Source: TPA_inf: Saccharomyces (lineage: Eukaryota). Taken from it: a stretch of 64,000 nt of DNA. The stretch spans positions 1 through 64,000 of the forward strand of contig BK006949.2 in the NCBI GenBank assembly GCA_000146045.2. Reading direction: 5' to 3'. The position numbers were made by a program, and so were the translations under genes. The notes under the pieces are model-generated. The model was not told where the DNA came from and did no database searches. It saw only the letters and a list, made by a program, of their open reading frames with translations. Positions 1 through 64,000 of this stretch are shown here, one piece after another. Position 1 is the stretch's first letter; every line of letters starts with the position of its first letter.

Positions 1-279
1 AAATAGCCCTCATGTACGTCTCCTCCAAGCCCTGTTGTCTCTTACCCGGATGTTCAACCAAAAGCTACTTACTACCTTTATTTTATGTTTACTTTTTATA
101 GATTGTCTTTTTATCCTACTCTTTCCCACTTGTCTCTCGCTACTGCCGTGCAACAAACACTAAATCAAAACAGTGAAATACTACTACATCAAAACGCATA
201 TTCCCTAGAAAAAAAAATTTCTTACAATATACTATACTACACAATACATAATCACTGACTTTCGTAACAACAATTTCCT

Positions 280-3200
280 TCACTCTCCAACTTCTCTGCT
301 CGAATCTCTACATAATAATATATCAAATCTACCGTCTGGAACATCATCGCTATCCAGCTCTTTGTGAACCGCTACCATCAGCATGTACAGCGGTACCCTC
401 GTGTTATCTGCAGCGAGAACTTCAACGTTTGCCAAATCAAGCCAATGTGGTAACAACCACACCTCCGAAATCTGCTCCAAAAGATATTCCAGTTTCTGCC
501 GAAATGTTTTATTGCAGAACAGCCCTATCAGCATCGACAGGAATGCCGTCCAATGCGGCACTTTAGATGGGGTAACTCCCAGCGCAAGCTGATCTCGCAA
601 GTGCATTCCTAGACTTAATTCATATCTGCTCCTCAACTGTCGATGATGCCTGCTAAACTGCAGCTTGACGTACTGCGGACCCTGCAGTCCAGCGCTCGTC
701 ATGGAACGCAAACGCTGAAAAACTCCAACTTTCTCGAGCGCTTCCACAAAGACCGTATCGTCTTTTGCCTCCCATTCTTCCCGGCACTTTTTTTCGTCCC
801 AGTTCAAAAAGTACTGCAGCACCTCTGTCTTCGATTCACGCAAGTTGCTCCATACTTTATAATACAACTCTTTGATCTGCCTTCCAGACATGCGGAAAAC
901 TTGGCTCCCTTGCTTGCCTCTTGTCGAATCCAATACACTAATTGTTTCTCTTCTTCTAGTAATGGCCAGGTACCAAGCATAATTTCTCTGTATCTGAGAG
1001 TAGATCTCTCCCCTTTTTACGCTAAAATATTTCAAATATCCTACAGGGTCCCCATGATATGGCTCGATGTCTTCCAAGTATTCTTTGTATTCCTCGTCAT
1101 TTCGCAGCATTCTCTCCACAGCTAGTGCTTCCCAAGCCATCCTCCGATACGATACTTTCTGGCCAGCCCAACAGACACAGAGCTCGAACATCTTTTGACA
1201 GCCCTTGCATAATCCGTATTGTGTGAATACTCCCTCTGGGCAGAAGTATACGTCAATACCATAGAGGAAAAGATGTTTAATTTCGTCAGACCGAAATCCA
1301 AGAAACTGTAAGACATTCATATTCTCGGAAGTATTGGGAAATTGTGCTTTCAGTTTCTTTCTCTCTAGCAAAACCATTTGACTCCCTTTCCGCTTATACG
1401 ACTCTTTGTTAATGTCGGTGACTGGATGGAATCTATTATCCTCAGCATTGCCATCTTTATTGGCGTCCTCCTTGGCACTAGCGTTGGTACTTTCAGTGGT
1501 AGTGGCATTAGTGCTGGAGTTGGTGCTAGCAGTGGTAGTGGCATTAGTGCTGGAGTTGGTGCTAGCAGTGGTAGTAGCACTAGTGTTGGAGTCGGTACTT
1601 TCGGTGGTAGTAGCACTAGTGTTGGAGTCGGTACTTTCGGTGGTAGTAGCACTAGTGTTGGAGTTGGTACTTTCAGTGGTAGTCGCACTAGTCCTGACGT
1701 TGATGCTGGCAGTGGTAGTAGCACTAGTCCTGACGTTGGTGCTGGCAGTGGTAGTAGCATTAGTGCTGGAGTTGGTACTTTCAGTGGTAGTCGCACTAGT
1801 CCTGACGTTGATGCTGGCAGTGGTAGTAGCACTAGTCCTGACGTTGGTGCTGGCAGTGGTAGTAGCATTAGTGCTGGAGTTGGTAGTCGCATTGGTACTG
1901 GCATTAGCACTACCATGAATGCACGTGTCGCTGTCCTCATCACTGCTGCAATACTTTCTGCACCTGTCACTGCTATTGCTCTCCTGGAAGCTAGACGGTA
2001 ACGCAACGATCGACATGGAAGCTGTCGCCTGTTTTTCAGCCAATCTGTCCATTCTTTCTATCAGTTCCACTGTGTCAGCAGACAGGTCTGTCCTGGAGCC
2101 ACAGCATCCAACATGCTGGCCCTTTTTTCCTTTCTTTGATTCAAGTCCATAGAACTCGCGTACCTGTTCGGTTATACAGCCTTCCTTAATCGGTGGTAAT
2201 TCACCCTTACGATTCCTTGCCGCCCAACTGTTTTTTCTAGATAATAGATAACAGAGGCCCCCATCTCTTAGTCTCCCTACGCCTTGAATGAGCTCAATAA
2301 TATTAAGTCTATTATCAAGCATGATCACCATCATCAATTGCTTAATGTCAATTCCTTCAGTCACTAATTTCGTTCCGATGAGAACTCGCATGCTACCGTC
2401 AGTGACAAACTCCTTTGTGCGAGACACCTTTTCTGCAGCACCCAGCTTCCCGTGTATCCATACCACCCTAAAATACTTTCTCCAAGAGCAGGCCAATTCT
2501 TCCACTTCGTTGGTTGTGCTTGCAACTACAATGGCCTTCGACTCTGGTTCAATTTCAAAGAGGGCTAAAAGAAGCTTCAGTGCTTCTTCGGGCTGTGATT
2601 CCACTTTCTTCCAAATTTTATGAACATGCCCTAAAGGCACCTCGGATTTCTCCTTGATTAGATTAAACATCCGTGTTGGATAGCTGGATAGACCTCTGCT
2701 GAGATCTTCCGACCGTTTGAGCTCGTTGATGTCCATCGACTTCTTGGCCAGTCCCGTAAGCCCAATACGCTGCAACGCAGCATCAGCTACAGCCTCAGGT
2801 GCTGTGCCGCTCAAAAAGATTGCTTTCTCAAAAGCGTCAAAATCAAGGTTAGTTATGCCCCCAAATTGCGACTGCCGGTAGACCTCCGTTTCAAAGTTGT
2901 GAAACTCATCTACAATGAGGTAACCCAATTTTACGTTGTTGGTCCTAAAGGTGCACTCAACAATATTCTCCCACGCAGCTATCCTGTCTGTGAAATTAGT
3001 GCTAGCAAGATCATCGTAGATCCCCACGTATAAATCAGTAACGCCATCGCAACCTTCTTCAATAAAGTTTCTTACAGGGGCCACATTCAAGCAACCGCAT
3101 CGGCTCAACCTGATCATGCAATTAGCAAGCAACACTGTGTACGGTACAAACAGAAACGACACATATTTCACGTCGCCCTTAGACGCCAGTGCTATCAAGG

Positions 3201-6007
3201 GGAGATGAAATAACTCCGTCTTACCATAGCCCGGTGGGGCCTGTACTGCCACAGAGGGTGTGTCTGCCATGTATATTTCATGACATAAGCGCAACTGATG
3301 CAAGTCCCTGAATTCAAAGGAGCTGCCAAAGAGTTTCTGGCCTGCGACGAGGATATCGTTTGTACTCTTGGGCTCTCGGGGCCTTTTTCGCGTTACTCTT
3401 GAAATTTTTTGATGATGATCTGAACTCGCCGCCTCACCTGCCACTACGTCTTCCGCATTCCGAGTACTAGAGAATGAACAATGGTAGTCGCTTTCAAGGC
3501 CTAACCATTGAATCCAGCGCTCGGAAGCTCGTTCCTGCAATAAAGTGGCGGTCGTCCCACTGACACTAGTTAACGAAAAGGAATCCACACCGTAAATATT
3601 TCGCCCTGTTTGAACGGAATGATTGGCCATGAGTTCACTCGTCGCCGACTCGTACAAATCTGTTTCAAATCTGCTACCTACGCAGTGCCGTCCTAGGGCA
3701 ATCAACCCCTGACGCATCTCCCGAAAATTCAGCTTCTGAGGTGCATTCTTCGGAAGTTCCCTCATGTACTGCCGAAAAGTTGCGTATTCAACCAGACAGC
3801 CCTTCGCGGTATTCAGAAACATGTAGGAATACAAAACTATCCTCGAAATGTCTCGATTTGTTACTTGATCTGGATCCTCAAATCCCACCACATCCATCCA
3901 AGGATCATGATTAAAAGCGTCATAACTGTTACCAAGCGCACATATTTGCATTTGCCTTAGCACAGTGACAAAATAAAACACGTAATCTGAAGTGAGTCCG
4001 TCAAGCGTCTTAAGTCGAGGCTCCGATGAACCGTTCTTGTTGTAATCAGTGTACAGTTGGATGCGTCTTGTTGTATCATCGACGTATACGTTGCGCTGAG
4101 GACCGGCAAAAGCGAGTAGCTGAAGCTCTGGATAACGGTAAGGGTATCCTACGGCAAAATGGATCATCCACATAAGTGGCACCGTAAGCTCGTCAATTGC
4201 AACAGTGACTTTATTTTTAAGAGCCGCGGTCATTTTGTTAGTATCTCTTCTCAACTTGGGCAGCACAATTTCACGATATTTAACAGGTATCATTTGAAGG
4301 AAAGAATCGTTCTCCAGATACTCGTCAATTCCTCGCTTTGGCTCTCTGAACAAAACTTCTCGATTACGCAAAATGAGGCTGGCAATATCAACCACTGTAG
4401 GCATATAAAAGCAGTCGTTCAATTCTTCCCAAAGGTTATCAAACTGAGCCTTGCATGCAAAGTAAAAGCCGCGGACATACTCGCGATTAAACAGTTTTCC
4501 ACATACTGATACACCATCAGAAGAAGGTACCAAAGTTATTCTATAAGAGTCCTTCAGCGCGGTTTCCTGCGCTACTTCGTGGTACAGAATTTTGATCCAT
4601 TTCCACATCGCAACGCCGTTGTTGTCATCAAATATATCTAAATCCCTTGCGGTACAAGCACAAGACGACACCAATAAAGCTTTCACGGCATCTAGTGTTT
4701 TTCTGAGTCTTCGTGGAGTGTTAGGACTGCGCAACTTACATACTTTCAAGCCATGCTCGTCCACAGAGGGAATAATGGGTTCTTCATTCGTAATGGATCG
4801 ATCCTCTTCGTCACCAGCGCCACCACGGGGACCCGCCCCGAAATTGAGCGCACATGCTCGCAAGATAATATGCAAAATATCACCCAATCGGTCCTTTTTG
4901 TTCATCATATCGTTACATATCTGTGAAAAGTACTTTATCTCAGTGGGTTTACGTGGGCATAGATCACGCTTCAGCCGCTCTGTGTCGACTTTCTTTTCGC
5001 CAGGTAAACTTGCTTGGTATGCAGAAAAAATCGATAGCTCATCTACGTGTAGTAACAAAAACATGTAGGGTGCCAAATTGTATCCATATTTCCTTATGGT
5101 GCTTTTCTGAAGACCCCTTACAATAGGTGTGCCAGAAACAAAGTCAGTGAAAGTACGCATCGTAGAGCTGTCGTTCGGCCTGGCACTCGCTATTTCGTAA
5201 CAACGTTCCAGGACACGGAAACTCAACTCATTATAGTATCCTCTGTTGAGGTAAAAAAGAGAAAGGGTATCGTAATCCTTTCTATTGAATTTCAAAGTAT
5301 GCACTTGAAACAACGTGTAGACCATCAAGTTGATTTTCTTGGGAATAAGATACTTTGAAGGGATTGGTCCGCCCTGGAAATCTGGTTCGTCTTCAACAAA
5401 CGTCAGGAACTTTTGTACATTTTTCCCGACCATGACGGAAACGACAATTTTTTCAAAAGACCTTTTCCTATCCATTGCACCAGTTCTGAATTTTACCACT
5501 TTGATTAGACCAGACTTTTCGTCTTCGTAGAATGACCGCACTTCCGTGGGGATCGATTCAAATAAAGTTATTGAGGGACAATGTACCAAGTCGTTTTTGT
5601 TATTTAGAGCCGACTCAAACTCGTCAAAGTTTGCTTTTTCAAACTTACGCCTATCGGAAACTTTCATTTTATTTTTGTAAGTTTCGAAATTAACAATAGT
5701 ATGTTGATTGTTATGCTTTTTGACAAGAAATCCATCAATATAAACAAAAGATTGTCCAGTTTCCGTCTTATCATCATCTAAGAATGTAATAATTAAGCTA
5801 TTGAGAAGATGCAGAATCTGCGCTATGCAGGTGCAAATCTCTAGCAGCAGCAAAGTAAATTCAGTTAGTAAGAAATCTCACTAAGATAAGCGACTGTCTG
5901 TCCCCTTCAAGCACAACATAGAAAGCAGAAGGATGTCTCATTCATCGCTTGATTTCCGGCCTGCAAAAATAAAGTAGTCGGTACGTACGTTCGTTTTCAA
6001 TTTCCAT
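280..6007 (-). CDS. YRF1-7: Y'-encoded DNA helicase (YRF1 family), spliced: complement join(280..5840, 5989..6007), 1859 aa
   Basis: The 1857-aa track ORF has helicase motifs (APPGYGKTE Walker A, VDEFHNF box) and the YRF1 family sequence. Its apparent start is a TTG artefact. The real ATG is at 6007-6005; the 19-nt exon 1 ATGGAAATTGAAAACGAAC reads MEIENEQ and joins in frame to ICTCIAQ, the recognisable YRF1 N-terminus. Confidence 0.9.
1476..1912. repeat. About 12 copies of a 36-bp (12-codon) tandem repeat inside the YRF1 ORF, encoding a Ser/Thr/Asn/Ala-rich tract
   Basis: Direct repeats of agtggtagtagcactagtgttggagttggtactttc variants. The protein shows [26 protein letters not shown] repeated. 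Spurious ORFs open on the other frames and the opposite strand. Confidence 0.9.
5841..5988 (-). other. Spliceosomal intron of the YRF1 gene (148 nt)
   Basis: On the minus strand the 5' splice site GTACGT sits immediately after exon 1, the branchpoint TACTAAC is at 5870-5864, and the 3' TAG|AG acceptor at 5843-5841 restores the reading frame. Confidence 0.75.
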
Positions 6008-6469
6008 GGTGCACAGTATCTTAACTATCTGCTTAGTCGAGGAGAACCAGGATTCTGTTCGTTGCTCAGCCGCTTCGTGGATATTCTCTTGGATACTTTA
6101 AATATGGACCTACGCTTAGCCTGCGCTTAGCCTACAACTTCTTCCGCTCTCGAAAAGACCAATATAATAGAAAGTTATAAATTACATTTCCTTATTAGGT
6201 ATACGACCTCGCGCTTCGAAGTAGAGGAGCCCTTTTTGGCGTACCTACATATGGCGCGTCAGACAGACAAACTTCCCCCAAAAATGTATTACCCCGCCGA
6301 ATAAGAAAACAGACCCATTCACCCACGACGTATCAAGTTACTTCCTTGGTGCAATGTCCCACTATAAAAAAATTCCTTGACGCTAGATCGTTGGACTAAA
6401 ATCTGCGTCACAATCGCCTAAACAGGAAATATTGCCTATTTTCGTACAAGGTTACTTCCTAGATGCTAT

Positions 6470-6790
6470 ATGTCCCTACGGCCTTGTCTAACACCATCCA
6501 GCATGCAATACAGTGACATATATATGATGAACCTGTCTCTCAACTTACCCTCCATTACCCTACCTCTCCACTCGTTACCCTGTCTCACTCAACCATACCA
6601 CTCCCAACCACCATCCATCTCTCTACTTACTACTACCATCCACCGCCCATCATAACCGTTACCCTCCAATTACCCATATCCAACTCCACCACCACTTACC
6701 CTACTATTACCCTACCATCCATCATCCGCTACTCACCATACTGTTGTTCTACCCACCATGTTGAAACGTTAACAAATGATCGTAAATAAT
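6470..6790. repeat. X-element combinatorial repeats (STR region) with TTAGGG-like Tbf1-type motifs
   Basis: Many TTACCCT / TACCCTA units on the plus strand (the reverse complement of TAGGGTA / AGGGTAA) in a C/A-rich low-complexity block between the Y' element and core X. Confidence 0.55.
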
Positions 6791-7480
6791 ACACATATAC
6801 TTACCCTACCACCACATGCCGTATCCACCCTCACTTGTATACTGATATGGCATACGCACACGGATGCTACAGTATATATCATCTCAAGTTACCCTACTCT
6901 CACATTCCACTCCATGGCCCATCTCTCACTTCATCAGTACTAAATGCACTCACATCATTATTAACGGCACTTGCCTCAGCGGTCTATACCCTGTGCCATT
7001 TACGCATAACTCCCACGATTATCCACATTTTAATATCTATATCTCATTCGGCGGCCCCAAATATTGTATAACTGCTCTTAATACATACGTTATACCACTT
7101 TTACACCGTATACTAACCACTTAATTTATATACACTTATGTTAATATAACCAAAAAATCACCATCAAAATCACCTAAACATAAAAATATTCCATTCTTCA
7201 ACAATAATACATAAACATATTGACTTGAAGTACGAGCACTACCATGACGTCATTAACGTAAAAGTTCCTTAATATTCCCATTTGCTTGAACGGATGCCAC
7301 TTCAGAATATTTCGTACTTACACAGACTTCACATTAGAATATTATGTCATCCCATTGTTGTGACACTCTTTATTCACCGAGCAATAATACGGTAGTGGCT
7401 CACACACATGTGGGCGCTATCCCCTCAACTCTATTCCAGTTACAGTTACATAAAAAACTAACCTAACAAAGAAATAATAA
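6790..7480. repeat. Core X element (approximate extent)
   Basis: Sits between the STR repeats and the first unique gene, contains an 11/11 ARS consensus, and is AT-rich and non-coding. Confidence 0.45.
7175..7185 (-). promoter_or_regulatory. ARS consensus sequence (ACS) of the core X replication origin
   Basis: Plus-strand taaacataaaa is TTTTATGTTTA on the minus strand, an 11/11 match to WTTTAYRTTTW. Confidence 0.55.
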
Positions 7481-7932
7481 TATTTATGTCACAAAAATCA
7501 GGGTCTCTTGCTATGACTTGCTACTTGTTTTGCCCTGATCTGCAATCTTATTTTTAAAAGTGACGCATATTCTATAAACGACCCCGAGGCGACGCGCCAA
7601 AAAATGAAAAAAAGGAAGGACACATTTTTATAGAAAGACAAAAGGCTGCGAAGCCGCACATTTCCAAGTTCAGTATTGCTTATTGGACATACCCTATTAG
7701 CTTTATTACCATGCACCCTTTTCCAGAACAGTGACGCAAAAGAGAAGTTTCTATTTTGGGTTTATTGTATTGAGAAAATACTCCACAAACACTGTTATTG
7801 ATCAAAAATGAGTTGTCATATTAATATACATTTACATATGAGAAATTGTATTTATATCAATAGAATAACATATTTTATTTCATTTTCTTTACTTTTTAAT
7901 GTCTATGGAATTTCGTTCGTAAAAGCTTCTCT

Positions 7933-8427
7933 CTATTTTGGAATAGCAGTGTAGATACCGTCCTTAGATAGAGCACTGGAGATAGCCGGTCTCAATCTGG
8001 TAGAGTACCATGGGACACCAGTGATGACTCTGGTGACTTGTTCAGCTGGAATACCAGTCAACATGGTGGTGAAGTCACCATAGTTGAAAACAGCTTCAGC
8101 AATCTCAACTGGGTAGGTCTCTGTTGGATGAGCTGCTTGAAACAAGTAGTATTGAGCCAAATGAGCTCTGATATCGGAGACGTAAACACCCAATTCGACC
8201 AAGTTGACTCTTTCGTCAGATGGAGATAGAGTGGTAGTGGCTGGAGCAGCGGCAACACCGGCAGCGATAGCGGCAACACCAGCAGCGATTGAAGTTAATT
8301 TGACCATTGTATTTGTTTTGTTTGTTAGTGCTGATATAAGCTTAACAGGAAAGAAATGAATAAAGACATATTCTCGAAGGCATATAGTTGAAGTATCTCT
8401 ATTTATACCTATTCCTTCATTGGTCAT
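7933..8427 (-). CDS. PAU22: Seripauperin (PAU family) protein. The ORF as annotated from the upstream in-frame ATG is 164 aa; the conserved PAU N-terminus [13 protein letters not shown] begins at 8307
   Basis: The protein [54 protein letters not shown]... is a typical PAU/seripauperin. The gene sits directly inside the X element, as PAU genes typically do. Confidence 0.85.
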
Positions 8428-8766
8428 CACCACTTAAACGATTCGTTAACAGATGCTCCTTTAGCACTTCACATATTCTCCATATCTCATCTTTCCCACA
8501 ACTTCATGATCACTATGAAGATGTTTTTGTTTTTAAACGAGGCATGCATCTTTATAGATTCTGTATGCGAAGGTATTGTTTTCTGGGGCCTTTGTCTATT
8601 CGTATGCGCCGAATGTGAGAATGCCAGTTATAGGGGTGCCGAGGTGCCTTATAAAACCCTTTTCCGTGCCTGTGATACTTCCTTTTTTGGTATAGCAGAA
8701 TGTCTGAATTTAGTTGCTATAGATCCTCGTTCAGAAGCGTATTGCTAAGCCTATCTCCAGTATACC

Positions 8767-8774
8767 CTAAACGA
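8767..8774 (-). promoter_or_regulatory. Candidate AR1 / sterol-response (Upc2-type) element TCGTTTAG in the PAU22 promoter
   Basis: Plus-strand ctaaacga reads TCGTTTAG on the PAU22 coding strand, about 340 bp upstream of the ATG. It matches the TCGTTYAG anaerobic-response motif of the PAU/DAN/TIR genes. Confidence 0.35.
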
Positions 8775-9518
8775 TCGCCGAGAAAAAATAATACTGTACC
8801 CTCCTATTTCCCGGAATTGTACAGAATAGTAGGTATGTGCTGGGAGTCGTATATTGTTAGAGTCTGTAATTTTTACGCGCGCCTAGTGGATTCGTTGATA
8901 CGATTACGTTATTCTAAACCGTCGCAAAGCAAATTGTGTTGAAGTAATTCAAGACTTTAAATCACTTGTACCAAAATCATTGTTGCGAAAACTTATCCTC
9001 AGTATTAGTTTCTTGACCGTAACAGTAGTTGAAAAAAATAAAATCATTTCTATGATCGATACACTTTCATTATTTAACTTCTCTATTATGGTGTAACTTC
9101 TTACTTTTGTCAGAAAAAAAGATTTCAAGACACAACAAGAATGGGGTCAAAGGTCTGCTTGTACTATCAGGAAGATTTGATACCAACCGCGTTATAAGGG
9201 TTACTAGAAAGTAATAGCTGCTAAAAAATTTAAACCGAAGAGATTAATCAGAAAGCTGAAAAACTGCAGTGTTAGTAGAGTTGTAAGCATTTCTTGATTG
9301 GAACAGCCTTCCCCCACACGTCCACCCTTGTTCAGACAGATTCGTAATGATTTTGTGTGTAGGCAATGGAAAACTTTAAAAACGGTTTGATTTCCTACAA
9401 GATAAAACATATGAATAAAATAACTTGTGTCAAATGCCCCATTTCCATACTGTAACCCAAATCAACGAAATAAAAAATAAAACCTCATATGATTTACTTT
9501 ATTTAGTCATAAAAAAAC

Positions 9519-9539
9519 AAAAAAAAAAAAAAAAAAAAA
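9519..9539. other. Homopolymeric A21 tract just 3' of ERR2
   Basis: An uninterrupted run of 21 A at 9519..9539. Confidence 0.9.
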
Positions 9540-9556
9540 GGAAACAAGACAATCCT

Positions 9557-10870
9557 TTATAGTTTGTTTCCATCATGAAACCTATGACCAGCATATATAC
9601 AATCGTCCCCCAGTTCCTCTTCGATACGCAAAAGTTCATTATACTTGGCCAGTCTTTCTGATCTCGACAAAGCGCCCGATTTAATTTGACCACATCTTAA
9701 ACCAACGACCAAATCAGCGATAAACGGATCTTCGGTTTCACCTGATCTATGCGATATCATTACACCCCATCCAGCATCGAAAGCCTGATTGGCGGCTTCA
9801 ATAGACTCAGTCAGAGTACCGATCTGGTTGAGTTTCAGCAACAGAGTATTCGCACATTTCTCCTCTATAGCACGGGCGATCCTGGTCTTGTTGGTGCATG
9901 TCAGGTCATCTGCAATAATCTGAACATTGACAGTCTTTAGGAAGGCAGACCACGAGGACCAATCATCTTCGGCGTAGGGATCTTCCAGGGAAATGATTGG
10001 GTATTTCTTTAGCAATGAATGGTAATATTCTGCTAACTGGGCTGGACTGAGCCAGTGAGATGGGTCAGAGTTCGGTTCCTTGAAATTTAGGTCGTATTTC
10101 CCGTCCTTATAAAAAACAGAAGGAGCACTATCGATTCCTACTTTCACTCTACCCTCGTAACCGCATATGTTAATGGCTTCCACAATCATGTCCAAGGCGT
10201 CTTCGGCAGTGTCAATATCGGGGGCAACTCCACCCTCGTCACCAACATTTCCAGCGGAAGGTCCATATTGCTCCTTCGCCAATATCTTCAAATGATGGTA
10301 AACTTCCGAACCCATCCTCATGGCTTCTGCAAAGCTCTGAGCCCCGACTGGCGCGATCTTGAATTCTTGCATAGCTAAAGAGCCACCGGCGTGGGCTCCA
10401 CCATTCAAAACATTGAAAAAAGGAACAGGAATAACAAAGGGGTCCTGTCTAGCATCCGCTAACTCGGCTATATACTTGTAGAGAGTAATTCCCTTTTGTG
10501 CGGCAGCAGCTCGAGCAACGCACAAGGAAACACCAAGGATAGCATTGGCGCCCAACCTTGACTTGTTAGAAGTTCCGTCTAACGATATCATGAGCTCGTC
10601 TATGCCCTTCTGATTGGTTACACATAATTCGGACTTGATTAAAGCAGGCCCTATGATACTATTGACGTTACTGACTGCCTTGGTCACCCCTTTTCCCATC
10701 CATTCGGACTTGTTCCCGTCTCTAAGTTCAACAGCTTCGTGAATGCCGGTGGAGGCACCAGATGGGACGATCGCTCTGAAGAGACCATTCTCTGTTGTAA
10801 TTTCAACCTCAACAGTCGGATTGCCGCGAGAATCATACACCGTTCTAGCATGTACCTTCGTGATGGACAT
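9557..10870 (-). CDS. ERR2: Enolase-related subtelomeric protein (enolase fold, 437 aa)
   Basis: [23 protein letters not shown]... with the full enolase signature ([16 protein letters not shown]). Start taken at the conserved Met, not the upstream [11 protein letters not shown] extension. Confidence 0.9.
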
Positions 10871-11695
10871 ATTTTTATCGTTGAGATTCGATTTTTTCCT
10901 CACCTTGTTTTGGTATTTCTATTGCAAGACAAAGTGAAAGAAGAAGAAGTGGTGGTAAAAAATAACTATATATAATGAAAATTGTAACCTGGTGGGAGTG
11001 CAAACTGTAAGTGATAACCTGCCAGATCCATGTTTCTATTATATACCTAAGAACCAGCCAAGTTAGGTAAACGAGGAGTCTTTCAATATCTCTTTTCTAG
11101 TGAGAATGTTATTTAGGTAAATGAACAAGTTACCACTATACTACTCACCCCCTACACTTTGTTTGTGACCTCTCCCCTTATCCAGTTCATCGAAACTTTT
11201 TTTTCAACTTGTGGCGATCTGTGACATTGTCTACTACAAGAACCGATTTTGGTTGATGTCTGTAAAAAAAACAACCTTACCTTTCCAGATCCAACTTTCC
11301 AGGAGAGCTGCGTGAGTTTCAAATATTTACCATGTCGGAGAAAGCTCCCAAGTACTTCCTTGTTCTTGTCATTTTTTCCTTATCTCCATCCTTTAAGGAA
11401 GGTATTTCCATTATGCGATTCTATAAATCCGAGCATGCGAGTATTTCTTTTCTTGGCGCGGAGTCGCTGATGACGCAATAGGCACATTCACGAACATCCA
11501 GGACTGGTAATCTTCTCGTCTTAAAGAAAATCCAACCACCAGTAAGAAACTCTTGGGTAAAATGGGGTATCTGAAATATTGCATAGCTGCAAATGAAGAT
11601 ATTCAGTATCAGCATAGGTATTTTCATGAAGGATAGGTAAAAAGAAAGAAAAGAAAAATATCTTTTTGACTGTTGTTCTTGCAATTATCACAATT

Positions 11696-11741
11696 AGGGG
11701 ACTTTAAAACCGATACTTGATATATGAGCACAGTCAAGGGG
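11696..11741 (+). promoter_or_regulatory. Two STRE (AGGGG) stress-response elements in the HSP32 promoter
   Basis: AGGGG at 11696-11700 and at 11737-11741, 150-190 bp upstream of the HSP32 ATG. This is consistent with Msn2/4-dependent induction of Hsp31-family genes. Confidence 0.4.
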
Positions 11742-11886
11742 CCGGTTCTTGAGATTTTAATGGAAAAGAGGAAAGTTGCACATACAGGTCTGCTTTTCTT
11801 TGCTTGCTCCAGACAACGATACTTAGAACTAAAACATATTTCTAGAACACTTTTCTCCTTCATTCAAAAAGAAAACTGGCCTTGCA

Positions 11887-12600
11887 ATGACTCCAAAAAG
11901 AGCGCTAATATCTCTTACTTCATACCACGGTCCCTTCTATAAAGATGGTGCGAAAACAGGCGTTTTTGTAGTTGAGATTTTGCGGTCGTTCGATACTTTC
12001 GAAAAGCATGGTTTCGAAGTGGACTTCGTTTCTGAGACTGGTGGATTTGGCTGGGATGAACATTACTTGCCAAAGAGCTTTATTGGTGGCGAAGATAAGA
12101 TGAACTTTGAAACGAAAAATTCCGCCTTCAATAAGGCGTTAGCGAGGATCAAGACCGCAAATGAAGTCAACGCCAGCGACTATAAAATATTCTTTGCATC
12201 TGCTGGACATGGTGCTCTATTTGACTATCCCAAAGCTAAAAATCTGCAAGATATTGCATCCAAGATATATGCCAATGGGGGTGTGATCGCTGCCATCTGT
12301 CATGGACCGCTCCTTTTCGATGGATTAATAGATATCAAAACAACAAGACCATTAATCGAAGGCAAAGCTATAACAGGTTTCCCACTCGAGGGTGAAATCG
12401 CCCTGGGAGTTGACGACATCTTGAGGAGCAGAAAATTGACAACGGTTGAACGCGTTGCAAACAAGAATGGAGCCAAGTACTTGGCGCCAATCCATCCCTG
12501 GGATGACTACTCTATTACAGATGGAAAGCTAGTTACGGGTGTTAACGCAAATTCTTCCTATTCGACCACAATTAGAGCTATAAACGCATTATATAGCTGA
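11887..12600 (+). CDS. HSP32: DJ-1/PfpI family protein, Hsp31 paralog (glyoxalase/chaperone-like), 237 aa
   Basis: The protein carries the conserved AICHGP active-site region and is the HSP32/HSP33/SNO4 sequence. Confidence 0.9.
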
Positions 12601-13227
12601 AACAAAAGACAAGGGAATTGTTGAAGGGGAGGCTTCTAATGGCTTTCAGTTTCTGTGAAGAGAAGGCTAACAGCTCAATGGTTCGAAAGGTAAAGAAAAC
12701 GGCAGGTCGGTAGCACTCGATTTTGCTAGAATGGAAATCATATAGAGAACAATTGAATAGTAGGCCTTGGTTTTTAGTGTTGTACTCATCATGGTCATAT
12801 GTGACATAGGTAATGTACATATATATATAAAAAAAAAAAAAGCAATGCTGTGAGATCATTCGTTACTTACGAAATACGCAGATTGCAATTTGAAATAAGC
12901 TGTGTTTTCTTTTTTTTCCTTTTTTTTTCTTTTTTTTGGCTTGTTATATACAACTTTTTTCTATTTCTGTTCTTTTTAGAAGTAATTAATTGGTACATAG
13001 GAAATAAATATGAATTATATTAAATGAAGTAAAAGTAAAAGAAAACGGGGAAATTTATCGTTTTGTAGTAAATAGATGATGGAACGCATTCATAAAATCT
13101 CACAAAATATTACAATAAACCGCAGTAGTCGGTAAAAATGTATTATACAACGTCTAAAATCTTGAAAATGAATTAAAAAAAAAAAAAGGTGGGATGATTG
13201 TGCAGGAAAAGGTATGAAGAAAAGATC

Positions 13228-14355
13228 CTAACAAATCGGGTTAGTCAATCCTCTAGTCCAAGCATAGGATCCGAGAGTTATCACCAATAAGCAATATGAA
13301 ATTCCAATCGAAACAGTATAATAAATAAGCATGTTAATAAATGATAGCTTATACCCTTCATTGATAAACGTGCTAATGGTACTCAAAGTGCCGCAAAATC
13401 CGGATATTAACGCAGAAACAATATGGCATGAATTCAACGAGTTCACAATTGGAATATCCGTGGAAAAGTGTTTTTTACCACGTTGCACCATGGTAAATAT
13501 GCCAATCAATAAAGTGGCGAAAACGTTTGCCAAGAAAGTACCCAATGGAAACTTTTTGTTTGTTTTATTAAACATTTCTGCCAACCAATATCTTAGGAAA
13601 CCAGCGAAAATTCCAAATAGACATGGTAGTGTCCACTTGCCCCTCGAATAGTTCTCATAATACGCACACAGCACCACAAACAAAATAATTAATGGAAAAG
13701 CTAGTGCGTACGCGAGTTTATCCACAACATCAAAAAATTTCTTAAAAAATGGTGCTGGAGTTTTGAATTTAAACTCTAGAATATTTTTTTCCATTTCTTG
13801 TGTATCAACATCACCAGCATTTTCCTTTACAGTGTCTGAGGGAGGGGTATATGGCTTCGAAAACGAACTAGATCCATAAGCAACAATAACCTCCTTACCA
13901 AGTTGCCTACCGAAAATAAGACTACCCATGGAAACCATAAGATGAACGAGCAAGACAGATAAAAACTCCATTATACCGTAAGCTCTGTTCGGCAGTTTTG
14001 TGTGGTTAGCGATATTACCGTTAGTTAAGTTTGTAGAGTGTTCGAACATCTCTAGCAGCATACTAGAAAAGGAAGACAGGGCACCACAGTACCCAGTAGT
14101 TACACCTAAAAACAAGACTTGGTGATCTTTCATCCAAGTGTAAGCATTTAAAGATTGCATAATCCCCATTAGCATGCAGGATGAACAATTAGACCAGAGA
14201 ACGGTCGGAGCAGTAACGAAGGCCGGAGTGTAGGTGGAAAGCGCCGTTATAGCCTGACGTGTTTCAGTACCTAATATGCAGAACGTGGTGAATGTACAAA
14301 AAACATGAATATAATGGCTCAACTTGTGATTTGATATGACCGGATTGAAAATCAT
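13228..14355 (-). CDS. FEX2: Fluoride export channel (CrcB/Fluc tandem-repeat family), 375 aa
   Basis: Multi-pass membrane protein with the FEX1/FEX2 sequence and a duplicated CrcB-like domain architecture. Confidence 0.9.
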   Translation of the reverse strand: MIFNPVISNHKLSHYIHVFCTFTTFCILGTETRQAITALSTYTPAFVTAPTVLWSNCSSCMLMGIMQSLNAYTWMKDHQVLFLGVTTGYCGALSSFSSMLLEMFEHSTNLTNGNIANHTKLPNRAYGIMEFLSVLLVHLMVSMGSLIFGRQLGKEVIVAYGSSSFSKPYTPPSDTVKENAGDVDTQEMEKNILEFKFKTPAPFFKKFFDVVDKLAYALAFPLIILFVVLCAYYENYSRGKWTLPCLFGIFAGFLRYWLAEMFNKTNKKFPLGTFLANVFATLLIGIFTMVQRGKKHFSTDIPIVNSLNSCHIVSALISGFCGTLSTISTFINEGYKLSFINMLIYYTVSIGISYCLLVITLGSYAWTRGLTNPIC

Positions 14356-15052
14356 CAGAGCATTACACGCTCGATTAAATAATTAAATAACTGCAGATTC
14401 TTGAGCCACCAGACGCTAAATAATAATGGCGGCAATAAATATAATCCTTTAGTACTTATTTCAGTTGTTTTTTGTTTTATTTTTTCCGTATCTCTTCCGT
14501 ATCTCTTCCATCATTGCGTCAAAAGTGATTTACACTGCTACATGAATCGCGCCACTTTATGTCAGTGAATCTTTCATACATCGCAACTCCTCACTGACAG
14601 TGACTCTAGCAGAGTCACCATCTTTTCGATATACCCATCAAAGTGCACGATTCTCCTCCCCTGTTAGACAATCGTAACGTAATATCGACATGTATTCGTA
14701 GCACCGCTGCCAAATAATTTTCAGATCGTTCATTGTACATGAACCAAGCGCTGTTGCTTTACTTTATGATATTGCTGCTGAGCTCCCTTGTCTTTCATAC
14801 GACGTTTTATCTTGATTTCATATCTTTTTTTTTTGGTAAAATAGAAAATACTCAACAGATATCTGATATGTATATAAACACTAAATAAAGAAAATCTTAA
14901 ATCTTGCTGGCATGACTGTCGCTGTGTCTCAAATCTCTTAGTAATTCATAGATGTGTATCACCCCAAATCTCAAAAACTTCATAATTATTATTGGATTAT
15001 CTAGAAATCATACCCTTCATACTGTCCCACAATGGCCTGCTCACATGAGGCG

Positions 15053-15355
15053 CTAATGATTACGATTAACCATCAAATCATTTATATTGATACACTGTAG
15101 TTTACTGTTAATAACCAACCTTTGTCGAGATTCATCAAAGTGGGTTCCAAATCCCTCATTGTGGGAACCTGGTTCAGTCATACCCATTGGAGATGGGCCC
15201 CAGGAAGGAGTGTAACAAACTTCATCCCAATTGCATTGCCTCTCACAACGGTAATTTAGTTCAATCCACCCTAGAGATTCAATTAAACCATCGATAGTGG
15301 AGCGAGCCGTTTCGACATTCTTTATTAAGTCGCTGGAAGTTGTGTTATCTGTCAT
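15053..15355 (-). CDS. C-terminal 100-aa fragment of the same disrupted gene, in another frame
   Basis: The ORF 15053..15487 overlaps the 3' end of the 487-aa ORF in another frame. The 100 aa from MTDNTTSSDL continue the homologous protein, matching YPL278C. Confidence 0.55.
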   Translation of the reverse strand: MTDNTTSSDLIKNVETARSTIDGLIESLGWIELNYRCERQCNWDEVCYTPSWGPSPMGMTEPGSHNEGFGTHFDESRQRLVINSKLQCININDLMVNRNH

Positions 15356-15404
15356 AAAAGAGTAGACTTCGGGTATCAATAAATCATTCACTTTATAAAT
15401 GACA

Positions 15405-16868
15405 TCAACAATTTCTCCGACAACGCTGACAGCAGATGACCAAATCAAAAAGTCTGCATCCGTTTTTAAGGCCTGGTATGGGCTCACATATTGGTAGACA
15501 AAAGTTCAATGTGAGTGCTGTTGCATTGATGGCAATTGACTCATTAATATCACCATCGCTGTTCAGTATGTTACTAACAGATTTTAGTAATGGAGCAAAT
15601 TTAAGGACAAGCTCATCAAATGCTAACTGCCAATCCATACTTTGCGTGGCATCAAATCCGACTTCCAGCGCCTTTTCTAAGTCATCTACCATGTCCAATT
15701 GCTTTTCCCATGTCATTCCTTCATCGAGTAATCTTCTGTTGTTAGGATCAGGAGCAATGTACGTCCTGTTTATCCCGCTCACTAGGTACCTATAGTCGAT
15801 ATGGATTCGATGCTCCCCGTTGTCATGCGCTGCACCCGCTCTCAACTGATTGAAGCTTTTAACTGCGTTGAAATTAGAAAAAGCCTTCTCCCAACCATCT
15901 TCTCTTTCCAGAATCGCCTTTTGGTCATCTGTTAGCTGATCTTCAACTAGGCTTCCATTTTCATCCAGAGGCCAACCTTCTTCCTTCGATATTACGGTAG
16001 GTGCTGGTAAGCCTAGGTACTGGTTAGGCTGGACCATTTCTAACATTGAAACAAGTTCGACGTTATCAGCCGAAAAATCACACAAAACGACCTCAAAGCC
16101 AACCTCTACCCTGATAATTCCGTCAAGCCCGAATGGCTTCCCCCATTTGCATATTCTAGCAGCGTAGAGTCGTTCGGCCATTCGTTCGTTTTCACCATCA
16201 TCTGTAAGGTTCAATTTCTCTTTAATAACATTTGACAACATTAGCTGCGTGTCCATCTCTCCTGAGTCAGTTTTCGCAGCAGAAGCCCCATCAAGATAGA
16301 GAAATTTGTTGAGGTCCCGTGCTGCTCTATAAGTAAGCATTTTTTGTGAACCCCGACCTTTTTCGTCTGGTGGTGGTGGTGGTGGTGGTGGCCCTTTTGG
16401 ATGATCACCGTTGGTGCCATTGCCGAACCTCCCATGCCTTCTTTCCAAAGATTTTCTCCCATAGGATGGTGACCTCAAGCCGAAAGAGTAGCTGAATTCA
16501 TGGTCCATAGCTAGCCATTCGAAGGTAGTTGGCACTTTTGATCCGGCATGGTACATTAAAGTTCCTTTGGGAATTACAGCGGGAAAATAAGATACTCCGA
16601 CAGGATGTATATCCGATGGAGACTGTCTTAAAGCAGCCCGAATGGAATTAAAGATAGCCGTACTGTTATCAAAATCAATGTCTCTGACGAACTCATGGTA
16701 ATTATCCCATCGTATAGAAGGTAAGTCTGTGCTTTTAATTGCAGATTGATTGTGTGGTAGGGCAGTTGATACTATGCCGTAAGATCCAGATAACTTCCAA
16801 CAGAAACCAAGCAGTACAATGAGTAGTACGCCTATGATGGCTGAGATACCTTGACGATGGAATCGCAT
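15405..16868 (-). CDS. N-terminal 487-aa fragment of a YOR389W-type secreted/membrane protein of unknown function, ending at the frameshift
   Basis: N-terminal signal/TM segment, then a poly-Pro run (8 P) encoded by (CCA)8. The ORF stops at 15405 while the next reading frame continues the protein, giving YPL277C-like coordinates. Confidence 0.8.
   Translation of the reverse strand: MRFHRQGISAIIGVLLIVLLGFCWKLSGSYGIVSTALPHNQSAIKSTDLPSIRWDNYHEFVRDIDFDNSTAIFNSIRAALRQSPSDIHPVGVSYFPAVIPKGTLMYHAGSKVPTTFEWLAMDHEFSYSFGLRSPSYGRKSLERRHGRFGNGTNGDHPKGPPPPPPPPDEKGRGSQKMLTYRAARDLNKFLYLDGASAAKTDSGEMDTQLMLSNVIKEKLNLTDDGENERMAERLYAARICKWGKPFGLDGIIRVEVGFEVVLCDFSADNVELVSMLEMVQPNQYLGLPAPTVISKEEGWPLDENGSLVEDQLTDDQKAILEREDGWEKAFSNFNAVKSFNQLRAGAAHDNGEHRIHIDYRYLVSGINRTYIAPDPNNRRLLDEGMTWEKQLDMVDDLEKALEVGFDATQSMDWQLAFDELVLKFAPLLKSVSNILNSDGDINESIAINATALTLNFCLPICEPIPGLKNGCRLFDLVICCQRCRRNC
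16366..16389. repeat. (TGG)8 trinucleotide microsatellite encoding Pro8 in YPL277C
   Basis: tggtggtggtggtggtggtggtgg at 16366..16389. The opposite frame reads HHHHHHH. Confidence 0.9.
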
Positions 16869-17947
16869 TCTCTATCTAAACAGTGGTCAATGGATTCTTC
16901 GAGAGCTAAGACCATAGATTTCTTAAAAGAATTTTTTTTTTTTTTTCTGTCCTCCTAATATCTTTTATCTTTAATACTGTAGGGGCGCAAGTTTCTTTTT
17001 TTTTTTTTTTTTATGTTGCGTTTAGTTTTTCTCTTGGCAAAAGTTTTTCGCACCCCGATCTTTTTTTGCATACGTAGTTCACTGCCGCTGCTTACGGCAG
17101 CGTTTCACTTTGTTTGGAGAACGGTTGTTAACTTGTATTTGATATGGTGTCGAGACAATGTCATTGCAAGTTATATAAACATTGTAATACATCACCTCGA
17201 TGAAAGAGAAACTGGAATGATAGATCTCTTTTTCTCAAAATTTCGTTAATATGTAATAATAAGGTTCCTGATGTAATTTGTTTTTGTACAAATTATTTTA
17301 GATTCTGGAGGTTCAAATAAAATATATATTACAGCCAACGATTAGGGGGGACAAGACTTGATTACACATTTTTCGTTGGTAACTTGACTCTTTTATGAAA
17401 AGAAAACATTAAGTTGAAGGTGCACGCTTGAGGCGCTCCTTTTTCATGGTGCTTAGCAGCAGATGAAAGTGTCAGAAGTTACCTATTTTGTCACCATTTG
17501 AGAATAAGCTTGAAAGAAAGTTGTAACCCCAACTTTTCTATCTTGCACTTGTTTGGACCAACAGCCAAACGGCTTATCCCTTTTCTTTTCCCTTATAATC
17601 GGGAATTTCCTTACTAGGAAGGCACCGATACTATAACTCCGAATGAAAAAGACATGCCAGTAATAAAAATAATTGATGTTATGCGGAATATACTATTCTT
17701 GGATTATTCACTGTTAACTAAAAGTTGGAGAAATCACTCTGCACTGTCAATCATTGAAAAAAAGAACATATAAAAGGGCACAAAATCGAGTCTTTTTTAA
17801 TGAGTTCTTGCTGAGGAAAATTTAGTTAATATATCATTTACATAAAACATGCATATTATTGTGTTGTACTTTCTTTATTCATTTTAAGCAGGAATAATTA
17901 CAAGTATTGCAACGCTAATCAAATCGAAATAACAGCTGAAAATTAAT

Positions 17948-18385
17948 ATGTCGAAGGGAAAGGTTTTGCTGGTTCTTTATGAAGGTGGTAAGCATGCTGA
18001 AGAGCAGGAAAAGTTATTGGGGTGTATTGAAAATGAACTTGGTATCAGAAATTTCATTGAAGAACAGGGATACGAGTTGGTTACTACCATTGACAAGGAC
18101 CCTGAGCCAACCTCAACGGTAGACAGGGAGTTGAAAGACGCTGAAATTGTCATTACTACGCCCTTTTTCCCCGCCTACATCTCGAGAAACAGGATTGCAG
18201 AAGCTCCTAACCTGAAGCTCTGTGTAACCGCTGGCGTCGGTTCAGACCATGTCGATTTAGAAGCTGCAAATGAACGGAAAATCACGGTCACCGAAGTTAC
18301 TGGTTCTAACGTCGTTTCTGTCGCAGAGCACGTTATGGCCACAATTTTGGTTTTGATAAGAAACTATAATGGTGGTCATCAATAA
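17948..18385 (+). CDS. FDH N-terminal fragment (145 aa, YPL276W-type)
   Basis: The protein [36 protein letters not shown]...NYNGGHQ then stops. Confidence 0.8.
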
Positions 18386-19079
18386 GCAATTAATGGTGAG
18401 TGGGATATTGCCGGCGTGGCTAAAAAATGAGTATGATCTGGAAGACAAAATAATTTCAACGGTAGGTGCCGGTAGAATTGGATATAGGGTTCTGGAAAGA
18501 TTGGTCGCATTTAATCCGAAGAAGTTACTGTACTACGACTACCAGGAACTACCTGCGGAAGCAATCAATAGATTGAACGAGGCCAGCAAGCTTTTCAATG
18601 GCAGAGGTGATATTGTTCAGAGAGTAGAGAAATTGGAGGATATGGTTGCTCAGTCAGATGTTGTTACCATCAACTGTCCATTGCACAAGGACTCAAGGGG
18701 TTTATTCAATAAAAAGCTTATTTCCCACATGAAAGATGGTGCATACTTGGTGAATACCGCTAGAGGTGCTATTTGTGTCGCAGAAGATGTTGCCGAGGCA
18801 GTCAAGTCTGGTAAATTGGCTGGCTATGGTGGTGATGTCTGGGATAAGCAACCAGCACCAAAAGACCATCCCTGGAGGACTATGGACAATAAGGACCACG
18901 TGGGAAACGCAATGACTGTTCATATCAGTGGCACATCTCTGCATGCTCAAAAGAGGTACGCTCAGGGAGTAAAGAACATCCTAAATAGTTACTTTTCCAA
19001 AAAGTTTGATTACCGTCCACAGGATATTATTGTGCAGAATGGTTCTTATGCCACCAGAGCTTATGGACAGAAGAAATAA
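18369..19079 (+). CDS. FDH C-terminal fragment (236 aa, YPL275W-type)
   Basis: After about 17 out-of-frame residues the protein matches the FDH C-terminus (NAD-binding GAGRIGYRV ... [11 protein letters not shown]). Confidence 0.8.
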
Positions 19080-22000
19080 GAGTGATTATGAGTATTTGTG
19101 AGCAGAAGTTTTCCGGTCTCCTTTTGTTCTTGTTTTGGCGTATTCTCCACTATTCGTCCATAGCACATTTATACCTTAGCTAAATATTTTGTAAAGCAAA
19201 ATTTTCGTTATCTCTTAAAAAATAGAAGAGCGGTTTATTAATATCAAATAATTGAAACTGCTGATATGGTAGCTATATACAAAATCTGCTGTCAAAATTT
19301 GGCAGTAAACGATCTTCACGGTAGCGGTTCAAATAAAGAGGAAAAGTCCTTCTCCCTTACTGTTTTTCTGGAATTTGGCTCGTCGTTAATAACAGAACTA
19401 AAGATACAGTAAAAGGAGAGATCGCAATCAACTTCATTAATTGTAACAGTAGCATAATCACAACTGGTTATCTGCGTTATAGACAATTCTTACTCACAAT
19501 GATGGGCGCTTAGTTGGCTGTAAACGTCGCTTTTTAAAACTCCGAAAAGTTACCGCTACAGAAAAAAACCATAAATGTATGCTAGTTGCGCAGAGAGGTT
19601 TAGGGTCCAAAATTTACTACCCTGTCGCTCACTACAGCGACTGTCCCGAATTAAGCCCGAAGAGACGCAGAACTGTTGTATGAACCTCATGAAACCACTG
19701 ATCTTGAAGATTTAGACCTTCAGAATCGTTTTCAATTAGAAGTATACAAGAAGTCTTTGTACAATAATGTCAAGACAGAGCTCTGAATTATAGTTCAGCC
19801 TTGTTATTTTTTTTTCCCTGGTTGCTAATTTGTATCTTGTCTAATGAAAATAATTTGAGGCAACGTAATGTTACCAATGTACAACTGTTTTTTTCCTCTC
19901 GTTAGCTTCGTTCTTGCTGTATTCACGAGCTTTTTTTTTTTGACTCTTCCCTAAATTCTTATATCAAGTGTAATTTTCAATAATATTTGATTCCAGTTTA
20001 GCGTACCTCGAGTTTTGCCTACCTAAAATGCAAATGCGATCTGCAAGAATTTCTATTGAAAGTACAACTTTAGTTCCAAATCTCCAATTTTTGATTGCTC
20101 AAAAGTAAATGATACTTTACCGTCCCTAGACTTCGGAGGGCCTAATATATTCTCAAGTATATTCAAATTTATGACGCCAGTAAAGGTAAATATATTATGA
20201 ATATAGAAGCCACAGACTTAGATGTTTGTATTAGGAGATGCTTTCCTTGTCGACGCATATGTTGTCTATGACATAGAAAACCCACGGACTTTCAATGCTC
20301 AGGCAAGTTTTAAAAATCGCGAAGAAGACATTAAAATAATATTTGATAAAGCCGCTGGTGCCATTTCGCTTCTGATGCTTTAGCTGATGGTTTACGCATC
20401 TAGTAGCCGAATTGGAACAGAATATTTCTCTGACATAGCCATGCCTATAGAGTCTACAACTTTTTGGCGTCTGTAAATATTCTTCTACAGCCCTGATGCA
20501 AGTGGAAGTTCTACTTGTTTGAATAGTTCAAGTTTCAATGAAAGGACCATCAAGAAGAAAAATTGGGAGTATAGACGCCGTCGATCAAATGTCTCCTTTC
20601 CATTATTATCTTCCTTATCTTATCTTCTTTCTATATGGTTTGCATAGCGGAAAAGACACACAGGCGGGAATTTTACAATTTAATAACCTCCTTTATACGT
20701 CCGCTTTTTTACATATATGTGTTATTCATTAGTTGTACGATACCCTTCATGTCTTTATTCACTGACCAATCTCTCCTCTAGGAAAGTTCAGGGGCACCGT
20801 CAATTGATAGAACAAAGCAAACACTATGAATACTTTCTTCTGGTACACATAACAATTGCTAGGGTCTGATTTCAAAATGATGGTGATGATAAAAATAAGT
20901 CCTGCTTCTTAAAGCTTTTGACATTACCGTGTACAAAATTATCAGACCATCTTCCTCTTTTCTGAGAATGAAATGAAAAATTTTGTAACTGACATAGCGG
21001 AGACAGTTTCACAAGTAATTTGGTGCTAACTGTTGTTTGACCTTTAGGAAATTTTCTAGTAAAAGGAAGAATTCATATGAAGATGGTAGTGTTTTAATGT
21101 GGGTGCTTTTGTTATGGGAGTGCTACAATGATAGGCCATTGTCAAAGTTTGGAAACAGTAGACTTCAATGGTAAATAAAGTTAAATTTAAGGCGATTCCG
21201 ATGAAATCTGTCTTTCAGAAGGTTTGTTATCTCTAATGCTAATCTTTAACATTTACGCCACTTGGAGTGGAATATACGTTCAAGTTCTTTTTGACATGCA
21301 TTCTGGTCTCGACCTACTAACTTCTTACGCTACTTTCTTGGATTGGATGCGTTGCTTCTAGTACCTCTTCCTGCAAAACTTGATCCTATAATTGGAACAG
21401 TTCTTGCACACCTTTCTTTTGATTGACGGTACAAAAATTTTAGCTTTCTCAGGAACTTCGGCGTTTTTGAGCAGATTCAGTTGCATTCTTCAGCAGTAAC
21501 ACGCTGGAGTTTTTACGAATGTAGGCAGTATAAAGCAGGATCATGAAGTATGGTGAACTGGATGTGCGCAGAAATCCGACAGAATACGTCAAAAATATTG
21601 TACGTGTCAAACTTCCCTTGTAAAGATTGTCGAGTTTATTTTGACACTATGGTGTTGGCACCCTCTGCTTTGTTTTTAGCTTACAATTGAGGAGAGATGC
21701 ATAAGCATATTTGTTTTTCTTACGCTGAGCAATAGACAGGAAAATAAATGGCGCTTACTACTCAACCCACTGTGTTAGAACCAAAAACAACACAGCTTCA
21801 AAAATGATACGTGCCATTTGATGGTAATACAGAGGCCGTAGTAGTGTTTCAATCAATAGAATACTAGAAATTGCAACACAGGTCAAAAAGAGAATAAAAA
21901 AATGTTAGGGGTTCATAGTTAAAAATATGATATGTTTTTGAGTTTGGGGAGAAAAGGCTGCTTTTGTTCCATAGTGCGTCTTTTAAAAATTTTCATCCTT

Positions 22001-22937
22001 GTTATTATCAAACTTTTTCCTGGGCGGTAACCTAGCTGAATAAGAACGATTTGGCTGCAATCGCCGAGAAAACAACCAAGCCAAGAATTCCCAAAAGGGA
22101 TATGCTTGCATCCGCATTGTTCCCTCGGTTCTACTAATAAGAAAGAGTAAGAGACAATGTTTAGCGCTATTAAGTTATGCTATGGTTACATCATTTTGGC
22201 GGACTGGATCATGTCTGTCGAGAAAAACTTGACCGATAATTCAACGAAGTATTGGTGCCTAAGCTTTGCATCATAATATCTTACAAGTTTTGCTGAGAAC
22301 AGATAGAGGCATAAATGAATGATTTACGTCTTATTTTTTGATAAGGAGGTATCGACGTCTGCCAGCTTAAGAATATGAAATCTGGCGCATGATTTCTTCA
22401 AAATAACTCAGATATTGTCAAGAACAGCCCACTATTGCTTGGAAGTGAAAATATACGCCAAAAGTGCATTTTACTTTCTACAATTCACCACAGTCTTCGA
22501 GATATATTTATCATTTAAATCACATGGACACCCACCGAACTGGTTACAAGCTATATTCGCATCACACAGAATGATGTGGCGTCTATGCTATACGGCGATG
22601 TTACTATATCATTAACCTCTCTTTTCGGTTCCGAGCGCTTTCGGCTCAAGAACTGGGGATGACTAAAAAAAAAGAACTGTGTACGTGATTTCTTTGTCCC
22701 CTGCGGTTGCATAGACATCGCTGTCGCACGGCAAGAGCGCACACAGTCATCAGTCTACAAAACCTAACTTTTCAAGAGCAACCAGTATAAATATTTTGAG
22801 CCATTGAGGGCATAAAGCGAAAGGCACATTTTCAAAATTGGTCTTAGGTTCATCTTCTGATGTTATGTCGAGAGCTCTGAAAACCAATTATTTTGAAAGC
22901 TAACATTTCAAAAGGCTATTTCTTCTGAAATATCAAG

Positions 22938-24701
22938 ATGGATATACTCAAGAGGGGAAATGAATCGGACAAGTTTACGAAAATAGAGACAGAATCTACT
23001 ACGATACCAAATGACTCGGATAGATCTGGTTCACTGATCAGAAGAATGAAGGATTCCTTCAAGCAAAGTAACCTGCATGTCATTCCAGAAGACCTTGAAA
23101 ACAGCGAACAGACAGAGCAGGAAAAAATCCAATGGAAACTAGCTTCTCAGCCCTATCAAAAAGTCTTGAGCCAAAGGCACTTGACCATGATTGCCATAGG
23201 TGGTACTTTGGGGACGGGACTGTTCATTGGTTTAGGTTATTCTTTGGCATCTGGGCCAGCCGCTTTGCTAATCGGTTTTTTGTTAGTTGGTACTTCAATG
23301 TTCTGTGTCGTTCAGAGTGCCGCAGAGCTTTCCTGCCAATTCCCGGTTTCTGGCTCATATGCCACACATGTCAGTAGGTTCATAGATGAATCGGTTGGCT
23401 TTACTGTGGCTACAAACTATGCTTTGGCTTGGCTGATTTCTTTTCCAAGCGAATTAATTGGTTGTGCACTTACTATTTCATACTGGAACCAAACGGTTAA
23501 TCCGGCTGTTTGGGTGGCCATTTTTTATGTTTTCATTATGGTACTGAACTTGTTTGGTGTGAGAGGCTTTGCCGAGACTGAGTTTGCTCTGTCAATCATT
23601 AAGGTTATTGCTATATTTATTTTCATCATTATTGGTATCGTCCTTATTGCCGGAGGGGGGCCTAACTCTACTGGTTATATTGGCGCCAAATACTGGCACG
23701 ACCCAGGTGCCTTCGCAAAACCTGTCTTCAAGAATTTGTGTAACACATTCGTTTCTGCTGCTTTTTCCTTTGGTGGTAGTGAGTTAGTGCTGTTAACTAG
23801 TACAGAATCTAAAAATATTTCAGCTATATCACGTGCTGCCAAAGGTACGTTCTGGAGAATCGCGATTTTTTACATTACTACCGTTGTCATTATTGGATGT
23901 CTCGTACCTTATAACGACCCCAGACTGCTCAGTGGTTCGAACAGTGAGGATGTATCTGCCTCTCCCTTTGTTATTGCTTTGAGTAATACAGGATCAATGG
24001 GTGCAAAAGTTTCCAACTTTATGAATGTCGTTATCCTTGTTGCGGTTGTGTCAGTTTGCAATTCTTGCGTTTATGCTTCTTCAAGACTAATTCAAGCTTT
24101 AGGTGCATCTGGCCAACTTCCTTCGGTATGTTCCTACATGGACAGAAAGGGTAGGCCTTTGGTTGGCATTGGGATTAGTGGTGCATTTGGTCTTTTAGGT
24201 TTTCTTGTGGCCTCGAAAAAGGAGGACGAGGTCTTCACTTGGCTTTTCGCCCTTTGTTCCATTTCATCATTCTTCACCTGGTTCTGTATTTGTATGTCAC
24301 AAATTAGATTTAGGATGGCTTTGAAAGCTCAAGGAAGATCCAATGACGAAATAGCTTACAAATCCATACTGGGTGTTTATGGTGGAATTTTGGGGTGTGT
24401 GCTAAATGCATTGCTAATTGCGGGTGAAATATACGTATCGGCCGCCCCGGTCGGTAGCCCTAGCTCCGCTGAAGCCTTCTTTGAATACTGTTTAAGTATT
24501 CCAATCATGATTGTTGTTTATTTTGCACATAGGTTTTATCGAAGAGATTGGAAACACTTCTACATCAAGAGGAGTGAGATCGATCTGGATACTGGGTGTT
24601 CCGTGGAGAATCTAGAGCTTTTCAAAGCACAAAAAGAAGCTGAGGAACAACTCATTGCTTCTAAGCCATTCTATTACAAAATCTACAGATTTTGGTGTTA
24701 G
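22938..24701 (+). CDS. SAM3: High-affinity S-adenosylmethionine permease (APC amino-acid permease family), 587 aa
   Basis: 12-TM amino-acid permease whose sequence matches SAM3. The adjacent SAM4 supports the call. Confidence 0.9.
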   Translation: MDILKRGNESDKFTKIETESTTIPNDSDRSGSLIRRMKDSFKQSNLHVIPEDLENSEQTEQEKIQWKLASQPYQKVLSQRHLTMIAIGGTLGTGLFIGLGYSLASGPAALLIGFLLVGTSMFCVVQSAAELSCQFPVSGSYATHVSRFIDESVGFTVATNYALAWLISFPSELIGCALTISYWNQTVNPAVWVAIFYVFIMVLNLFGVRGFAETEFALSIIKVIAIFIFIIIGIVLIAGGGPNSTGYIGAKYWHDPGAFAKPVFKNLCNTFVSAAFSFGGSELVLLTSTESKNISAISRAAKGTFWRIAIFYITTVVIIGCLVPYNDPRLLSGSNSEDVSASPFVIALSNTGSMGAKVSNFMNVVILVAVVSVCNSCVYASSRLIQALGASGQLPSVCSYMDRKGRPLVGIGISGAFGLLGFLVASKKEDEVFTWLFALCSISSFFTWFCICMSQIRFRMALKAQGRSNDEIAYKSILGVYGGILGCVLNALLIAGEIYVSAAPVGSPSSAEAFFEYCLSIPIMIVVYFAHRFYRRDWKHFYIKRSEIDLDTGCSVENLELFKAQKEAEEQLIASKPFYYKIYRFWC

Positions 24702-25086
24702 ATGGTACTCTTGCATATGTAACCTTTAATAAATTTTGCAAATCGAATTCCTTTGTAACGTGCAAAGCATTTTATAGCCTGGCGCTCGCATTGTTAAGCA
24801 ACAGGCGGTGCGGCAACGTTGAAATGTTTCACGCAGGGTTTTTTACGTACTGCACGGCATTCTGGAGTGAAAAAAAATGAAAAGTACAGCTCGAAGTTTT
24901 TTGTCCATCGGTTGTACTTTGCAGAGTATTAGTCATTTTTGATATCAGAGTACTACTATCGAAGCATTTTTACGCTTGAATAACTTGAATATTATTGAAA
25001 GCTTAGTTCAACCAAGCTGAAAAGAACCATTATTCAACATAATTGGAAATCATTTCGTTACTAAATCGTCCGAAAATTGCAGAAAA

Positions 25087-26064
25087 ATGGCACGTCTTCC
25101 TCTAAAGCAGTTCTTAGCGGATAACCCCAAAAAAGTTCTTGTTCTTGACGGTGGTCAAGGAACAGAACTGGAAAACAGAGGTATCAAAGTTGCAAATCCC
25201 GTGTGGTCTACTATTCCATTTATTAGCGAATCATTTTGGTCTGATGAGTCATCTGCTAACAGAAAAATTGTCAAAGAAATGTTCAACGATTTCTTGAATG
25301 CTGGCGCAGAAATATTGATGACTACAACATACCAAACGAGTTATAAATCAGTTTCTGAAAACACCCCAATCAGAACTTTATCCGAGTACAATAACCTTTT
25401 AAACAGGATTGTCGATTTTTCTCGTAATTGTATTGGCGAAGACAAATATTTGATTGGCTGTATTGGCCCATGGGGTGCTCATATTTGTCGTGAGTTTACA
25501 GGCGACTATGGTGCTGAGCCAGAAAATATTGATTTCTACCAATACTTCAAGCCTCAGTTGGAGAATTTCAATAAAAATGACAAATTGGATTTGATTGGGT
25601 TTGAAACCATTCCTAACATCCATGAACTGAAAGCTATCTTATCTTGGGATGAGAGTATCCTGTCTAGACCCTTCTATATCGGGTTGTCTGTGCATGAGCA
25701 CGGTGTCTTGAGAGACGGCACTACCATGGAAGAAATCGCACAAGTTATTAAGGACTTGGGCGACAAAATAAATCCTAACTTCTCGTTCTTAGGAATCAAC
25801 TGCGTCAGCTTCAACCAATCACCCGACATTCTTGAGTCTCTACATCAAGCACTACCAAATATGGCCTTGCTTGCTTATCCAAACAGTGGTGAAGTTTATG
25901 ATACTGAAAAGAAGATATGGTTGCCAAATAGCGATAAGCTGAACAGTTGGGATACGGTTGTTAAACAGTACATTAGCAGCGGTGCCCGTATCATTGGTGG
26001 TTGTTGCAGAACAAGTCCAAAAGACATCCAAGAGATTTCTGCAGCCGTCAAGAAATACACGTAA
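25087..26064 (+). CDS. SAM4: S-adenosylmethionine:homocysteine S-methyltransferase, 325 aa
   Basis: Homocysteine methyltransferase fold with the conserved GGCCR motif near the C-terminus; MARLPLKQFLADNPKKVLVLDGGQGTELENRG... Confidence 0.9.
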   Translation: MARLPLKQFLADNPKKVLVLDGGQGTELENRGIKVANPVWSTIPFISESFWSDESSANRKIVKEMFNDFLNAGAEILMTTTYQTSYKSVSENTPIRTLSEYNNLLNRIVDFSRNCIGEDKYLIGCIGPWGAHICREFTGDYGAEPENIDFYQYFKPQLENFNKNDKLDLIGFETIPNIHELKAILSWDESILSRPFYIGLSVHEHGVLRDGTTMEEIAQVIKDLGDKINPNFSFLGINCVSFNQSPDILESLHQALPNMALLAYPNSGEVYDTEKKIWLPNSDKLNSWDTVVKQYISSGARIIGGCCRTSPKDIQEISAAVKKYT

Positions 26065-26610
26065 ATGCGTTTTTAAAGAAGTTAAATAATTCTTAACATT
26101 ATATATATGCTAAAAGCAGCATGTTACACTAAATACATTTTATAAACAATAGAAAGTATGTTAATACAATGCTTTTCAAAGCGACCATGACTTTCCGTAC
26201 TTGGCCGACAAAAAAACAGAGTAAATAAAATGTCTATTATAATCGGGCGAGAATTAATAAACTAGCAGTTTAGCACAGCAGAATTTAGGCATACACGATG
26301 GATGAAAAGGTGTAGCCACACGAACCTGTCGAGATCCCTTTTTCTGTCTACTAAATCCACATAGGCCAGACTATTTCGTAAAGATATGTCCCCTGAATGC
26401 CGCAGCTTGCTGTATTTACCGTCACTTCTTTTTGCTCAGTTATACTGGAAATGACGGCCTCGGCATGCCAAAGTTCCAGAAACAGTGCAATTTCCTGTCA
26501 TATCTCCTATCAATAGTTTCTTTAGCATATATGTTGATTAAATTTTGATAAGAATAAATAAAATGGAAAAAATACGTACTATACAGACATATATTTAATG
26601 CGTCACCTGC

Positions 26611-28164
26611 CTATTCAATAAAGGATTCGAAGCATTCTACAAAAGATTCTAAATTATACGAATCAGGGTAGTGAATACAGATATTCAGGCCCATCTCTTC
26701 ACAGTATGTATAGGAAAGAGACATTAATGTGGGGCGATTTATCGAACTTGTAAATCCCGTACTTACAATTTTGAAAGATTTGTCATCGCCGTTCATCGAT
26801 AACGATATGTCGGAAACATCATTGATTTGAATCAATTTTGTCCTTGAATTTTGGATATGGAAATCGTCGTCATTGTCATACTTCATCCTCCTTATATCGT
26901 CATCATTAAACCCATTCTTTTCCCAACTCCTCAGTTTTGCCATAATAAAACCGCTAACGTGCTTTGTAACTTTATTAAATTGATATTCCATCAATCTTTC
27001 ATTAAACTCATCATCATTATCCTCGTTATCGTTACTGTTGGTCAAAAATTCGTTGGCGGAAAGTTCGTCATCAATTAGAGAAAGTGGACATTCGACCCTT
27101 AGTTCTTTGAAGAAGAGACCCAATGACCCACCTAAGCCTAAGTGGTTTCTTAAATTTATGGGAATAGTAAATACTATTGTACCGCTGAAATCCTTAACGA
27201 GAGGTTTTAAACATATCATTGCAATACCACAGATGAAACTTCTTAGACATATATGCTCTTGATTAACGATTGACTTTAAATAGTTAAACCTTTGGTTGTT
27301 TACTATCCCAAATACTGTTGTCCCGCATAATGAGGTGTGCGCATTTAGAATATCATTATACTTTTTCAGCTGTGTTGCAGATACTGACGAGCTGAGGGAA
27401 GTTTGATTGGTTAAATAGCCGAAAGGTCTTTTTAAAGTGTTATAGTATATTGATTTGAAAAATGACTGAGTTTGCTTGTGGAAGATTTGTGGTGTCATAG
27501 CGGGCAGGTGTAATTTTGCGCTATCATATATCGATTTGGGAAATTTTAATTCTGAGAGATTGATGTCATTGACATCAAACAAAATCCTATCTTCAGAGTG
27601 TGTTACTGTGCTGATTTCGTTTAACTCTTTTAAAAATAATTTGTGAAAGTTAGCTGCTGAAAATATATCAAACAATACGTCGTGACCATGAAAAACCAAT
27701 AGCGCTTCGTCAATTACATATAGTGTCCATAAAGGTTTATTTGATCCGGGAACAAATCTAGTCTTGTTGAAGGCATGACGCAAGAGATAAGGAGGTGGAA
27801 CACCCCAATGGCAATTGACCTCCTTATCTTTTATGGTTTCAAACTCAATCACATTAACAATATCGGAAGTTTTCAGCTGCTTCAATGGCTCGAATTCCCA
27901 TTCTTCGTTTACAGTTGCAAACAATGCCGGTTGCGATTTAATCAATCTCTTCAAAGTTGTTGCTATTAGGGGCAGAGTCAGACGAGAATCATCTTTGGAA
28001 GAATTTGTTCCGAGCGTGACTTCATCAGAATGCCAGTCAGCGTCATTTTCTCTACTTAAAGATTTTGAATATGTACTCGAAAAAATAGTTCCATTTCTTT
28101 GGTCATTCAAAGATTGAGTGAGAATTTTTTTTTCAAAACTTGATAGTGGCCTAAACGTAGTCAT
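26611..28164 (-). CDS. PBI1: 517-aa protein of unknown function (YPL272C/PBI1)
   Basis: Long ORF; position and length match YPL272C between SAM4 and ATP15. Confidence 0.8.
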   Translation of the reverse strand: MTTFRPLSSFEKKILTQSLNDQRNGTIFSSTYSKSLSRENDADWHSDEVTLGTNSSKDDSRLTLPLIATTLKRLIKSQPALFATVNEEWEFEPLKQLKTSDIVNVIEFETIKDKEVNCHWGVPPPYLLRHAFNKTRFVPGSNKPLWTLYVIDEALLVFHGHDVLFDIFSAANFHKLFLKELNEISTVTHSEDRILFDVNDINLSELKFPKSIYDSAKLHLPAMTPQIFHKQTQSFFKSIYYNTLKRPFGYLTNQTSLSSSVSATQLKKYNDILNAHTSLCGTTVFGIVNNQRFNYLKSIVNQEHICLRSFICGIAMICLKPLVKDFSGTIVFTIPINLRNHLGLGGSLGLFFKELRVECPLSLIDDELSANEFLTNSNDNEDNDDEFNERLMEYQFNKVTKHVSGFIMAKLRSWEKNGFNDDDIRRMKYDNDDDFHIQNSRTKLIQINDVSDISLSMNGDDKSFKIVSTGFTSSINRPTLMSLSYTYCEEMGLNICIHYPDSYNLESFVECFESFIE

Positions 28165-30078
28165 TATGATAAAGTGAGGATGTGTCTGTGTTGTGAGTTA
28201 CAAATGCACTTCTTTGGACAGGTATAACAAGGATAACGTATACACCCTTTTATATATGACCGTCCCCCCATACAAATTTGTGCTCGTATGCCGAGTGTGA
28301 TCTACTCATCGCTTCGTTAATGAATCGTTTAGCCAAGAATATAGTAAACGTGTAGCAGAGTCATACCCCTGATGGCTGCAGACGCAGGGAATACTCAGCC
28401 TCGAAACAGTTTTCAATTTATGTGCGTATGCATGGCTATAATCTTCTATTTCTGTCACCTTTCGTTTATTCTAAACGAATTTGCGACGTTCAACGAAAGC
28501 GCGTTGAAAAAATTAATCTCTGAAGTTAAACGGTCGGAAAACAGACAAAAAAGTTGTTGTTATTACTTGTAGAGGAAAGAGCTATTTCATAGCTCGTTTG
28601 GGAATGCAGGGGTGACGTCCTTCTTCGGGTGTGTTGTCCTAACTTTCCTTAAACACATTGGGCTATCATACCAGTGAAAAAGAAACATACAATGGTCAGA
28701 TTCGCTTTATTTGGCTACGAGAATGTGGCGGCTAAGTTCCCTCAACAACTATTCCACCAATCTTGATGGCTTTTCTAAGGCTCTAAGTAGACGTTAAGGT
28801 GGCTAAGATTCTAAAATTTTGCCATTTTTCGAGGTTGTGCTTCGCCCTATCCCTTGGAAAACATTTCTAATCATCTTAAATTCTGTGATTGAGAACGTTT
28901 TAACGTTATCTTAAACGTTTCCATAGAAGAACGAACGTGAAGGTTTGTAGCTCGTTAAAAGGCGATCTTGAATGATGTGAAGAAGTGTAAAAGGCTTAGG
29001 AAAGTTGCTTGTTGACCCGGTGTCGTTCAATATACTCCTATTACCCAAATGGCAGTTTCATAGAGTGATATTATTTCGTTGCCTTGTGTAAGTTAGAAGT
29101 ACTTCTTGTCGATTGTGAATTCGGATAGCCGCTAGAACGCCAATCATTGCGGAGGTTTGCCATCGCATGGATACCATAGCCATCTGCACATTCTAATATA
29201 GATTATATTACTTTAGACCATGTCATTTCATAATCGTTGGTTTAAGCGGTGTTGTTTCCACAGTTTGTATGAGAACTTTTGTCCAAAGTAAAGTATCAGT
29301 AACGTAATCTGAGCAAACCTACATTAAATCGTAACTCCGCGAGATTCTTTTGTTCAGGTGGATCAGCGGCGTGGTTTACTTCCGATTTGCTCATCGTGCG
29401 CATAGCAGCATTTATTCCTCTAATTCGCTCGATAATCAACCTTTCCGCACTACGACGGTGGCAATAGTTGGACCTTAAGATATGCCTATCTGAATACAAT
29501 TCTTCAACTCACATCAGTGGGACACTAAATAAAGCATATGGTATGAAATACTATGAATTATTGAATTATTGGCAGACACAGCAGCGACAAGTCAGAGTGC
29601 TTACAAAAAAAAAAGAGTTGATCCGGCTAAAGAAAGTCTGATTTACGTATTTATCCAGGTTCAAACGGATTGCCAAAAATAGTCGATAACCTCGGAGTAA
29701 GCAAAGCAACAATATATTTGTTCTTCGAAAAGGTAAACTTCTTAACTTCTATAGAAGCATTGTACTAGTTCTCTCGAAGAAAAAAACTAAGAAAGCTATA
29801 GCTGTATCTTACCAAGCCATGAACTTGAGGAATTGGTAATCCTTATTAGGAAATACGCTAAACTAGGTAATAGCAGATGATTTACTAGCTTACTATCTCA
29901 CACTAAGTCTGGCAACGCGCTTATTTTTTAATACTTTTATACGAACCAATGAAATTTGATCCTCCCCTTTTTCGTCTAGTTAAATGAAGAGATACAAGTA
30001 GGCCTTTCTATTGAGTACTTAGCAAGATATGTATTTCTAAGAAACATCAACAGTTTCAGCCCACAACCGATTCATAAA

Positions 30079-30267
30079 ATGTCTGCCTGGAGGAAAGCTG
30101 GTATATCATATGCTGCATATTTGAATGTGGCCGCTCAGGCTATCCGTTCTTCATTGAAAACTGAATTACAAACCGCTAGTGTTCTTAACAGATCGCAAAC
30201 AGATGCTTTTTATACCCAATATAAAAATGGCACTGCAGCTTCTGAACCCACTCCAATAACAAAATAG
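30079..30267 (+). CDS. ATP15: Mitochondrial F1 ATP synthase epsilon subunit, 62 aa
   Basis: MSAWRKAGISYAAYLNVAAQAIRSSLKTELQTASVLNRSQTDAFYTQYKNGTAASEPTPITK. Confidence 0.9.
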   Translation: MSAWRKAGISYAAYLNVAAQAIRSSLKTELQTASVLNRSQTDAFYTQYKNGTAASEPTPITK

Positions 30268-30481
30268 TTTAACGCTTCCTGGGAACTGCAGCTCTTTTTT
30301 TACTCGCTGATATACATTTTAAATATTCTAGCAACTGTGTATGAAAACTTACGTACTTTTATACGGGAAACTAATAATGACTACAATGATATTGAATACT
30401 GGCCGCTTCGAAGAGTGGTATAAAGTTTGTATCATTGCATTAAAAGAAAAAGAAATATATGTCCCATCATCGCCAATCGCA

Positions 30482-32803
30482 ATGTTGAATGGTCGTTTAC
30501 CACTTTTGCGGCTGGGCATATGCAGAAACATGCTGTCCCGTCCCCGACTGGCTAAACTGCCATCTATAAGGTTTCGGTCTTTGGTCACCCCTTCTTCATC
30601 GCAGCTCATTCCTCTCAGTCGGTTGTGTTTAAGGTCACCTGCAGTTGGAAAATCACTAATTTTACAAAGTTTTAGATGTAATTCATCCAAAACAGTTCCA
30701 GAAACTTCTCTGCCTTCAGCCTCTCCCATATCTAAAGGATCAGCAAGGTCGGCACATGCAAAGGAGCAATCTAAAACTGATGACTATAAAGATATAATAA
30801 GGTTATTTATGTTGGCGAAACGGGATTGGAAACTGCTTCTTACAGCCATACTTCTTTTAACCATATCATGTTCCATAGGCATGTCTATTCCTAAAGTCAT
30901 AGGTATTGTCCTTGACACACTTAAGACGTCATCTGGATCAGATTTTTTTGATTTGAAGATACCGATTTTTTCTTTGCCTTTATATGAGTTTCTTTCCTTT
31001 TTTACTGTTGCTTTACTGATTGGTTGTGCTGCTAATTTTGGTAGATTTATATTATTGAGGATACTAAGTGAGCGTGTTGTTGCACGCCTAAGGGCAAATG
31101 TCATTAAAAAAACGCTTCATCAAGACGCAGAATTCTTCGACAACCATAAAGTTGGGGATTTAATTTCTCGTTTAGGATCTGATGCTTATGTTGTTTCAAG
31201 ATCAATGACCCAGAAGGTCTCGGATGGGGTCAAAGCCCTAATTTGTGGGGTTGTTGGCGTGGGGATGATGTGTTCTTTGTCACCTCAACTATCAATATTG
31301 TTACTATTCTTCACTCCACCTGTTCTTTTTAGTGCCTCAGTGTTCGGGAAGCAAATTAGAAACACCTCTAAAGACCTTCAAGAAGCTACTGGTCAATTGA
31401 CTAGAGTCGCTGAAGAACAACTCTCTGGTATCAAGACGGTTCAGTCGTTTGTTGCTGAAGGTAATGAATTGTCTAGGTATAACGTTGCAATTAGAGATAT
31501 TTTTCAGGTGGGAAAAACTGCGGCATTTACAAACGCAAAGTTTTTTACTACAACTAGTCTCTTAGGTGACCTAAGTTTTTTAACCGTCCTTGCGTATGGC
31601 TCCTATCTTGTTTTACAATCACAGCTCTCCATTGGTGATCTGACTGCATTTATGCTGTACACAGAATATACGGGGAATGCGGTATTCGGCCTTTCTACCT
31701 TCTATTCGGAAATTATGCAGGGTGCTGGGGCCGCTTCCAGGTTGTTTGAATTAACAGATAGGAAACCTTCCATTTCACCGACTGTGGGACACAAGTATAA
31801 ACCAGATCGTGGTGTTATCGAATTTAAAGATGTTTCATTTAGCTACCCTACAAGGCCTTCTGTTCAAATATTCAAGAATTTAAATTTTAAAATTGCGCCA
31901 GGATCGAGTGTTTGTATTGTGGGCCCTTCAGGTCGTGGTAAATCTACAATTGCACTCTTACTGCTAAGATATTATAATCCCACTACTGGGACTATTACGA
32001 TAGATAACCAAGATATCTCTAAATTGAATTGTAAATCCCTAAGAAGGCATATTGGTATCGTTCAGCAAGAGCCGGTACTGATGTCAGGTACTATTAGGGA
32101 TAATATCACTTATGGGTTGACATATACCCCAACAAAGGAAGAAATCAGGTCAGTAGCAAAGCAGTGCTTTTGCCATAACTTTATCACAAAATTTCCGAAC
32201 ACATACGATACGGTAATTGGTCCTCACGGCACCTTACTAAGTGGAGGACAAAAGCAGCGTATTGCGATTGCAAGGGCTCTAATCAAAAAGCCAACTATTT
32301 TGATTCTTGATGAAGCTACATCAGCTTTAGATGTTGAAAGTGAAGGAGCCATTAACTATACGTTTGGTCAACTAATGAAATCAAAATCGATGACTATTGT
32401 TAGCATCGCGCACAGGCTAAGTACGATCAGAAGATCAGAGAATGTTATTGTCCTTGGCCATGATGGATCAGTGGTAGAAATGGGCAAATTCAAAGAATTG
32501 TATGCGAATCCAACAAGTGCTTTATCGCAATTACTTAATGAGAAAGCGGCTCCTGGGCCATCTGACCAACAACTGCAAATAGAGAAGGTCATCGAAAAGG
32601 AAGATTTGAATGAGAGTAAGGAGCATGATGACCAGAAAAAGGACGATAATGACGATAATGATAATAATCATGATAACGACAGCAATAACCAGTCTCCAGA
32701 GACGAAAGACAATAATTCAGATGATATTGAAAAATCTGTCGAACATCTCCTGAAAGACGCGGCAAAGGAGGCTAATCCAATTAAGATCACACCACAACCG
32801 TGA
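30482..32803 (+). CDS. MDL2: Mitochondrial inner-membrane half-size ABC transporter, 773 aa
   Basis: TMD plus NBD with Walker A GPSGRGKST, the LSGGQKQR signature and ILILDEATSALD. Start taken at MLNGRLPLLRLGICR (a presequence-like N-terminus), although the ORF opens 47 codons upstream. Confidence 0.88.
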   Translation: MLNGRLPLLRLGICRNMLSRPRLAKLPSIRFRSLVTPSSSQLIPLSRLCLRSPAVGKSLILQSFRCNSSKTVPETSLPSASPISKGSARSAHAKEQSKTDDYKDIIRLFMLAKRDWKLLLTAILLLTISCSIGMSIPKVIGIVLDTLKTSSGSDFFDLKIPIFSLPLYEFLSFFTVALLIGCAANFGRFILLRILSERVVARLRANVIKKTLHQDAEFFDNHKVGDLISRLGSDAYVVSRSMTQKVSDGVKALICGVVGVGMMCSLSPQLSILLLFFTPPVLFSASVFGKQIRNTSKDLQEATGQLTRVAEEQLSGIKTVQSFVAEGNELSRYNVAIRDIFQVGKTAAFTNAKFFTTTSLLGDLSFLTVLAYGSYLVLQSQLSIGDLTAFMLYTEYTGNAVFGLSTFYSEIMQGAGAASRLFELTDRKPSISPTVGHKYKPDRGVIEFKDVSFSYPTRPSVQIFKNLNFKIAPGSSVCIVGPSGRGKSTIALLLLRYYNPTTGTITIDNQDISKLNCKSLRRHIGIVQQEPVLMSGTIRDNITYGLTYTPTKEEIRSVAKQCFCHNFITKFPNTYDTVIGPHGTLLSGGQKQRIAIARALIKKPTILILDEATSALDVESEGAINYTFGQLMKSKSMTIVSIAHRLSTIRRSENVIVLGHDGSVVEMGKFKELYANPTSALSQLLNEKAAPGPSDQQLQIEKVIEKEDLNESKEHDDQKKDDNDDNDNNHDNDSNNQSPETKDNNSDDIEKSVEHLLKDAAKEANPIKITPQP

Positions 32804-33012
32804 GTCATCCGCATCGCATATACCCATTCTTATCTCGCACATTTAAATATATACTATATATAATACTGTTAAATGCCAAATAAAAAGGATTTTCATTACC
32901 CGAATCGATACTTTTGGTAGCATAAACAAATAACATTGAAACAATAACAAAGTGTAATGTGGCCGCACGAATCTTTGTCTGTAACAGCCTTAAAGATTTC
33001 AGTAGCACTGCC

Positions 33013-34947
33013 ATGGATAATGATGGACCCAGATCTATGACCATTGGGGATGACTTCCAAGAGAACTTTTGTGAACGTTTAGAAAGAATTCACAATACAT
33101 TACATTCAATAAACGATTGCAACTCATTGAATGAGAGTACCACAAGTATATCAGAGACATTGTTAGTTCAATTTTATGATGATTTGGAGAACGTTGCCTC
33201 GGTAATTCCCGACTTAGTCAACAAGAAAAGACTGGGAAAAGACGATATTTTGTTGTTTATGGACTGGTTATTATTGAAAAAATATATGCTATATCAATTT
33301 ATTAGTGACGTTCATAATATTGAGGAAGGTTTTGCTCATTTGTTGGATTTACTAGAGGATGAATTCTCGAAGGACGATCAGGATAGCGACAAATACAATC
33401 GATTTAGCCCGATGTTTGACGTCATAGAAGAATCTACACAAATTAAGACTCAGTTGGAGCCATGGCTTACTAACTTGAAGGAATTATTGGATACGTCATT
33501 GGAATTTAACGAAATTTCAAAGGATCATATGGATACATTACATAAAATCATTAATAGCAATATATCGTATTGTCTGGAAATTCAGGAAGAAAGGTTCGCG
33601 TCCCCGATACGGCATACTCCATCATTTACCCTAGAACAACTAGTCAAGTTATTAGGAACGCATACGGAGACAACTGAGCCAAAGGTACCAAAATTTTCTC
33701 CGGCAGAAGATATTTTATCAAGAAAGTTCTTGAACCTAAAAAAAAATATCCCTCCAATTGAAAAAAGTTTGACTGATATCCTACCTCAAAGAATTGTGCA
33801 ATTTGGGCACCGGAATATAACAAACATAACTACTTTGCAAACAATCTTGCAAAAAAAATACGAGCTGATAATGAAAGATTATAGATTTATGAATTCAGAG
33901 TTTAGGGAATTGAAAGTCGAACTAATCGACAAACGTTGGAATATACTCTTTATTAATTTAAATCATGAACTATTATACATTCTTGATGAGATAGAAAGGT
34001 TGCAGTCGAAATTACTGACAACAAAGTATACCAAAGATATCACTATAAGGCTCGAGAGGCAATTGGAGAGAAAATCAAAAACTGTTTCTAAGACATTCAA
34101 TATTATTTACAGAGCATTGGAATTCTCACTTTTGGACGCTGGCGTCGCATCGAAGACAAATGAATTAGCTCAAAGATGGCTGAATATCAAGCCTACAGCG
34201 GATAAAATTCTAATCAAATCCTCCGCTTCAAACAAAATAGCTACTAGCAAGAAGAAGATTCCAAAACCGAAATCATTAGGCTTTGGGCGACCGAATAGTG
34301 TTATTGGAACTATAACCCAGGATTTCCAGGAGAGAGTCGCCATTAATGAAGGTGACAGTAATAAAACACCGGAAAATTCAACTACAGTGGCTTTGAAAGG
34401 TAAAAAGCTTGGTAAAGCGTTACTGCAGAAGATGAATATTAAACCTGCAACAAGCCCAAATTCATCAAATGCGATTAATCCATTTTTTGATCCGGAGTCG
34501 CCAAACAAAGGAAAACTGATACTAAGTAGTGTTCCTCCCTTACCTTATGACGAAACCGATGAAACCACCCTCCGTGTTTCTCGTGGGGAAAATGAAAAGT
34601 CACCAGACTCCTTCATTACATCTCGGCATGAAAATAAAGTACAGATTACAGAAACTCCTTTGATGGCAAAGAATAAGTCTGTGCTTGACATCGAAAAAGA
34701 TAAATGGAATCATTACCGGTCCTTGCCCTCTAGGATCCCTATATACAAGGATAAAGTGGTGAAAGTCACCGTAGAAAACACACCGATAGCAAAGGTTTTC
34801 CAGACTCCGCCAACAAAAATCACGACACCTAATAGTCAAGTTTGGGTCCCTTCGACAAGAAGAAGAACCCGATTGAGGCCTCCCACCCCCTTATCACAGT
34901 TACTTTCACCAAGAGAAGGGCGTTTAGATAAAACCCCAACTTATTGA
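33013..34947 (+). CDS. KAR9: Karyogamy / spindle-orientation protein (cortical microtubule capture), 644 aa
   Basis: MDNDGPRSMTIGDDFQENFCERLERIH... with a C-terminal Ser/Pro-rich region; matches KAR9. Confidence 0.85.
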   Translation: MDNDGPRSMTIGDDFQENFCERLERIHNTLHSINDCNSLNESTTSISETLLVQFYDDLENVASVIPDLVNKKRLGKDDILLFMDWLLLKKYMLYQFISDVHNIEEGFAHLLDLLEDEFSKDDQDSDKYNRFSPMFDVIEESTQIKTQLEPWLTNLKELLDTSLEFNEISKDHMDTLHKIINSNISYCLEIQEERFASPIRHTPSFTLEQLVKLLGTHTETTEPKVPKFSPAEDILSRKFLNLKKNIPPIEKSLTDILPQRIVQFGHRNITNITTLQTILQKKYELIMKDYRFMNSEFRELKVELIDKRWNILFINLNHELLYILDEIERLQSKLLTTKYTKDITIRLERQLERKSKTVSKTFNIIYRALEFSLLDAGVASKTNELAQRWLNIKPTADKILIKSSASNKIATSKKKIPKPKSLGFGRPNSVIGTITQDFQERVAINEGDSNKTPENSTTVALKGKKLGKALLQKMNIKPATSPNSSNAINPFFDPESPNKGKLILSSVPPLPYDETDETTLRVSRGENEKSPDSFITSRHENKVQITETPLMAKNKSVLDIEKDKWNHYRSLPSRIPIYKDKVVKVTVENTPIAKVFQTPPTKITTPNSQVWVPSTRRRTRLRPPTPLSQLLSPREGRLDKTPTY

Positions 34948-35235
34948 TACTAACCTAAAACTGTATACTTATACATTTTTATATATCCTCCCTCTCACCC
35001 TCTCCATTCATAGAATTTGTAATACTAGTTTAAATAATGTAATATTATGTGTAATTTTAAATAGTCCATGAAGATTCCGCACGTTTTCATTTTACAGTTT
35101 TTGACACCTTTACCCGACGCTTTATAAAAAAAATAGTATAAGCATCACGACATAAGCAGCCTCAGGTCATTAAAACAATAAAAGACTGGGAATTATAAAC
35201 GTACAACGGTAAGGTCATTCACGCAGTGTATATGA

Positions 35236-37845
35236 ATGACTGAAAGTGCTATAGATGACCAAAGGTTTAATCTTACAAAGGAGTTACAACGACACTCATG
35301 CAGAGATCAAGGGAAAATAACACAAAAGGATGATGCTTTAGATTTTATAAGTTACAGTTCTTTTCAATCCTCTTTTAATACTGACCAAAAAAGCGCGAAC
35401 AATGGAAGTACTGTGAGAAGAAGCATAAGGTCGATTTTTAGAAGAGCAGCCGAATTGCCTAGAGTCCATATGGGGCCTCTTACTTATTCACATGGGATAA
35501 ATGAGCTTGTTAACAAGAAATTAAGAAAAGACTGTGATCTCAGCACGCTATGTCGCGTATTGCAAAGAGGAATCAGGATGATTAGGATGACAAGAAGAAG
35601 AAGGAAGTTCTATGAATTTAAATTAATCAATAACAACGGGCAAATAATATGGAAAGATGGTTCGAAGTATCTGGAATTAGACTCCGTTAAAGACATCAGA
35701 ATCGGTGATACGGCGAGTACTTATCAAGAGGAAGTAGATCCGAAAAGATTGAGATCGGACAGTAAACTTTGGATTGCTATTATTTATAAGGTTTCCAACA
35801 AATTGAAAGCGTTACACGTAGTTGCTTTGAATGAATTGGACTTTAACACATTCTTAAGCTGCATTTGCGGTTTAGTGAAGTTAAGGAGGGAATTAATGGA
35901 AAGCATACTTTTGCCTGATAATTCGCAATTCGCTAGGATACATTGGCAAATTACTGTTTCTGAAAAAGAGGAAGATGAGAAAAAGGACACATTGAGCTTT
36001 GCAGATGTGAAGAAACTATGTGATAAATTTCATATTTATGTGTCAACTGGTCAATTGTTAGAGTTTTTCCAATTAGCAGACATCAATCATAACGGACTAT
36101 TAAATTATTTTGAATTTGAAAAGTTCATTAAAATCTTAAAGAATAGGAAAGAGGTAAATATGATTTGGTCTAAATTTACAAAACCTCCACACTCCCACTT
36201 ATCATTTGAAAATTTTTTTCAATTTTTAATTACAGAGCAGCATGAGCAAGTGGATCGTCAAACTGCATGGTCATATTTTATTAAGTACAGAGAACCGACT
36301 CAGCTGACGATGGGGCAAGATGGTTTTACCAAGTTCTTGAAGGAGCAACCATATTTGGTGGAGGTTAAAGAGGAGTTATATTCAAAGCCATTAAACCATT
36401 ATTTTATTGCATCTTCACATAATACTTATTTATTGGGGAAACAAATTGCAGAAACTCCATCTGTGGAGGGATATATTCAAGTCCTACAACAAGGTTGTAG
36501 GTGCGTAGAAATTGATATATGGGATGGTGAAAATGGGCCAGTGGTATGCCATGGATTTTTAACGTCAGCTATTCCCTTAAAAACAGTTATACGCGTGATA
36601 AAGAAGTACGCTTTTATAACGTCTCCGTATCCTTTGATTATTTCACTGGAAATAAACTGTAACAAGGATAATCAAAAATTGGCAAGCCTGATAATGAGAG
36701 AGGTTTTAGCAGAACAGCTGTACTTTGTTGGCACAAGAACTGATAAACTGCCATCACCAAGGGAATTAAAACATAAAATACTGTTGAAATCCAAGAAGAC
36801 GAGTGAAGCAACTAGAGGTCTTAGCGTTAATGAGCCATTTCCATCTTCTTTTAGTTCTTCTTACGAATCAGCTAATGAACAGGAATTAAGAATGAAAGAT
36901 GACTCCACGAACAGTAGTAGCGCAACAAATTCTTCTAGTATGCAACGCATCAAAAGAATTGGATTAAAAAAGCACGCTGATATAATTAATGATGTTTCTA
37001 ACATTTCTGGAATACATGGCATCAAGTTCAGGAATTTCTCTTTACCAGAGTCCAAAACGATAGCGCATTGTTTTTCACTGAATGAGCGCAAAGTAGAATA
37101 CATGATAAAAGACAAACACTTAAAATTATCGTTGGATAAACATAATAGAAGATATTTGATGAGAGTCTATCCTCACGTTTTACGATACAAATCATCAAAT
37201 TTTAACCCAATACCTTTTTGGAAGGCCGGTGTACAAATGGTGGCTACGAATTGGCAAACTAATGATATTGGACAGCAACTTAATCTGGCAATGTTTCAAA
37301 TATTAGATCACCAACCTGATGGAAGTTTTAAATCAGGATACGTGCTAAAACCAAAAAAGTTGCTACCTGTAGTAACAAAGGCGAAAATGATTCCATTAAT
37401 TTACGAACATTTTGAAAATGGTAGTGATCCTGTTACTGTTAAAATTCGAATTTTATCTACACAGTTATTGCCCAGATTGAATGATACATCGCCAAGCAGA
37501 AATAACACCAATTCCTTTGTTAAAGTGGAGTTTCATACCGATGACGAGCCGACAATGCCCATCTCAATCGATAAGGGTACAAGGATTTCTGCCACTGAAG
37601 CATCCACTAAGAGTTCTCAAGGGAATGGATTCAACCCAATATGGGATGCTGAAGTTTCTATCACATTGAAAGATACAGACCTCACATTTATAAAATTCAT
37701 GGTTATCTCTGAAGAGACCCAGATTGCATCTGTTTGCCTTAAGCTGAACTATTTGAGGATGGGATATCGTCACATTCCGTTGTTTAACATGGAGGGGGAA
37801 CAATACATATTTTGCACTTTATTTATTCATACACAAATTTTATAG
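35236..37845 (+). CDS. PLC1: Phosphoinositide-specific phospholipase C (delta type), 869 aa
   Basis: EF-hand region, PI-PLC X box (IASSHNTYL...GCRCVEIDIWDG), Y box, and a C-terminal C2 domain. Confidence 0.9.
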   Translation: MTESAIDDQRFNLTKELQRHSCRDQGKITQKDDALDFISYSSFQSSFNTDQKSANNGSTVRRSIRSIFRRAAELPRVHMGPLTYSHGINELVNKKLRKDCDLSTLCRVLQRGIRMIRMTRRRRKFYEFKLINNNGQIIWKDGSKYLELDSVKDIRIGDTASTYQEEVDPKRLRSDSKLWIAIIYKVSNKLKALHVVALNELDFNTFLSCICGLVKLRRELMESILLPDNSQFARIHWQITVSEKEEDEKKDTLSFADVKKLCDKFHIYVSTGQLLEFFQLADINHNGLLNYFEFEKFIKILKNRKEVNMIWSKFTKPPHSHLSFENFFQFLITEQHEQVDRQTAWSYFIKYREPTQLTMGQDGFTKFLKEQPYLVEVKEELYSKPLNHYFIASSHNTYLLGKQIAETPSVEGYIQVLQQGCRCVEIDIWDGENGPVVCHGFLTSAIPLKTVIRVIKKYAFITSPYPLIISLEINCNKDNQKLASLIMREVLAEQLYFVGTRTDKLPSPRELKHKILLKSKKTSEATRGLSVNEPFPSSFSSSYESANEQELRMKDDSTNSSSATNSSSMQRIKRIGLKKHADIINDVSNISGIHGIKFRNFSLPESKTIAHCFSLNERKVEYMIKDKHLKLSLDKHNRRYLMRVYPHVLRYKSSNFNPIPFWKAGVQMVATNWQTNDIGQQLNLAMFQILDHQPDGSFKSGYVLKPKKLLPVVTKAKMIPLIYEHFENGSDPVTVKIRILSTQLLPRLNDTSPSRNNTNSFVKVEFHTDDEPTMPISIDKGTRISATEASTKSSQGNGFNPIWDAEVSITLKDTDLTFIKFMVISEETQIASVCLKLNYLRMGYRHIPLFNMEGEQYIFCTLFIHTQIL

Positions 37846-38168
37846 GCGATCTTTTTCCGGCCAAATACACATATTCATAAATACGTACATATACCTACTT
37901 GCATATACCAACATGATTACCTAGAATGGATATATCAAATGGGACGACGAAGTACCACGACAATACACAATAACAACTTCTGTTTTTCGCTGATTGCCTT
38001 CTCTTCAGCAGAAAGTTGATGCATATTTCGCGTAGCGCGTTGACGCGTCTTCTTTCTGAAGTTTTGTGCTTTTGTTATCATACTATATAAAGTAAAAAGA
38101 AAGGAGAACATATTAAGCATTACTGAATTAGGATCCTTTGGAAGAAATAAAGTAAGAGACACTGAAAG

Positions 38169-38798
38169 ATGATATCACCATCAAAAAAGAGAACCATTTT
38201 ATCAAGCAAGAATATAAACCAAAAACCACGAGCAGTGGTAAAAGGCAATGAACTTCGTTCACCATCAAAGAGAAGGTCACAAATAGACACAGACTATGCA
38301 CTAAGGCGAAGTCCAATAAAGACAATCCAAATTTCTAAAGCTGCACAATTTATGCTGTATGAGGAAACGGCTGAAGAAAGAAACATAGCTGTCCACAGAC
38401 ATAATGAAATATACAATAATAACAATTCTGTGAGCAATGAGAATAATCCTTCCCAAGTAAAAGAAAACCTTTCACCCGCTAAAATTTGCCCTTATGAAAG
38501 AGCATTTTTAAGGGAAGGAGGAAGAATTGCATTGAAGGACTTAAGTGTTGACGAATTCAAAGGTTACATACAGGATCCTCTCACCGATGAGACTATACCA
38601 CTGACGTTGCCACTGGGTGATAAAAAAATCAGCCTACCCAGTTTTATAACGCCGCCAAGAAATTCGAAGATATCTATTTTCTTCACTAGTAAACACCAAG
38701 GACAGAACCCAGAGACAAAGATATCCCGTTCTACCGATGACGTCAGTGAAAAAAAAGTAGTGAGAAAACTGTCCTTCCACGTCTATGAAGATGAGTAA
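38169..38798 (+). CDS. ACM1: APC/C-Cdh1 pseudosubstrate inhibitor, 209 aa
   Basis: Small basic protein with a KEN box (VKENLSP) and RxxL motifs; the sequence matches ACM1. Confidence 0.85.
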   Translation: MISPSKKRTILSSKNINQKPRAVVKGNELRSPSKRRSQIDTDYALRRSPIKTIQISKAAQFMLYEETAEERNIAVHRHNEIYNNNNSVSNENNPSQVKENLSPAKICPYERAFLREGGRIALKDLSVDEFKGYIQDPLTDETIPLTLPLGDKKISLPSFITPPRNSKISIFFTSKHQGQNPETKISRSTDDVSEKKVVRKLSFHVYEDE

Positions 38799-39111
38799 AT
38801 AATGTACACAGTTAGCGTCTAATAATTAATTAACGATACCAATTTAATTCATTCACGTATTCCTCACCTCGTGTGTAAATTACTAACAGAGTAGTAATAA
38901 TAATAAGAATCAATAATAATAATAAATCCATCCTTGTGTATTACCCGGGTTAGAGGGTAGAAAAATTTTTGAAAATCGCGATGAGCTGAAAATTGAAAAT
39001 ATTTGGTTATAACATAAGATCGATAAATTAGGAACAGTGCATTATACAGTGGACTCATTCGGTTAGAAGCTTTAGACGTCGTACCTTTTATATCGATACA
39101 AATAAAAATAA

Positions 39112-40077
<966 letters not shown>

Positions 40078-41042
40078 GCTCTCTTATCAATTATGTAAGT
40101 GCTTGTATACTATTTACCTAAGATAAGAAAAAAAAAAGCAATTCAAAATTAAGCTTATCTTGACAGCGGGGCTGGTTTGTTTCTAGAAGACAAAAAGTGG
40201 GGAATCATTTTTACGTAACTCCCCCTGATAAGAAGGACTCACATCCTTATAGGTACGATAAAGAATGGTTGTATCTTTCCTATTTTTCGAAATCGTTATC
40301 TTATATAGTTGAACTACTACGGTTAAAAAGCTTAAGCCTCAGCCCTCTTAGTCAAACTTCTTTTTTGAAGGCACCAGGGTGCATAAAAGTGCGTCTATTG
40401 TTTCCCAGTGGAACTCTGTTGAGATAGCGATGTTTGTTTTTTTTTCACTTAACGGCAACCAATACCGATAGCGACGTCGCTGGCAGTGTAGAGTGGCCGT
40501 ACGGCGTCGCTAGATGGCACGGCACTGATTGCGGCGGGAGTCGCTAGGCGGTGATGCATTTCCGCACAGGGACCAGAGGAAGCTTCCCAGGCGGTGACAG
40601 TAAGTGAACTCATTATCATGTCTTCTCCAAAACATTCGTGACATCTAGTCATGCTCCTCGCAATTCACTCCGATTGGTATAGCTTTTTCGGTAGTTTTAG
40701 CTACTATGCTTAGGGGAAAGAGGAGAAACCGTACCGTCAGTCTCAGTCAAAAAATTTTGATATTCAATCTGATAGCAAAGTTGGAACTTGGGGTTATCTG
40801 GCCCTTTTTTGTTATCATATTCGTATACCCAACAACATATCGGTTCCACCGGTCCTTTTTATATATAAAAGACGATGTGTAGATGCACTCGAGTATTCTT
40901 GGAGAACGTAACTTGTATTGAGCTAGAGTGCTGGATAAAGTACCACATACTAACGTTCTTTTATAGAGCCAAACATAATTCTTTTGCACTTTCAATATAA
41001 GGTACAAGTGAAACACAGGAAAAAAAGAACTAACTCTAAGTA

Positions 41043-42869
41043 ATGAAGATGCCTCTAAAGAAGATGTTTACCAGCACGTCTCCTCGTAACTCTTCTTCTC
41101 TTGACAGTGATCATGACGCTTACTATTCGAAACAAAATCCTGACAATTTCCCTGTAAAGGAGCAAGAAATCTATAACATTGACCTGGAAGAAAACAATGT
41201 GTCCTCTCGTTCATCCACCTCTACATCACCTTCAGCAAGGGACGACTCTTTCGCAGTTCCAGATGGTAAAGACGAAAACACGCGGTTGAGGAAAGATTTA
41301 AAGGCAAGACATATTTCTATGATCGCCATTGGTGGTTCATTAGGTACAGGTCTGCTTATAGGTACAGGTACCGCCTTATTGACGGGTGGTCCGGTTGCGA
41401 TGTTAATTGCATATGCCTTTGTCGGCCTTTTAGTCTTTTACACCATGGCCTGTCTTGGTGAAATGGCTTCTTACATTCCATTGGATGGTTTTACAAGTTA
41501 TGCCTCACGTTACGTGGATCCTGCATTAGGTTTTGCTATTGGTTATACTTACCTTTTCAAATATTTCATCTTACCTCCCAACCAACTTACTGCTGCTGCT
41601 TTGGTCATTCAATATTGGATCAGCAGAGACCGTGTTAACCCTGGTGTGTGGATTACTATATTCTTGGTTGTTATTGTCGCTATCAATGTCGTCGGTGTAA
41701 AATTCTTTGGTGAATTTGAATTTTGGTTGTCCAGTTTCAAAGTCATGGTAATGTTGGGTCTAATCCTGTTACTATTTATTATTATGCTTGGTGGAGGTCC
41801 TAACCATGACCGCCTAGGGTTTAGATACTGGCGTGATCCTGGTGCGTTCAAAGAATATTCGACGGCTATCACTGGTGGTAAAGGTAAATTTGTTTCGTTC
41901 GTTGCTGTTTTCGTTTACAGTCTTTTCAGTTACACGGGTATTGAATTGACAGGTATCGTTTGTTCTGAAGCTGAGAATCCAAGAAAAAGTGTTCCAAAGG
42001 CAATTAAATTGACAGTTTACCGTATCATTGTTTTTTACCTATGCACCGTTTTCCTTTTGGGTATGTGCGTTGCATACAATGACCCTCGTTTACTTTCCAC
42101 AAAAGGTAAGAGTATGTCTGCTGCGGCATCTCCATTCGTGGTTGCCATTCAAAACTCAGGTATTGAAGTCTTACCTCATATCTTCAATGCTTGTGTCTTG
42201 GTTTTCGTTTTCAGTGCTTGTAACTCAGATTTGTACGTTTCTTCCAGAAATTTATATGCGTTGGCAATTGATGGTAAAGCGCCAAAGATCTTCGCTAAGA
42301 CAAGTAGATGGGGTGTTCCTTACAATGCTTTAATACTCTCCGTGCTGTTTTGTGGCTTGGCGTACATGAATGTGTCTTCAGGATCAGCAAAGATTTTCAA
42401 CTACTTTGTTAACGTTGTTTCTATGTTCGGAATCTTGAGTTGGATCACCATTTTAATTGTTTACATCTACTTCGATAAAGCCTGCCGTGCTCAAGGGATT
42501 GACAAATCAAAATTTGCTTATGTCGCTCCTGGCCAACGTTATGGTGCTTATTTTGCTTTATTCTTCTGCATTTTGATTGCTTTAATCAAAAACTTCACTG
42601 TTTTCCTAGGTCATAAATTTGATTATAAAACATTCATCACCGGGTATATTGGCCTGCCTGTCTATATCATTTCTTGGGCTGGTTACAAATTGATATACAA
42701 AACCAAAGTGATAAAGTCTACCGACGTGGATTTGTACACATTTAAGGAAATATACGATAGAGAAGAAGAAGAGGGAAGAATGAAGGACCAAGAAAAGGAA
42801 GAGCGTTTAAAAAGTAACGGTAAAAATATGGAGTGGTTCTATGAAAAATTTTTGGGTAATATCTTCTAG
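41043..42869 (+). CDS. DIP5: Dicarboxylic amino-acid permease (APC family), 608 aa
   Basis: 12-TM amino-acid permease; the sequence matches DIP5. Confidence 0.9.
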   Translation: MKMPLKKMFTSTSPRNSSSLDSDHDAYYSKQNPDNFPVKEQEIYNIDLEENNVSSRSSTSTSPSARDDSFAVPDGKDENTRLRKDLKARHISMIAIGGSLGTGLLIGTGTALLTGGPVAMLIAYAFVGLLVFYTMACLGEMASYIPLDGFTSYASRYVDPALGFAIGYTYLFKYFILPPNQLTAAALVIQYWISRDRVNPGVWITIFLVVIVAINVVGVKFFGEFEFWLSSFKVMVMLGLILLLFIIMLGGGPNHDRLGFRYWRDPGAFKEYSTAITGGKGKFVSFVAVFVYSLFSYTGIELTGIVCSEAENPRKSVPKAIKLTVYRIIVFYLCTVFLLGMCVAYNDPRLLSTKGKSMSAAASPFVVAIQNSGIEVLPHIFNACVLVFVFSACNSDLYVSSRNLYALAIDGKAPKIFAKTSRWGVPYNALILSVLFCGLAYMNVSSGSAKIFNYFVNVVSMFGILSWITILIVYIYFDKACRAQGIDKSKFAYVAPGQRYGAYFALFFCILIALIKNFTVFLGHKFDYKTFITGYIGLPVYIISWAGYKLIYKTKVIKSTDVDLYTFKEIYDREEEEGRMKDQEKEERLKSNGKNMEWFYEKFLGNIF

Positions 42870-43282
42870 ATGCCTTTTTAATCAAAGCCTTAGGGCAACA
42901 TGAAACTATATTCATCCAATCAAAAAAATGAGCACAAGAATTTCTCTTTGATCATTTTTCTTTTACCTTTAATAACAATCGTTATCAACATTTTTTATTT
43001 CCAGTCCTACCACAGCATTATTGCATAATTAATTTACAGGAAGATTTTCTTGAAAAAATAGAAAGAAAAATACCCATTTTTTCAAGGAAAATAAAATTTA
43101 TATATTACATACATTTCTATAAAACAGTTTAAATTCAAAAATATAAACAAAAACATAAAAATAAGAAAAGTTCAAGTCTTCGTTATTTTCTGTTTGTGGA
43201 GTAATCGATCTTATTAACATATATGTGGAGACTTTTCAAATATAGCCACCTGCAACATGGAACCATAGTGTACAGGTATCAC

Positions 43283-44344
43283 TTAATCCTCCAAATCATC
43301 TAATTCAAAGTCCGATGTGGAGAGTAGCTCGGCAGTAGCCACAACGTTTTGTTTGGAGGCTCTCATATTAATGACCCATATAGTAGAACTAACGATAACT
43401 GCCATACCGCACCACGTCCATATGTTTGGCCAGTGGTGAAAGAGCACGACATCCCAGAAAACAGCATATATAACTTGAGTATAAGTCATTAACGAACCCC
43501 TTCCTGCACGCTCCCTCTGGATTCCCATTGTTAACAGAATTTGGTGAATGAATCCAGAAATACCCAAGTTCAGAAATAGCCCCCACTGCTTCCACGAATG
43601 AGGCAGTTGTAAAGACATCGAGGGAATTAGAAGCACACCGAGGGCTGCCACAACAGTAGTAACCAACGAGAAATAACTGACACTCATGATGGCATGTGCC
43701 TTGTTACCGATATATCTTATGATAATGTAAACACTACTCAATCCGCAAACCCCCAATAAACTCACCCCGATAGCAATGAGTCTTAATTTGGGATTTTGAG
43801 TCTCAACAATATCGTCTTGTGGAGATTGCTGGCCTTGGGTCTGCTCACCAAACAAAAATGTAGGTCTAATAATTAACACCACTCCAGAAAATGAAATTAG
43901 GGACCCCAAGGCTTCAAGTTTACTAAATGGCTCACCCAGCAGTAAAAATGAAAGGAAAATGGTTAGGGTTGGCGACATGAAGGTGATTAAGACAGCGTCA
44001 CTTATACTTAGATACATTAAAGAAAAGTACATTCCAAAAACACCAAAAAAACCCATTATACCTCGGAGTATCAACCATTTCCTGCATGGTGCTGGGCCCC
44101 ATGGAATATCTGGAACACTTTGTTTATTCCAATGCATGTATACTAGCGTACAACAGTACGTGATAGACATCCTTACTAGCAGGATTTGCAGAGGATTAAT
44201 TCTTGATTGCGAAGTTTCCAGTGGGTCATTTTCTAGGACTTTGGTAGAAACTACCATAGAAGAATTGAAAAAATAAGACACTATAAGTAAGATAAGTCCA
44301 TAATTAGGCTTTAGATAATCTTTACTAATTCTTTGCAGCGTCAT
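43283..44344 (-). CDS. Putative 10-TM EamA/DMT-family membrane protein of unknown function, 353 aa (YPL264C)
   Basis: Hydrophobic multi-pass protein with duplicated EamA-like halves. Confidence 0.8.
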   Translation of the reverse strand: MTLQRISKDYLKPNYGLILLIVSYFFNSSMVVSTKVLENDPLETSQSRINPLQILLVRMSITYCCTLVYMHWNKQSVPDIPWGPAPCRKWLILRGIMGFFGVFGMYFSLMYLSISDAVLITFMSPTLTIFLSFLLLGEPFSKLEALGSLISFSGVVLIIRPTFLFGEQTQGQQSPQDDIVETQNPKLRLIAIGVSLLGVCGLSSVYIIIRYIGNKAHAIMSVSYFSLVTTVVAALGVLLIPSMSLQLPHSWKQWGLFLNLGISGFIHQILLTMGIQRERAGRGSLMTYTQVIYAVFWDVVLFHHWPNIWTWCGMAVIVSSTIWVINMRASKQNVVATAELLSTSDFELDDLED

Positions 44345-44550
44345 TGAGAGAGGAGGTGTTTATTCTACTTTTCTGTTGGGGCAGCTTTCGTGAATGTAAT
44401 AATGAGATAATTTTCCCTGTCTCCTTTGTTTTTTTTTCCAGATGACTCAATTAGTGACTAAAGAAAAGGATGCCATATGGAAGACAGATATCTATAAAAA
44501 AAAAAAATGCTATAAATACTTTTTAAACTCAACTACAAAAGCGAAAATGT

Positions 44551-46506
44551 TTACCTTCTTTTGGAAGGTTTAGTAGTCGTATCTCTTTCAATGATTCCGC
44601 CTGTATCCTCCAGACGCTCTTCCTCAAGGGTCACCTGATCTCTTCTTTCCCACCAACGGTCTTCACATAACTCAAATGACTTCGTCTTTAACTGTTTACC
44701 CTTAAGGTTTCTGTTGTTAGAAATAGACCAGGTTAAGAAATTTGCACCTTCCCTTAAGTAGAATGCTCTTAAAGTTTCGAACGGTTTTGGGTGTGGTAGC
44801 CAAGACCTTTCGTCTGGAATCTCCATCTGCGCTTGTTTGTCATCGTCGCTCTCGCTTTCCTCATCTTCATCACCTTCAAGGGGTCCTGCATCTTGTTCCT
44901 CTTCGCCGTCGTCCTCATCCTCCTCATCGTCCTCGTATTCAAACTCATCTTCGTCCGAATCTCTATCACCTAGTCTCTTTGCTTCTTCGATGGCAGATAG
45001 GTCTTCCCAGTAAACCTTGACACCATCCAACTTGTTCAAATCTATACTATAAAATGAGTTTATAGGATAATCTTTTTCGCCCAGTTCCCAGACACCACTG
45101 TAAATGAACAACGAGTCGCCCACTACACAAGTTGCTGCGTTAAATCTTGGGTGAGGTAATTGATTTGAGATGGTAATATCTTCTTGGTTGTCCAAATCAC
45201 TGTCATCTTCGTTATCTTCGTCGTCATCGATAGAGTTAGGACCCGTTGTGCTGTTGTCATCATTGTCATCGTCGTCGTCATTTAGATTAGACTTGGCCAG
45301 AATGGAATTTAGTAAATCCTGCAGTTCCTTTTCTTGATCTTTATTAGATTTTCTTTTACTTGTGGCGGGTGAATTTTTACTATTCGTTTGACGCTGAGGT
45401 TTAATTCTAAGTTTAGACCATTTGTTCAACTCTAGGTGGAACATATATAGGTCGTTATAGAAAACGGACTCTAAGGATTCCTCTGTCTCTTGTAAATCGT
45501 AGACACCACCAAAAGCAACGGACTTGTTTTGCTTCCATAGATTGAACGAATACCCGACTCTTGGTGAGGGCTGGTTCTTGAAATTCTTTAATTTTTCCCA
45601 CTGCCACTTCTTTGGATCAGGCGTTAAGTTCAGTTTCCATGCATCATTCAAGATTTTTCCCTTCATTAAATTTTTATTATTTTTGGCAATGATTTTACAG
45701 TAACCACCCATTAATATGGCAGAATTATCTGTAGGAATGAAACAATGACCCGATCTAGCGTCAGGTTTGCTGTTTGTCTCCAATTTGGTCCATTTGTAGG
45801 TTGAGATATCAAAACACCACAAATCATTTAGGTAAGAAGTTTGACCATTCCCCAAATCTCTAAATCCACCAAATAATATGAAATAGTTTTTCCAAGCAAT
45901 AATTCTATGACCTGATCTGGCGCTGGGTGAAGAGTCTCTACCGCCAAACTCCAACTTAGTGAATTTCCTTTCAACGCAGTCAAACAGCCATGTATCAGAA
46001 TAGTGGTAGAATTTAGATTGTTTTGGGGACGAAAATTCACCACCGTGTAACAGTGCTATTCCGGAAGGATGCACAGCGACAGCGGCACTGGATCTGGGCA
46101 AAGGTGCATTTTGCGAAACGTATTTTTTCCAAGAGTTGTTCTTTATGGAGTATGAATACAAATCATTATAGAAATGTGTTAGTTTGGTTTCTGGATCTGT
46201 AAATTCACCACCGAAAATGAACAATTCATGTTTATTGTGTTGCGGATTTGCAAACATCAACGGATGAGTACGACAAGAGGGTTTTTCCACAGAAGTGATG
46301 TCTACATGCTCTAATTCAATTTGCTTTTTGCTAAAGCTAGAGAGAATTTCATCGAGATCTTGATCACTTTCATCATCTTCTTCGCCGTTTAAAGACTTAT
46401 TCTTGTTCTTCTGAAACTTTTTCTCCTGCTTTTTTTGGTTTTTCTGATTCTTCAGTTCAGCACGTGCCTTTTTGGCCTCTTTATCCTTCTTATTCTTCTT
46501 TGCCAT
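44551..46506 (-). CDS. KEL3: Kelch-repeat cytoplasmic protein with a Lys-rich N-terminus and long Asp/Glu-rich tracts, 651 aa
   Basis: Kelch beta-propeller repeats (GG...W...Y signatures), with D/E-rich low complexity in the middle and at the C-terminus. Confidence 0.85.
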
Positions 46507-46581
46507 TAATCACTTCTACGAGTCTAGTAGATCTCTTCTCCTTCCTATAAGTGGTTAATGTATTCTTCGAGAAGCTCATCA

Positions 46582-46610
46582 TTTTTTTTTTTCATTTTTT
46601 TTTTTTTTTT
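46582..46610. promoter_or_regulatory. Poly(dA:dT) tracts (T11 and T16) in the KEL3 promoter
   Basis: Homopolymer runs at 46582-46592 and 46595-46610, about 75-105 bp upstream of the KEL3 ATG. This is the typical nucleosome-excluding promoter element. Confidence 0.6.
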
Positions 46611-47335
46611 CAGTTTTCTACAATTTCATCAAATCAATGGTTAAACCGGGCAGAAAAACTACCAAGCGTTACTTTTACTGATGTTAGTACTACTACCGCA
46701 GTTATTGCGACTACTACATTAACTATAACTATACAAGAAAAAAAGTAAAGAGGGCTCGTAAAGCAAAGCTTGGTATCTCCTACATAGTCAATACATAGTA
46801 GTGAGTCGCCTATAGCCATTCTGTAATGCCATTTGTTAAGACGTGTCCTTAAACCCTTCCGAATCGCCGCGGGCGACATCATAATGTCAGTACCTAATAA
46901 TGGTTATTATTCGTACCCTGTGGTTAGAGAGCTATGGAAGCTAGCAGTAAATGTCTCTAGTTCTTGCTATCACTACCATATTGGAGAGGCTTCAGGCCCC
47001 TCCCCTGAGCCGATCCTCGGAATGACTACCCCGATTCCCGGAATGGGCGTTCGATGATTGGCTCTTTCCTGTAAAGCCTTTTTGCGTTTCTTATAGGCTA
47101 TATATAATCTTCATCACTGTTGTAGACGTTAAACAAGCATCCAACAGGAGGCCGGACCGAACACACGGGGGAGTGACTCTAGCTCTTTCTTCTGGGATAT
47201 TCATATCGTTTCTCCATTACATACAGTCATTTTTTTGCATTTTTAAATTCGTGACTTTTAGTACTGCAGCTGTTTTTTTTCTCACGTCAAGAAATTCCAT
47301 AAAGTCTAACTATTAAACGGATAAGAGATACAATC

Positions 47336-48802
47336 ATGTTGAGATTTACCAATTGTAGTTGCAAGACTTTCGTAAAATCGTCATATAAGCTTAATATAAG
47401 AAGAATGAACTCCTCGTTCAGAACTGAAACCGATGCATTTGGTGAGATACACGTGCCTGCTGATAAGTACTGGGGTGCCCAAACTCAAAGATCCTTTCAA
47501 AACTTCAAGATTGGTGGCGCTCGTGAAAGAATGCCATTGCCTTTGGTGCATGCATTTGGTGTTTTGAAGAAATCTGCCGCGATTGTGAATGAGTCTCTGG
47601 GGGGATTGGATCCCAAGATCTCCAAGGCTATTCAACAGGCCGCTGACGAAGTGGCTTCTGGTAAGCTAGACGACCACTTTCCATTGGTTGTTTTCCAAAC
47701 GGGTTCCGGTACCCAGTCTAACATGAATGCTAATGAAGTTATTTCCAATCGTGCCATTGAGATCCTAGGAGGCAAGATTGGATCTAAACAAGTCCATCCA
47801 AACAATCATTGCAACCAATCTCAATCATCCAATGATACTTTCCCCACTGTCATGCATATCGCTGCCAGTTTGCAAATTCAAAACGAGTTGATACCTGAGT
47901 TGACCAATTTAAAGAACGCCCTTGAAGCCAAATCCAAGGAATTTGACCATATTGTGAAGATCGGTAGAACACACTTGCAAGATGCCACGCCTTTGACACT
48001 AGGTCAAGAGTTTTCCGGTTACGTGCAACAAGTTGAGAACGGTATCCAAAGAGTGGCACATTCTTTGAAAACATTGAGTTTCCTGGCACAAGGTGGTACT
48101 GCCGTTGGTACAGGGTTGAACACCAAGCCCGGATTCGATGTCAAGATAGCCGAGCAAATTTCCAAAGAAACTGGACTAAAGTTTCAAACCGCCCCTAATA
48201 AGTTCGAGGCTTTGGCTGCTCACGACGCCATTGTCGAATGTAGCGGTGCTCTAAACACCCTTGCTTGTTCTCTTTTCAAAATAGCGCAAGATATAAGATA
48301 CTTAGGGTCCGGGCCACGTTGCGGCTACCATGAACTAATGCTGCCAGAGAATGAACCAGGTTCCTCAATCATGCCTGGTAAAGTTAACCCAACCCAAAAC
48401 GAGGCATTGACTCAAGTGTGTGTGCAAGTCATGGGTAACAATGCAGCTATCACGTTTGCCGGCTCTCAAGGTCAATTCGAGTTAAATGTCTTCAAGCCAG
48501 TCATGATCGCCAATCTATTGAATTCGATCAGGTTAATTACTGATGCCGCATATTCATTTAGAGTGCACTGTGTTGAAGGTATCAAAGCCAATGAGCCTCG
48601 TATTCATGAGTTGTTGACTAAATCTTTAATGTTAGTCACCGCTTTGAACCCTAAGATCGGTTATGATGCCGCTTCCAAGGTCGCCAAGAATGCTCATAAG
48701 AAGGGCATTACCTTGAAGGAAAGTGCATTGGAATTGGGTGTATTGACTGAAAAGGAATTTGATGAATGGGTTGTTCCTGAACACATGCTAGGTCCTAAAT
48801 AA
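47336..48802 (+). CDS. FUM1: Fumarate hydratase (class II fumarase), mitochondrial/cytosolic, 488 aa
   Basis: [13 protein letters not shown] fumarase signature, with an N-terminal mitochondrial presequence. Confidence 0.92.
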
Positions 48803-48995
48803 ACGAGCTAAATACCTAATAATATACAAGTTTTTTATGTCTTATTATATGAAGGAAAATAAGGAAGTGGAGAGAATTTGTGATTCAGCAATGGTCCCTC
48901 CGCTAAGGTCCCGCCTCTGGCCAGTTATGTCAGAAGAGGAGCATAGGCATACATTCCATTTTTGATGGCTTAATGGGGCCCATAAATTTACATCA

Positions 48996-49304
48996 CTACA
49001 TTATTATTCCTATACAAGTTATAATAAAATAGTTCATAAATGAATATTTTGCGTCATTTTTTAATTTCTTGTCGTCGGGTAAGGGACCTAGTATTACCCG
49101 CATCACGGAAAGGGGAATTTTCAGAAATGATAACGAATAAGAGAGTACACCAGAAGAGCAAATCTCTTTAAGAAGTTTAGCAGCAAATATCGGTTTAAAA
49201 ACAAACAAAAGCAAAGGAAAAGAACTACTAAATCTTCGAGGACTTTCCCAATTTTTAAAACGCTGAAATTGTATTAGAAGAGAATAACTGTCTAAAAAGA
49301 GCAT
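48996..49304 (-). CDS. Dubious 102-aa ORF overlapping the CUB1 start (YPL261C-like)
   Basis: Low-complexity hydrophobic product antisense to the CUB1 5' end; unlikely to be functional. Confidence 0.25.
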   Translation of the reverse strand: MLFLDSYSLLIQFQRFKNWESPRRFSSSFPLLLFVFKPIFAAKLLKEICSSGVLSYSLSFLKIPLSVMRVILGPLPDDKKLKNDAKYSFMNYFIITCIGIIM

Positions 49305-50958
49305 GTTTGCATCCGCTGGACAACAACACCCTCAAATTGTTCCTAAGGAAGAGGAATCCATATTAAACTACCTCCTTGAAGTGAGATCCTCCTTGGCTAA
49401 ACTCAAGCAAAATAGGACCCAGTATTTGAACTCTAAGGATGTCCAAACTACTTACCAACACGTCTTGACCAAAGTCAGAGAGTTGGACGATATTAGGAAG
49501 AATAGTCATGAGACGCCCGCTAAGAGCGCCGCCACCCTGATTCATAGTACTGAATTGCATAATAGAGTTGACTCCGTACTGGATGATGTCTTTCAATTGC
49601 TCTCGTTGTGTTTTTTAACTGTTGGGCTAAAAAATTCTGCACCTGCGACTTATGCATCGTTATCTACTGTGGAGAGTCTTTTGGAACATTTAAATGAATC
49701 AAACGTCTTCACCCATCACGATTTGAGTCCTATTAAGGAAAGGCTGGAAGAAATCAGCAAGATTGTCGAACAAAAAAACTCTAGTCCTGCGTACGATGAG
49801 GATGGAAATGATGACCGATTAAGGGAAATCGACAACGAAAGGAAAAAGAATAAAATTGAGGAAGACCTATTACTACGTGCTAAATTAAAGCATTGCAAGG
49901 ACGAATATGATATATTGGAAGGCAAATTGGAGGAAATTGATCCGTCTTTGTCTACTGTAATGGAAAAGTTATTCCGAATTAGAAGAGGTTTATTGTCATT
50001 AGTTGCATCTGCTAAAAAAACAATGTCTAAATCTGATATTAATACCAACTCTTTATTGCAGGAACAAAATGATTTGCAAACGAACAATGAAAGCTTAACG
50101 GATGACAAACATTTAGTATCTCAAGAGTATGTCCATGAGAAATTATCAGTTTTGAAGAACGAATTAAGTGAATTAGAATCTAATCGTGACGATTCTGGTA
50201 AATTCAAGTCCTTGGAGTCTCATCAGGTGGCAGAAAAAGGCCAAAGTGTCCTTAATGGTTTATTGGATGATTGCCATGATTTAGTTAACGATTTATCACA
50301 CCAAAAAAATGGCGGGTTGACTTTAGATCCATATTTACAGCCAATATATGAACAGCTGATTGATATAAAGACTACCTTAGAAAATTTAATGATCACAAGA
50401 AGATGGACTTTGAGAGAAACCGATTTATTTTCTTACCAAAAAAAATTGAACGAAATTGATAACAAAAGAATCAATGGTAAGTTTCCAACAAAATCTCAGG
50501 ACTCAAAGGGGCAATCAATACTTTTATACCTGTTGCGTAGATGTTATGCCATAATTTATAAACTGTTGGAAAGTTCAGAGCCCGTATCTGAAGCGTTGCA
50601 GCCAATTCACAATCAACTATCTACAGTTCGTCGTTGCCTATTAGAATTGAAAAGAATGGGAGGTGTGAATAATGAAAGAGAGTTATACCCTTATCAAATG
50701 AAATTGGCTTCATTGGACAACCTGAGAACTGAAGGTATATTCTATGACTCTGATGGCAATATACCTGAAGGCCAAGGTATATTGAATGCTTTATTAGCAG
50801 AATGTTTTGATATCTTGCATGAATTAAAAGTGGAAGCCGAGGAAAAAGCACAGAACTCTACTTCAAGTGATGGTTCTGACGACGATGACAACGGAGAATC
50901 AGGCATAGACTCGAACTCAAACGACAGCGAGCCTGAATCTGAATATCAACAGGAATAG
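49303..50958 (+). CDS. CUB1: Conserved fungal protein of unknown function with an acidic Ser/Asp-rich C-terminus, 551 aa (YPL260W)
   Basis: Long ORF with internally repeated LNxLLxxC...L modules. Confidence 0.8.
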   Translation: MFASAGQQHPQIVPKEEESILNYLLEVRSSLAKLKQNRTQYLNSKDVQTTYQHVLTKVRELDDIRKNSHETPAKSAATLIHSTELHNRVDSVLDDVFQLLSLCFLTVGLKNSAPATYASLSTVESLLEHLNESNVFTHHDLSPIKERLEEISKIVEQKNSSPAYDEDGNDDRLREIDNERKKNKIEEDLLLRAKLKHCKDEYDILEGKLEEIDPSLSTVMEKLFRIRRGLLSLVASAKKTMSKSDINTNSLLQEQNDLQTNNESLTDDKHLVSQEYVHEKLSVLKNELSELESNRDDSGKFKSLESHQVAEKGQSVLNGLLDDCHDLVNDLSHQKNGGLTLDPYLQPIYEQLIDIKTTLENLMITRRWTLRETDLFSYQKKLNEIDNKRINGKFPTKSQDSKGQSILLYLLRRCYAIIYKLLESSEPVSEALQPIHNQLSTVRRCLLELKRMGGVNNERELYPYQMKLASLDNLRTEGIFYDSDGNIPEGQGILNALLAECFDILHELKVEAEEKAQNSTSSDGSDDDDNGESGIDSNSNDSEPESEYQQE

Positions 50959-51243
50959 AGGAGAGTGTTTCTTTATCTTCCATTTCTCCCTATTTTCTTG
51001 GTAGAGGAAAACATTATAAACAATAAAATGAAATACAGAAAGAAAAAAAGTTATTCTCTTATGTCTATGTATATAACAAACCCTGAATGAGCATCTATAT
51101 AAAAACAAAAATATATAAACAACTTTATGTCATTATCATAATTGTCAATGGGAGGGGGGAGAAAAAGAGGAATAAGGACATACGTACCCTGTGTCTTTGT
51201 CCATGCACCGTAGAAATTGCTTTTTTTATATATTTTTCAGACA

Positions 51244-52671
51244 TTACGTCAGCCTTATTGTATAATCATCACCACTTTGCGTGATATATCTTACCCATGG
51301 GTAACTCTTATACTGCAATTTGGGTTCGTTAATTTTAAGATAACGTACTTGAATACCTGAAGTAGTAAAGTAGGGTATTTGAAATTTGATTTGGACAGGT
51401 CCCTTCAAGATTTCCGCGTTACTTTTTGGCATTGTTCTATTGCCATCCTCGTTATTTGATATTGAAGGCAGTCCCAATTCGGCAGACATTGAGTACTCTT
51501 TACCACCGGGAAAACTTCTTATTTTCCATAAGATTGCACTTTTTTCAGGGACATACTTTAGAGACCCGTGTGAATATTTAAAAGTCGGTGTATCCGCGTC
51601 GTCCGGGACCGGTATCAATATCTCTACATTAGTTGCAGTAGATTTTCTTTTAATTTGGGCCTTGGCCTTACAGTGAATTTCAATTCTAGAATTCGAATGA
51701 ACTTGAACGTTTACATCACACCAAATTAACGGTTTTATCGTAGTAGATAGTCTGTAGTTCATTAAATCGAACTTTCCATCAGGAGGTATAAACGTTATAA
51801 TTTTTTCATTCTCGAATTTGCTTAATCGGACACATTGATGAAATTTCAAATCTTCCAATTCAATATTAACTTTCTTCTTGTTTGTGGCCGATGATGATGT
51901 TATTGATGGTTTTTTATCAGTTTCTGTGTTATTATCGGATGTTGTCGCGCTCGCTGATGGGATATTTGTATCATCATCCAAATATTTGGAGAAAATGCCT
52001 TTATCATTAATACCTAATTTCAGATCAGGCATACCAGACAATTTTGAGTTAACCTTAACATCGCCGATAATTTCTGATCTCAAAACTTGACCTTTTTGAG
52101 TCATGAGCATATTAATAGATTCGACGATATCCAGAAAGGCTTCATTTTTCTTGTGAGTGATGCCTTCTGGCCTCCAACTGACTGAATTTGTTAGTGCGAC
52201 GGGTGGTCTAGTAGCATTCCTCTTCTTCTTGGCGGATTTAACTAGTTTGAAGGATTTTTGTGTTATGTACTGTTTCAGCATCTTAGTTTCTGTGATCTGT
52301 GGTATACCATAATCCATCACTTCGTCCAGTAATTCATATATTATAACAAAATTATCTCTAATAGATTCTTCTTCAACGGTTTTTAAGTAGTCACTTAATA
52401 CCTCCACTAATTTGTGCAAAAAAGTAAAAATGGCAGCCGCATTGGCACTAAGAGAAGTCACAATTGCCACCACGTATAGATCGTTATGCTGTATAAATAG
52501 ATATTCCAGACCATTGTGGTTCAAACATGGAGGAATCAGATTTGATTGTTCCTCTAAATCCGAGAGTAATATAGGGAATTTGTCAATTGCAGAAAGCGGA
52601 ATATCATCTCTATACCTTCTTGATAGGAGTGGTTTCCCATTATGATCGCAAAAATACACTGCAGAAGCCAT
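51244..52671 (-). CDS. APM1: AP-1 clathrin adaptor medium (mu1) subunit, 475 aa
   Basis: MASAVYFCDHNGKPLLSRRYRDDIP... with a mu-homology domain. Start taken at the conserved Met (the ORF opens 5 codons earlier). Confidence 0.88.
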   Translation of the reverse strand: MASAVYFCDHNGKPLLSRRYRDDIPLSAIDKFPILLSDLEEQSNLIPPCLNHNGLEYLFIQHNDLYVVAIVTSLSANAAAIFTFLHKLVEVLSDYLKTVEEESIRDNFVIIYELLDEVMDYGIPQITETKMLKQYITQKSFKLVKSAKKKRNATRPPVALTNSVSWRPEGITHKKNEAFLDIVESINMLMTQKGQVLRSEIIGDVKVNSKLSGMPDLKLGINDKGIFSKYLDDDTNIPSASATTSDNNTETDKKPSITSSSATNKKKVNIELEDLKFHQCVRLSKFENEKIITFIPPDGKFDLMNYRLSTTIKPLIWCDVNVQVHSNSRIEIHCKAKAQIKRKSTATNVEILIPVPDDADTPTFKYSHGSLKYVPEKSAILWKIRSFPGGKEYSMSAELGLPSISNNEDGNRTMPKSNAEILKGPVQIKFQIPYFTTSGIQVRYLKINEPKLQYKSYPWVRYITQSGDDYTIRLT

Positions 52672-53497
52672 TCTGTGTCCCTCCAAGTTCGTAATTTACA
52701 ATTTTCAAAAATACTCCTATATTTAATTGTACGACTTAGTTTCTCTATATGCTTTTTTTTGTTCAGCCCACTTTCCGTTTAACTCTTAATTTTTCATCGT
52801 CTAGCAATATTTCAATACGTTCAATTAACATCGCTATCAACGACTTTCAAAGACTATTATCATAATTAGAGATACCCTTTCTCGCTTAGTTGAAGTTACG
52901 TCTAATGATGGCTATAGTATATCGAGCGTATTTTATACCATTGAAATATCTTCATCTTTATTACATAACTATTATAGATCCATAGCAGTCCTATTGATAG
53001 TATGCAGTAATTTTAGCGCATAGAAAACGTTTATATTGGGTCGAATGCTCAATTATTTTCAGATGGAGGAATACCTTGAAGAAAATATATATATATAAAG
53101 ACGCACTATTCAAATAATCATCAGTGCCAACATTAACTGTTTCCCTAAGATGCGTTCAGTTGTGATTCTTTTTTTTTTATGTCGCAACTGTCTGTCGTAG
53201 TTCTGTCAGCTAATGTTACGAGAATGTCCAACTGCAGTGTTAGGTTTCTGAAAGATGAGAAAGTTTCTGCCGGATAAGTTATCAACGAAATTATGGTGAA
53301 TACTTGAGGTATGTGACTAGGATGGTAGCGCCGCTAGAACGCCAAAATCAGAACGAAGATTTTGGTTTCTGCCGAACAATTTTTACTATATTAATAAAAA
53401 TGAAGGAACATTCTTAAATTATTGACACCTATTTTTGCATAATTCATTATTTCTACGTATAACTTTTTGTATATTTTGTAAAAATCGATGTGTCTAT

Positions 53498-55153
53498 TCA
53501 TTCATATTCTAGAGCGGCGGTCCAGAAGTTAGCTTCCAATTCACAAACTTCAGCATATATTGTGACCAGTGTATCAAGTTTTTCTGGAGGGTATGTTTCC
53601 AAGATGTGATTCAACAGCTTTTCGCCTTCAAGCATAGCTTCGTGGCACCATGACGATGAGTAAGTTTCACACCATTCACGGTAAACGGAGCCTTCTGCTG
53701 CAGTTACTTCATCCTTGATCTTGGTCAAAGCGTGAACATAGCCCATTAAGCAAGGATTAAGAGCTATAACTAACTCCTGCCAGTTACCTCTTCTGGAAAC
53801 ATCATTAAAGTAACGACAGTAAGCCCTTAATGCAGGACCTCTTTGAATCTTTTGTAAGTAGTCGGGATCCTTAATTCCAAATTCCTCCCTTAATCTCCTT
53901 TCATGTTGGCAAAGCCCATTACGAACGCATTCGACAATAACTAGCTCTTTCTCCAGGTCTTCAAGACACGGGGATTTACTACCCGCGATGCAGGAAATCC
54001 TGGCATAATTGACTAAGTACAGGTAATCTTGTTCGATAAAAAATTGGAACTTCTTAGGCTCTAAGGAACCGTCTGCTACTTTTCTAACAAAATCATGGTT
54101 CACATAGGAGTCCCAGTGGGGCTTAACTTTAGGGTGATTTATCAGATATTTATAGAAACTTCCTCCAGGGATTTTGTTAAGAGAACTTTTGACTGGCTTT
54201 TTGTGTACGGCATCTGATGCAGTGAAACATTCGTCACTGAGCATTTTTTCTAATGGAATTTCGATGGCGTAGACATGATTAATTGGCCCGTTGTCCTTAA
54301 CAGTCTCTTTCGTGACATCGCAGCCAATGGCCACCGCATTTTGGACGTACTCAATACCGCCATAAACGGATTGGGGAAGGGAATAACCGCGAGCCAAATT
54401 TGATGCAATGGCGGAAGCTAGGGTGCACCCGGTACCATGAGTGTGGGTTGTATTAACAAAATTACCCTTGAAGGTTATAAACCTTTGTTCGGCCCCTAAG
54501 TAAAGGACATCAGTGATGTACTTTCCTTCTTCATCATTCCATGGAATGTGACCACCTTTAACCAAAATATTGGAACACTTGGTGATTTTGGCAAGGTCTT
54601 TTGCGACTTCGAAAATGTCTCGCAATTTGCTTATTTCTCTGTCTTCACCTAACAGTTTGAAACACTCCGGAATGTTAGGAGTCAAAATGTCAGCAAAAGG
54701 TGCGATTTTCTCCGTAATTAAACTGGCTATATCCTTTCCAGCTAAAGAAGAGCCTGAAGTAGCAACAAGGACTGGGTCAACTACTAGCTTAGGTCTATTT
54801 TCGCCGAGCTGCAGCAGTTTTTCGTGCAAAACCTCGATAGCAGCTGTCGTAAGCATGCCAGTCTTGATGACGTCACATTTCATGTCTTGTAAATTGGCGT
54901 CCAAAATTTGGGAAACTACTTCCTTTGGCGTGTTATTAATGCTGTATACTTTAACTGGAGTTTGAGCATTCAAAGCAGTGATGCATGTCATAGCATAGCA
55001 TCTGTGTGCAGTGATAGTTTTCACATCTGCTTCAACACCAGCACCACCGCTTGGATCTGTTCCAGCAATAGACAAAACTGTGGGTAATTTTTCATTGCTG
55101 GCCAAAGCGAGATATGGTGGAGGTGTATTAATATTAACTGTAGAATAGGTCAT
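53498..55153 (-). CDS. THI21: Bifunctional HMP/HMP-P kinase (ThiD) with a C-terminal TenA-like thiaminase II domain, 551 aa
   Basis: ThiD kinase N-terminal domain (SIAGTDPSGGAGVEADVKT) and a TenA/THI-4 C-terminal domain, characteristic of the THI20/21 family. Start taken at MTYSTVNINTPPPYLALA. Confidence 0.88.
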   Translation of the reverse strand: MTYSTVNINTPPPYLALASNEKLPTVLSIAGTDPSGGAGVEADVKTITAHRCYAMTCITALNAQTPVKVYSINNTPKEVVSQILDANLQDMKCDVIKTGMLTTAAIEVLHEKLLQLGENRPKLVVDPVLVATSGSSLAGKDIASLITEKIAPFADILTPNIPECFKLLGEDREISKLRDIFEVAKDLAKITKCSNILVKGGHIPWNDEEGKYITDVLYLGAEQRFITFKGNFVNTTHTHGTGCTLASAIASNLARGYSLPQSVYGGIEYVQNAVAIGCDVTKETVKDNGPINHVYAIEIPLEKMLSDECFTASDAVHKKPVKSSLNKIPGGSFYKYLINHPKVKPHWDSYVNHDFVRKVADGSLEPKKFQFFIEQDYLYLVNYARISCIAGSKSPCLEDLEKELVIVECVRNGLCQHERRLREEFGIKDPDYLQKIQRGPALRAYCRYFNDVSRRGNWQELVIALNPCLMGYVHALTKIKDEVTAAEGSVYREWCETYSSSWCHEAMLEGEKLLNHILETYPPEKLDTLVTIYAEVCELEANFWTAALEYE

Positions 55154-56168
55154 TGTGGCAAGACAGTTGCTTTCCTTATGTATATTTCCTAACGTGATCA
55201 GATTTGGAAGAATAAATAATGATGCAAACAACAGGTGCTGCGTCTAACTTTGTATAGTTTGGCTAGTGCCTATAAATAAGAGCATTTCTCTTGCCAGATG
55301 GAGTAGCTCTAAGGGTTTCCAATATTCAGTCTGGATGCATCGATCTATCAGAAAAGAGAAGCTATACATATACGTATCATTAAAGAAATACGAGATCGCG
55401 AAGTGAGAACAGACCTGGCAGTTACTAAAAAATCGCGTGCACTTTCATGGTGTGTTACTATGGTACTTCGTGTGTATATGCAAATATGGGAAGCGGACTC
55501 TAAGTCGGTAATAAAATGATGAAAATCGCGTTTCTTGTAAAACAAAAGCGATTTACTTTATTTTTGGTTACCTTCATTGTTCTTTCGGATATTTGAGGAC
55601 ATTCATAGCATTTTCATGATAGTTCTGGAAATTTTATAGGCTAGTGAAATTTATACAGCAACTTCTTGGGAGTGCGTTGTTGTTAAAGGCTATAATATTG
55701 AGCATAAAGAATATACTATAAGTTATTCTCGAGAATATTCGAATCCACAAAGGTAATCGATAATTCTATATAACAATATCACATCTTCTTTTTCGTATTG
55801 TATTTTGTCGCTCATTATCCCATTACACTATAAATCCTTTCGTTTCAGCTTTCATTAAACCTGCTGTGAGCGATGATAAAAGGGACGGTTTATCATTTCT
55901 TCACTCTTCTAAACAGGGTAAAGTAATTCAAACACAGAGAAACTGTACGTTTGTATATCATATATTTGTTTTGGACAGTTGTTACAGTTGCCCGTGAAGG
56001 TAGCAATGAACCTCCCCTTGTTTTAACAAATTTGTTATACCAGCGAACGATGGATGATTGTTGAGCTTGATGCGATAATGTTAAATGCTACTCTTGAAGC
56101 TGAGTGTCCGCTGTGATGATGATAGCGGATAGCGTCCCATATAATGAGAGATGGGGAAAAAAATTAAT

Positions 56169-56274
56169 TGAAACGGACAGGAATTGAACCTGCAACCCTT
56201 CGATTGCAATCTTATTCCGTGGAATTTCCAAGATTTAATTGGAGTCGAAAGCTCTACCATTGAGCCACCGCTTC
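56169..56274 (-). tRNA. tW(CCA): tRNA-Trp (anticodon CCA) with a 34-nt intron
   Basis: The reverse complement reads GAAGCGGTGGCTCAATGGTAGAGCTTTCGACTCCAA[intron]ATCGAAGGGTTGCAGGTTCAATTCCTGTCCGTTTCA, with the GGTTCAATTCC box B present. Confidence 0.9.
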
Positions 56275-56356
56275 AACTATTGTTGAAAGTGTTGTATCTC
56301 AAAATGGGATACGTCAGTATGACAATACGTCATTCTAAACGTTCATAAAACACATA

Positions 56357-56451
56357 TGTTGGAATAAAAATCAACTATCGACCATCACGTAGTAGTCATA
56401 CTACCAATTGTTGGAATAAAAATCAACTATCGTCTATCAACTAATAGTTAT
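56357..56451 (+). repeat. Two tandem 5'-truncated Ty1 delta LTR fragments (about 52 bp and 43 bp)
   Basis: Both start TGTTGGAATAAAAATCAACTATCG, the delta 5' terminus, and break off after about 45-50 bp. Confidence 0.75.
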
Positions 56452-56787
56452 TGTTGGAATAGAAATCAACTATCATCTACTAACTAGTATTTACATTACT
56501 AGTATATTATCATATACGGTGTTAGAAGATGACGCAAATGATGAGAAATAGTCATCTAAATTAGTGGAAGCTGAAACGCAAGGATTGATAATGTAATAGG
56601 ATCAATGAATATAAACATATAAAACGGAATGAGGAATAATCGTAATATTAGTATGTAGAAATATAGATTCCATTTTGAGGATTCCTATATCCTCGAGGAG
56701 AACTTCTAGTATATTCTGTATACCTAATATTATAGCCTTTATCAACAATGGAATCCCAACAATTATCTCAACATTCACCCATTTCTC
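56452..56787 (+). repeat. Ty1 5' LTR (delta)
   Basis: TGTTGGAATAGAAATCAACTATC...CATTTCTCA, nearly identical to the 3' LTR. Confidence 0.9.
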
Positions 56788-58070
56788 ATGGTAGCGCCTG
56801 TGCTTCGGTTACTTCTAAGGAAGTCCACACAAATCAAGATCCGTTAGACGTTTCAGCTTCCAAAACAGAAGAATGTGAGAAGGCTTCCACTAAGGCTAAC
56901 TCTCAACAGACAACAACACCTGCTTCATCAGCTGTTCCAGAGAACCCCCATCATGCCTCTCCTCAACCTGCTTCAGTACCACCTCCACAGAATGGGCCGT
57001 ACCCACAGCAGTGCATGATGACCCAAAACCAAGCCAATCCATCTGGTTGGTCATTTTACGGACACCCATCTATGATTCCGTATACACCTTATCAAATGTC
57101 GCCTATGTACTTTCCACCTGGGCCACAATCACAGTTTCCGCAGTATCCATCATCAGTTGGAACGCCTCTGAGCACTCCATCACCTGAGTCAGGTAATACA
57201 TTTACTGATTCATCCTCAGCGGACTCTGATATGACATCCACTAAAAAATATGTCAGACCACCACCAATGTTAACCTCACCTAATGACTTTCCAAATTGGG
57301 TTAAAACATACATCAAATTTTTACAAAACTCGAATCTCGGTGGTATTATTCCGACAGTAAACGGAAAACCCGTACGTCAGATCACTGATGATGAACTCAC
57401 CTTCTTGTATAACACTTTTCAAATATTTGCTCCCTCTCAATTCCTACCTACCTGGGTCAAAGACATCCTATCCGTTGATTATACGGATATCATGAAAATT
57501 CTTTCCAAAAGTATTGAAAAAATGCAATCTGATACCCAAGAGGCAAACGACATTGTGACCCTGGCAAATTTGCAATATAATGGCAGTACACCTGCAGATG
57601 CATTTGAAACAAAAGTCACAAACATTATCGACAGACTGAACAATAATGGCATTCATATCAATAACAAGGTCGCATGCCAATTAATTATGAGAGGTCTATC
57701 TGGCGAATATAAATTTTTACGCTACACACGTCATCGACATCTAAATATGACAGTCGCTGAACTGTTCTTAGATATCCATGCTATTTATGAAGAACAACAG
57801 GGATCGAGAAACAGCAAACCTAATTACAGGAGAAATCTGAGTGATGAGAAGAATGATTCTCGCAGCTATACGAATACAACCAAACCCAAAGTTATAGCTC
57901 GGAATCCTCAAAAAACAAATAATTCGAAATCGAAAACAGCCAGGGCTCACAATGTATCCACATCTAATAACTCTCCCAGCACGGACAACGATTCCATCAG
58001 TAAATCAACTACTGAACCGATTCAATTGAACAATAAGCACGACCTTCACCTTAGGCCAGGAACTTACTGA
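56748..58070 (+). CDS. TYA: Ty1 TYA (Gag) capsid protein, 440 aa; the ATG lies inside the 5' LTR
   Basis: [61 protein letters not shown]... Confidence 0.92.
58050..58056 (+). promoter_or_regulatory. Ty1 +1 programmed ribosomal frameshift heptamer CUU-AGG-C
   Basis: cttaggc lies 12 nt before the TYA stop (TGA at 58068-70), and the +1 frame is open from here through TYB. Confidence 0.85.
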
Positions 58071-61000
58071 ATCTACGGTAAATCACACTAATCATTCTGA
58101 TGATGAACTCCCTGGACACCTCCTTCTCGATTCAGGAGCATCACGAACCCTTATAAGATCTGCTCATCACATACACTCAGCATCATCTAATCCTGACATA
58201 AACGTAGTTGATGCTCAAAAAAGAAATATACCAATTAACGCTATTGGTGACCTACAATTTCACTTCCAGGACAACACCAAAACATCAATAAAGGTATTGC
58301 ACACTCCTAACATAGCCTATGACTTACTCAGTTTGAATGAATTGGCTGCAGTAGATATCACAGCATGCTTTACCAAAAACGTCTTAGAACGATCTGACGG
58401 CACTGTACTTGCACCTATCGTAAAATATGGAGACTTTTACTGGGTATCTAAAAAGTACTTGCTTCCATCAAATATCTCCGTACCCACCATCAATAATGTC
58501 CATACAAGTGAAAGTACACGCAAATATCCTTATCCTTTCATTCATCGAATGCTTGCGCATGCCAATGCACAGACAATTCGATACTCACTTAAAAATAACA
58601 CCATCACGTATTTTAACGAATCAGATGTCGACTGGTCTAGTGCTATTGACTATCAATGTCCTGATTGTTTAATCGGCAAAAGCACCAAACACAGACATAT
58701 CAAAGGTTCACGACTAAAATACCAAAATTCATACGAACCCTTTCAATACCTACATACTGACATATTTGGTCCAGTTCACAACCTACCAAATAGTGCACCA
58801 TCCTATTTCATCTCATTTACTGATGAGACAACAAAATTCCGTTGGGTTTATCCATTACACGACCGTCGCGAGGACTCTATCCTCGATGTTTTTACTACGA
58901 TACTAGCTTTTATTAAGAACCAGTTTCAGGCCAGTGTCTTGGTTATACAAATGGACCGTGGTTCTGAGTATACTAACAGAACTCTCCATAAATTCCTTGA
59001 AAAAAATGGTATAACTCCATGCTATACAACCACAGCGGATTCCCGAGCACATGGAGTCGCTGAACGGCTCAACCGTACCTTATTAGATGACTGCCGTACT
59101 CAACTGCAATGTAGTGGTTTACCGAACCATTTATGGTTCTCTGCAATCGAATTTTCTACTATTGTGAGAAATTCACTAGCTTCACCTAAAAGCAAAAAAT
59201 CTGCAAGACAACATGCTGGCTTGGCAGGACTTGATATCAGTACTTTGTTACCTTTCGGTCAACCTGTTATCGTCAATGATCACAACCCTAACTCCAAAAT
59301 ACATCCTCGTGGCATCCCAGGCTACGCTCTACATCCGTCTCGAAACTCTTATGGATATATCATCTATCTTCCATCCTTAAAGAAGACAGTAGATACAACT
59401 AACTATGTTATTCTTCAGGGCAAGGAATCCAGATTAGATCAATTCAATTACGACGCACTCACTTTCGATGAAGACTTAAACCGTTTAACTGCTTCATATC
59501 ATTCGTTCATTGCGTCAAATGAGATCCAAGAATCCAATGATCTTAACATAGAATCTGACCATGACTTCCAATCCGACATTGAACTACATCCTGAGCAACC
59601 GAGAAATGTCCTTTCAAAAGCTGTGAGTCCAACCGATTCCACACCTCCGTCAACTCATACTGAAGATTCGAAACGTGTTTCTAAAACCAATATTCGCGCA
59701 CCCAGAGAAGTTGACCCCAACATATCTGAATCTAATATTCTTCCATCAAAGAAGAGATCTAGCACCCCCCAAATTTCCAATATCGAGAGTACCGGTTCGG
59801 GTGGTATGCATAAATTAAATGTTCCTTTACTTGCTCCCATGTCCCAATCTAACACACATGAGTCGTCGCACGCCAGTAAATCTAAAGATTTCAGACACTC
59901 AGACTCGTACAGTGAAAATGAGACTAATCATACAAACGTACCAATATCCAGTACGGGTGGTACCAACAACAAAACTGTTCCGCAGATAAGTGACCAAGAG
60001 ACTGAGAAAAGGATTATACACCGTTCACCTTCAATCGATGCTTCTCCACCGGAAAATAATTCATCGCACAATATTGTTCCTATCAAAACGCCAACTACTG
60101 TTTCTGAACAGAATACCGAGGAATCTATCATCGCTGATCTCCCACTCCCTGATCTACCTCCAGAATCTCCTACCGAATTCCCTGACCCATTTAAAGAACT
60201 CCCACCGATAAATTCTCGTCAAACTAATTCCAGTTTGGGTGGTATTGGTGACTCTAATGCCTATACTACTATCAACAGTAAGAAAAGATCATTAGAAGAT
60301 AATGAAACTGAAATTAAGGTATCACGAGACACATGGAATACTAAGAATATGCGTAGTTTAGAACCTCCGAGATCGAAGAAACGAATTCACCTGATTGCAG
60401 CTGTAAAAGCAGTAAAATCAATCAAACCAATACGGACAACCTTACGATACGATGAGGCAATCACCTATAATAAAGATATTAAAGAAAAAGAAAAATATAT
60501 CGAGGCATACCACAAAGAAGTCAATCAACTGTTGAAGATGAAAACTTGGGACACTGACGAATATTATGACAGAAAAGAAATAGACCCTAAAAGAGTAATA
60601 AACTCAATGTTTATCTTCAACAAGAAACGTGACGGTACTCATAAAGCTAGATTTGTTGCAAGAGGTGATATTCAGCATCCTGACACTTACGACTCAGGCA
60701 TGCAATCCAATACCGTACATCACTATGCATTAATGACATCCCTGTCACTTGCATTAGACAATAACTACTATATTACACAATTAGACATATCTTCGGCATA
60801 TTTGTATGCAGACATCAAAGAAGAATTATACATAAGACCTCCACCACATTTAGGAATGAATGATAAGTTGATACGTTTGAAGAAATCACTTTATGGATTG
60901 AAACAAAGTGGAGCGAACTGGTACGAAACTATCAAATCATACCTGATAAAACAGTGTGGTATGGAAGAAGTTCGTGGATGGTCATGCGTATTTAAGAATA

Positions 61001-62016
61001 GTCAAGTAACAATATGTTTATTTGTTGACGACATGATTTTATTCAGCAAAGACTTAAATGCAAATAAGAAAATCATAACAACACTCAAGAAACAATACGA
61101 TACAAAGATAATAAATCTGGGTGAAAGTGATAACGAAATTCAGTACGACATACTTGGCTTAGAAATCAAATATCAAAGAGGTAAATACATGAAATTAGGT
61201 ATGGAAAACTCATTAACTGAGAAAATACCCAAATTAAACGTACCTTTGAATCCAAAAGGAAGAAAACTTAGCGCTCCAGGTCAACCAGGTCTTTATATAG
61301 ACCAGGATGAACTAGAAATAGATGAAGATGAATACAAAGAGAAGGTACATGAAATGCAAAAGTTGATTGGTCTAGCTTCATATGTTGGATATAAATTTAG
61401 ATTTGACTTACTATACTACATCAACACACTTGCTCAACATATACTATTCCCCTCTAGGCAAGTTTTAGACATGACATATGAGTTGATACAATTCATGTGG
61501 GACACTAGAGATAAACAACTGATATGGCACAAAAACAAACCTACCGAGCCAGATAATAAACTAGTCGCAATAAGTGATGCTTCGTATGGCAACCAACCGT
61601 ATTATAAATCACAAATTGGCAACATATATTTACTTAATGGAAAGGTAATTGGAGGAAAGTCCACCAAGGCTTCATTAACATGTACTTCAACTACGGAAGC
61701 AGAAATACACGCGATAAGTGAATCTGTCCCATTATTAAATAATCTAAGTTACCTGATACAAGAACTTAACAAGAAACCAATTATTAAAGGCTTACTTACT
61801 GATAGTAGATCAACGATCAGTATAATTAAGTCTACAAATGAAGAGAAATTTAGAAACAGATTTTTTGGCACAAAGGCAATGAGACTTAGAGATGAAGTAT
61901 CAGGTAATAATTTATACGTATACTACATCGAGACCAAGAAGAACATTGCTGATGTGATGACAAAACCTCTTCCGATAAAAACATTTAAACTATTAACTAA
62001 CAAATGGATTCATTAG
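58054..62016 (+). CDS. TYB: Ty1 TYB (Pol: protease, integrase, reverse transcriptase/RNase H), expressed as a Gag-Pol fusion by +1 frameshift; join(56748..58052, 58054..62016)
   Basis: Integrase HHCC ([10 protein letters not shown] ... CPDCLIGK) and D,D35E motifs, and the RT YVDDM motif ([10 protein letters not shown]). Stop TAG at 62014-62016. Confidence 0.9.
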
Positions 62017-62038
62017 ATCTATTACATTATGGGTGGTA

Positions 62039-62375
62039 TGTTGGAATAGAAATCAACTATCATCTACTAACTAGTATTTACATTACTAGTATATTATCAT
62101 ATACGGTGTTAGAAGATGACGCAAATGATGAGAAATAGTCATCTAAATTAGTGGAAGCTGAAACGCAAGGATTGATAATGTAATAGGATCAATGAATATA
62201 AACATATAAAACGGAATGAGGAATAATCGTAATATTAGTATGTAGAAATATAGATTCCATTTTGAGGATTCCTATATCCTCGAGGAGAACTTCTAGTATA
62301 TTCTGTATACCTAATATTATAGCCTTTATCAACAATGGAATCCCAACAATTATCTCAACATTCACCCATTTCTCA
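62039..62375 (+). repeat. Ty1 3' LTR (delta)
   Basis: Near-identical to the 5' LTR and followed by the GTTAT target-site duplication. Confidence 0.9.
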
Positions 62376-62388
62376 GTTATACTATCAA

Positions 62389-62719
62389 TGTTGGAATAAA
62401 AATCAACTATCATCTACTAACTAGTATTTACGTTACTAGTATATTATCATATACGGTGTTAGAAGATGACGTAAATGATGAGAAATAGTCATCTAAATTA
62501 GTGGAAGCTGAAACGCAAGGATTGATAATGTAATAGGATCAATGAATATTAACATATAAAATGATGATAATAATATTTATAGAATTGTGTAGAATTGCAG
62601 ATTCCCTTTTATGGATTCCTAAATCCTCGAGGAGAACTTCTAGTATATCTACATACCTAATATTATAGCCTTAATCACAATGGAATCCCAACAATTACAT
62701 CAAAATCCACATGCTCTAC
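62389..62719 (+). repeat. Solo delta LTR, diverged, about 331 bp
   Basis: TGTTGGAATAAAAATCAACTATCATCTACTAACTAGTATTTACGTTACTAG... with several substitutions and a degenerate 3' end. Confidence 0.8.
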
Positions 62720-62722
62720 AAT

Positions 62723-63006
62723 CAATATATTATCATATACGGTGTTAGATGATGACATAAGTTATGAGAAGCTGCCCATCGAAGTTAGAGGAAGCTAAAG
62801 TGCAAGGATTGATAATGTAATAGGATAATCAAACATATAAAACGGAATGAGGAATAATCGTAATATTGGTATATAGAAATTTCGATTTTATTTTGAGGAT
62901 TCCCATACCGCCGAGGAGAGCTTCGAGTATACTCTGTATACATGATATTATAGCCTTTATCAACAATGGAATCCCAACAATTATCTAAAAATTCACCCAC
63001 ATCTCA
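62723..63006 (+). repeat. Solo delta LTR fragment, 5'-truncated and more diverged, about 284 bp
   Basis: Begins inside the delta (ATATTATCATATACGGTGTTAGATGATGAC...) and ends ...CACCCACATCTCA. Confidence 0.75.
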
Positions 63007-63278
63007 ATTTTAGAGTTTCATTTCAACAAAACGCATAACATATATACCAACAATGAATACTGTATACGTTTTTTACAATTTCTTTTGGAGAAAACTCCAC
63101 TGCCTGTGTTGGACTTCATACGAGATTTTTTTCACCGTTGATTTGGAAACACTAGACAAATTGGAGATAAAGGCGCTTCCTTAAACAACAAGCAGACTGC
63201 TATCAAGTATAGTATACAGATCACCATTTATTTTTTTTTTCCCCTTGGTAGTATCATATACTTTTGAAAAGTTGTAGT

Positions 63279-63860
63279 ATGACAGCTCATGCAAATGAAA
63301 GGATTAGCGATGTATCCCCTAGTGCTAGGGGTTCAAGTTCGGAATCGAAGTATGACAAGCTCTGCCGAGTTCTTTTCTTTATTGCAATTACAAAAAGCTC
63401 ATTCACTCCGGAGCACATATTGTATAAGCATTCAATATTTACTGATAAGCCAATTTTAGCTGATATAGTTACTTTTATGTATGCGGCGTTTGTTTCCATT
63501 GGATGGTTTCTGATATGGGGGGAAAGAGCATACAGAACTCAAGAAATGGGTCAACCTCCAATGTACTCGAATATAAACTATCACCTTTTAAGTTTTAAGA
63601 AAAGACACCCCAAGAAATTTACATGTGCGTTATGGTTGGTATTTTTCCTTGCATATACGGTTTTGACAGTTTTAATTTGGTTAGTTCAGTTGATTTTTCG
63701 AAAAGGTAATGTTTTTCAAATGTTATTGCAACTTATTATATTAGATATCGCCATTGCATTGGTCAATGTAGCAATTGCATTCACTTTTGAAATATATCTT
63801 TCACAGAAAGCCGCTATCGAGATTCGCGACGAAGGTTTAAATAATCTTGACACCGCTTAA
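63279..63860 (+). CDS. Putative small membrane protein of unknown function, 193 aa (YPL257W)
   Basis: [28 protein letters not shown]... followed by 4 predicted TM segments. Start at the second ATG of the ORF. Confidence 0.7.
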
Positions 63861-64000
63861 TGGAATGGTAGTCGAAAGGTAAGAAGTACGCAGCAAATTC
63901 AACCAGAATACACACTGTACCTTTTAAAATTTTACTCATAGTAGATAATGGCATAAATCAGTGGTAAAAAAAGAATACGCATGACAAATTTTGAAAACCG

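Follow-up and report, generated by a model that had tools for sequence, protein, structure and literature searches.

Gene Content and Organization of the Window

Within the window, which is the whole stretch of 64,000 nucleotides analysed, lies the gene-bearing portion of chromosome XVI's left subtelomere (XVI-L) in S. cerevisiae, and its twin is located at chromosome XV's right end (XV-R). From the end inward, the order is Y′, X, PAU, ERR, HSP3x, FEX, YOR389W-type and FDH, followed by the core genes from SAM3, as shown in Table 1. The ORFs and Pfam domains confirmed the places, order and orientation that an earlier note on this DNA had given for the five genes from ERR to FDH. The block sits outward of the last core gene and runs on into the X/Y′ elements, and the core/subtelomere border on XVI-L has been placed between SAM3 and FDH2 (PMC12157680). 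No telomeric repeat was found within window positions 1–300. The homology of locus L015 starts at window base 1, while L016 and L043 are 100% identical to the window, with L016 beginning at base 1 of its own contig and matching window positions 1–20870; the homologous Y′ calls of these three loci carry Sir1, DEAD and Helicase_C domains. We take the subtelomeric part of the window to correspond to YPL283C (Y′ helicase) to YPL275W (FDH2) of S288C, and the twin to YOR388C (FDH1) to YOR394W (PAU21). Compared with S288C XVI-L, no difference was found, as the genes present, their order and orientation and the lengths of their ORFs all agree; the ORF pairs, namely a 487-aa ORF with a short ORF and FDH ORFs of 145 aa and 236 aa, are also as in S288C.

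Loci were assigned to chromosomes from contigs of ~1.05–1.15 Mb and from their flanking genes. The twin-end loci come from assemblies of other strains rather than from the genome of the window itself, and the "same genome" comparison leans on L015, which is presumed to be S288C-like. The assembly GCA_010356925.1 is identical to the window.

Table 1. Features of the XVI-L end and of the tract shared with XV-R (window coordinates).
Feature	Position	Strand	Remarks
Y′ element helicase ORF	280–5853	−	1857 aa; shows that the window begins at a chromosome end
Seripauperin (PAU) gene	7933–8427	−	Pfam SRP1_TIP1, E = 5.6e-26; in the shared block, beyond the interval of the earlier note
Enolase-related gene (ERR type), intact	9557–10870	−	437 aa; Enolase_N and Enolase_C
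DJ-1/PfpI gene (HSP3x type), intact	11887–12600	+	237 aa; Pfam DJ-1_PfpI
CrcB fluoride-export gene (FEX type), two-domain, intact	13228–14355	−	375 aa; Pfam CRCB
YOR389W-type gene, 3′ part	15053–15500	−	Original frame, downstream of the deletion; ORF 15053–15487
YOR389W-type gene, 5′ part	15405–16868	−	ORF 487 aa; last 32 codons (15408–15503) out of frame
62-bp frameshifting deletion junction	15495–15501	−	Between imperfect direct repeats ACTTTTGTCTA and ACTTTGCTGTCTA
Divergent promoter region, YOR389W-type/FDH	16869–17947		Greatest divergence within the block
FDH 5′ part (catalytic domain)	17948–18385	+	Pfam 2-Hacid_dh; ends in nonsense TAA
FDH +1 frameshift	18422–18427	+	A6 run; A5 in intact alleles; nucleotide 474
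FDH 3′ part (NAD-binding domain), shifted frame	18428–19079	+	Pfam 2-Hacid_dh_C, E = 1.2e-35 (ORF 18369–19079)
FDH 3′ flank, inside the homogenised tract	19080–19466		Near-identity to XV-R loci
Old diverged duplication edge	19467–19640		~170 bp at 72–74%; homology fading out by ~19640

The ERR, HSP3x and FEX genes, which had been described as intact, are uninterrupted ORFs with low dN/dS (0–0.28). The single ORF of ERR holds both enolase domains (PF03952, E = 3.2e-57; PF00113, E = 4.7e-137) and has 0 nucleotide differences from L015 and L018 on XV-R, with L013 and L014 differing synonymously only. The HSP3x gene scored 34.3 bits for DJ-1_PfpI against a Pfam cutoff of 26.6 and differs from L015 by four substitutions, one of them nonsynonymous. 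A third telomeric copy of the Hsp31 family presumably lies at XIII-R, beside an ERR and a PAU gene. The FEX polypeptide contains two PF02537 stretches, i.e., two fused CrcB-like domains, and differs from L015 by eight substitutions, three of which are nonsynonymous. FEX1 and FEX2 are reported to be three amino acids apart, recently duplicated and redundant in single deletions (PMC5417652), and the window gene showed no difference from this pair, being also 375 aa long, two-domain and 3 aa apart from its XV-R copy. Like the Hsp31 mini-family (HSP31, HSP32, HSP33 and SNO4/HSP34), three paralogs of which are telomeric and >90% alike (review, PMC4981205), the HSP3x gene of the window encodes a DJ-1/PfpI protein (237 aa) and sits at a chromosome end; YMR322C (SNO4) has been tabulated as the first subtelomeric gene (PMC12157680).

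Lesions in the YOR389W-Type and FDH Genes

The frameshift that had been proposed in the YOR389W-type gene was found to come from a deletion of 62 bp that all intact alleles retain, with its junction inside the microhomology TGTCTA. The frame is truncated at codon 488 of the alignment, the first in-frame stop (15405–15407), and the 3′ part aligns with codons ~478–624 of the intact 624-aa alleles, so that no full-length product of ~620–625 aa with both family domains is encoded in the window. Homologues of 614–660 aa with both families, carried as precomputed Pfam PF27671 (YPL277C_N) and PF27673 (YPL277C_C), occur across Saccharomycetaceae. The 62 bp are missing in the window, L001, L002, L021 and L023, and are kept in all XV-R loci as well as in L004 and L024. 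The broken gene has only two synonymous changes from the intact XV-R allele L017, and its dN/dS is 0.19; L002 and L023 have gained further frameshifts.

FDH2 had been read as carrying a stop plus a frameshift, and the window holds exactly these two lesions: a TAA at 18383–18385 (codon 146) in place of the CAA (Gln146) of intact alleles, caused by C→T at nucleotide 436, and an A5→A6 change. Both domains of the D-2-hydroxyacid dehydrogenase fold, catalytic and NAD-binding, are shared with the FDH1/FDH2 pair, yet they are separated by the TAA and the frameshift and do not form a continuous ORF of ~376 codons; the first 20 codons (18369–18428) of the downstream ORF lie outside the FDH frame. Among the loci examined, A6 always co-occurs with TAA. 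Only three substitutions separate this FDH from FDH1.

Twin Block on XV-R and Extent of the Shared Tract

At the end of chromosome-XV-sized contigs from many strains, FDH, YOR389W-type, FEX, HSP3x, ERR, PAU and (X/Y′) are collinear, and the same order was found in L013–L015, L017, L018, L020, L037, L038, L040, L041, L044 and L045. In >15 loci, the neighbours of the XV-R block are photolyase (PHR1) and Vel1p-family genes where XVI-L has SAM3, and the block genes there are usually intact. The published XV-R order is YOR389W, YOR390W, HSP33, YOR392W, ERR1 and PAU21 (PMC2869308). The proposal that the block mirrors XV-R was thus borne out by a collinear twin recovered from XV-R contigs of other strains. 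The XVI-L/XV-R duplicated block as such is well known, already annotated and ordinary.

The window is collinear with all XV-R loci from 7406, and the identity is 97–100% over ~12 kb (7406–19466), intergenic DNA included, far beyond chance; identity to S. paradoxus XV-R is ~80%. The interval 9557–19079, which the earlier note had given as the block, is real as a block, but the shared tract is larger, taking in PAU, which occupies the same position on XV-R loci, extending distally into the X/Y′ elements and reaching proximally to 19466. The FDH 3′ flank differs from L018 at 0 of 387 sites and from L015, L017 and L020 at one site each, whereas against S. paradoxus XV-R it reaches just 72% identity.

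The note had called for the duplication breakpoints to be located, and a single sharp proximal boundary was obtained instead of two, with identity falling from ~100% to ~70% at 19466/19467. Beyond it, positions 19470–19578 are 72% identical to S. cerevisiae XV-R (L015; E = 1.7e-12) and positions 19468–19629 are 74% identical to S. paradoxus XV-R (E = 6e-25), an old edge that is traced over ~110–160 aligned bases. Unique XVI-L sequence lies proximal to this edge and leads to a SAM3-type permease at 22938. In four cases, short-read contigs begin at 19437, which is 30 nt ahead of the boundary. Rather than an internal segment bounded by two breakpoints, the duplication is a terminal one whose single boundary is proximal.

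Mosaic Identity and Probable Exchange between the Two Ends

Along the block, identity to the closest XV-R allele is 100% in PAU-ERR, 98–99% in HSP-FEX, 85% in the FDH/YOR389W-type promoter and ~99.7% in FDH. L015 is identical to the window over 7000–11500 and differs at four of ~1500 aligned bases over 17948–19466, whereas in the promoter region it differs at 159 of 1053 sites. In the same region, the XV-R loci L014, L017, L018 and L020 differ from the window at only 2–16 of ~1070 sites, and the other promoter haplotype is carried on XVI-L by L021; both deep haplotypes are therefore found on both chromosome ends.

One S. kudriavzevii assembly, which provided the only pair of ends from the same assembly, has an FDH/YOR389W-type pair beside SAM3 at one end and beside Vel1p/PHR1 at the other. 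The dS between paralogs is 0–0.066 within S. cerevisiae and 0.004–0.007 within S. kudriavzevii, and the dS of S. cerevisiae is 0.31–0.55 against S. paradoxus and ~1.3–1.4 against S. kudriavzevii. Between species, FDH and the YOR389W-type gene have omega values of 0.02–0.10, indicating long-term purifying selection. Since identity is mosaic, haplotypes cross between ends, S. kudriavzevii holds the pair and the duplication is terminal with a single boundary, the block is read as an old duplication whose copies have been made alike time and again through exchange. The duplication is at least as old as the split of S. cerevisiae and S. paradoxus, and it probably predates the split from S. kudriavzevii; that S. 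cerevisiae and S. kudriavzevii each acquired the duplication at these two ends recently and independently would be a possible but less parsimonious account.

The block resembles other cases of concerted evolution of yeast subtelomeric families in being terminal to the telomere and in having a within-species identity far above that between species, and it also shows a sharp conversion-tract boundary and haplotypes common to both ends. Unlike the general phenomenon, recombination is deduced here from the sequence pattern, with no event directly observed.

Age and Polymorphism of the Lesions

The three lesions are common to independent assemblies of the SAM3-linked end (L001/L022, L002, L021, L023 and L016/L043). 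The window FDH2 is a null allele, whereas FDH2 is intact in the SAM3-linked loci L024 and L027 of other strains, the former also with an intact YOR389W-type gene. The picture differs from that of a long-decayed pseudogene, as each gene has one or two lesions, dN/dS is not raised, with no sign of relaxed constraint in the broken genes, and intact alleles occur at the same end. Because the lesions are polymorphic, constraint is unrelaxed and the copies have not diverged separately, we consider them null alleles of recent origin, in a stretch under concerted evolution, rather than products of long-term decay.

The FDH double lesion was also detected on the XV-R contigs L012, L036, L039 and L019 (the last without the XV-R flank marker), which belong to one assembly series with accessions CP005xxx/CP006xxx. 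The sister assembly L011 has N at exactly the sites that distinguish the paralogs, so these four contigs may be collapsed or mis-assigned paralogs. Outside this series, the double lesion (TAA146 and A6) is present on the XV-R-flanked L020, where the YOR389W-type gene is undeleted, and this locus constitutes the only independent evidence for a null haplotype on XV-R. It tentatively suggests that null haplotypes, besides being repaired from the intact twin, may be copied onto it too, in which case the ends would be one exchanging two-locus system, with a pseudogene allele spread by gene conversion and 19466/19467 as a recurrent tract end; we regard this as possible, though on balance doubtful.

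Discussion

We propose, with a probability of about 0.88, that an old terminal duplication has had its ends re-homogenised by ectopic recombination, and that the window haplotype carries three young, tolerated loss-of-function mutations. Ectopic recombination between chromosome ends would repeatedly re-equalise the copies, presumably by break-induced replication (BIR) to the telomere together with shorter gene-conversion tracts, and the outcome would be patchwork copies that are 97–100% identical. Replication slippage is the probable origin of the 62-bp microhomology-flanked deletion; FDH carries a C→T nonsense mutation and a +1 change in its A5 run, for which slippage would account as well. 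Redundancy may explain why the nulls are tolerated, since XV-R normally has each gene in intact form, and within the species they segregate as null alleles, not as fixed pseudogenes.

The earlier note had viewed the block as differential decay after segmental duplication, that is, one duplication followed by independent divergence, with the XVI-L copy decaying at two loci and three others kept by selection. Two of the five genes are indeed broken in the window and have intact counterparts in most XV-R loci, and the low dN/dS of the three intact genes, which emerged from the comparison suggested in that note, fits this view, but dN/dS is not raised in the broken ones, which speaks against decay. 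The identity patchwork from 100% to 85% is not the uniform divergence such a history predicts, and the same view has to contend with deep haplotypes on both ends, lesions that are polymorphic at XVI-L in genes near-identical to intact alleles, a sharp identity step at 19466/19467 that gives way to an older, diverged layer, and a S. kudriavzevii two-end pair with dS < 0.01. We therefore consider independent decay unlikely.

Still less probable are two readings of the lesions themselves. If the split ORFs were functional, the 487-aa product and/or the FDH fragments would be active separately or via translational recoding; the 487-aa ORF does keep ~78% of the protein, the equivalent calls in L016 and L043 match both YPL277C_N and YPL277C_C, and the sequence of the broken genes is still conserved. 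However, restoring FDH requires stop read-through and a −1 shift within 40 nt, the break parts the catalytic from the NAD-binding domain in the mid Rossmann region, the youth of the lesions accounts for the conservation equally well, and the extra frameshifts of L002 and L023 fit a YOR389W-type allele free of selection, which makes retained function very improbable. The least credible reading of all explains the lesions by errors of sequencing or assembly, such as homopolymer miscalls or collapsed paralogs, and takes both FDH2 and the YOR389W-type gene as unbroken in reality, even though the A5/A6 homopolymer is a classic error site and some public assemblies mix paralogs, as the N sites of L011 illustrate. 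Independent assemblies show the lesions again, neither a 62-bp deletion nor a C→T nonsense change is an error of the homopolymer type, S288c has been described as having "FDH1 and truncated FDH2" (10.1101/2023.07.10.548313), and in the S288C literature YPL275W/YPL276W and YPL277C each count as reference ORFs of their own.

The finding has little import other than to bear out the annotation. For practical work, short-read assemblies mix both copies, as seen in the N sites of L011 and the contig breaks at 19437, and paralog dN/dS or an "age of duplication" taken from such blocks is misleading because conversion resets the clock. The status of FDH2 and YPL277C/YPL278C is strain-specific, which is relevant to formate-metabolism engineering and to S288C-based gene lists. 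Overall, the locus is a textbook-style case of a yeast subtelomere, in which exchange preserves the likeness of a terminal duplication and null alleles can segregate thanks to redundancy.

Gene content of the window's left end

The left end of the window carries the genes listed in the table below, which we take to be YPL283C to YPL274W of the reference annotation, at the left end (XVI-L) of chromosome XVI in S. cerevisiae, and a public contig end (L016) was 100% identical to window 1-20870. For the YOR389W-type family, PF27671 and PF27673 were seen as precomputed matches, and an older Pfam set without both models gave none for the window's two ORFs. The sole Rfam match in the 64-kb window was a tRNA at 56169-56274 on the minus strand, where the 106-bp match against a 71-position model suggests that the gene contains an intron; the ARAGORN tRNA scan covered window 1-30000, and this site lies outside that range.

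Features called at the left end of the window
Feature	Position	Strand	Remark
Y' element, helicase ORF	280-5853	-	ORF call; window begins inside Y' element
PAU (seripauperin) gene	7933-8427	-	
Enolase-type gene, 437 aa	9557-10870	-	intact; full length in alignment to intact alleles
DJ-1/PfpI gene, 237 aa	11887-12600	+	intact; full length in alignment to intact alleles
Two-domain CrcB gene, 375 aa	13228-14355	-	intact; full length in alignment to intact alleles
YOR389W-type gene	15405-16868 (487 aa); 15053-15487	-	two overlapping ORFs
Formate dehydrogenase gene (FDH)	17948-18385 (catalytic domain); 18369-19079 (NAD-binding domain)	+	two overlapping ORFs; D-2-hydroxyacid/formate dehydrogenase
Amino-acid permease	22938-24701		preceded by 3.9 kb without long ORFs

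A twin block at chromosome XV's right end

When public assemblies were searched for the exact enolase and DJ-1 protein sequences, many contigs of ~1.05-1.15 Mb were returned with the block near one end, in the order photolyase, Vel1p-family gene, FDH (376 aa), YOR389W-type gene (623-625 aa), CrcB (375), DJ-1 (237), enolase (437), PAU and X/Y'. The same order has been mapped on chromosome XV at its right end (XV-R), where YOR389W, YOR390W, HSP33, YOR392W, ERR1 and PAU21 lie distal to PHR1 (PMC2869308). Window 7406-19466 was 97-100% identical to the XV-R loci, non-coding DNA included, and the match to the XV-R locus L015 extended distally to window base 1. The block that the earlier note had described as mirroring another chromosome end was therefore found there in collinear order, with all XV-R comparison loci coming from other strains; the matching assembly, GCA_010356925.1, yielded an XVI-L-type contig only. 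In many strains the two ends encode the same ERR (enolase) and HSP3x (DJ-1) proteins, and P0004, the 624-aa representative of a YOR389W-type cluster, differed from the L015 allele at 19 residues. A third, partial copy presumably sits at the right end of chromosome XIII, and the proteins of that copy belong to the same 90% clusters as the block members. No named XV-R/XVI-L duplication block was found in a literature search. On the XV-R ends L044 134-6028 (EC1118 contig FN394216.1) and L041 1-5896, genes of the MFS transporter, fungal transcription factor and amino-acid transporter types were observed distal to the enolase gene in place of PAU/Y', consistent with the 65-kb wine-strain insertion (PMC2869308).

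Lesions in FDH and the YOR389W-type gene

Alignment of the window's FDH with the intact 376-codon gene of L015 revealed three substitutions and one insertion. One of the substitutions, C to T at FDH nucleotide 436, converts Gln146 from CAA to TAA (window 18383-18385), and the insertion lengthens an A5 run by one A (window 18422-18427), so that the "stop plus a frameshift" of the earlier note is exact, as is its description of the ERR, HSP3x and FEX (CrcB) genes as intact. The YOR389W-type gene lacks 62 bp found in all intact alleles, with the deletion junction (15495-15501) lying in the microhomology TGTCTA inside two imperfect direct repeats, ACTTTTGTCTA and ACTTTGCTGTCTA, a pattern typical of slippage or microhomology-mediated deletion. 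A stop at codon 488 ends the shifted frame, and the gene's remaining third persists in its original frame. Alleles of this gene also vary at a proline run (PPPPPPPP, window ~16391), where length shifts in 3-bp steps, +3 or -3 relative to L015.

The published accounts of S288c, which list "FDH1 and truncated FDH2" (10.1101/2023.07.10.548313), and of FEX1 and FEX2, which differ at three residues and of which either suffices by itself (PMC5417652), agree with the window. In CEN.PK, the XVI-L gene carries the annotation YOR389W (PMC5812507).

Young, polymorphic null alleles

For XVI-L, genotyping covered loci that could be anchored by the unique flank on the SAM3 side. In the window (= L016 = L043) and in L001/L022, L002, L021 and L023, the three lesions occurred jointly, and L002 and L023 had gained extra frameshifts in the YOR389W-type gene; both genes were intact in L024, and FDH was intact in L027. 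Most XV-R-anchored loci were intact. The FDH double lesion (TAA146 plus A6) was also detected on the XV-R-flanked loci L012, L020 (1723-2855), L036 and L039, and on L019, a chromosome-XV-sized contig without an XV-R flank marker. With the exception of L020, these come from one assembly series (CP005xxx/CP006xxx). A sister assembly of the series, L011, shows N at precisely the diagnostic positions, suggestive of collapsed paralogs, so the contigs of this series were treated as possibly paralog-mixed and L020 as the sole independent case. L020, the single assembly not of the short-read series, raises the possibility that in some strains XV-R has received a copy of the FDH null haplotype. One XV-R end, L017/L038 (GCA_030036055.1), has lesions private to it, a +1 A (FDH nucleotide 1000) and a -1 (CrcB/FEX nucleotide 563), indicating that null alleles arise on either end.

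The dN/dS of the broken genes was not raised, being 0.19 for the YOR389W-type gene, with too few changes in FDH. In comparisons between species, strong purifying selection acts on both genes (omega 0.02-0.10). An assembly artefact as the source of the lesions was rejected, as was a functional split gene.

Patchwork identity and probable exchange between the two ends

The divergence between the window and L015 varied substantially from segment to segment, as shown in the table below. A one-off duplication followed by clock-like divergence was rejected because it cannot yield such a patchwork.

Differences between the window and the XV-R locus L015 by segment
Segment	Differences	Sites
PAU region	1	2157
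Enolase gene	0	1314
DJ-1 gene	4	714
CrcB gene	8	1128
YOR389W-type gene	44	1813
Promoter shared by YOR389W-type gene and FDH	159	1053
FDH	3	1131
FDH 3' flank	1	387

The divergent promoter (16869-17947) exists as two haplotypes ~14-15% apart (141-159 differences per ~1050 sites), and neither is confined to one chromosome end: the window type was found on XVI-L in the window, L001, L002, L023 and L024 and on XV-R in L014, L017, L018 and L020, and the other on XV-R of L015 and L013 and on XVI-L of L021. Apart from the deletion, two synonymous changes separate the broken YOR389W-type gene of the window from the intact allele that L017 has on XV-R. Synonymous divergence (dS) between the two ends was 0-0.066 in S. 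cerevisiae, against 0.31-0.55 between S. cerevisiae and S. paradoxus and about 1.3-1.4 between S. cerevisiae and S. kudriavzevii. One S. kudriavzevii assembly carries FDH and the YOR389W-type gene on both ends, adjoining SAM3/SAM4 on one and a Vel1p-family gene and PHR1 on the other, and its two copies share 98% identity over 9.4 kb, an identical 622-aa protein and a dS of 0.004-0.007. The simplest reading of these sequences is that the duplication is old and that its copies would have been repeatedly homogenised within each species, with recombination between the ends, to judge from the sequence pattern, as the probable mechanism.

Proximal boundary and age of the duplication

As the homology runs distally into telomere-associated repeats, the duplication is terminal. 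On the proximal side, identity to the XV-R loci L015, L017, L018 and L020 was essentially 100% up to window 19466 and fell abruptly to ~70% from 19467. Four contigs assembled from short reads of different runs carry the permease gene (L025, L026, L028 and L029), and each begins at window 19437, 30 bases short of the step; a break by a k-mer assembler at a repeat edge would fall here, and the common start is an independent marker of that edge. According to a published survey, the border of core and subtelomere on XVI-L runs between SAM3 and FDH2 (PMC12157680). Scans for tRNAs, Rfam families and tandem repeats revealed nothing at the duplication boundary to account for its position.

The next 110-160 bases past the step remained significantly homologous, with local alignments showing 72% identity to the XV-R end of S. 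cerevisiae (E = 1.7e-12) and 74% to that of S. paradoxus (E = 6e-25), and past ~19640 the alignment was at the ~42% background of unrelated sequence. In the multiple alignment, this older layer showed 66% identity between XVI-L and XV-R in S. cerevisiae, 66% between XVI-L and S. paradoxus XV-R, and 75% between the XV-R ends of both species. Since the three comparisons are about equally diverged (as are the local alignments), the original duplication would be about as old as the S. cerevisiae/S. paradoxus speciation, or older, as estimated from few sites.

Block content in other species

On S. paradoxus XV-R (L031 16875-17414), only a 179-aa Enolase_C fragment was called at the site that the 437-aa enolase-type gene occupies in S. 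cerevisiae, and a different block member appears to have decayed in the sister species. In S. kudriavzevii, IMP dehydrogenase genes instead of FEX-HSP3x-ERR lie distal to the FDH/YOR389W-type pair (L032 on XVI-L and L033 on XV-R, 13843-15415), so the distal content of the block varies among species. The YOR389W-type gene of S. uvarum (620 aa; L035, chromosome 8 end) is the last called gene, with no FDH call adjoining; its location at a different chromosome end shows that the subtelomeric site of the family has moved between species.

Discussion

The sequence description in the earlier note was accurate, while its evolutionary framing, differential decay after segmental duplication, is not supported in view of the patchwork, the shared haplotypes and the polymorphic lesions. 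It should be replaced by a model in which an old terminal duplication evolves in concert and bears null alleles that are young and segregating. All findings match the annotated reference yeast locus and the well-known behaviour of yeast subtelomeres, and are in this sense already known. The FDH null haplotype possibly copied onto XV-R is one mildly interesting lead.

Follow-up and report, generated by a model that had tools for sequence, protein, structure and literature searches.

The region at positions 17948 to 19079 (forward strand) of the window, that is, of the whole stretch of 64,000 nt that was analysed, is with a probability of about 0.96 the S288C allele of FDH2, the subtelomeric paralog of FDH1, and in this allele it is best read as a decaying pseudogene. 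FDH1 and FDH2 belong to the NAD+-dependent formate dehydrogenases (FDH; EC 1.17.1.9), in the D-isomer-specific 2-hydroxyacid dehydrogenase superfamily. The window itself is of the type of the left subtelomere of chromosome XVI in Saccharomyces cerevisiae S288C. Judged from its sequence, the gene is an FDH by descent that does not code for a complete FDH.

Results

Two fragment ORFs in place of one gene

The complete pseudogene allele is 1132 nt long, compared with 1131 nt for the intact coding sequence (CDS). A single uninterrupted ORF of ~376 codons with both FDH domains is absent, since codon 146 is TAA and the frame shifts by +1 at codons 159/160. The 5' fragment ORF (YPL276W; 17948 to 18385, forward strand) starts at the ATG at 17948 and comprises 145 codons plus TAA. 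It covers only part of the catalytic domain, and PF00389 (catalytic) is its only Pfam domain. When its frame is read past the TAA, 14 more residues follow, and then a TGA. The 3' fragment ORF (YPL275W, 'truncated FDH2'; 18369 to 19079, forward strand) comprises 236 codons in the +1 frame and contains PF02826 (NAD-binding). Its codons 1-18 are an out-of-frame overlap, and it follows FDH, to the normal C-terminus, only from KNEYDLEDK onward, because an A6 run replaces A5; the initial annotation had likewise let the downstream ORF match FDH only from KNEYDLE. In an intact allele (protein P0002), PF00389 and PF02826 lie in one chain. According to SGD, there are strains in which YPL275W and YPL276W are joined in a single continuous ORF. 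Public databases contain both window products without any difference, the one of 145 aa as 'Putative uncharacterized protein YPL276W, putative pseudogene' and the one of 236 aa as 'Truncated formate dehydrogenase 2, strain ATCC 204508/S288c, putative pseudogene'.

The gene adjoining FDH2 upstream, of the YPL277C type (15405 to 16868, reverse strand, 487 aa), is a second disrupted gene. Compared with the intact gene of 625 aa (L003, L005, L007), it has a 62-bp deletion around 15501, and the S288C annotation therefore shows two ORFs (487 aa and about 100 aa). A 1857-codon ORF at the far left of the window (280 to 5853, reverse strand) is consistent with a helicase-type ORF of a subtelomeric Y' element. 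The 64,000-nt window yielded no tRNA genes.

Two truncating lesions and a third derived change

The stop at 18383 to 18385 (forward strand) results from C>T at 18383, which turns Gln146 (CAA) into TAA; the C is kept in intact FDH2, in FDH1 and in S. paradoxus, so that the replacement of a Gln codon by TAA proposed in the initial annotation is confirmed. The second lesion, at a spacing of 39 bp, is one inserted A in the homopolymer at 18422 to 18427 (forward strand; local context gct aaaaaa tgag), which causes a +1 frameshift at codons Lys159/Asn160. It had been described as a +1 A insertion in an A6 run. The extra A is indeed at this site, but the run was A5 before the insertion turned it into A6. 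A third derived change, which was not among the lesions listed earlier, is G>C at 18942 (forward strand). It replaces Asp332 with His in HISGTSL(D>H)AQ and is absent from intact alleles. Asp332 is invariant, being present in 34 of the 34 yeast FDH homologs inspected, down to about 72% identity, and it lies five residues after the His of HISGT, which is presumably the catalytic His.

Depending on which truncating lesion is present, translation ends after 145 or 160 residues, in both cases short of the Rossmann NAD-binding domain and of the catalytic Arg and His. Either lesion alone would thus be expected to disable the enzyme, as had been claimed. From the truncation, together with the literature cited below, we infer that FDH2 has probably lost its function in S288C.

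When the window gene was repaired in silico, with a Gln codon in place of TAA and with one A taken out, it gave a protein identical to S288C Fdh1 (NP_015033.1) at 374 of 376 residues. The only two differences are at position 146, where the window has the stop, and at position 332, where it has His and Fdh1 has Asp. At the nucleotide level, the window gene differs by exactly 3 nt (18383 C>T, the extra A and 18942 G>C) from the FDH1 coding sequences L039 and L042, which encode the S288C Fdh1 protein.

The lesions recur in independent assemblies

Homopolymer indels are a common class of error, and spurious one-base indels at 18859, 18948, 18964, 18979 and 18998 do occur in the long-read assemblies L001, L002, L009 and L010. 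It could therefore be asked whether one or both lesions are themselves sequencing or assembly errors, such as a miscall of the A run, in a gene that is intact in the real strain. We give this reading next to no credence. T at 18383 together with A6 is found in independent Illumina k141 metagenome contigs, in Logan short-read contigs, in long-read assemblies and in NCBI genomes, and both lesion sites lie inside one 141-mer and are therefore directly read-linked. The exact 145-aa product is present in 974 index blocks and on 685 contigs, and the exact 236-aa product on 30, where contig counts per product (685, 30 and 77) are not to be equated with allele frequencies, because gene callers vary the start of the 3' fragment (228, 236 or 198 aa) and the sampling is biased. 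Since T and A6 recur across many independent short-read and long-read assemblies, the explanation by homopolymer error was rejected, and the concern that the initial annotation had raised on this point is settled.

The indels in L001, L002, L009 and L010 are singletons, mostly in short homopolymers, and they look like assembly errors. In these assemblies the 3' ORF is fragmented into calls of 166-198 aa.

Intact and disabled alleles coexist

A total of 45 loci were fetched by exact-product look-up and their DNA was compared, which gives a non-random sample of alleles; the S. paradoxus sequence is diverged, and its sites were scored by alignment. Six haplotypes, with the same centromere-side flank, were found at the three sites in S. 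cerevisiae (given here in the order 18383, A run, 18942). C/A5/G is the intact state, seen in L011-L014 and in the FDH1 loci L039-L042. The frameshift alone, C/A6/G, occurs in L015-L024 (160-aa product, 98 index blocks) and is combined with His332 as C/A6/C in L034 and L038. Both truncating lesions are present as T/A6/G in L001-L005, L007, L009, L010 and L028, while all three changes, T/A6/C, are found in the window, L029-L033 and L035-L037. The nonsense codon alone, T/A5/G, was seen on one contig (L008).

Intact FDH2 (L011, L012), FDH1 (L013, L039-L042) and S. paradoxus (L025-L027) all keep C, A5 and G, and C>T, the A insertion and G>C are therefore derived. The comparison with FDH1, other strains and S. 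paradoxus thus puts both truncating lesions where the initial annotation had them. Apart from the window, the C at 18942 was seen in no loci but those that the exact 236-aa product had brought up (L029-L038), and every other scorable locus of S. cerevisiae and S. paradoxus has G. The intact FDH2 alleles of 376 aa lie at the same chromosome XVI-type locus (L011, L012). A second FDH had been predicted for strains in which both lesions are absent. These intact alleles suggest that this is so, as does the report on CEN.PK113-7D (PMC5812937).

The survey also bears on whether a functional enzyme might still be made in S288C, either by readthrough of the TAA combined with a +1 slip on A6, of the ribosome or in transcription, or by non-covalent assembly of the 145-aa and 236-aa fragments. 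The promoter and the remaining CDS are almost untouched (3 nt versus FDH1), slippage is conceivable on the A-rich run, and a microarray signal has been reported for YPL276W/FDH2, one that at about 99.7% identity is indistinguishable from FDH1. We nevertheless hold such an outcome to be extremely improbable. Recoding needs two separate events, and the lesions, which are derived and polymorphic and each of which also occurs without the other, show the pattern of mutation, unlike that of a conserved signal for recoding. The ORFs of S. paradoxus and other species are plain. In yeast, the readthrough consensus after the stop is CAR-NBA. The context after this stop, GCA ATT, does not match it. For assembly from fragments, residues 146-158 would be missing and the 3' ORF is without a promoter of its own. 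In addition, the third change alters an invariant Asp, and the literature calls FDH2 truncated. Readings by recoding or by a split enzyme were rejected on the ground that the lesions are derived and polymorphic.

Order and independence of the lesions

Each truncating lesion also occurs without the other, frameshift-only alleles being common and the nonsense-only allele being seen once (L008). Since T without A6 and A6 without T both exist, the two lesions are separate events, in agreement with the initial annotation. As to their order, A6 is carried by all disabled alleles but one (L008), and alleles with the frameshift alone match the window backbone in all else, down to the synonymous T at 18827. 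On these grounds, and as read from a non-random sample of alleles whose loci came from exact-product look-up, the most parsimonious order is likely to be the A insertion before C>T.

The opposite order, in which the nonsense change came first, the A insertion second, and the frameshift-only alleles arose by later gene conversion of the stop by FDH1, seems improbable to us. A T/A5 allele does exist (L008), and exchange between FDH1 and FDH2 is clear from the alleles at the 'wrong' locus in L014 and L021. However, this history has to contend with an A6 that is common to every disabled allele but one, and with frameshift-only alleles that are frequent (98 index blocks) and otherwise match the window backbone. 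Furthermore, L008 is itself on the pseudogene backbone, with T at 18827, for which a back-slip from A6 to A5 is a simple explanation. L008 is thus best read as such a back-slip on a dead backbone, although it could instead be a relic of a history in which the nonsense change came first.

The G>C change at 18942 is found on both T/A6 and C/A6 backgrounds (L034, L038), and therefore points to recombination among dead alleles. Taking the insertion-first order, we suggest that an A was inserted into the A5 run, probably by replication slippage, and that the nonsense change and Asp332His would have come afterwards, when the gene was dead and free of constraint. Recombination or gene conversion, both among alleles and with FDH1, might then have shuffled these changes. 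The outcome would be that S288C depends on FDH1 alone.

Further lesions and exchange between subtelomeres

Other disabled forms of the gene were seen in the survey. L043 and L044 (1501-1620, equivalent to window position 17950) have an independent lesion, in which the start codon ATG is changed to ATA; their annotations invent an intron from an upstream ATG and arrive at models of 384/385 aa (P0003-P0007). In L006 (GCA_030036135.2), homology to FDH2 ends ~750 nt into the gene (at about window position 18700), with unrelated sequence beyond, so that the allele is either rearranged or truncated. One product, P0028, has a 31-aa internal deletion.

A frameshift-only allele of the FDH2 type is found with the flank of the FDH1 locus (chromosome XV-R, Vel1p side) in R008 (L021, CM002418.1) and in a metagenome contig (L024), and an FDH1-type allele lies on chromosome XVI in L014. 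These alleles at the 'wrong' locus imply ectopic exchange between the two subtelomeres. FDH2 appears from these sequences to be a repeatedly disabled and exchange-prone subtelomeric duplicate. With derived lesions, coexisting intact alleles and further lesions all found, it may be described as a segregating pseudogene.

It is possible, if somewhat doubtful, that this goes further. FDH2 would then have been knocked out repeatedly and independently (by the A insertion, Q146*, start loss, internal deletion and truncation), and a dead allele would have been copied onto the FDH1 locus of chromosome XV (R008 L021; L024). Some natural or wine strains may accordingly be without any FDH, and the loss might be favored and not merely tolerated.

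Discussion

The broken FDH2 of S288C is already known, and its presence is textbook annotation, not a discovery. A previous study has reported that CEN.PK113-7D has FDH1 and FDH2, and that in BY4741 only FDH1 is intact and FDH2 is truncated (PMC5812937). In line with this, a 2023 preprint states that 'S288c has FDH1 and truncated FDH2' (bioRxiv 10.1101/2023.07.10.548313). A search of the literature for YPL276W together with a frameshift found nothing specific. What is added here is the exact map of the lesions, the third change, and a haplotype series that suggests stepwise decay. In the work of Overkamp et al., an fdh1 fdh2 double deletion is said to abolish activity in CEN.PK. We presume that this work (Overkamp et al. 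2002, Yeast 19:509) is the source that PMC5812937 cites for the difference between the strains.

The importance of these results is practical, not conceptual. For the engineering of formate, methanol and C1 assimilation, S288C/BY offers one FDH gene, whereas CEN.PK and many other strains offer two. With a difference of no more than 3 nt between the coding sequences, expression measured for YPL275W/YPL276W on arrays or by short reads is largely inseparable from that of FDH1. Moreover, the haplotype series is a small and tidy case of stepwise pseudogene decay (an insertion followed by a nonsense and then a missense change, with recombinants as well) and of allele shuffling in a subtelomeric duplicate.

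Comparison with known FDH genes and enzymes

The closest known system is the annotated FDH2 of S288C (YPL275W and YPL276W in UniProt), which both window products match residue for residue, with no difference. Its neighbors are also the same in the window, with the YPL277C-type gene upstream and a centromere-side flank as in other chromosome XVI assemblies. The intact FDH2 of other strains (P0002 in L011 and L012) shares its locus and flanks with the window gene, but it has C at 18383, A5 and G at 18942, and it differs further by Phe>Leu (18705 T>C) and by a synonymous C at 18827. At the protein level, P0002 and the repaired window protein differ at two residues (Leu254 and Asp332).

FDH1 (YOR388C), in contrast, has its own continuous ORF of 376 codons, with CAA146, the A5 run and Asp332, and it lies at a different locus, with a gene of the Vel1p family on its downstream side. 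The two genes share their upstream region and ~500 bp past the stop, as parts of a duplication between the subtelomeres of chromosomes XV-R and XVI-L; the duplicated block reaches from the telomeric side across the whole gene and ends about 500 bp beyond the stop.

Outside Saccharomyces, the intact allele P0002 aligns over residues 1-375 with solved FDH structures (E 3e-173 to 1e-149). The closest of these, the NAD-dependent FDHs of Candida boidinii and other yeasts (5dn9, 2fss, 8j3o), give full-length alignments (E 1e-150 to 1e-173), in which the GAGRIG NAD motif and the HxSGT motif of the catalytic His are conserved. These three, however, are intact enzymes, whereas the CDS of the window breaks off after residue 145.

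Follow-up and report, generated by a model that had tools for sequence, protein, structure and literature searches.

A conserved GC-rich island upstream of DIP5 in Saccharomyces cerevisiae is probably a distal activating region with CGGC-core sites

A short GC-rich island interrupts the AT-rich spacer between two tandem genes of S. cerevisiae, which raises the question of what this island is. A previous interpretation made from the letters of the DNA only (here the sequence-only reading) had proposed either a clustered, UASaa-like array of transcription factor sites or a small structured RNA. The question was addressed by computational analysis of the window, i.e. the whole 64-kb stretch of DNA, and of DIP5 loci from other yeasts. 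The best explanation, with a probability of roughly 0.65, is that the island serves DIP5 as a distal upstream activating region, i.e. as a compact group of putative transcription factor sites, located approximately 440 to 600 bp from the ATG and carrying CGGC-core Stp1/Stp2 sites together with one zinc-cluster-type site.

The genes on both sides were identified as follows. A 318-aa open reading frame (ORF) on the + strand (39121-40077) contains a complete rRNA adenine dimethylase domain (Pfam RrnaAD, 1.2e-84) and corresponds to DIM1, while the protein encoded by the 608-aa ORF at 41043-42869 (+ strand) matches Dip5p of S. cerevisiae with 100% identity. The neighbours had thus been named correctly, and the island is therefore located in the tandem DIM1-DIP5 spacer (40078-41042), past the DIM1 stop codon. 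Its distance to the DIP5 ATG, claimed to be 400-600 bp, was measured as 443-593 bp (-593 to -443). A TATA-like sequence, TATATATAAAAG, was noted in the DIP5 upstream region at 40860. The view of DIP5 as a permease gene under SPS control agrees with the literature, in which it is listed among the UASaa/Stp1-Stp2 targets (PMC7947893) and as an SPS/Stp target (PMC10055992).

The GC content of 40450-40599 is 0.62-0.63, versus approximately 0.30-0.45 in the surroundings. Following a scan of the window, coding sequence included, a GC content of at least 60% over 150 bp was found at 40443-40620 only, so that the description as a GC-rich island in an AT-rich spacer was borne out. The sister species S. 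mikatae, S. kudriavzevii and S. eubayanus each have their GC maximum (0.57-0.64) at the corresponding position. The oligo-T run at the 5′ edge had been read as T10 at 40439-40448; it is in fact one nucleotide shorter and starts further upstream:

40443-40620, no strand assigned: GC-rich island, the core of the conserved module upstream of DIP5, as delimited by the GC scan and by the GC maxima of the sister species.
40437-40445, + strand: run of nine T (T9) bordering the island on its 5′ side; the other species are T-rich there, the homopolymer itself is not conserved.

Syntenic loci of S. eubayanus, S. kudriavzevii and S. mikatae were found via the members of the 90%-identity cluster of Dip5; their gene order is ACM1-like/DIM1/DIP5/YPL264C-like/KEL3-like. 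The four DIM1-DIP5 spacers (S. cerevisiae, S. mikatae, S. kudriavzevii and S. eubayanus) were aligned. Identity to S. cerevisiae was 0.79, 0.75 and 0.67 in the island, versus 0.59, 0.53 and 0.49 in the upstream flank, and the fraction of four-way invariant columns was 0.47-0.50 and 0.28, respectively. This conservation is blockwise, short invariant blocks being separated by variable spacers. The conserved blocks are GCAACCA, CCGAYAGCG, CGGCGTCGC, ACGGCAC, GCGG-N9-TCCGCA, GACAGYAAGT and GAC.T.TAGTCATGCT.CTC. Metagenome contigs scanned with the invariant block yielded only three loci, all of them S. cerevisiae DIP5; the element is therefore single-copy, and a dispersed repeat or mobile element was ruled out. 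The island is under purifying selection in short blocks, single-copy and syntenic. Conservation in other Saccharomyces, proposed earlier as a check, was hence found for the island as a whole but not for the motif GTCGCTRG, which had been singled out as its repeated unit. The segments of the island, as derived from the alignment, are the following:

40454-40473, + strand: GGCAACCA (40454-40461) and CCGAYAGCG (40465-40473), also supported by motif matches per species.
40476-40483, + strand: GTCGCTGG, copy 1 of GTCGCTRG, overlapping the palindrome GCGACGTCGC.
40496-40510, + strand: palindrome GCCGTACGGC (40496-40505) running into CGGCGTCGC (40502-40510), with CGGC cores.
40518-40525, + strand: CACGGCAC, which fits the published Stp2 motif GYGCCGYR (YRCGGCRC on the opposite strand) at every position.
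40531-40547, + strand: GCGGCGGGA followed by GTCGCTAG as copy 3 of GTCGCTRG (40540-40547); least conserved part of the island, deleted in S. eubayanus.
40548-40566, + strand: GCGG-N9-TCCGCA, equivalent to CGG-N10-CCG (40549-40564, CGGTGATGCATTTCCG), an inverted repeat of the Zn2Cys6 dimer type.
40589-40605, + strand: second copy of AGGCGGTGA, followed by GACAGYAAGT (40596-40605).
40640-40663, + strand: GACATCTAGTCATGCTCCTCGCAA, strongly conserved, with TAGTCATGCT invariant.

Within GGCAACCA, GCAACCA is invariant and the leading G is missing in S. mikatae. A single position of GACAGYAAGT, the Y, varies between species, and the first copy of AGGCGGTGA is found at 40546-40554. Two other readings were discarded using the same alignment: the intron signals GTAAGT (40600) and TACTAAC (40948) were ruled out as not conserved, and so was a CCAAT/HAP reading of AACCAATA. 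A Gcn4 reading of TAGTCATG was rejected on published grounds, DIP5 being outside the Gcn4 target set and repressed by 3AT (PMC3239181).

Stp1/Stp2 sites contain a CGGC core (PMC10055992, PMC7947893); it is nearly constant among them, and a promoter can be made to respond to amino acids through SPS by a single site (PMC10055992). Five CGGC/GCCG cores are present in 40453-40535, and those of the segment formed by CGGCGTCGC and GCCGTACGGC are typical of such sites. CGGCGTCGC is invariant in the four Saccharomyces species, as is ACGGCAC; GCCGTACGGC is kept in S. mikatae, carries one change in S. kudriavzevii and is absent in S. eubayanus. The comparison with Stp1/Stp2 motifs suggested in the sequence-only reading gave a positive result for GYGCCGYR, used as Stp2 motif in bioRxiv 10.1101/2023.08.04.551922: CACGGCAC is the sole exact 8-mer match in the island and remains a match in all four Saccharomyces species, the S. 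kudriavzevii variant being TACGGCAC. In the 64-kb window this motif is not enriched overall (5 occurrences vs 2.98 expected), the island match being one of the five. Another sequence used as Stp motif, CGGCTC (PMC5486834), does not occur in the island.

The clustering of these cores was assessed statistically. Nowhere else in the window is RCGGC so densely clustered: five lie within 150 bp here, compared to two in the next densest place (Poisson P = 3.6e-6 per window, approximately 0.003 after correction), and RCGGC was also overrepresented relative to within-island shuffles (nominal P = 0.0135). Plain CGGC showed no enrichment over island composition in the shuffles (P = 0.12), so that the density of CGGC is in part due to the GC-richness itself.

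Seven further DIP5 loci were included, from N. castellii, N. dairenensis, K. africana, M. humilis, V. polyspora, Z. mrakii and the species carrying P0019. The DIP5 genes of N. castellii and N. dairenensis have GC islands of their own (0.58 and 0.59) with CGGC clusters several hundred bp upstream, and a CGGC cluster is also present in the Z. mrakii promoter; no comparable island or CGGC cluster was found upstream of DIP5 in K. africana, V. polyspora and the P0019 species. The DIP5 upstream regions of N. dairenensis and Z. mrakii also contain exact YRCGGCRC matches. In N. castellii, the counterpart of the GACATCTAGTCATGCTCCTCGCAA block reads CATGACTA...CTCTCGCA, in the opposite orientation. In a survey of 6-mers, CACGGC was found in six of eight divergent DIP5 promoters versus 1.65 expected, and the 30 most over-represented 6-mers of these promoters included CACGGC, GCGGCG, CGGCGT, TACGGC, TATATA and GATAAC; given the number of 6-mers tested, this signal is suggestive and not rigorous.

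The closest known counterparts are the UASaa of AGP1, BAP2 and BAP3, which are bound by Stp1/Stp2 with Dal81. Like these, the island is located a few hundred bp 5′ of the ATG of an amino-acid permease gene reported as SPS/Stp target, and it contains clustered CGGC cores and one exact, conserved GYGCCGYR match. It differs in geometry. In the AGP1 UASaa, two CGGC stand in inverted orientation with 6 bp between them (PMC7947893), an arrangement (CGGC-N6-GCCG) that was absent from all 11 DIP5 promoters examined, while the CGGC of the DIP5 island are mostly direct repeats with irregular spacing, supplemented by one GCCG-N2-CGGC palindrome. The proposal of a UASaa-like factor array is therefore retained in part: the conserved blocks, the RCGGC cluster and the Stp2 match speak for it, but GTCGCTRG is not the conserved unit.

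The inverted repeat GCGG-N9-TCCGCA has the properties of a different type of site. Neither half-site (GCGG, TCCGCA) shows any change among the Saccharomyces species, while each species has its own spacer; this combination is the pattern that would be expected for a Zn2Cys6 dimer site. The 10-bp spacing between CGG and CCG is the same in the four Saccharomyces species and in N. castellii, and the full pattern occurs once upstream of DIP5 at every Saccharomyces locus and in N. castellii, where the copy (GGCGGATTTCTATTTCCGCA) is found 342 bp upstream of DIP5 in the same orientation. The expected number of matches to the full pattern, which was derived from the four Saccharomyces sequences, is 0.01 per 64 kb. 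CGG-N10-CCG taken by itself shows no enrichment in the window (3 vs 2.5 expected). Dimer sites of the CGG-N10-CCG class are those of Put3, at PUT1 and PUT2, and of Tea1, as given by the spacing rule. The island resembles them in having inverted CGG triplets exactly 10 bp apart and in belonging to a nitrogen- and amino-acid-related promoter. Put3 and Tea1 are candidate factors for this repeat, by spacing only, and its spacer bears no obvious resemblance to the PUT UAS. The palindrome, which is kept upstream of DIP5 from Saccharomyces to Naumovozyma, may mark a direct input into DIP5 from a zinc-cluster regulator not currently linked to this gene, e.g. a Put3-like proline/nitrogen signal acting beside SPS/Stp; this is a tentative idea that would, on balance, more probably prove wrong than right.

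DIP5 is also an NCR-regulated permease gene (PMC4831890), which invites comparison with UAS-NTR, i.e. clusters of GATAA bound by Gln3/Gat1. GATAAG/CTTATC sites indeed flank the island, at 40122-40300 and 40793-40816. The GC core itself, in contrast to UAS-NTR, has no GATAA and contains only GATAG, at 40467; one TTATC is found at 40613, within 40449-40652. GATA control would therefore come from the neighbouring promoter segments.

Taking these elements together, the activating region may operate as follows. Amino acids perceived by the Ssy1-Ptr3-Ssy5 sensor would lead to proteolytic activation of Stp1/Stp2, which would move to the nucleus and induce permease genes including DIP5. The blocks with a CGGC core, namely CGGCGTCGC, CACGGCAC and the GCGGC copies, which vary more, would act as binding sites for these C2H2 zinc-finger factors, and GCGG-N9-TCCGCA as the site of a dimeric Zn2Cys6 zinc-cluster factor. 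The high GC content of the island would be due to the packing of several CG-rich sites. A literature search yielded no dissection of the DIP5 promoter and no binding or reporter results for the DIP5 region.

The alternative that survives best, although unlikely, is that the island regulates DIP5 in cis as a conserved module occupied mainly by factors other than Stp1/Stp2, bound at GCAACCA, CCGAYAGCG, GACAGYAAGT, TAGTCATGCT and the zinc-cluster palindrome, or that it serves mainly in GC-driven nucleosome positioning beside the T-rich tract. Several invariant blocks carry no CGGC, and the most significantly conserved element is GCGG-N9-TCCGCA; since GCAACCA, CCGAYAGCG, GACAGYAAGT and TAGTCATGCT match no assignable factor, other regulators may dominate. 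The composition-level frequency of plain CGGC and the missing AGP1-type geometry point in the same direction. Weighing against it are the conserved exact match to the Stp2 motif, the recurrence of CGGC-containing 6-mers in distant DIP5 promoters and the naming of DIP5 as an Stp1/2 target in both PMC7947893 and PMC10055992. The activating region with Stp1/Stp2 sites is thus preferred.

The sequence-only reading had emphasized a thrice-repeated GTCGCTRG, under which a factor would recognize this motif and the three copies would form a functional binding array. Three copies do occur within 72 bp of the + strand (40476, 40506 and 40540); their spacing is an irregular 30 and 34 bp and not about 40 bp as claimed. 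In the window, five copies were counted vs 1.18 expected, a number reached by 2 of 100 shuffles, and GTCGCT is enriched relative to shuffles of the island. However, any 6-mer present three times was obtained in 5.5% of dinucleotide shuffles of the island, so that with the look-elsewhere effect counted (P of about 0.055) the three-copy repeat is only borderline beyond chance. TCGCTRG of copy 1 alone is kept in three of the four species. Copy 2 (GTCGCTAG, 40506-40513) reads GTCGCCAA in all three other species, its GTCGC core being conserved and its TAG specific to S. cerevisiae, and copy 3 is replaced by TGCGGCT or TGCAGCC. The three sister species have no full GTCGCTRG at their DIP5 loci. The palindrome GCGACGTCGC, also pointed out earlier, is present in S. 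cerevisiae (40471-40480) but is not conserved in the four-species alignment. The threefold occurrence results from the position of GTCGC right next to one conserved CGGC site and from S. cerevisiae-specific substitutions. The repeat is mostly a coincidence confined to S. cerevisiae and not a functional repeat unit, and a binding array of GTCGCTRG, already largely refuted by this non-conservation, is very improbable.

The island had been given the coordinates 40449-40652. That these match a minus-strand ORF had been missed in the sequence-only reading:

40449-40652, − strand: 67-codon ATG ORF with coordinates identical to those of the feature described earlier; judged non-coding.

A small protein encoded from 40652 to 40449, possibly by a young S. 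cerevisiae-specific gene, would account for the exact coincidence of coordinates and for the intact ATG ORF, which is reported by automatic gene callers in many S. cerevisiae assemblies. The evidence on the other side makes this highly improbable. Homologues were confined to one S. cerevisiae-level cluster, comprising versions with alternative starts and an allele that has lost the stop and continues into the poly-T tract, and no Pfam domain was found in the 67-aa product. All three sister species (S. mikatae, S. kudriavzevii and S. eubayanus) have stops in this frame, at codons 10-16 and later. Alignment indels inside the ORF span measure 1, 1, 2, 8, 9 and 11 nt and are frameshifting, and the variable columns are distributed over the codon positions as 32/30/34, i.e. 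with no codon periodicity. The codon-usage score of −4.23, compared to −3.96 ± 0.05 for the genes of the window, is approximately 5 SD too low and falls below 93% of spurious ORFs of 50-90 aa. An open frame of 67 codons at island composition has a probability of approximately 8% per frame, and its occurrence here is explained by the infrequency of stop codons in GC-rich DNA. A protein-coding ORF was rejected by the homologue search, Pfam, the stops and indels of the sister species and codon usage. Like the proto-genes of yeast, i.e. species-specific intergenic ORFs, it has an ATG and an uninterrupted frame, is restricted to S. cerevisiae and overlaps conserved DNA outside genes; it differs from them in showing no sign of frame selection, in its poor codon usage and in a length expected by chance. 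The antisense ORF may nevertheless be a translated proto-gene born within a conserved enhancer, which is less likely than the zinc-cluster input described above.

That the island encodes a small structured non-coding RNA, as the sequence-only reading had offered for its GC-rich and, as found here, conserved DNA, is the least credible of the explanations: folding z-scores relative to shuffles were −0.5 on the + strand and −1.9 on the − strand, which folds slightly better than its shuffles, covariation in RNAalifold on the four-species alignment contributed a negligible −1.94 and −0.25 kcal/mol for both strands, with few compensatory pairs and several broken ones, and conservation follows short blocks and not paired arms. 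Using Rfam at gathering thresholds, the only match in the whole window was a tRNA at 56169-56274, and a permissive search of the spacer returned nothing inside the island at E values up to 10. Sub-threshold chance matches to Rfam were observed outside the GC core, e.g. SNORA29 at 40665-40756 with 23.5 bits compared to a gathering score of 50. A tRNA relic was ruled out, as ARAGORN detected no tRNA in the island. The island is devoid of a coding or RNA-structure signature.

The island is most likely an ordinary upstream regulatory region of yeast, for a gene whose regulators have already been described, and it has little significance past routine annotation; new here are the fine map and the conserved zinc-cluster-type palindrome only. 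It illustrates how GC-rich regulatory DNA leads to spurious ORF calls in automatic yeast annotation, as was the case for the antisense ORF. For the biology of DIP5, the probable amino-acid-responsive element would be narrowed to approximately 120 bp, with CGGCGTCGC, CACGGCAC and GCGG-N9-TCCGCA as the key bases.

Syntenic DIM1-DIP5 spacers were aligned for four Saccharomyces species (S. cerevisiae, S. mikatae, S. kudriavzevii and S. eubayanus). The highest conservation in the entire spacer was found at window 40787-40810, CTTGGGGTTAKCTGGCCCTTTTTT, where a single position (K) varied among the four. Two copies of GTTATC (GATAAC) occur around this block, at 40793-40798 and 40811-40816, and both are missing in S. 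eubayanus; the element under constraint is therefore not just a GATA site.

The GC-rich island upstream of DIP5 contains two perfect 10-bp palindromes. The first, GCCGTACGGC (40496-40505), is intact in S. mikatae, carries one change in S. kudriavzevii and is absent from S. eubayanus. The second, GGAAGCTTCC (40578-40587), is similar to a two-unit heat-shock element (GAAnnTTC) and showed no conservation among the four species.

Other motifs and the tRNA gene were located as follows.

Sequence features (window coordinates)
40122, 40154, 40227 and ~40296 (within 40122-40300): GATAAG/CTTATC motifs, immediately 3′ of the DIM1 stop codon
40600-40605: GTAAGT, in S. cerevisiae only
40948-40954: TACTAAC, then TTTTATAG, in S. 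cerevisiae only
56169-56274, minus strand: tRNA gene with an intron (56.4 bits to the Rfam tRNA family)

Reading GTAAGT and TACTAAC/TTTTATAG as intron signals was rejected; neither is kept in the sister species, so the matches were attributed to chance. Just 3′ of the island, a weak SNORA29-like match (40665-40756, plus strand; E = 0.18; 23.5 bits versus a gathering score of 50) was likewise judged fortuitous. The tRNA gene carries a 36-nt insertion past the anticodon stem.

In some S. cerevisiae assemblies, the non-coding 67-aa ORF on the minus strand of the island carries a stop-loss allele (window 40449-40451); the resulting database version, P0143, has 74 aa, with the poly-T tract read as lysines. 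A 96-aa ORF was called automatically in the DIM1-DIP5 spacer of Z. mrakii (locus L016, 1572-1862), likely another spurious call, in a relatively GC-rich promoter.

Among Dip5 relatives, P0129 (601 aa) groups with Dip5 in a cluster of at least 90% identity; its label, 'amino acid permease [Streptococcus uberis]', probably reflects a bacterial assembly contaminated by yeast. P0048, a Dip5-like protein with 66% identity to Dip5 annotated in S. cerevisiae strain AEL_HP2, may represent a second, introgressed or horizontally acquired copy.

The GATAAG/CTTATC motifs behind DIM1 are retained in three of the four Saccharomyces species. They are probably GATA-factor sites for nitrogen-catabolite repression, which would serve DIP5 from ~750-920 bp upstream.
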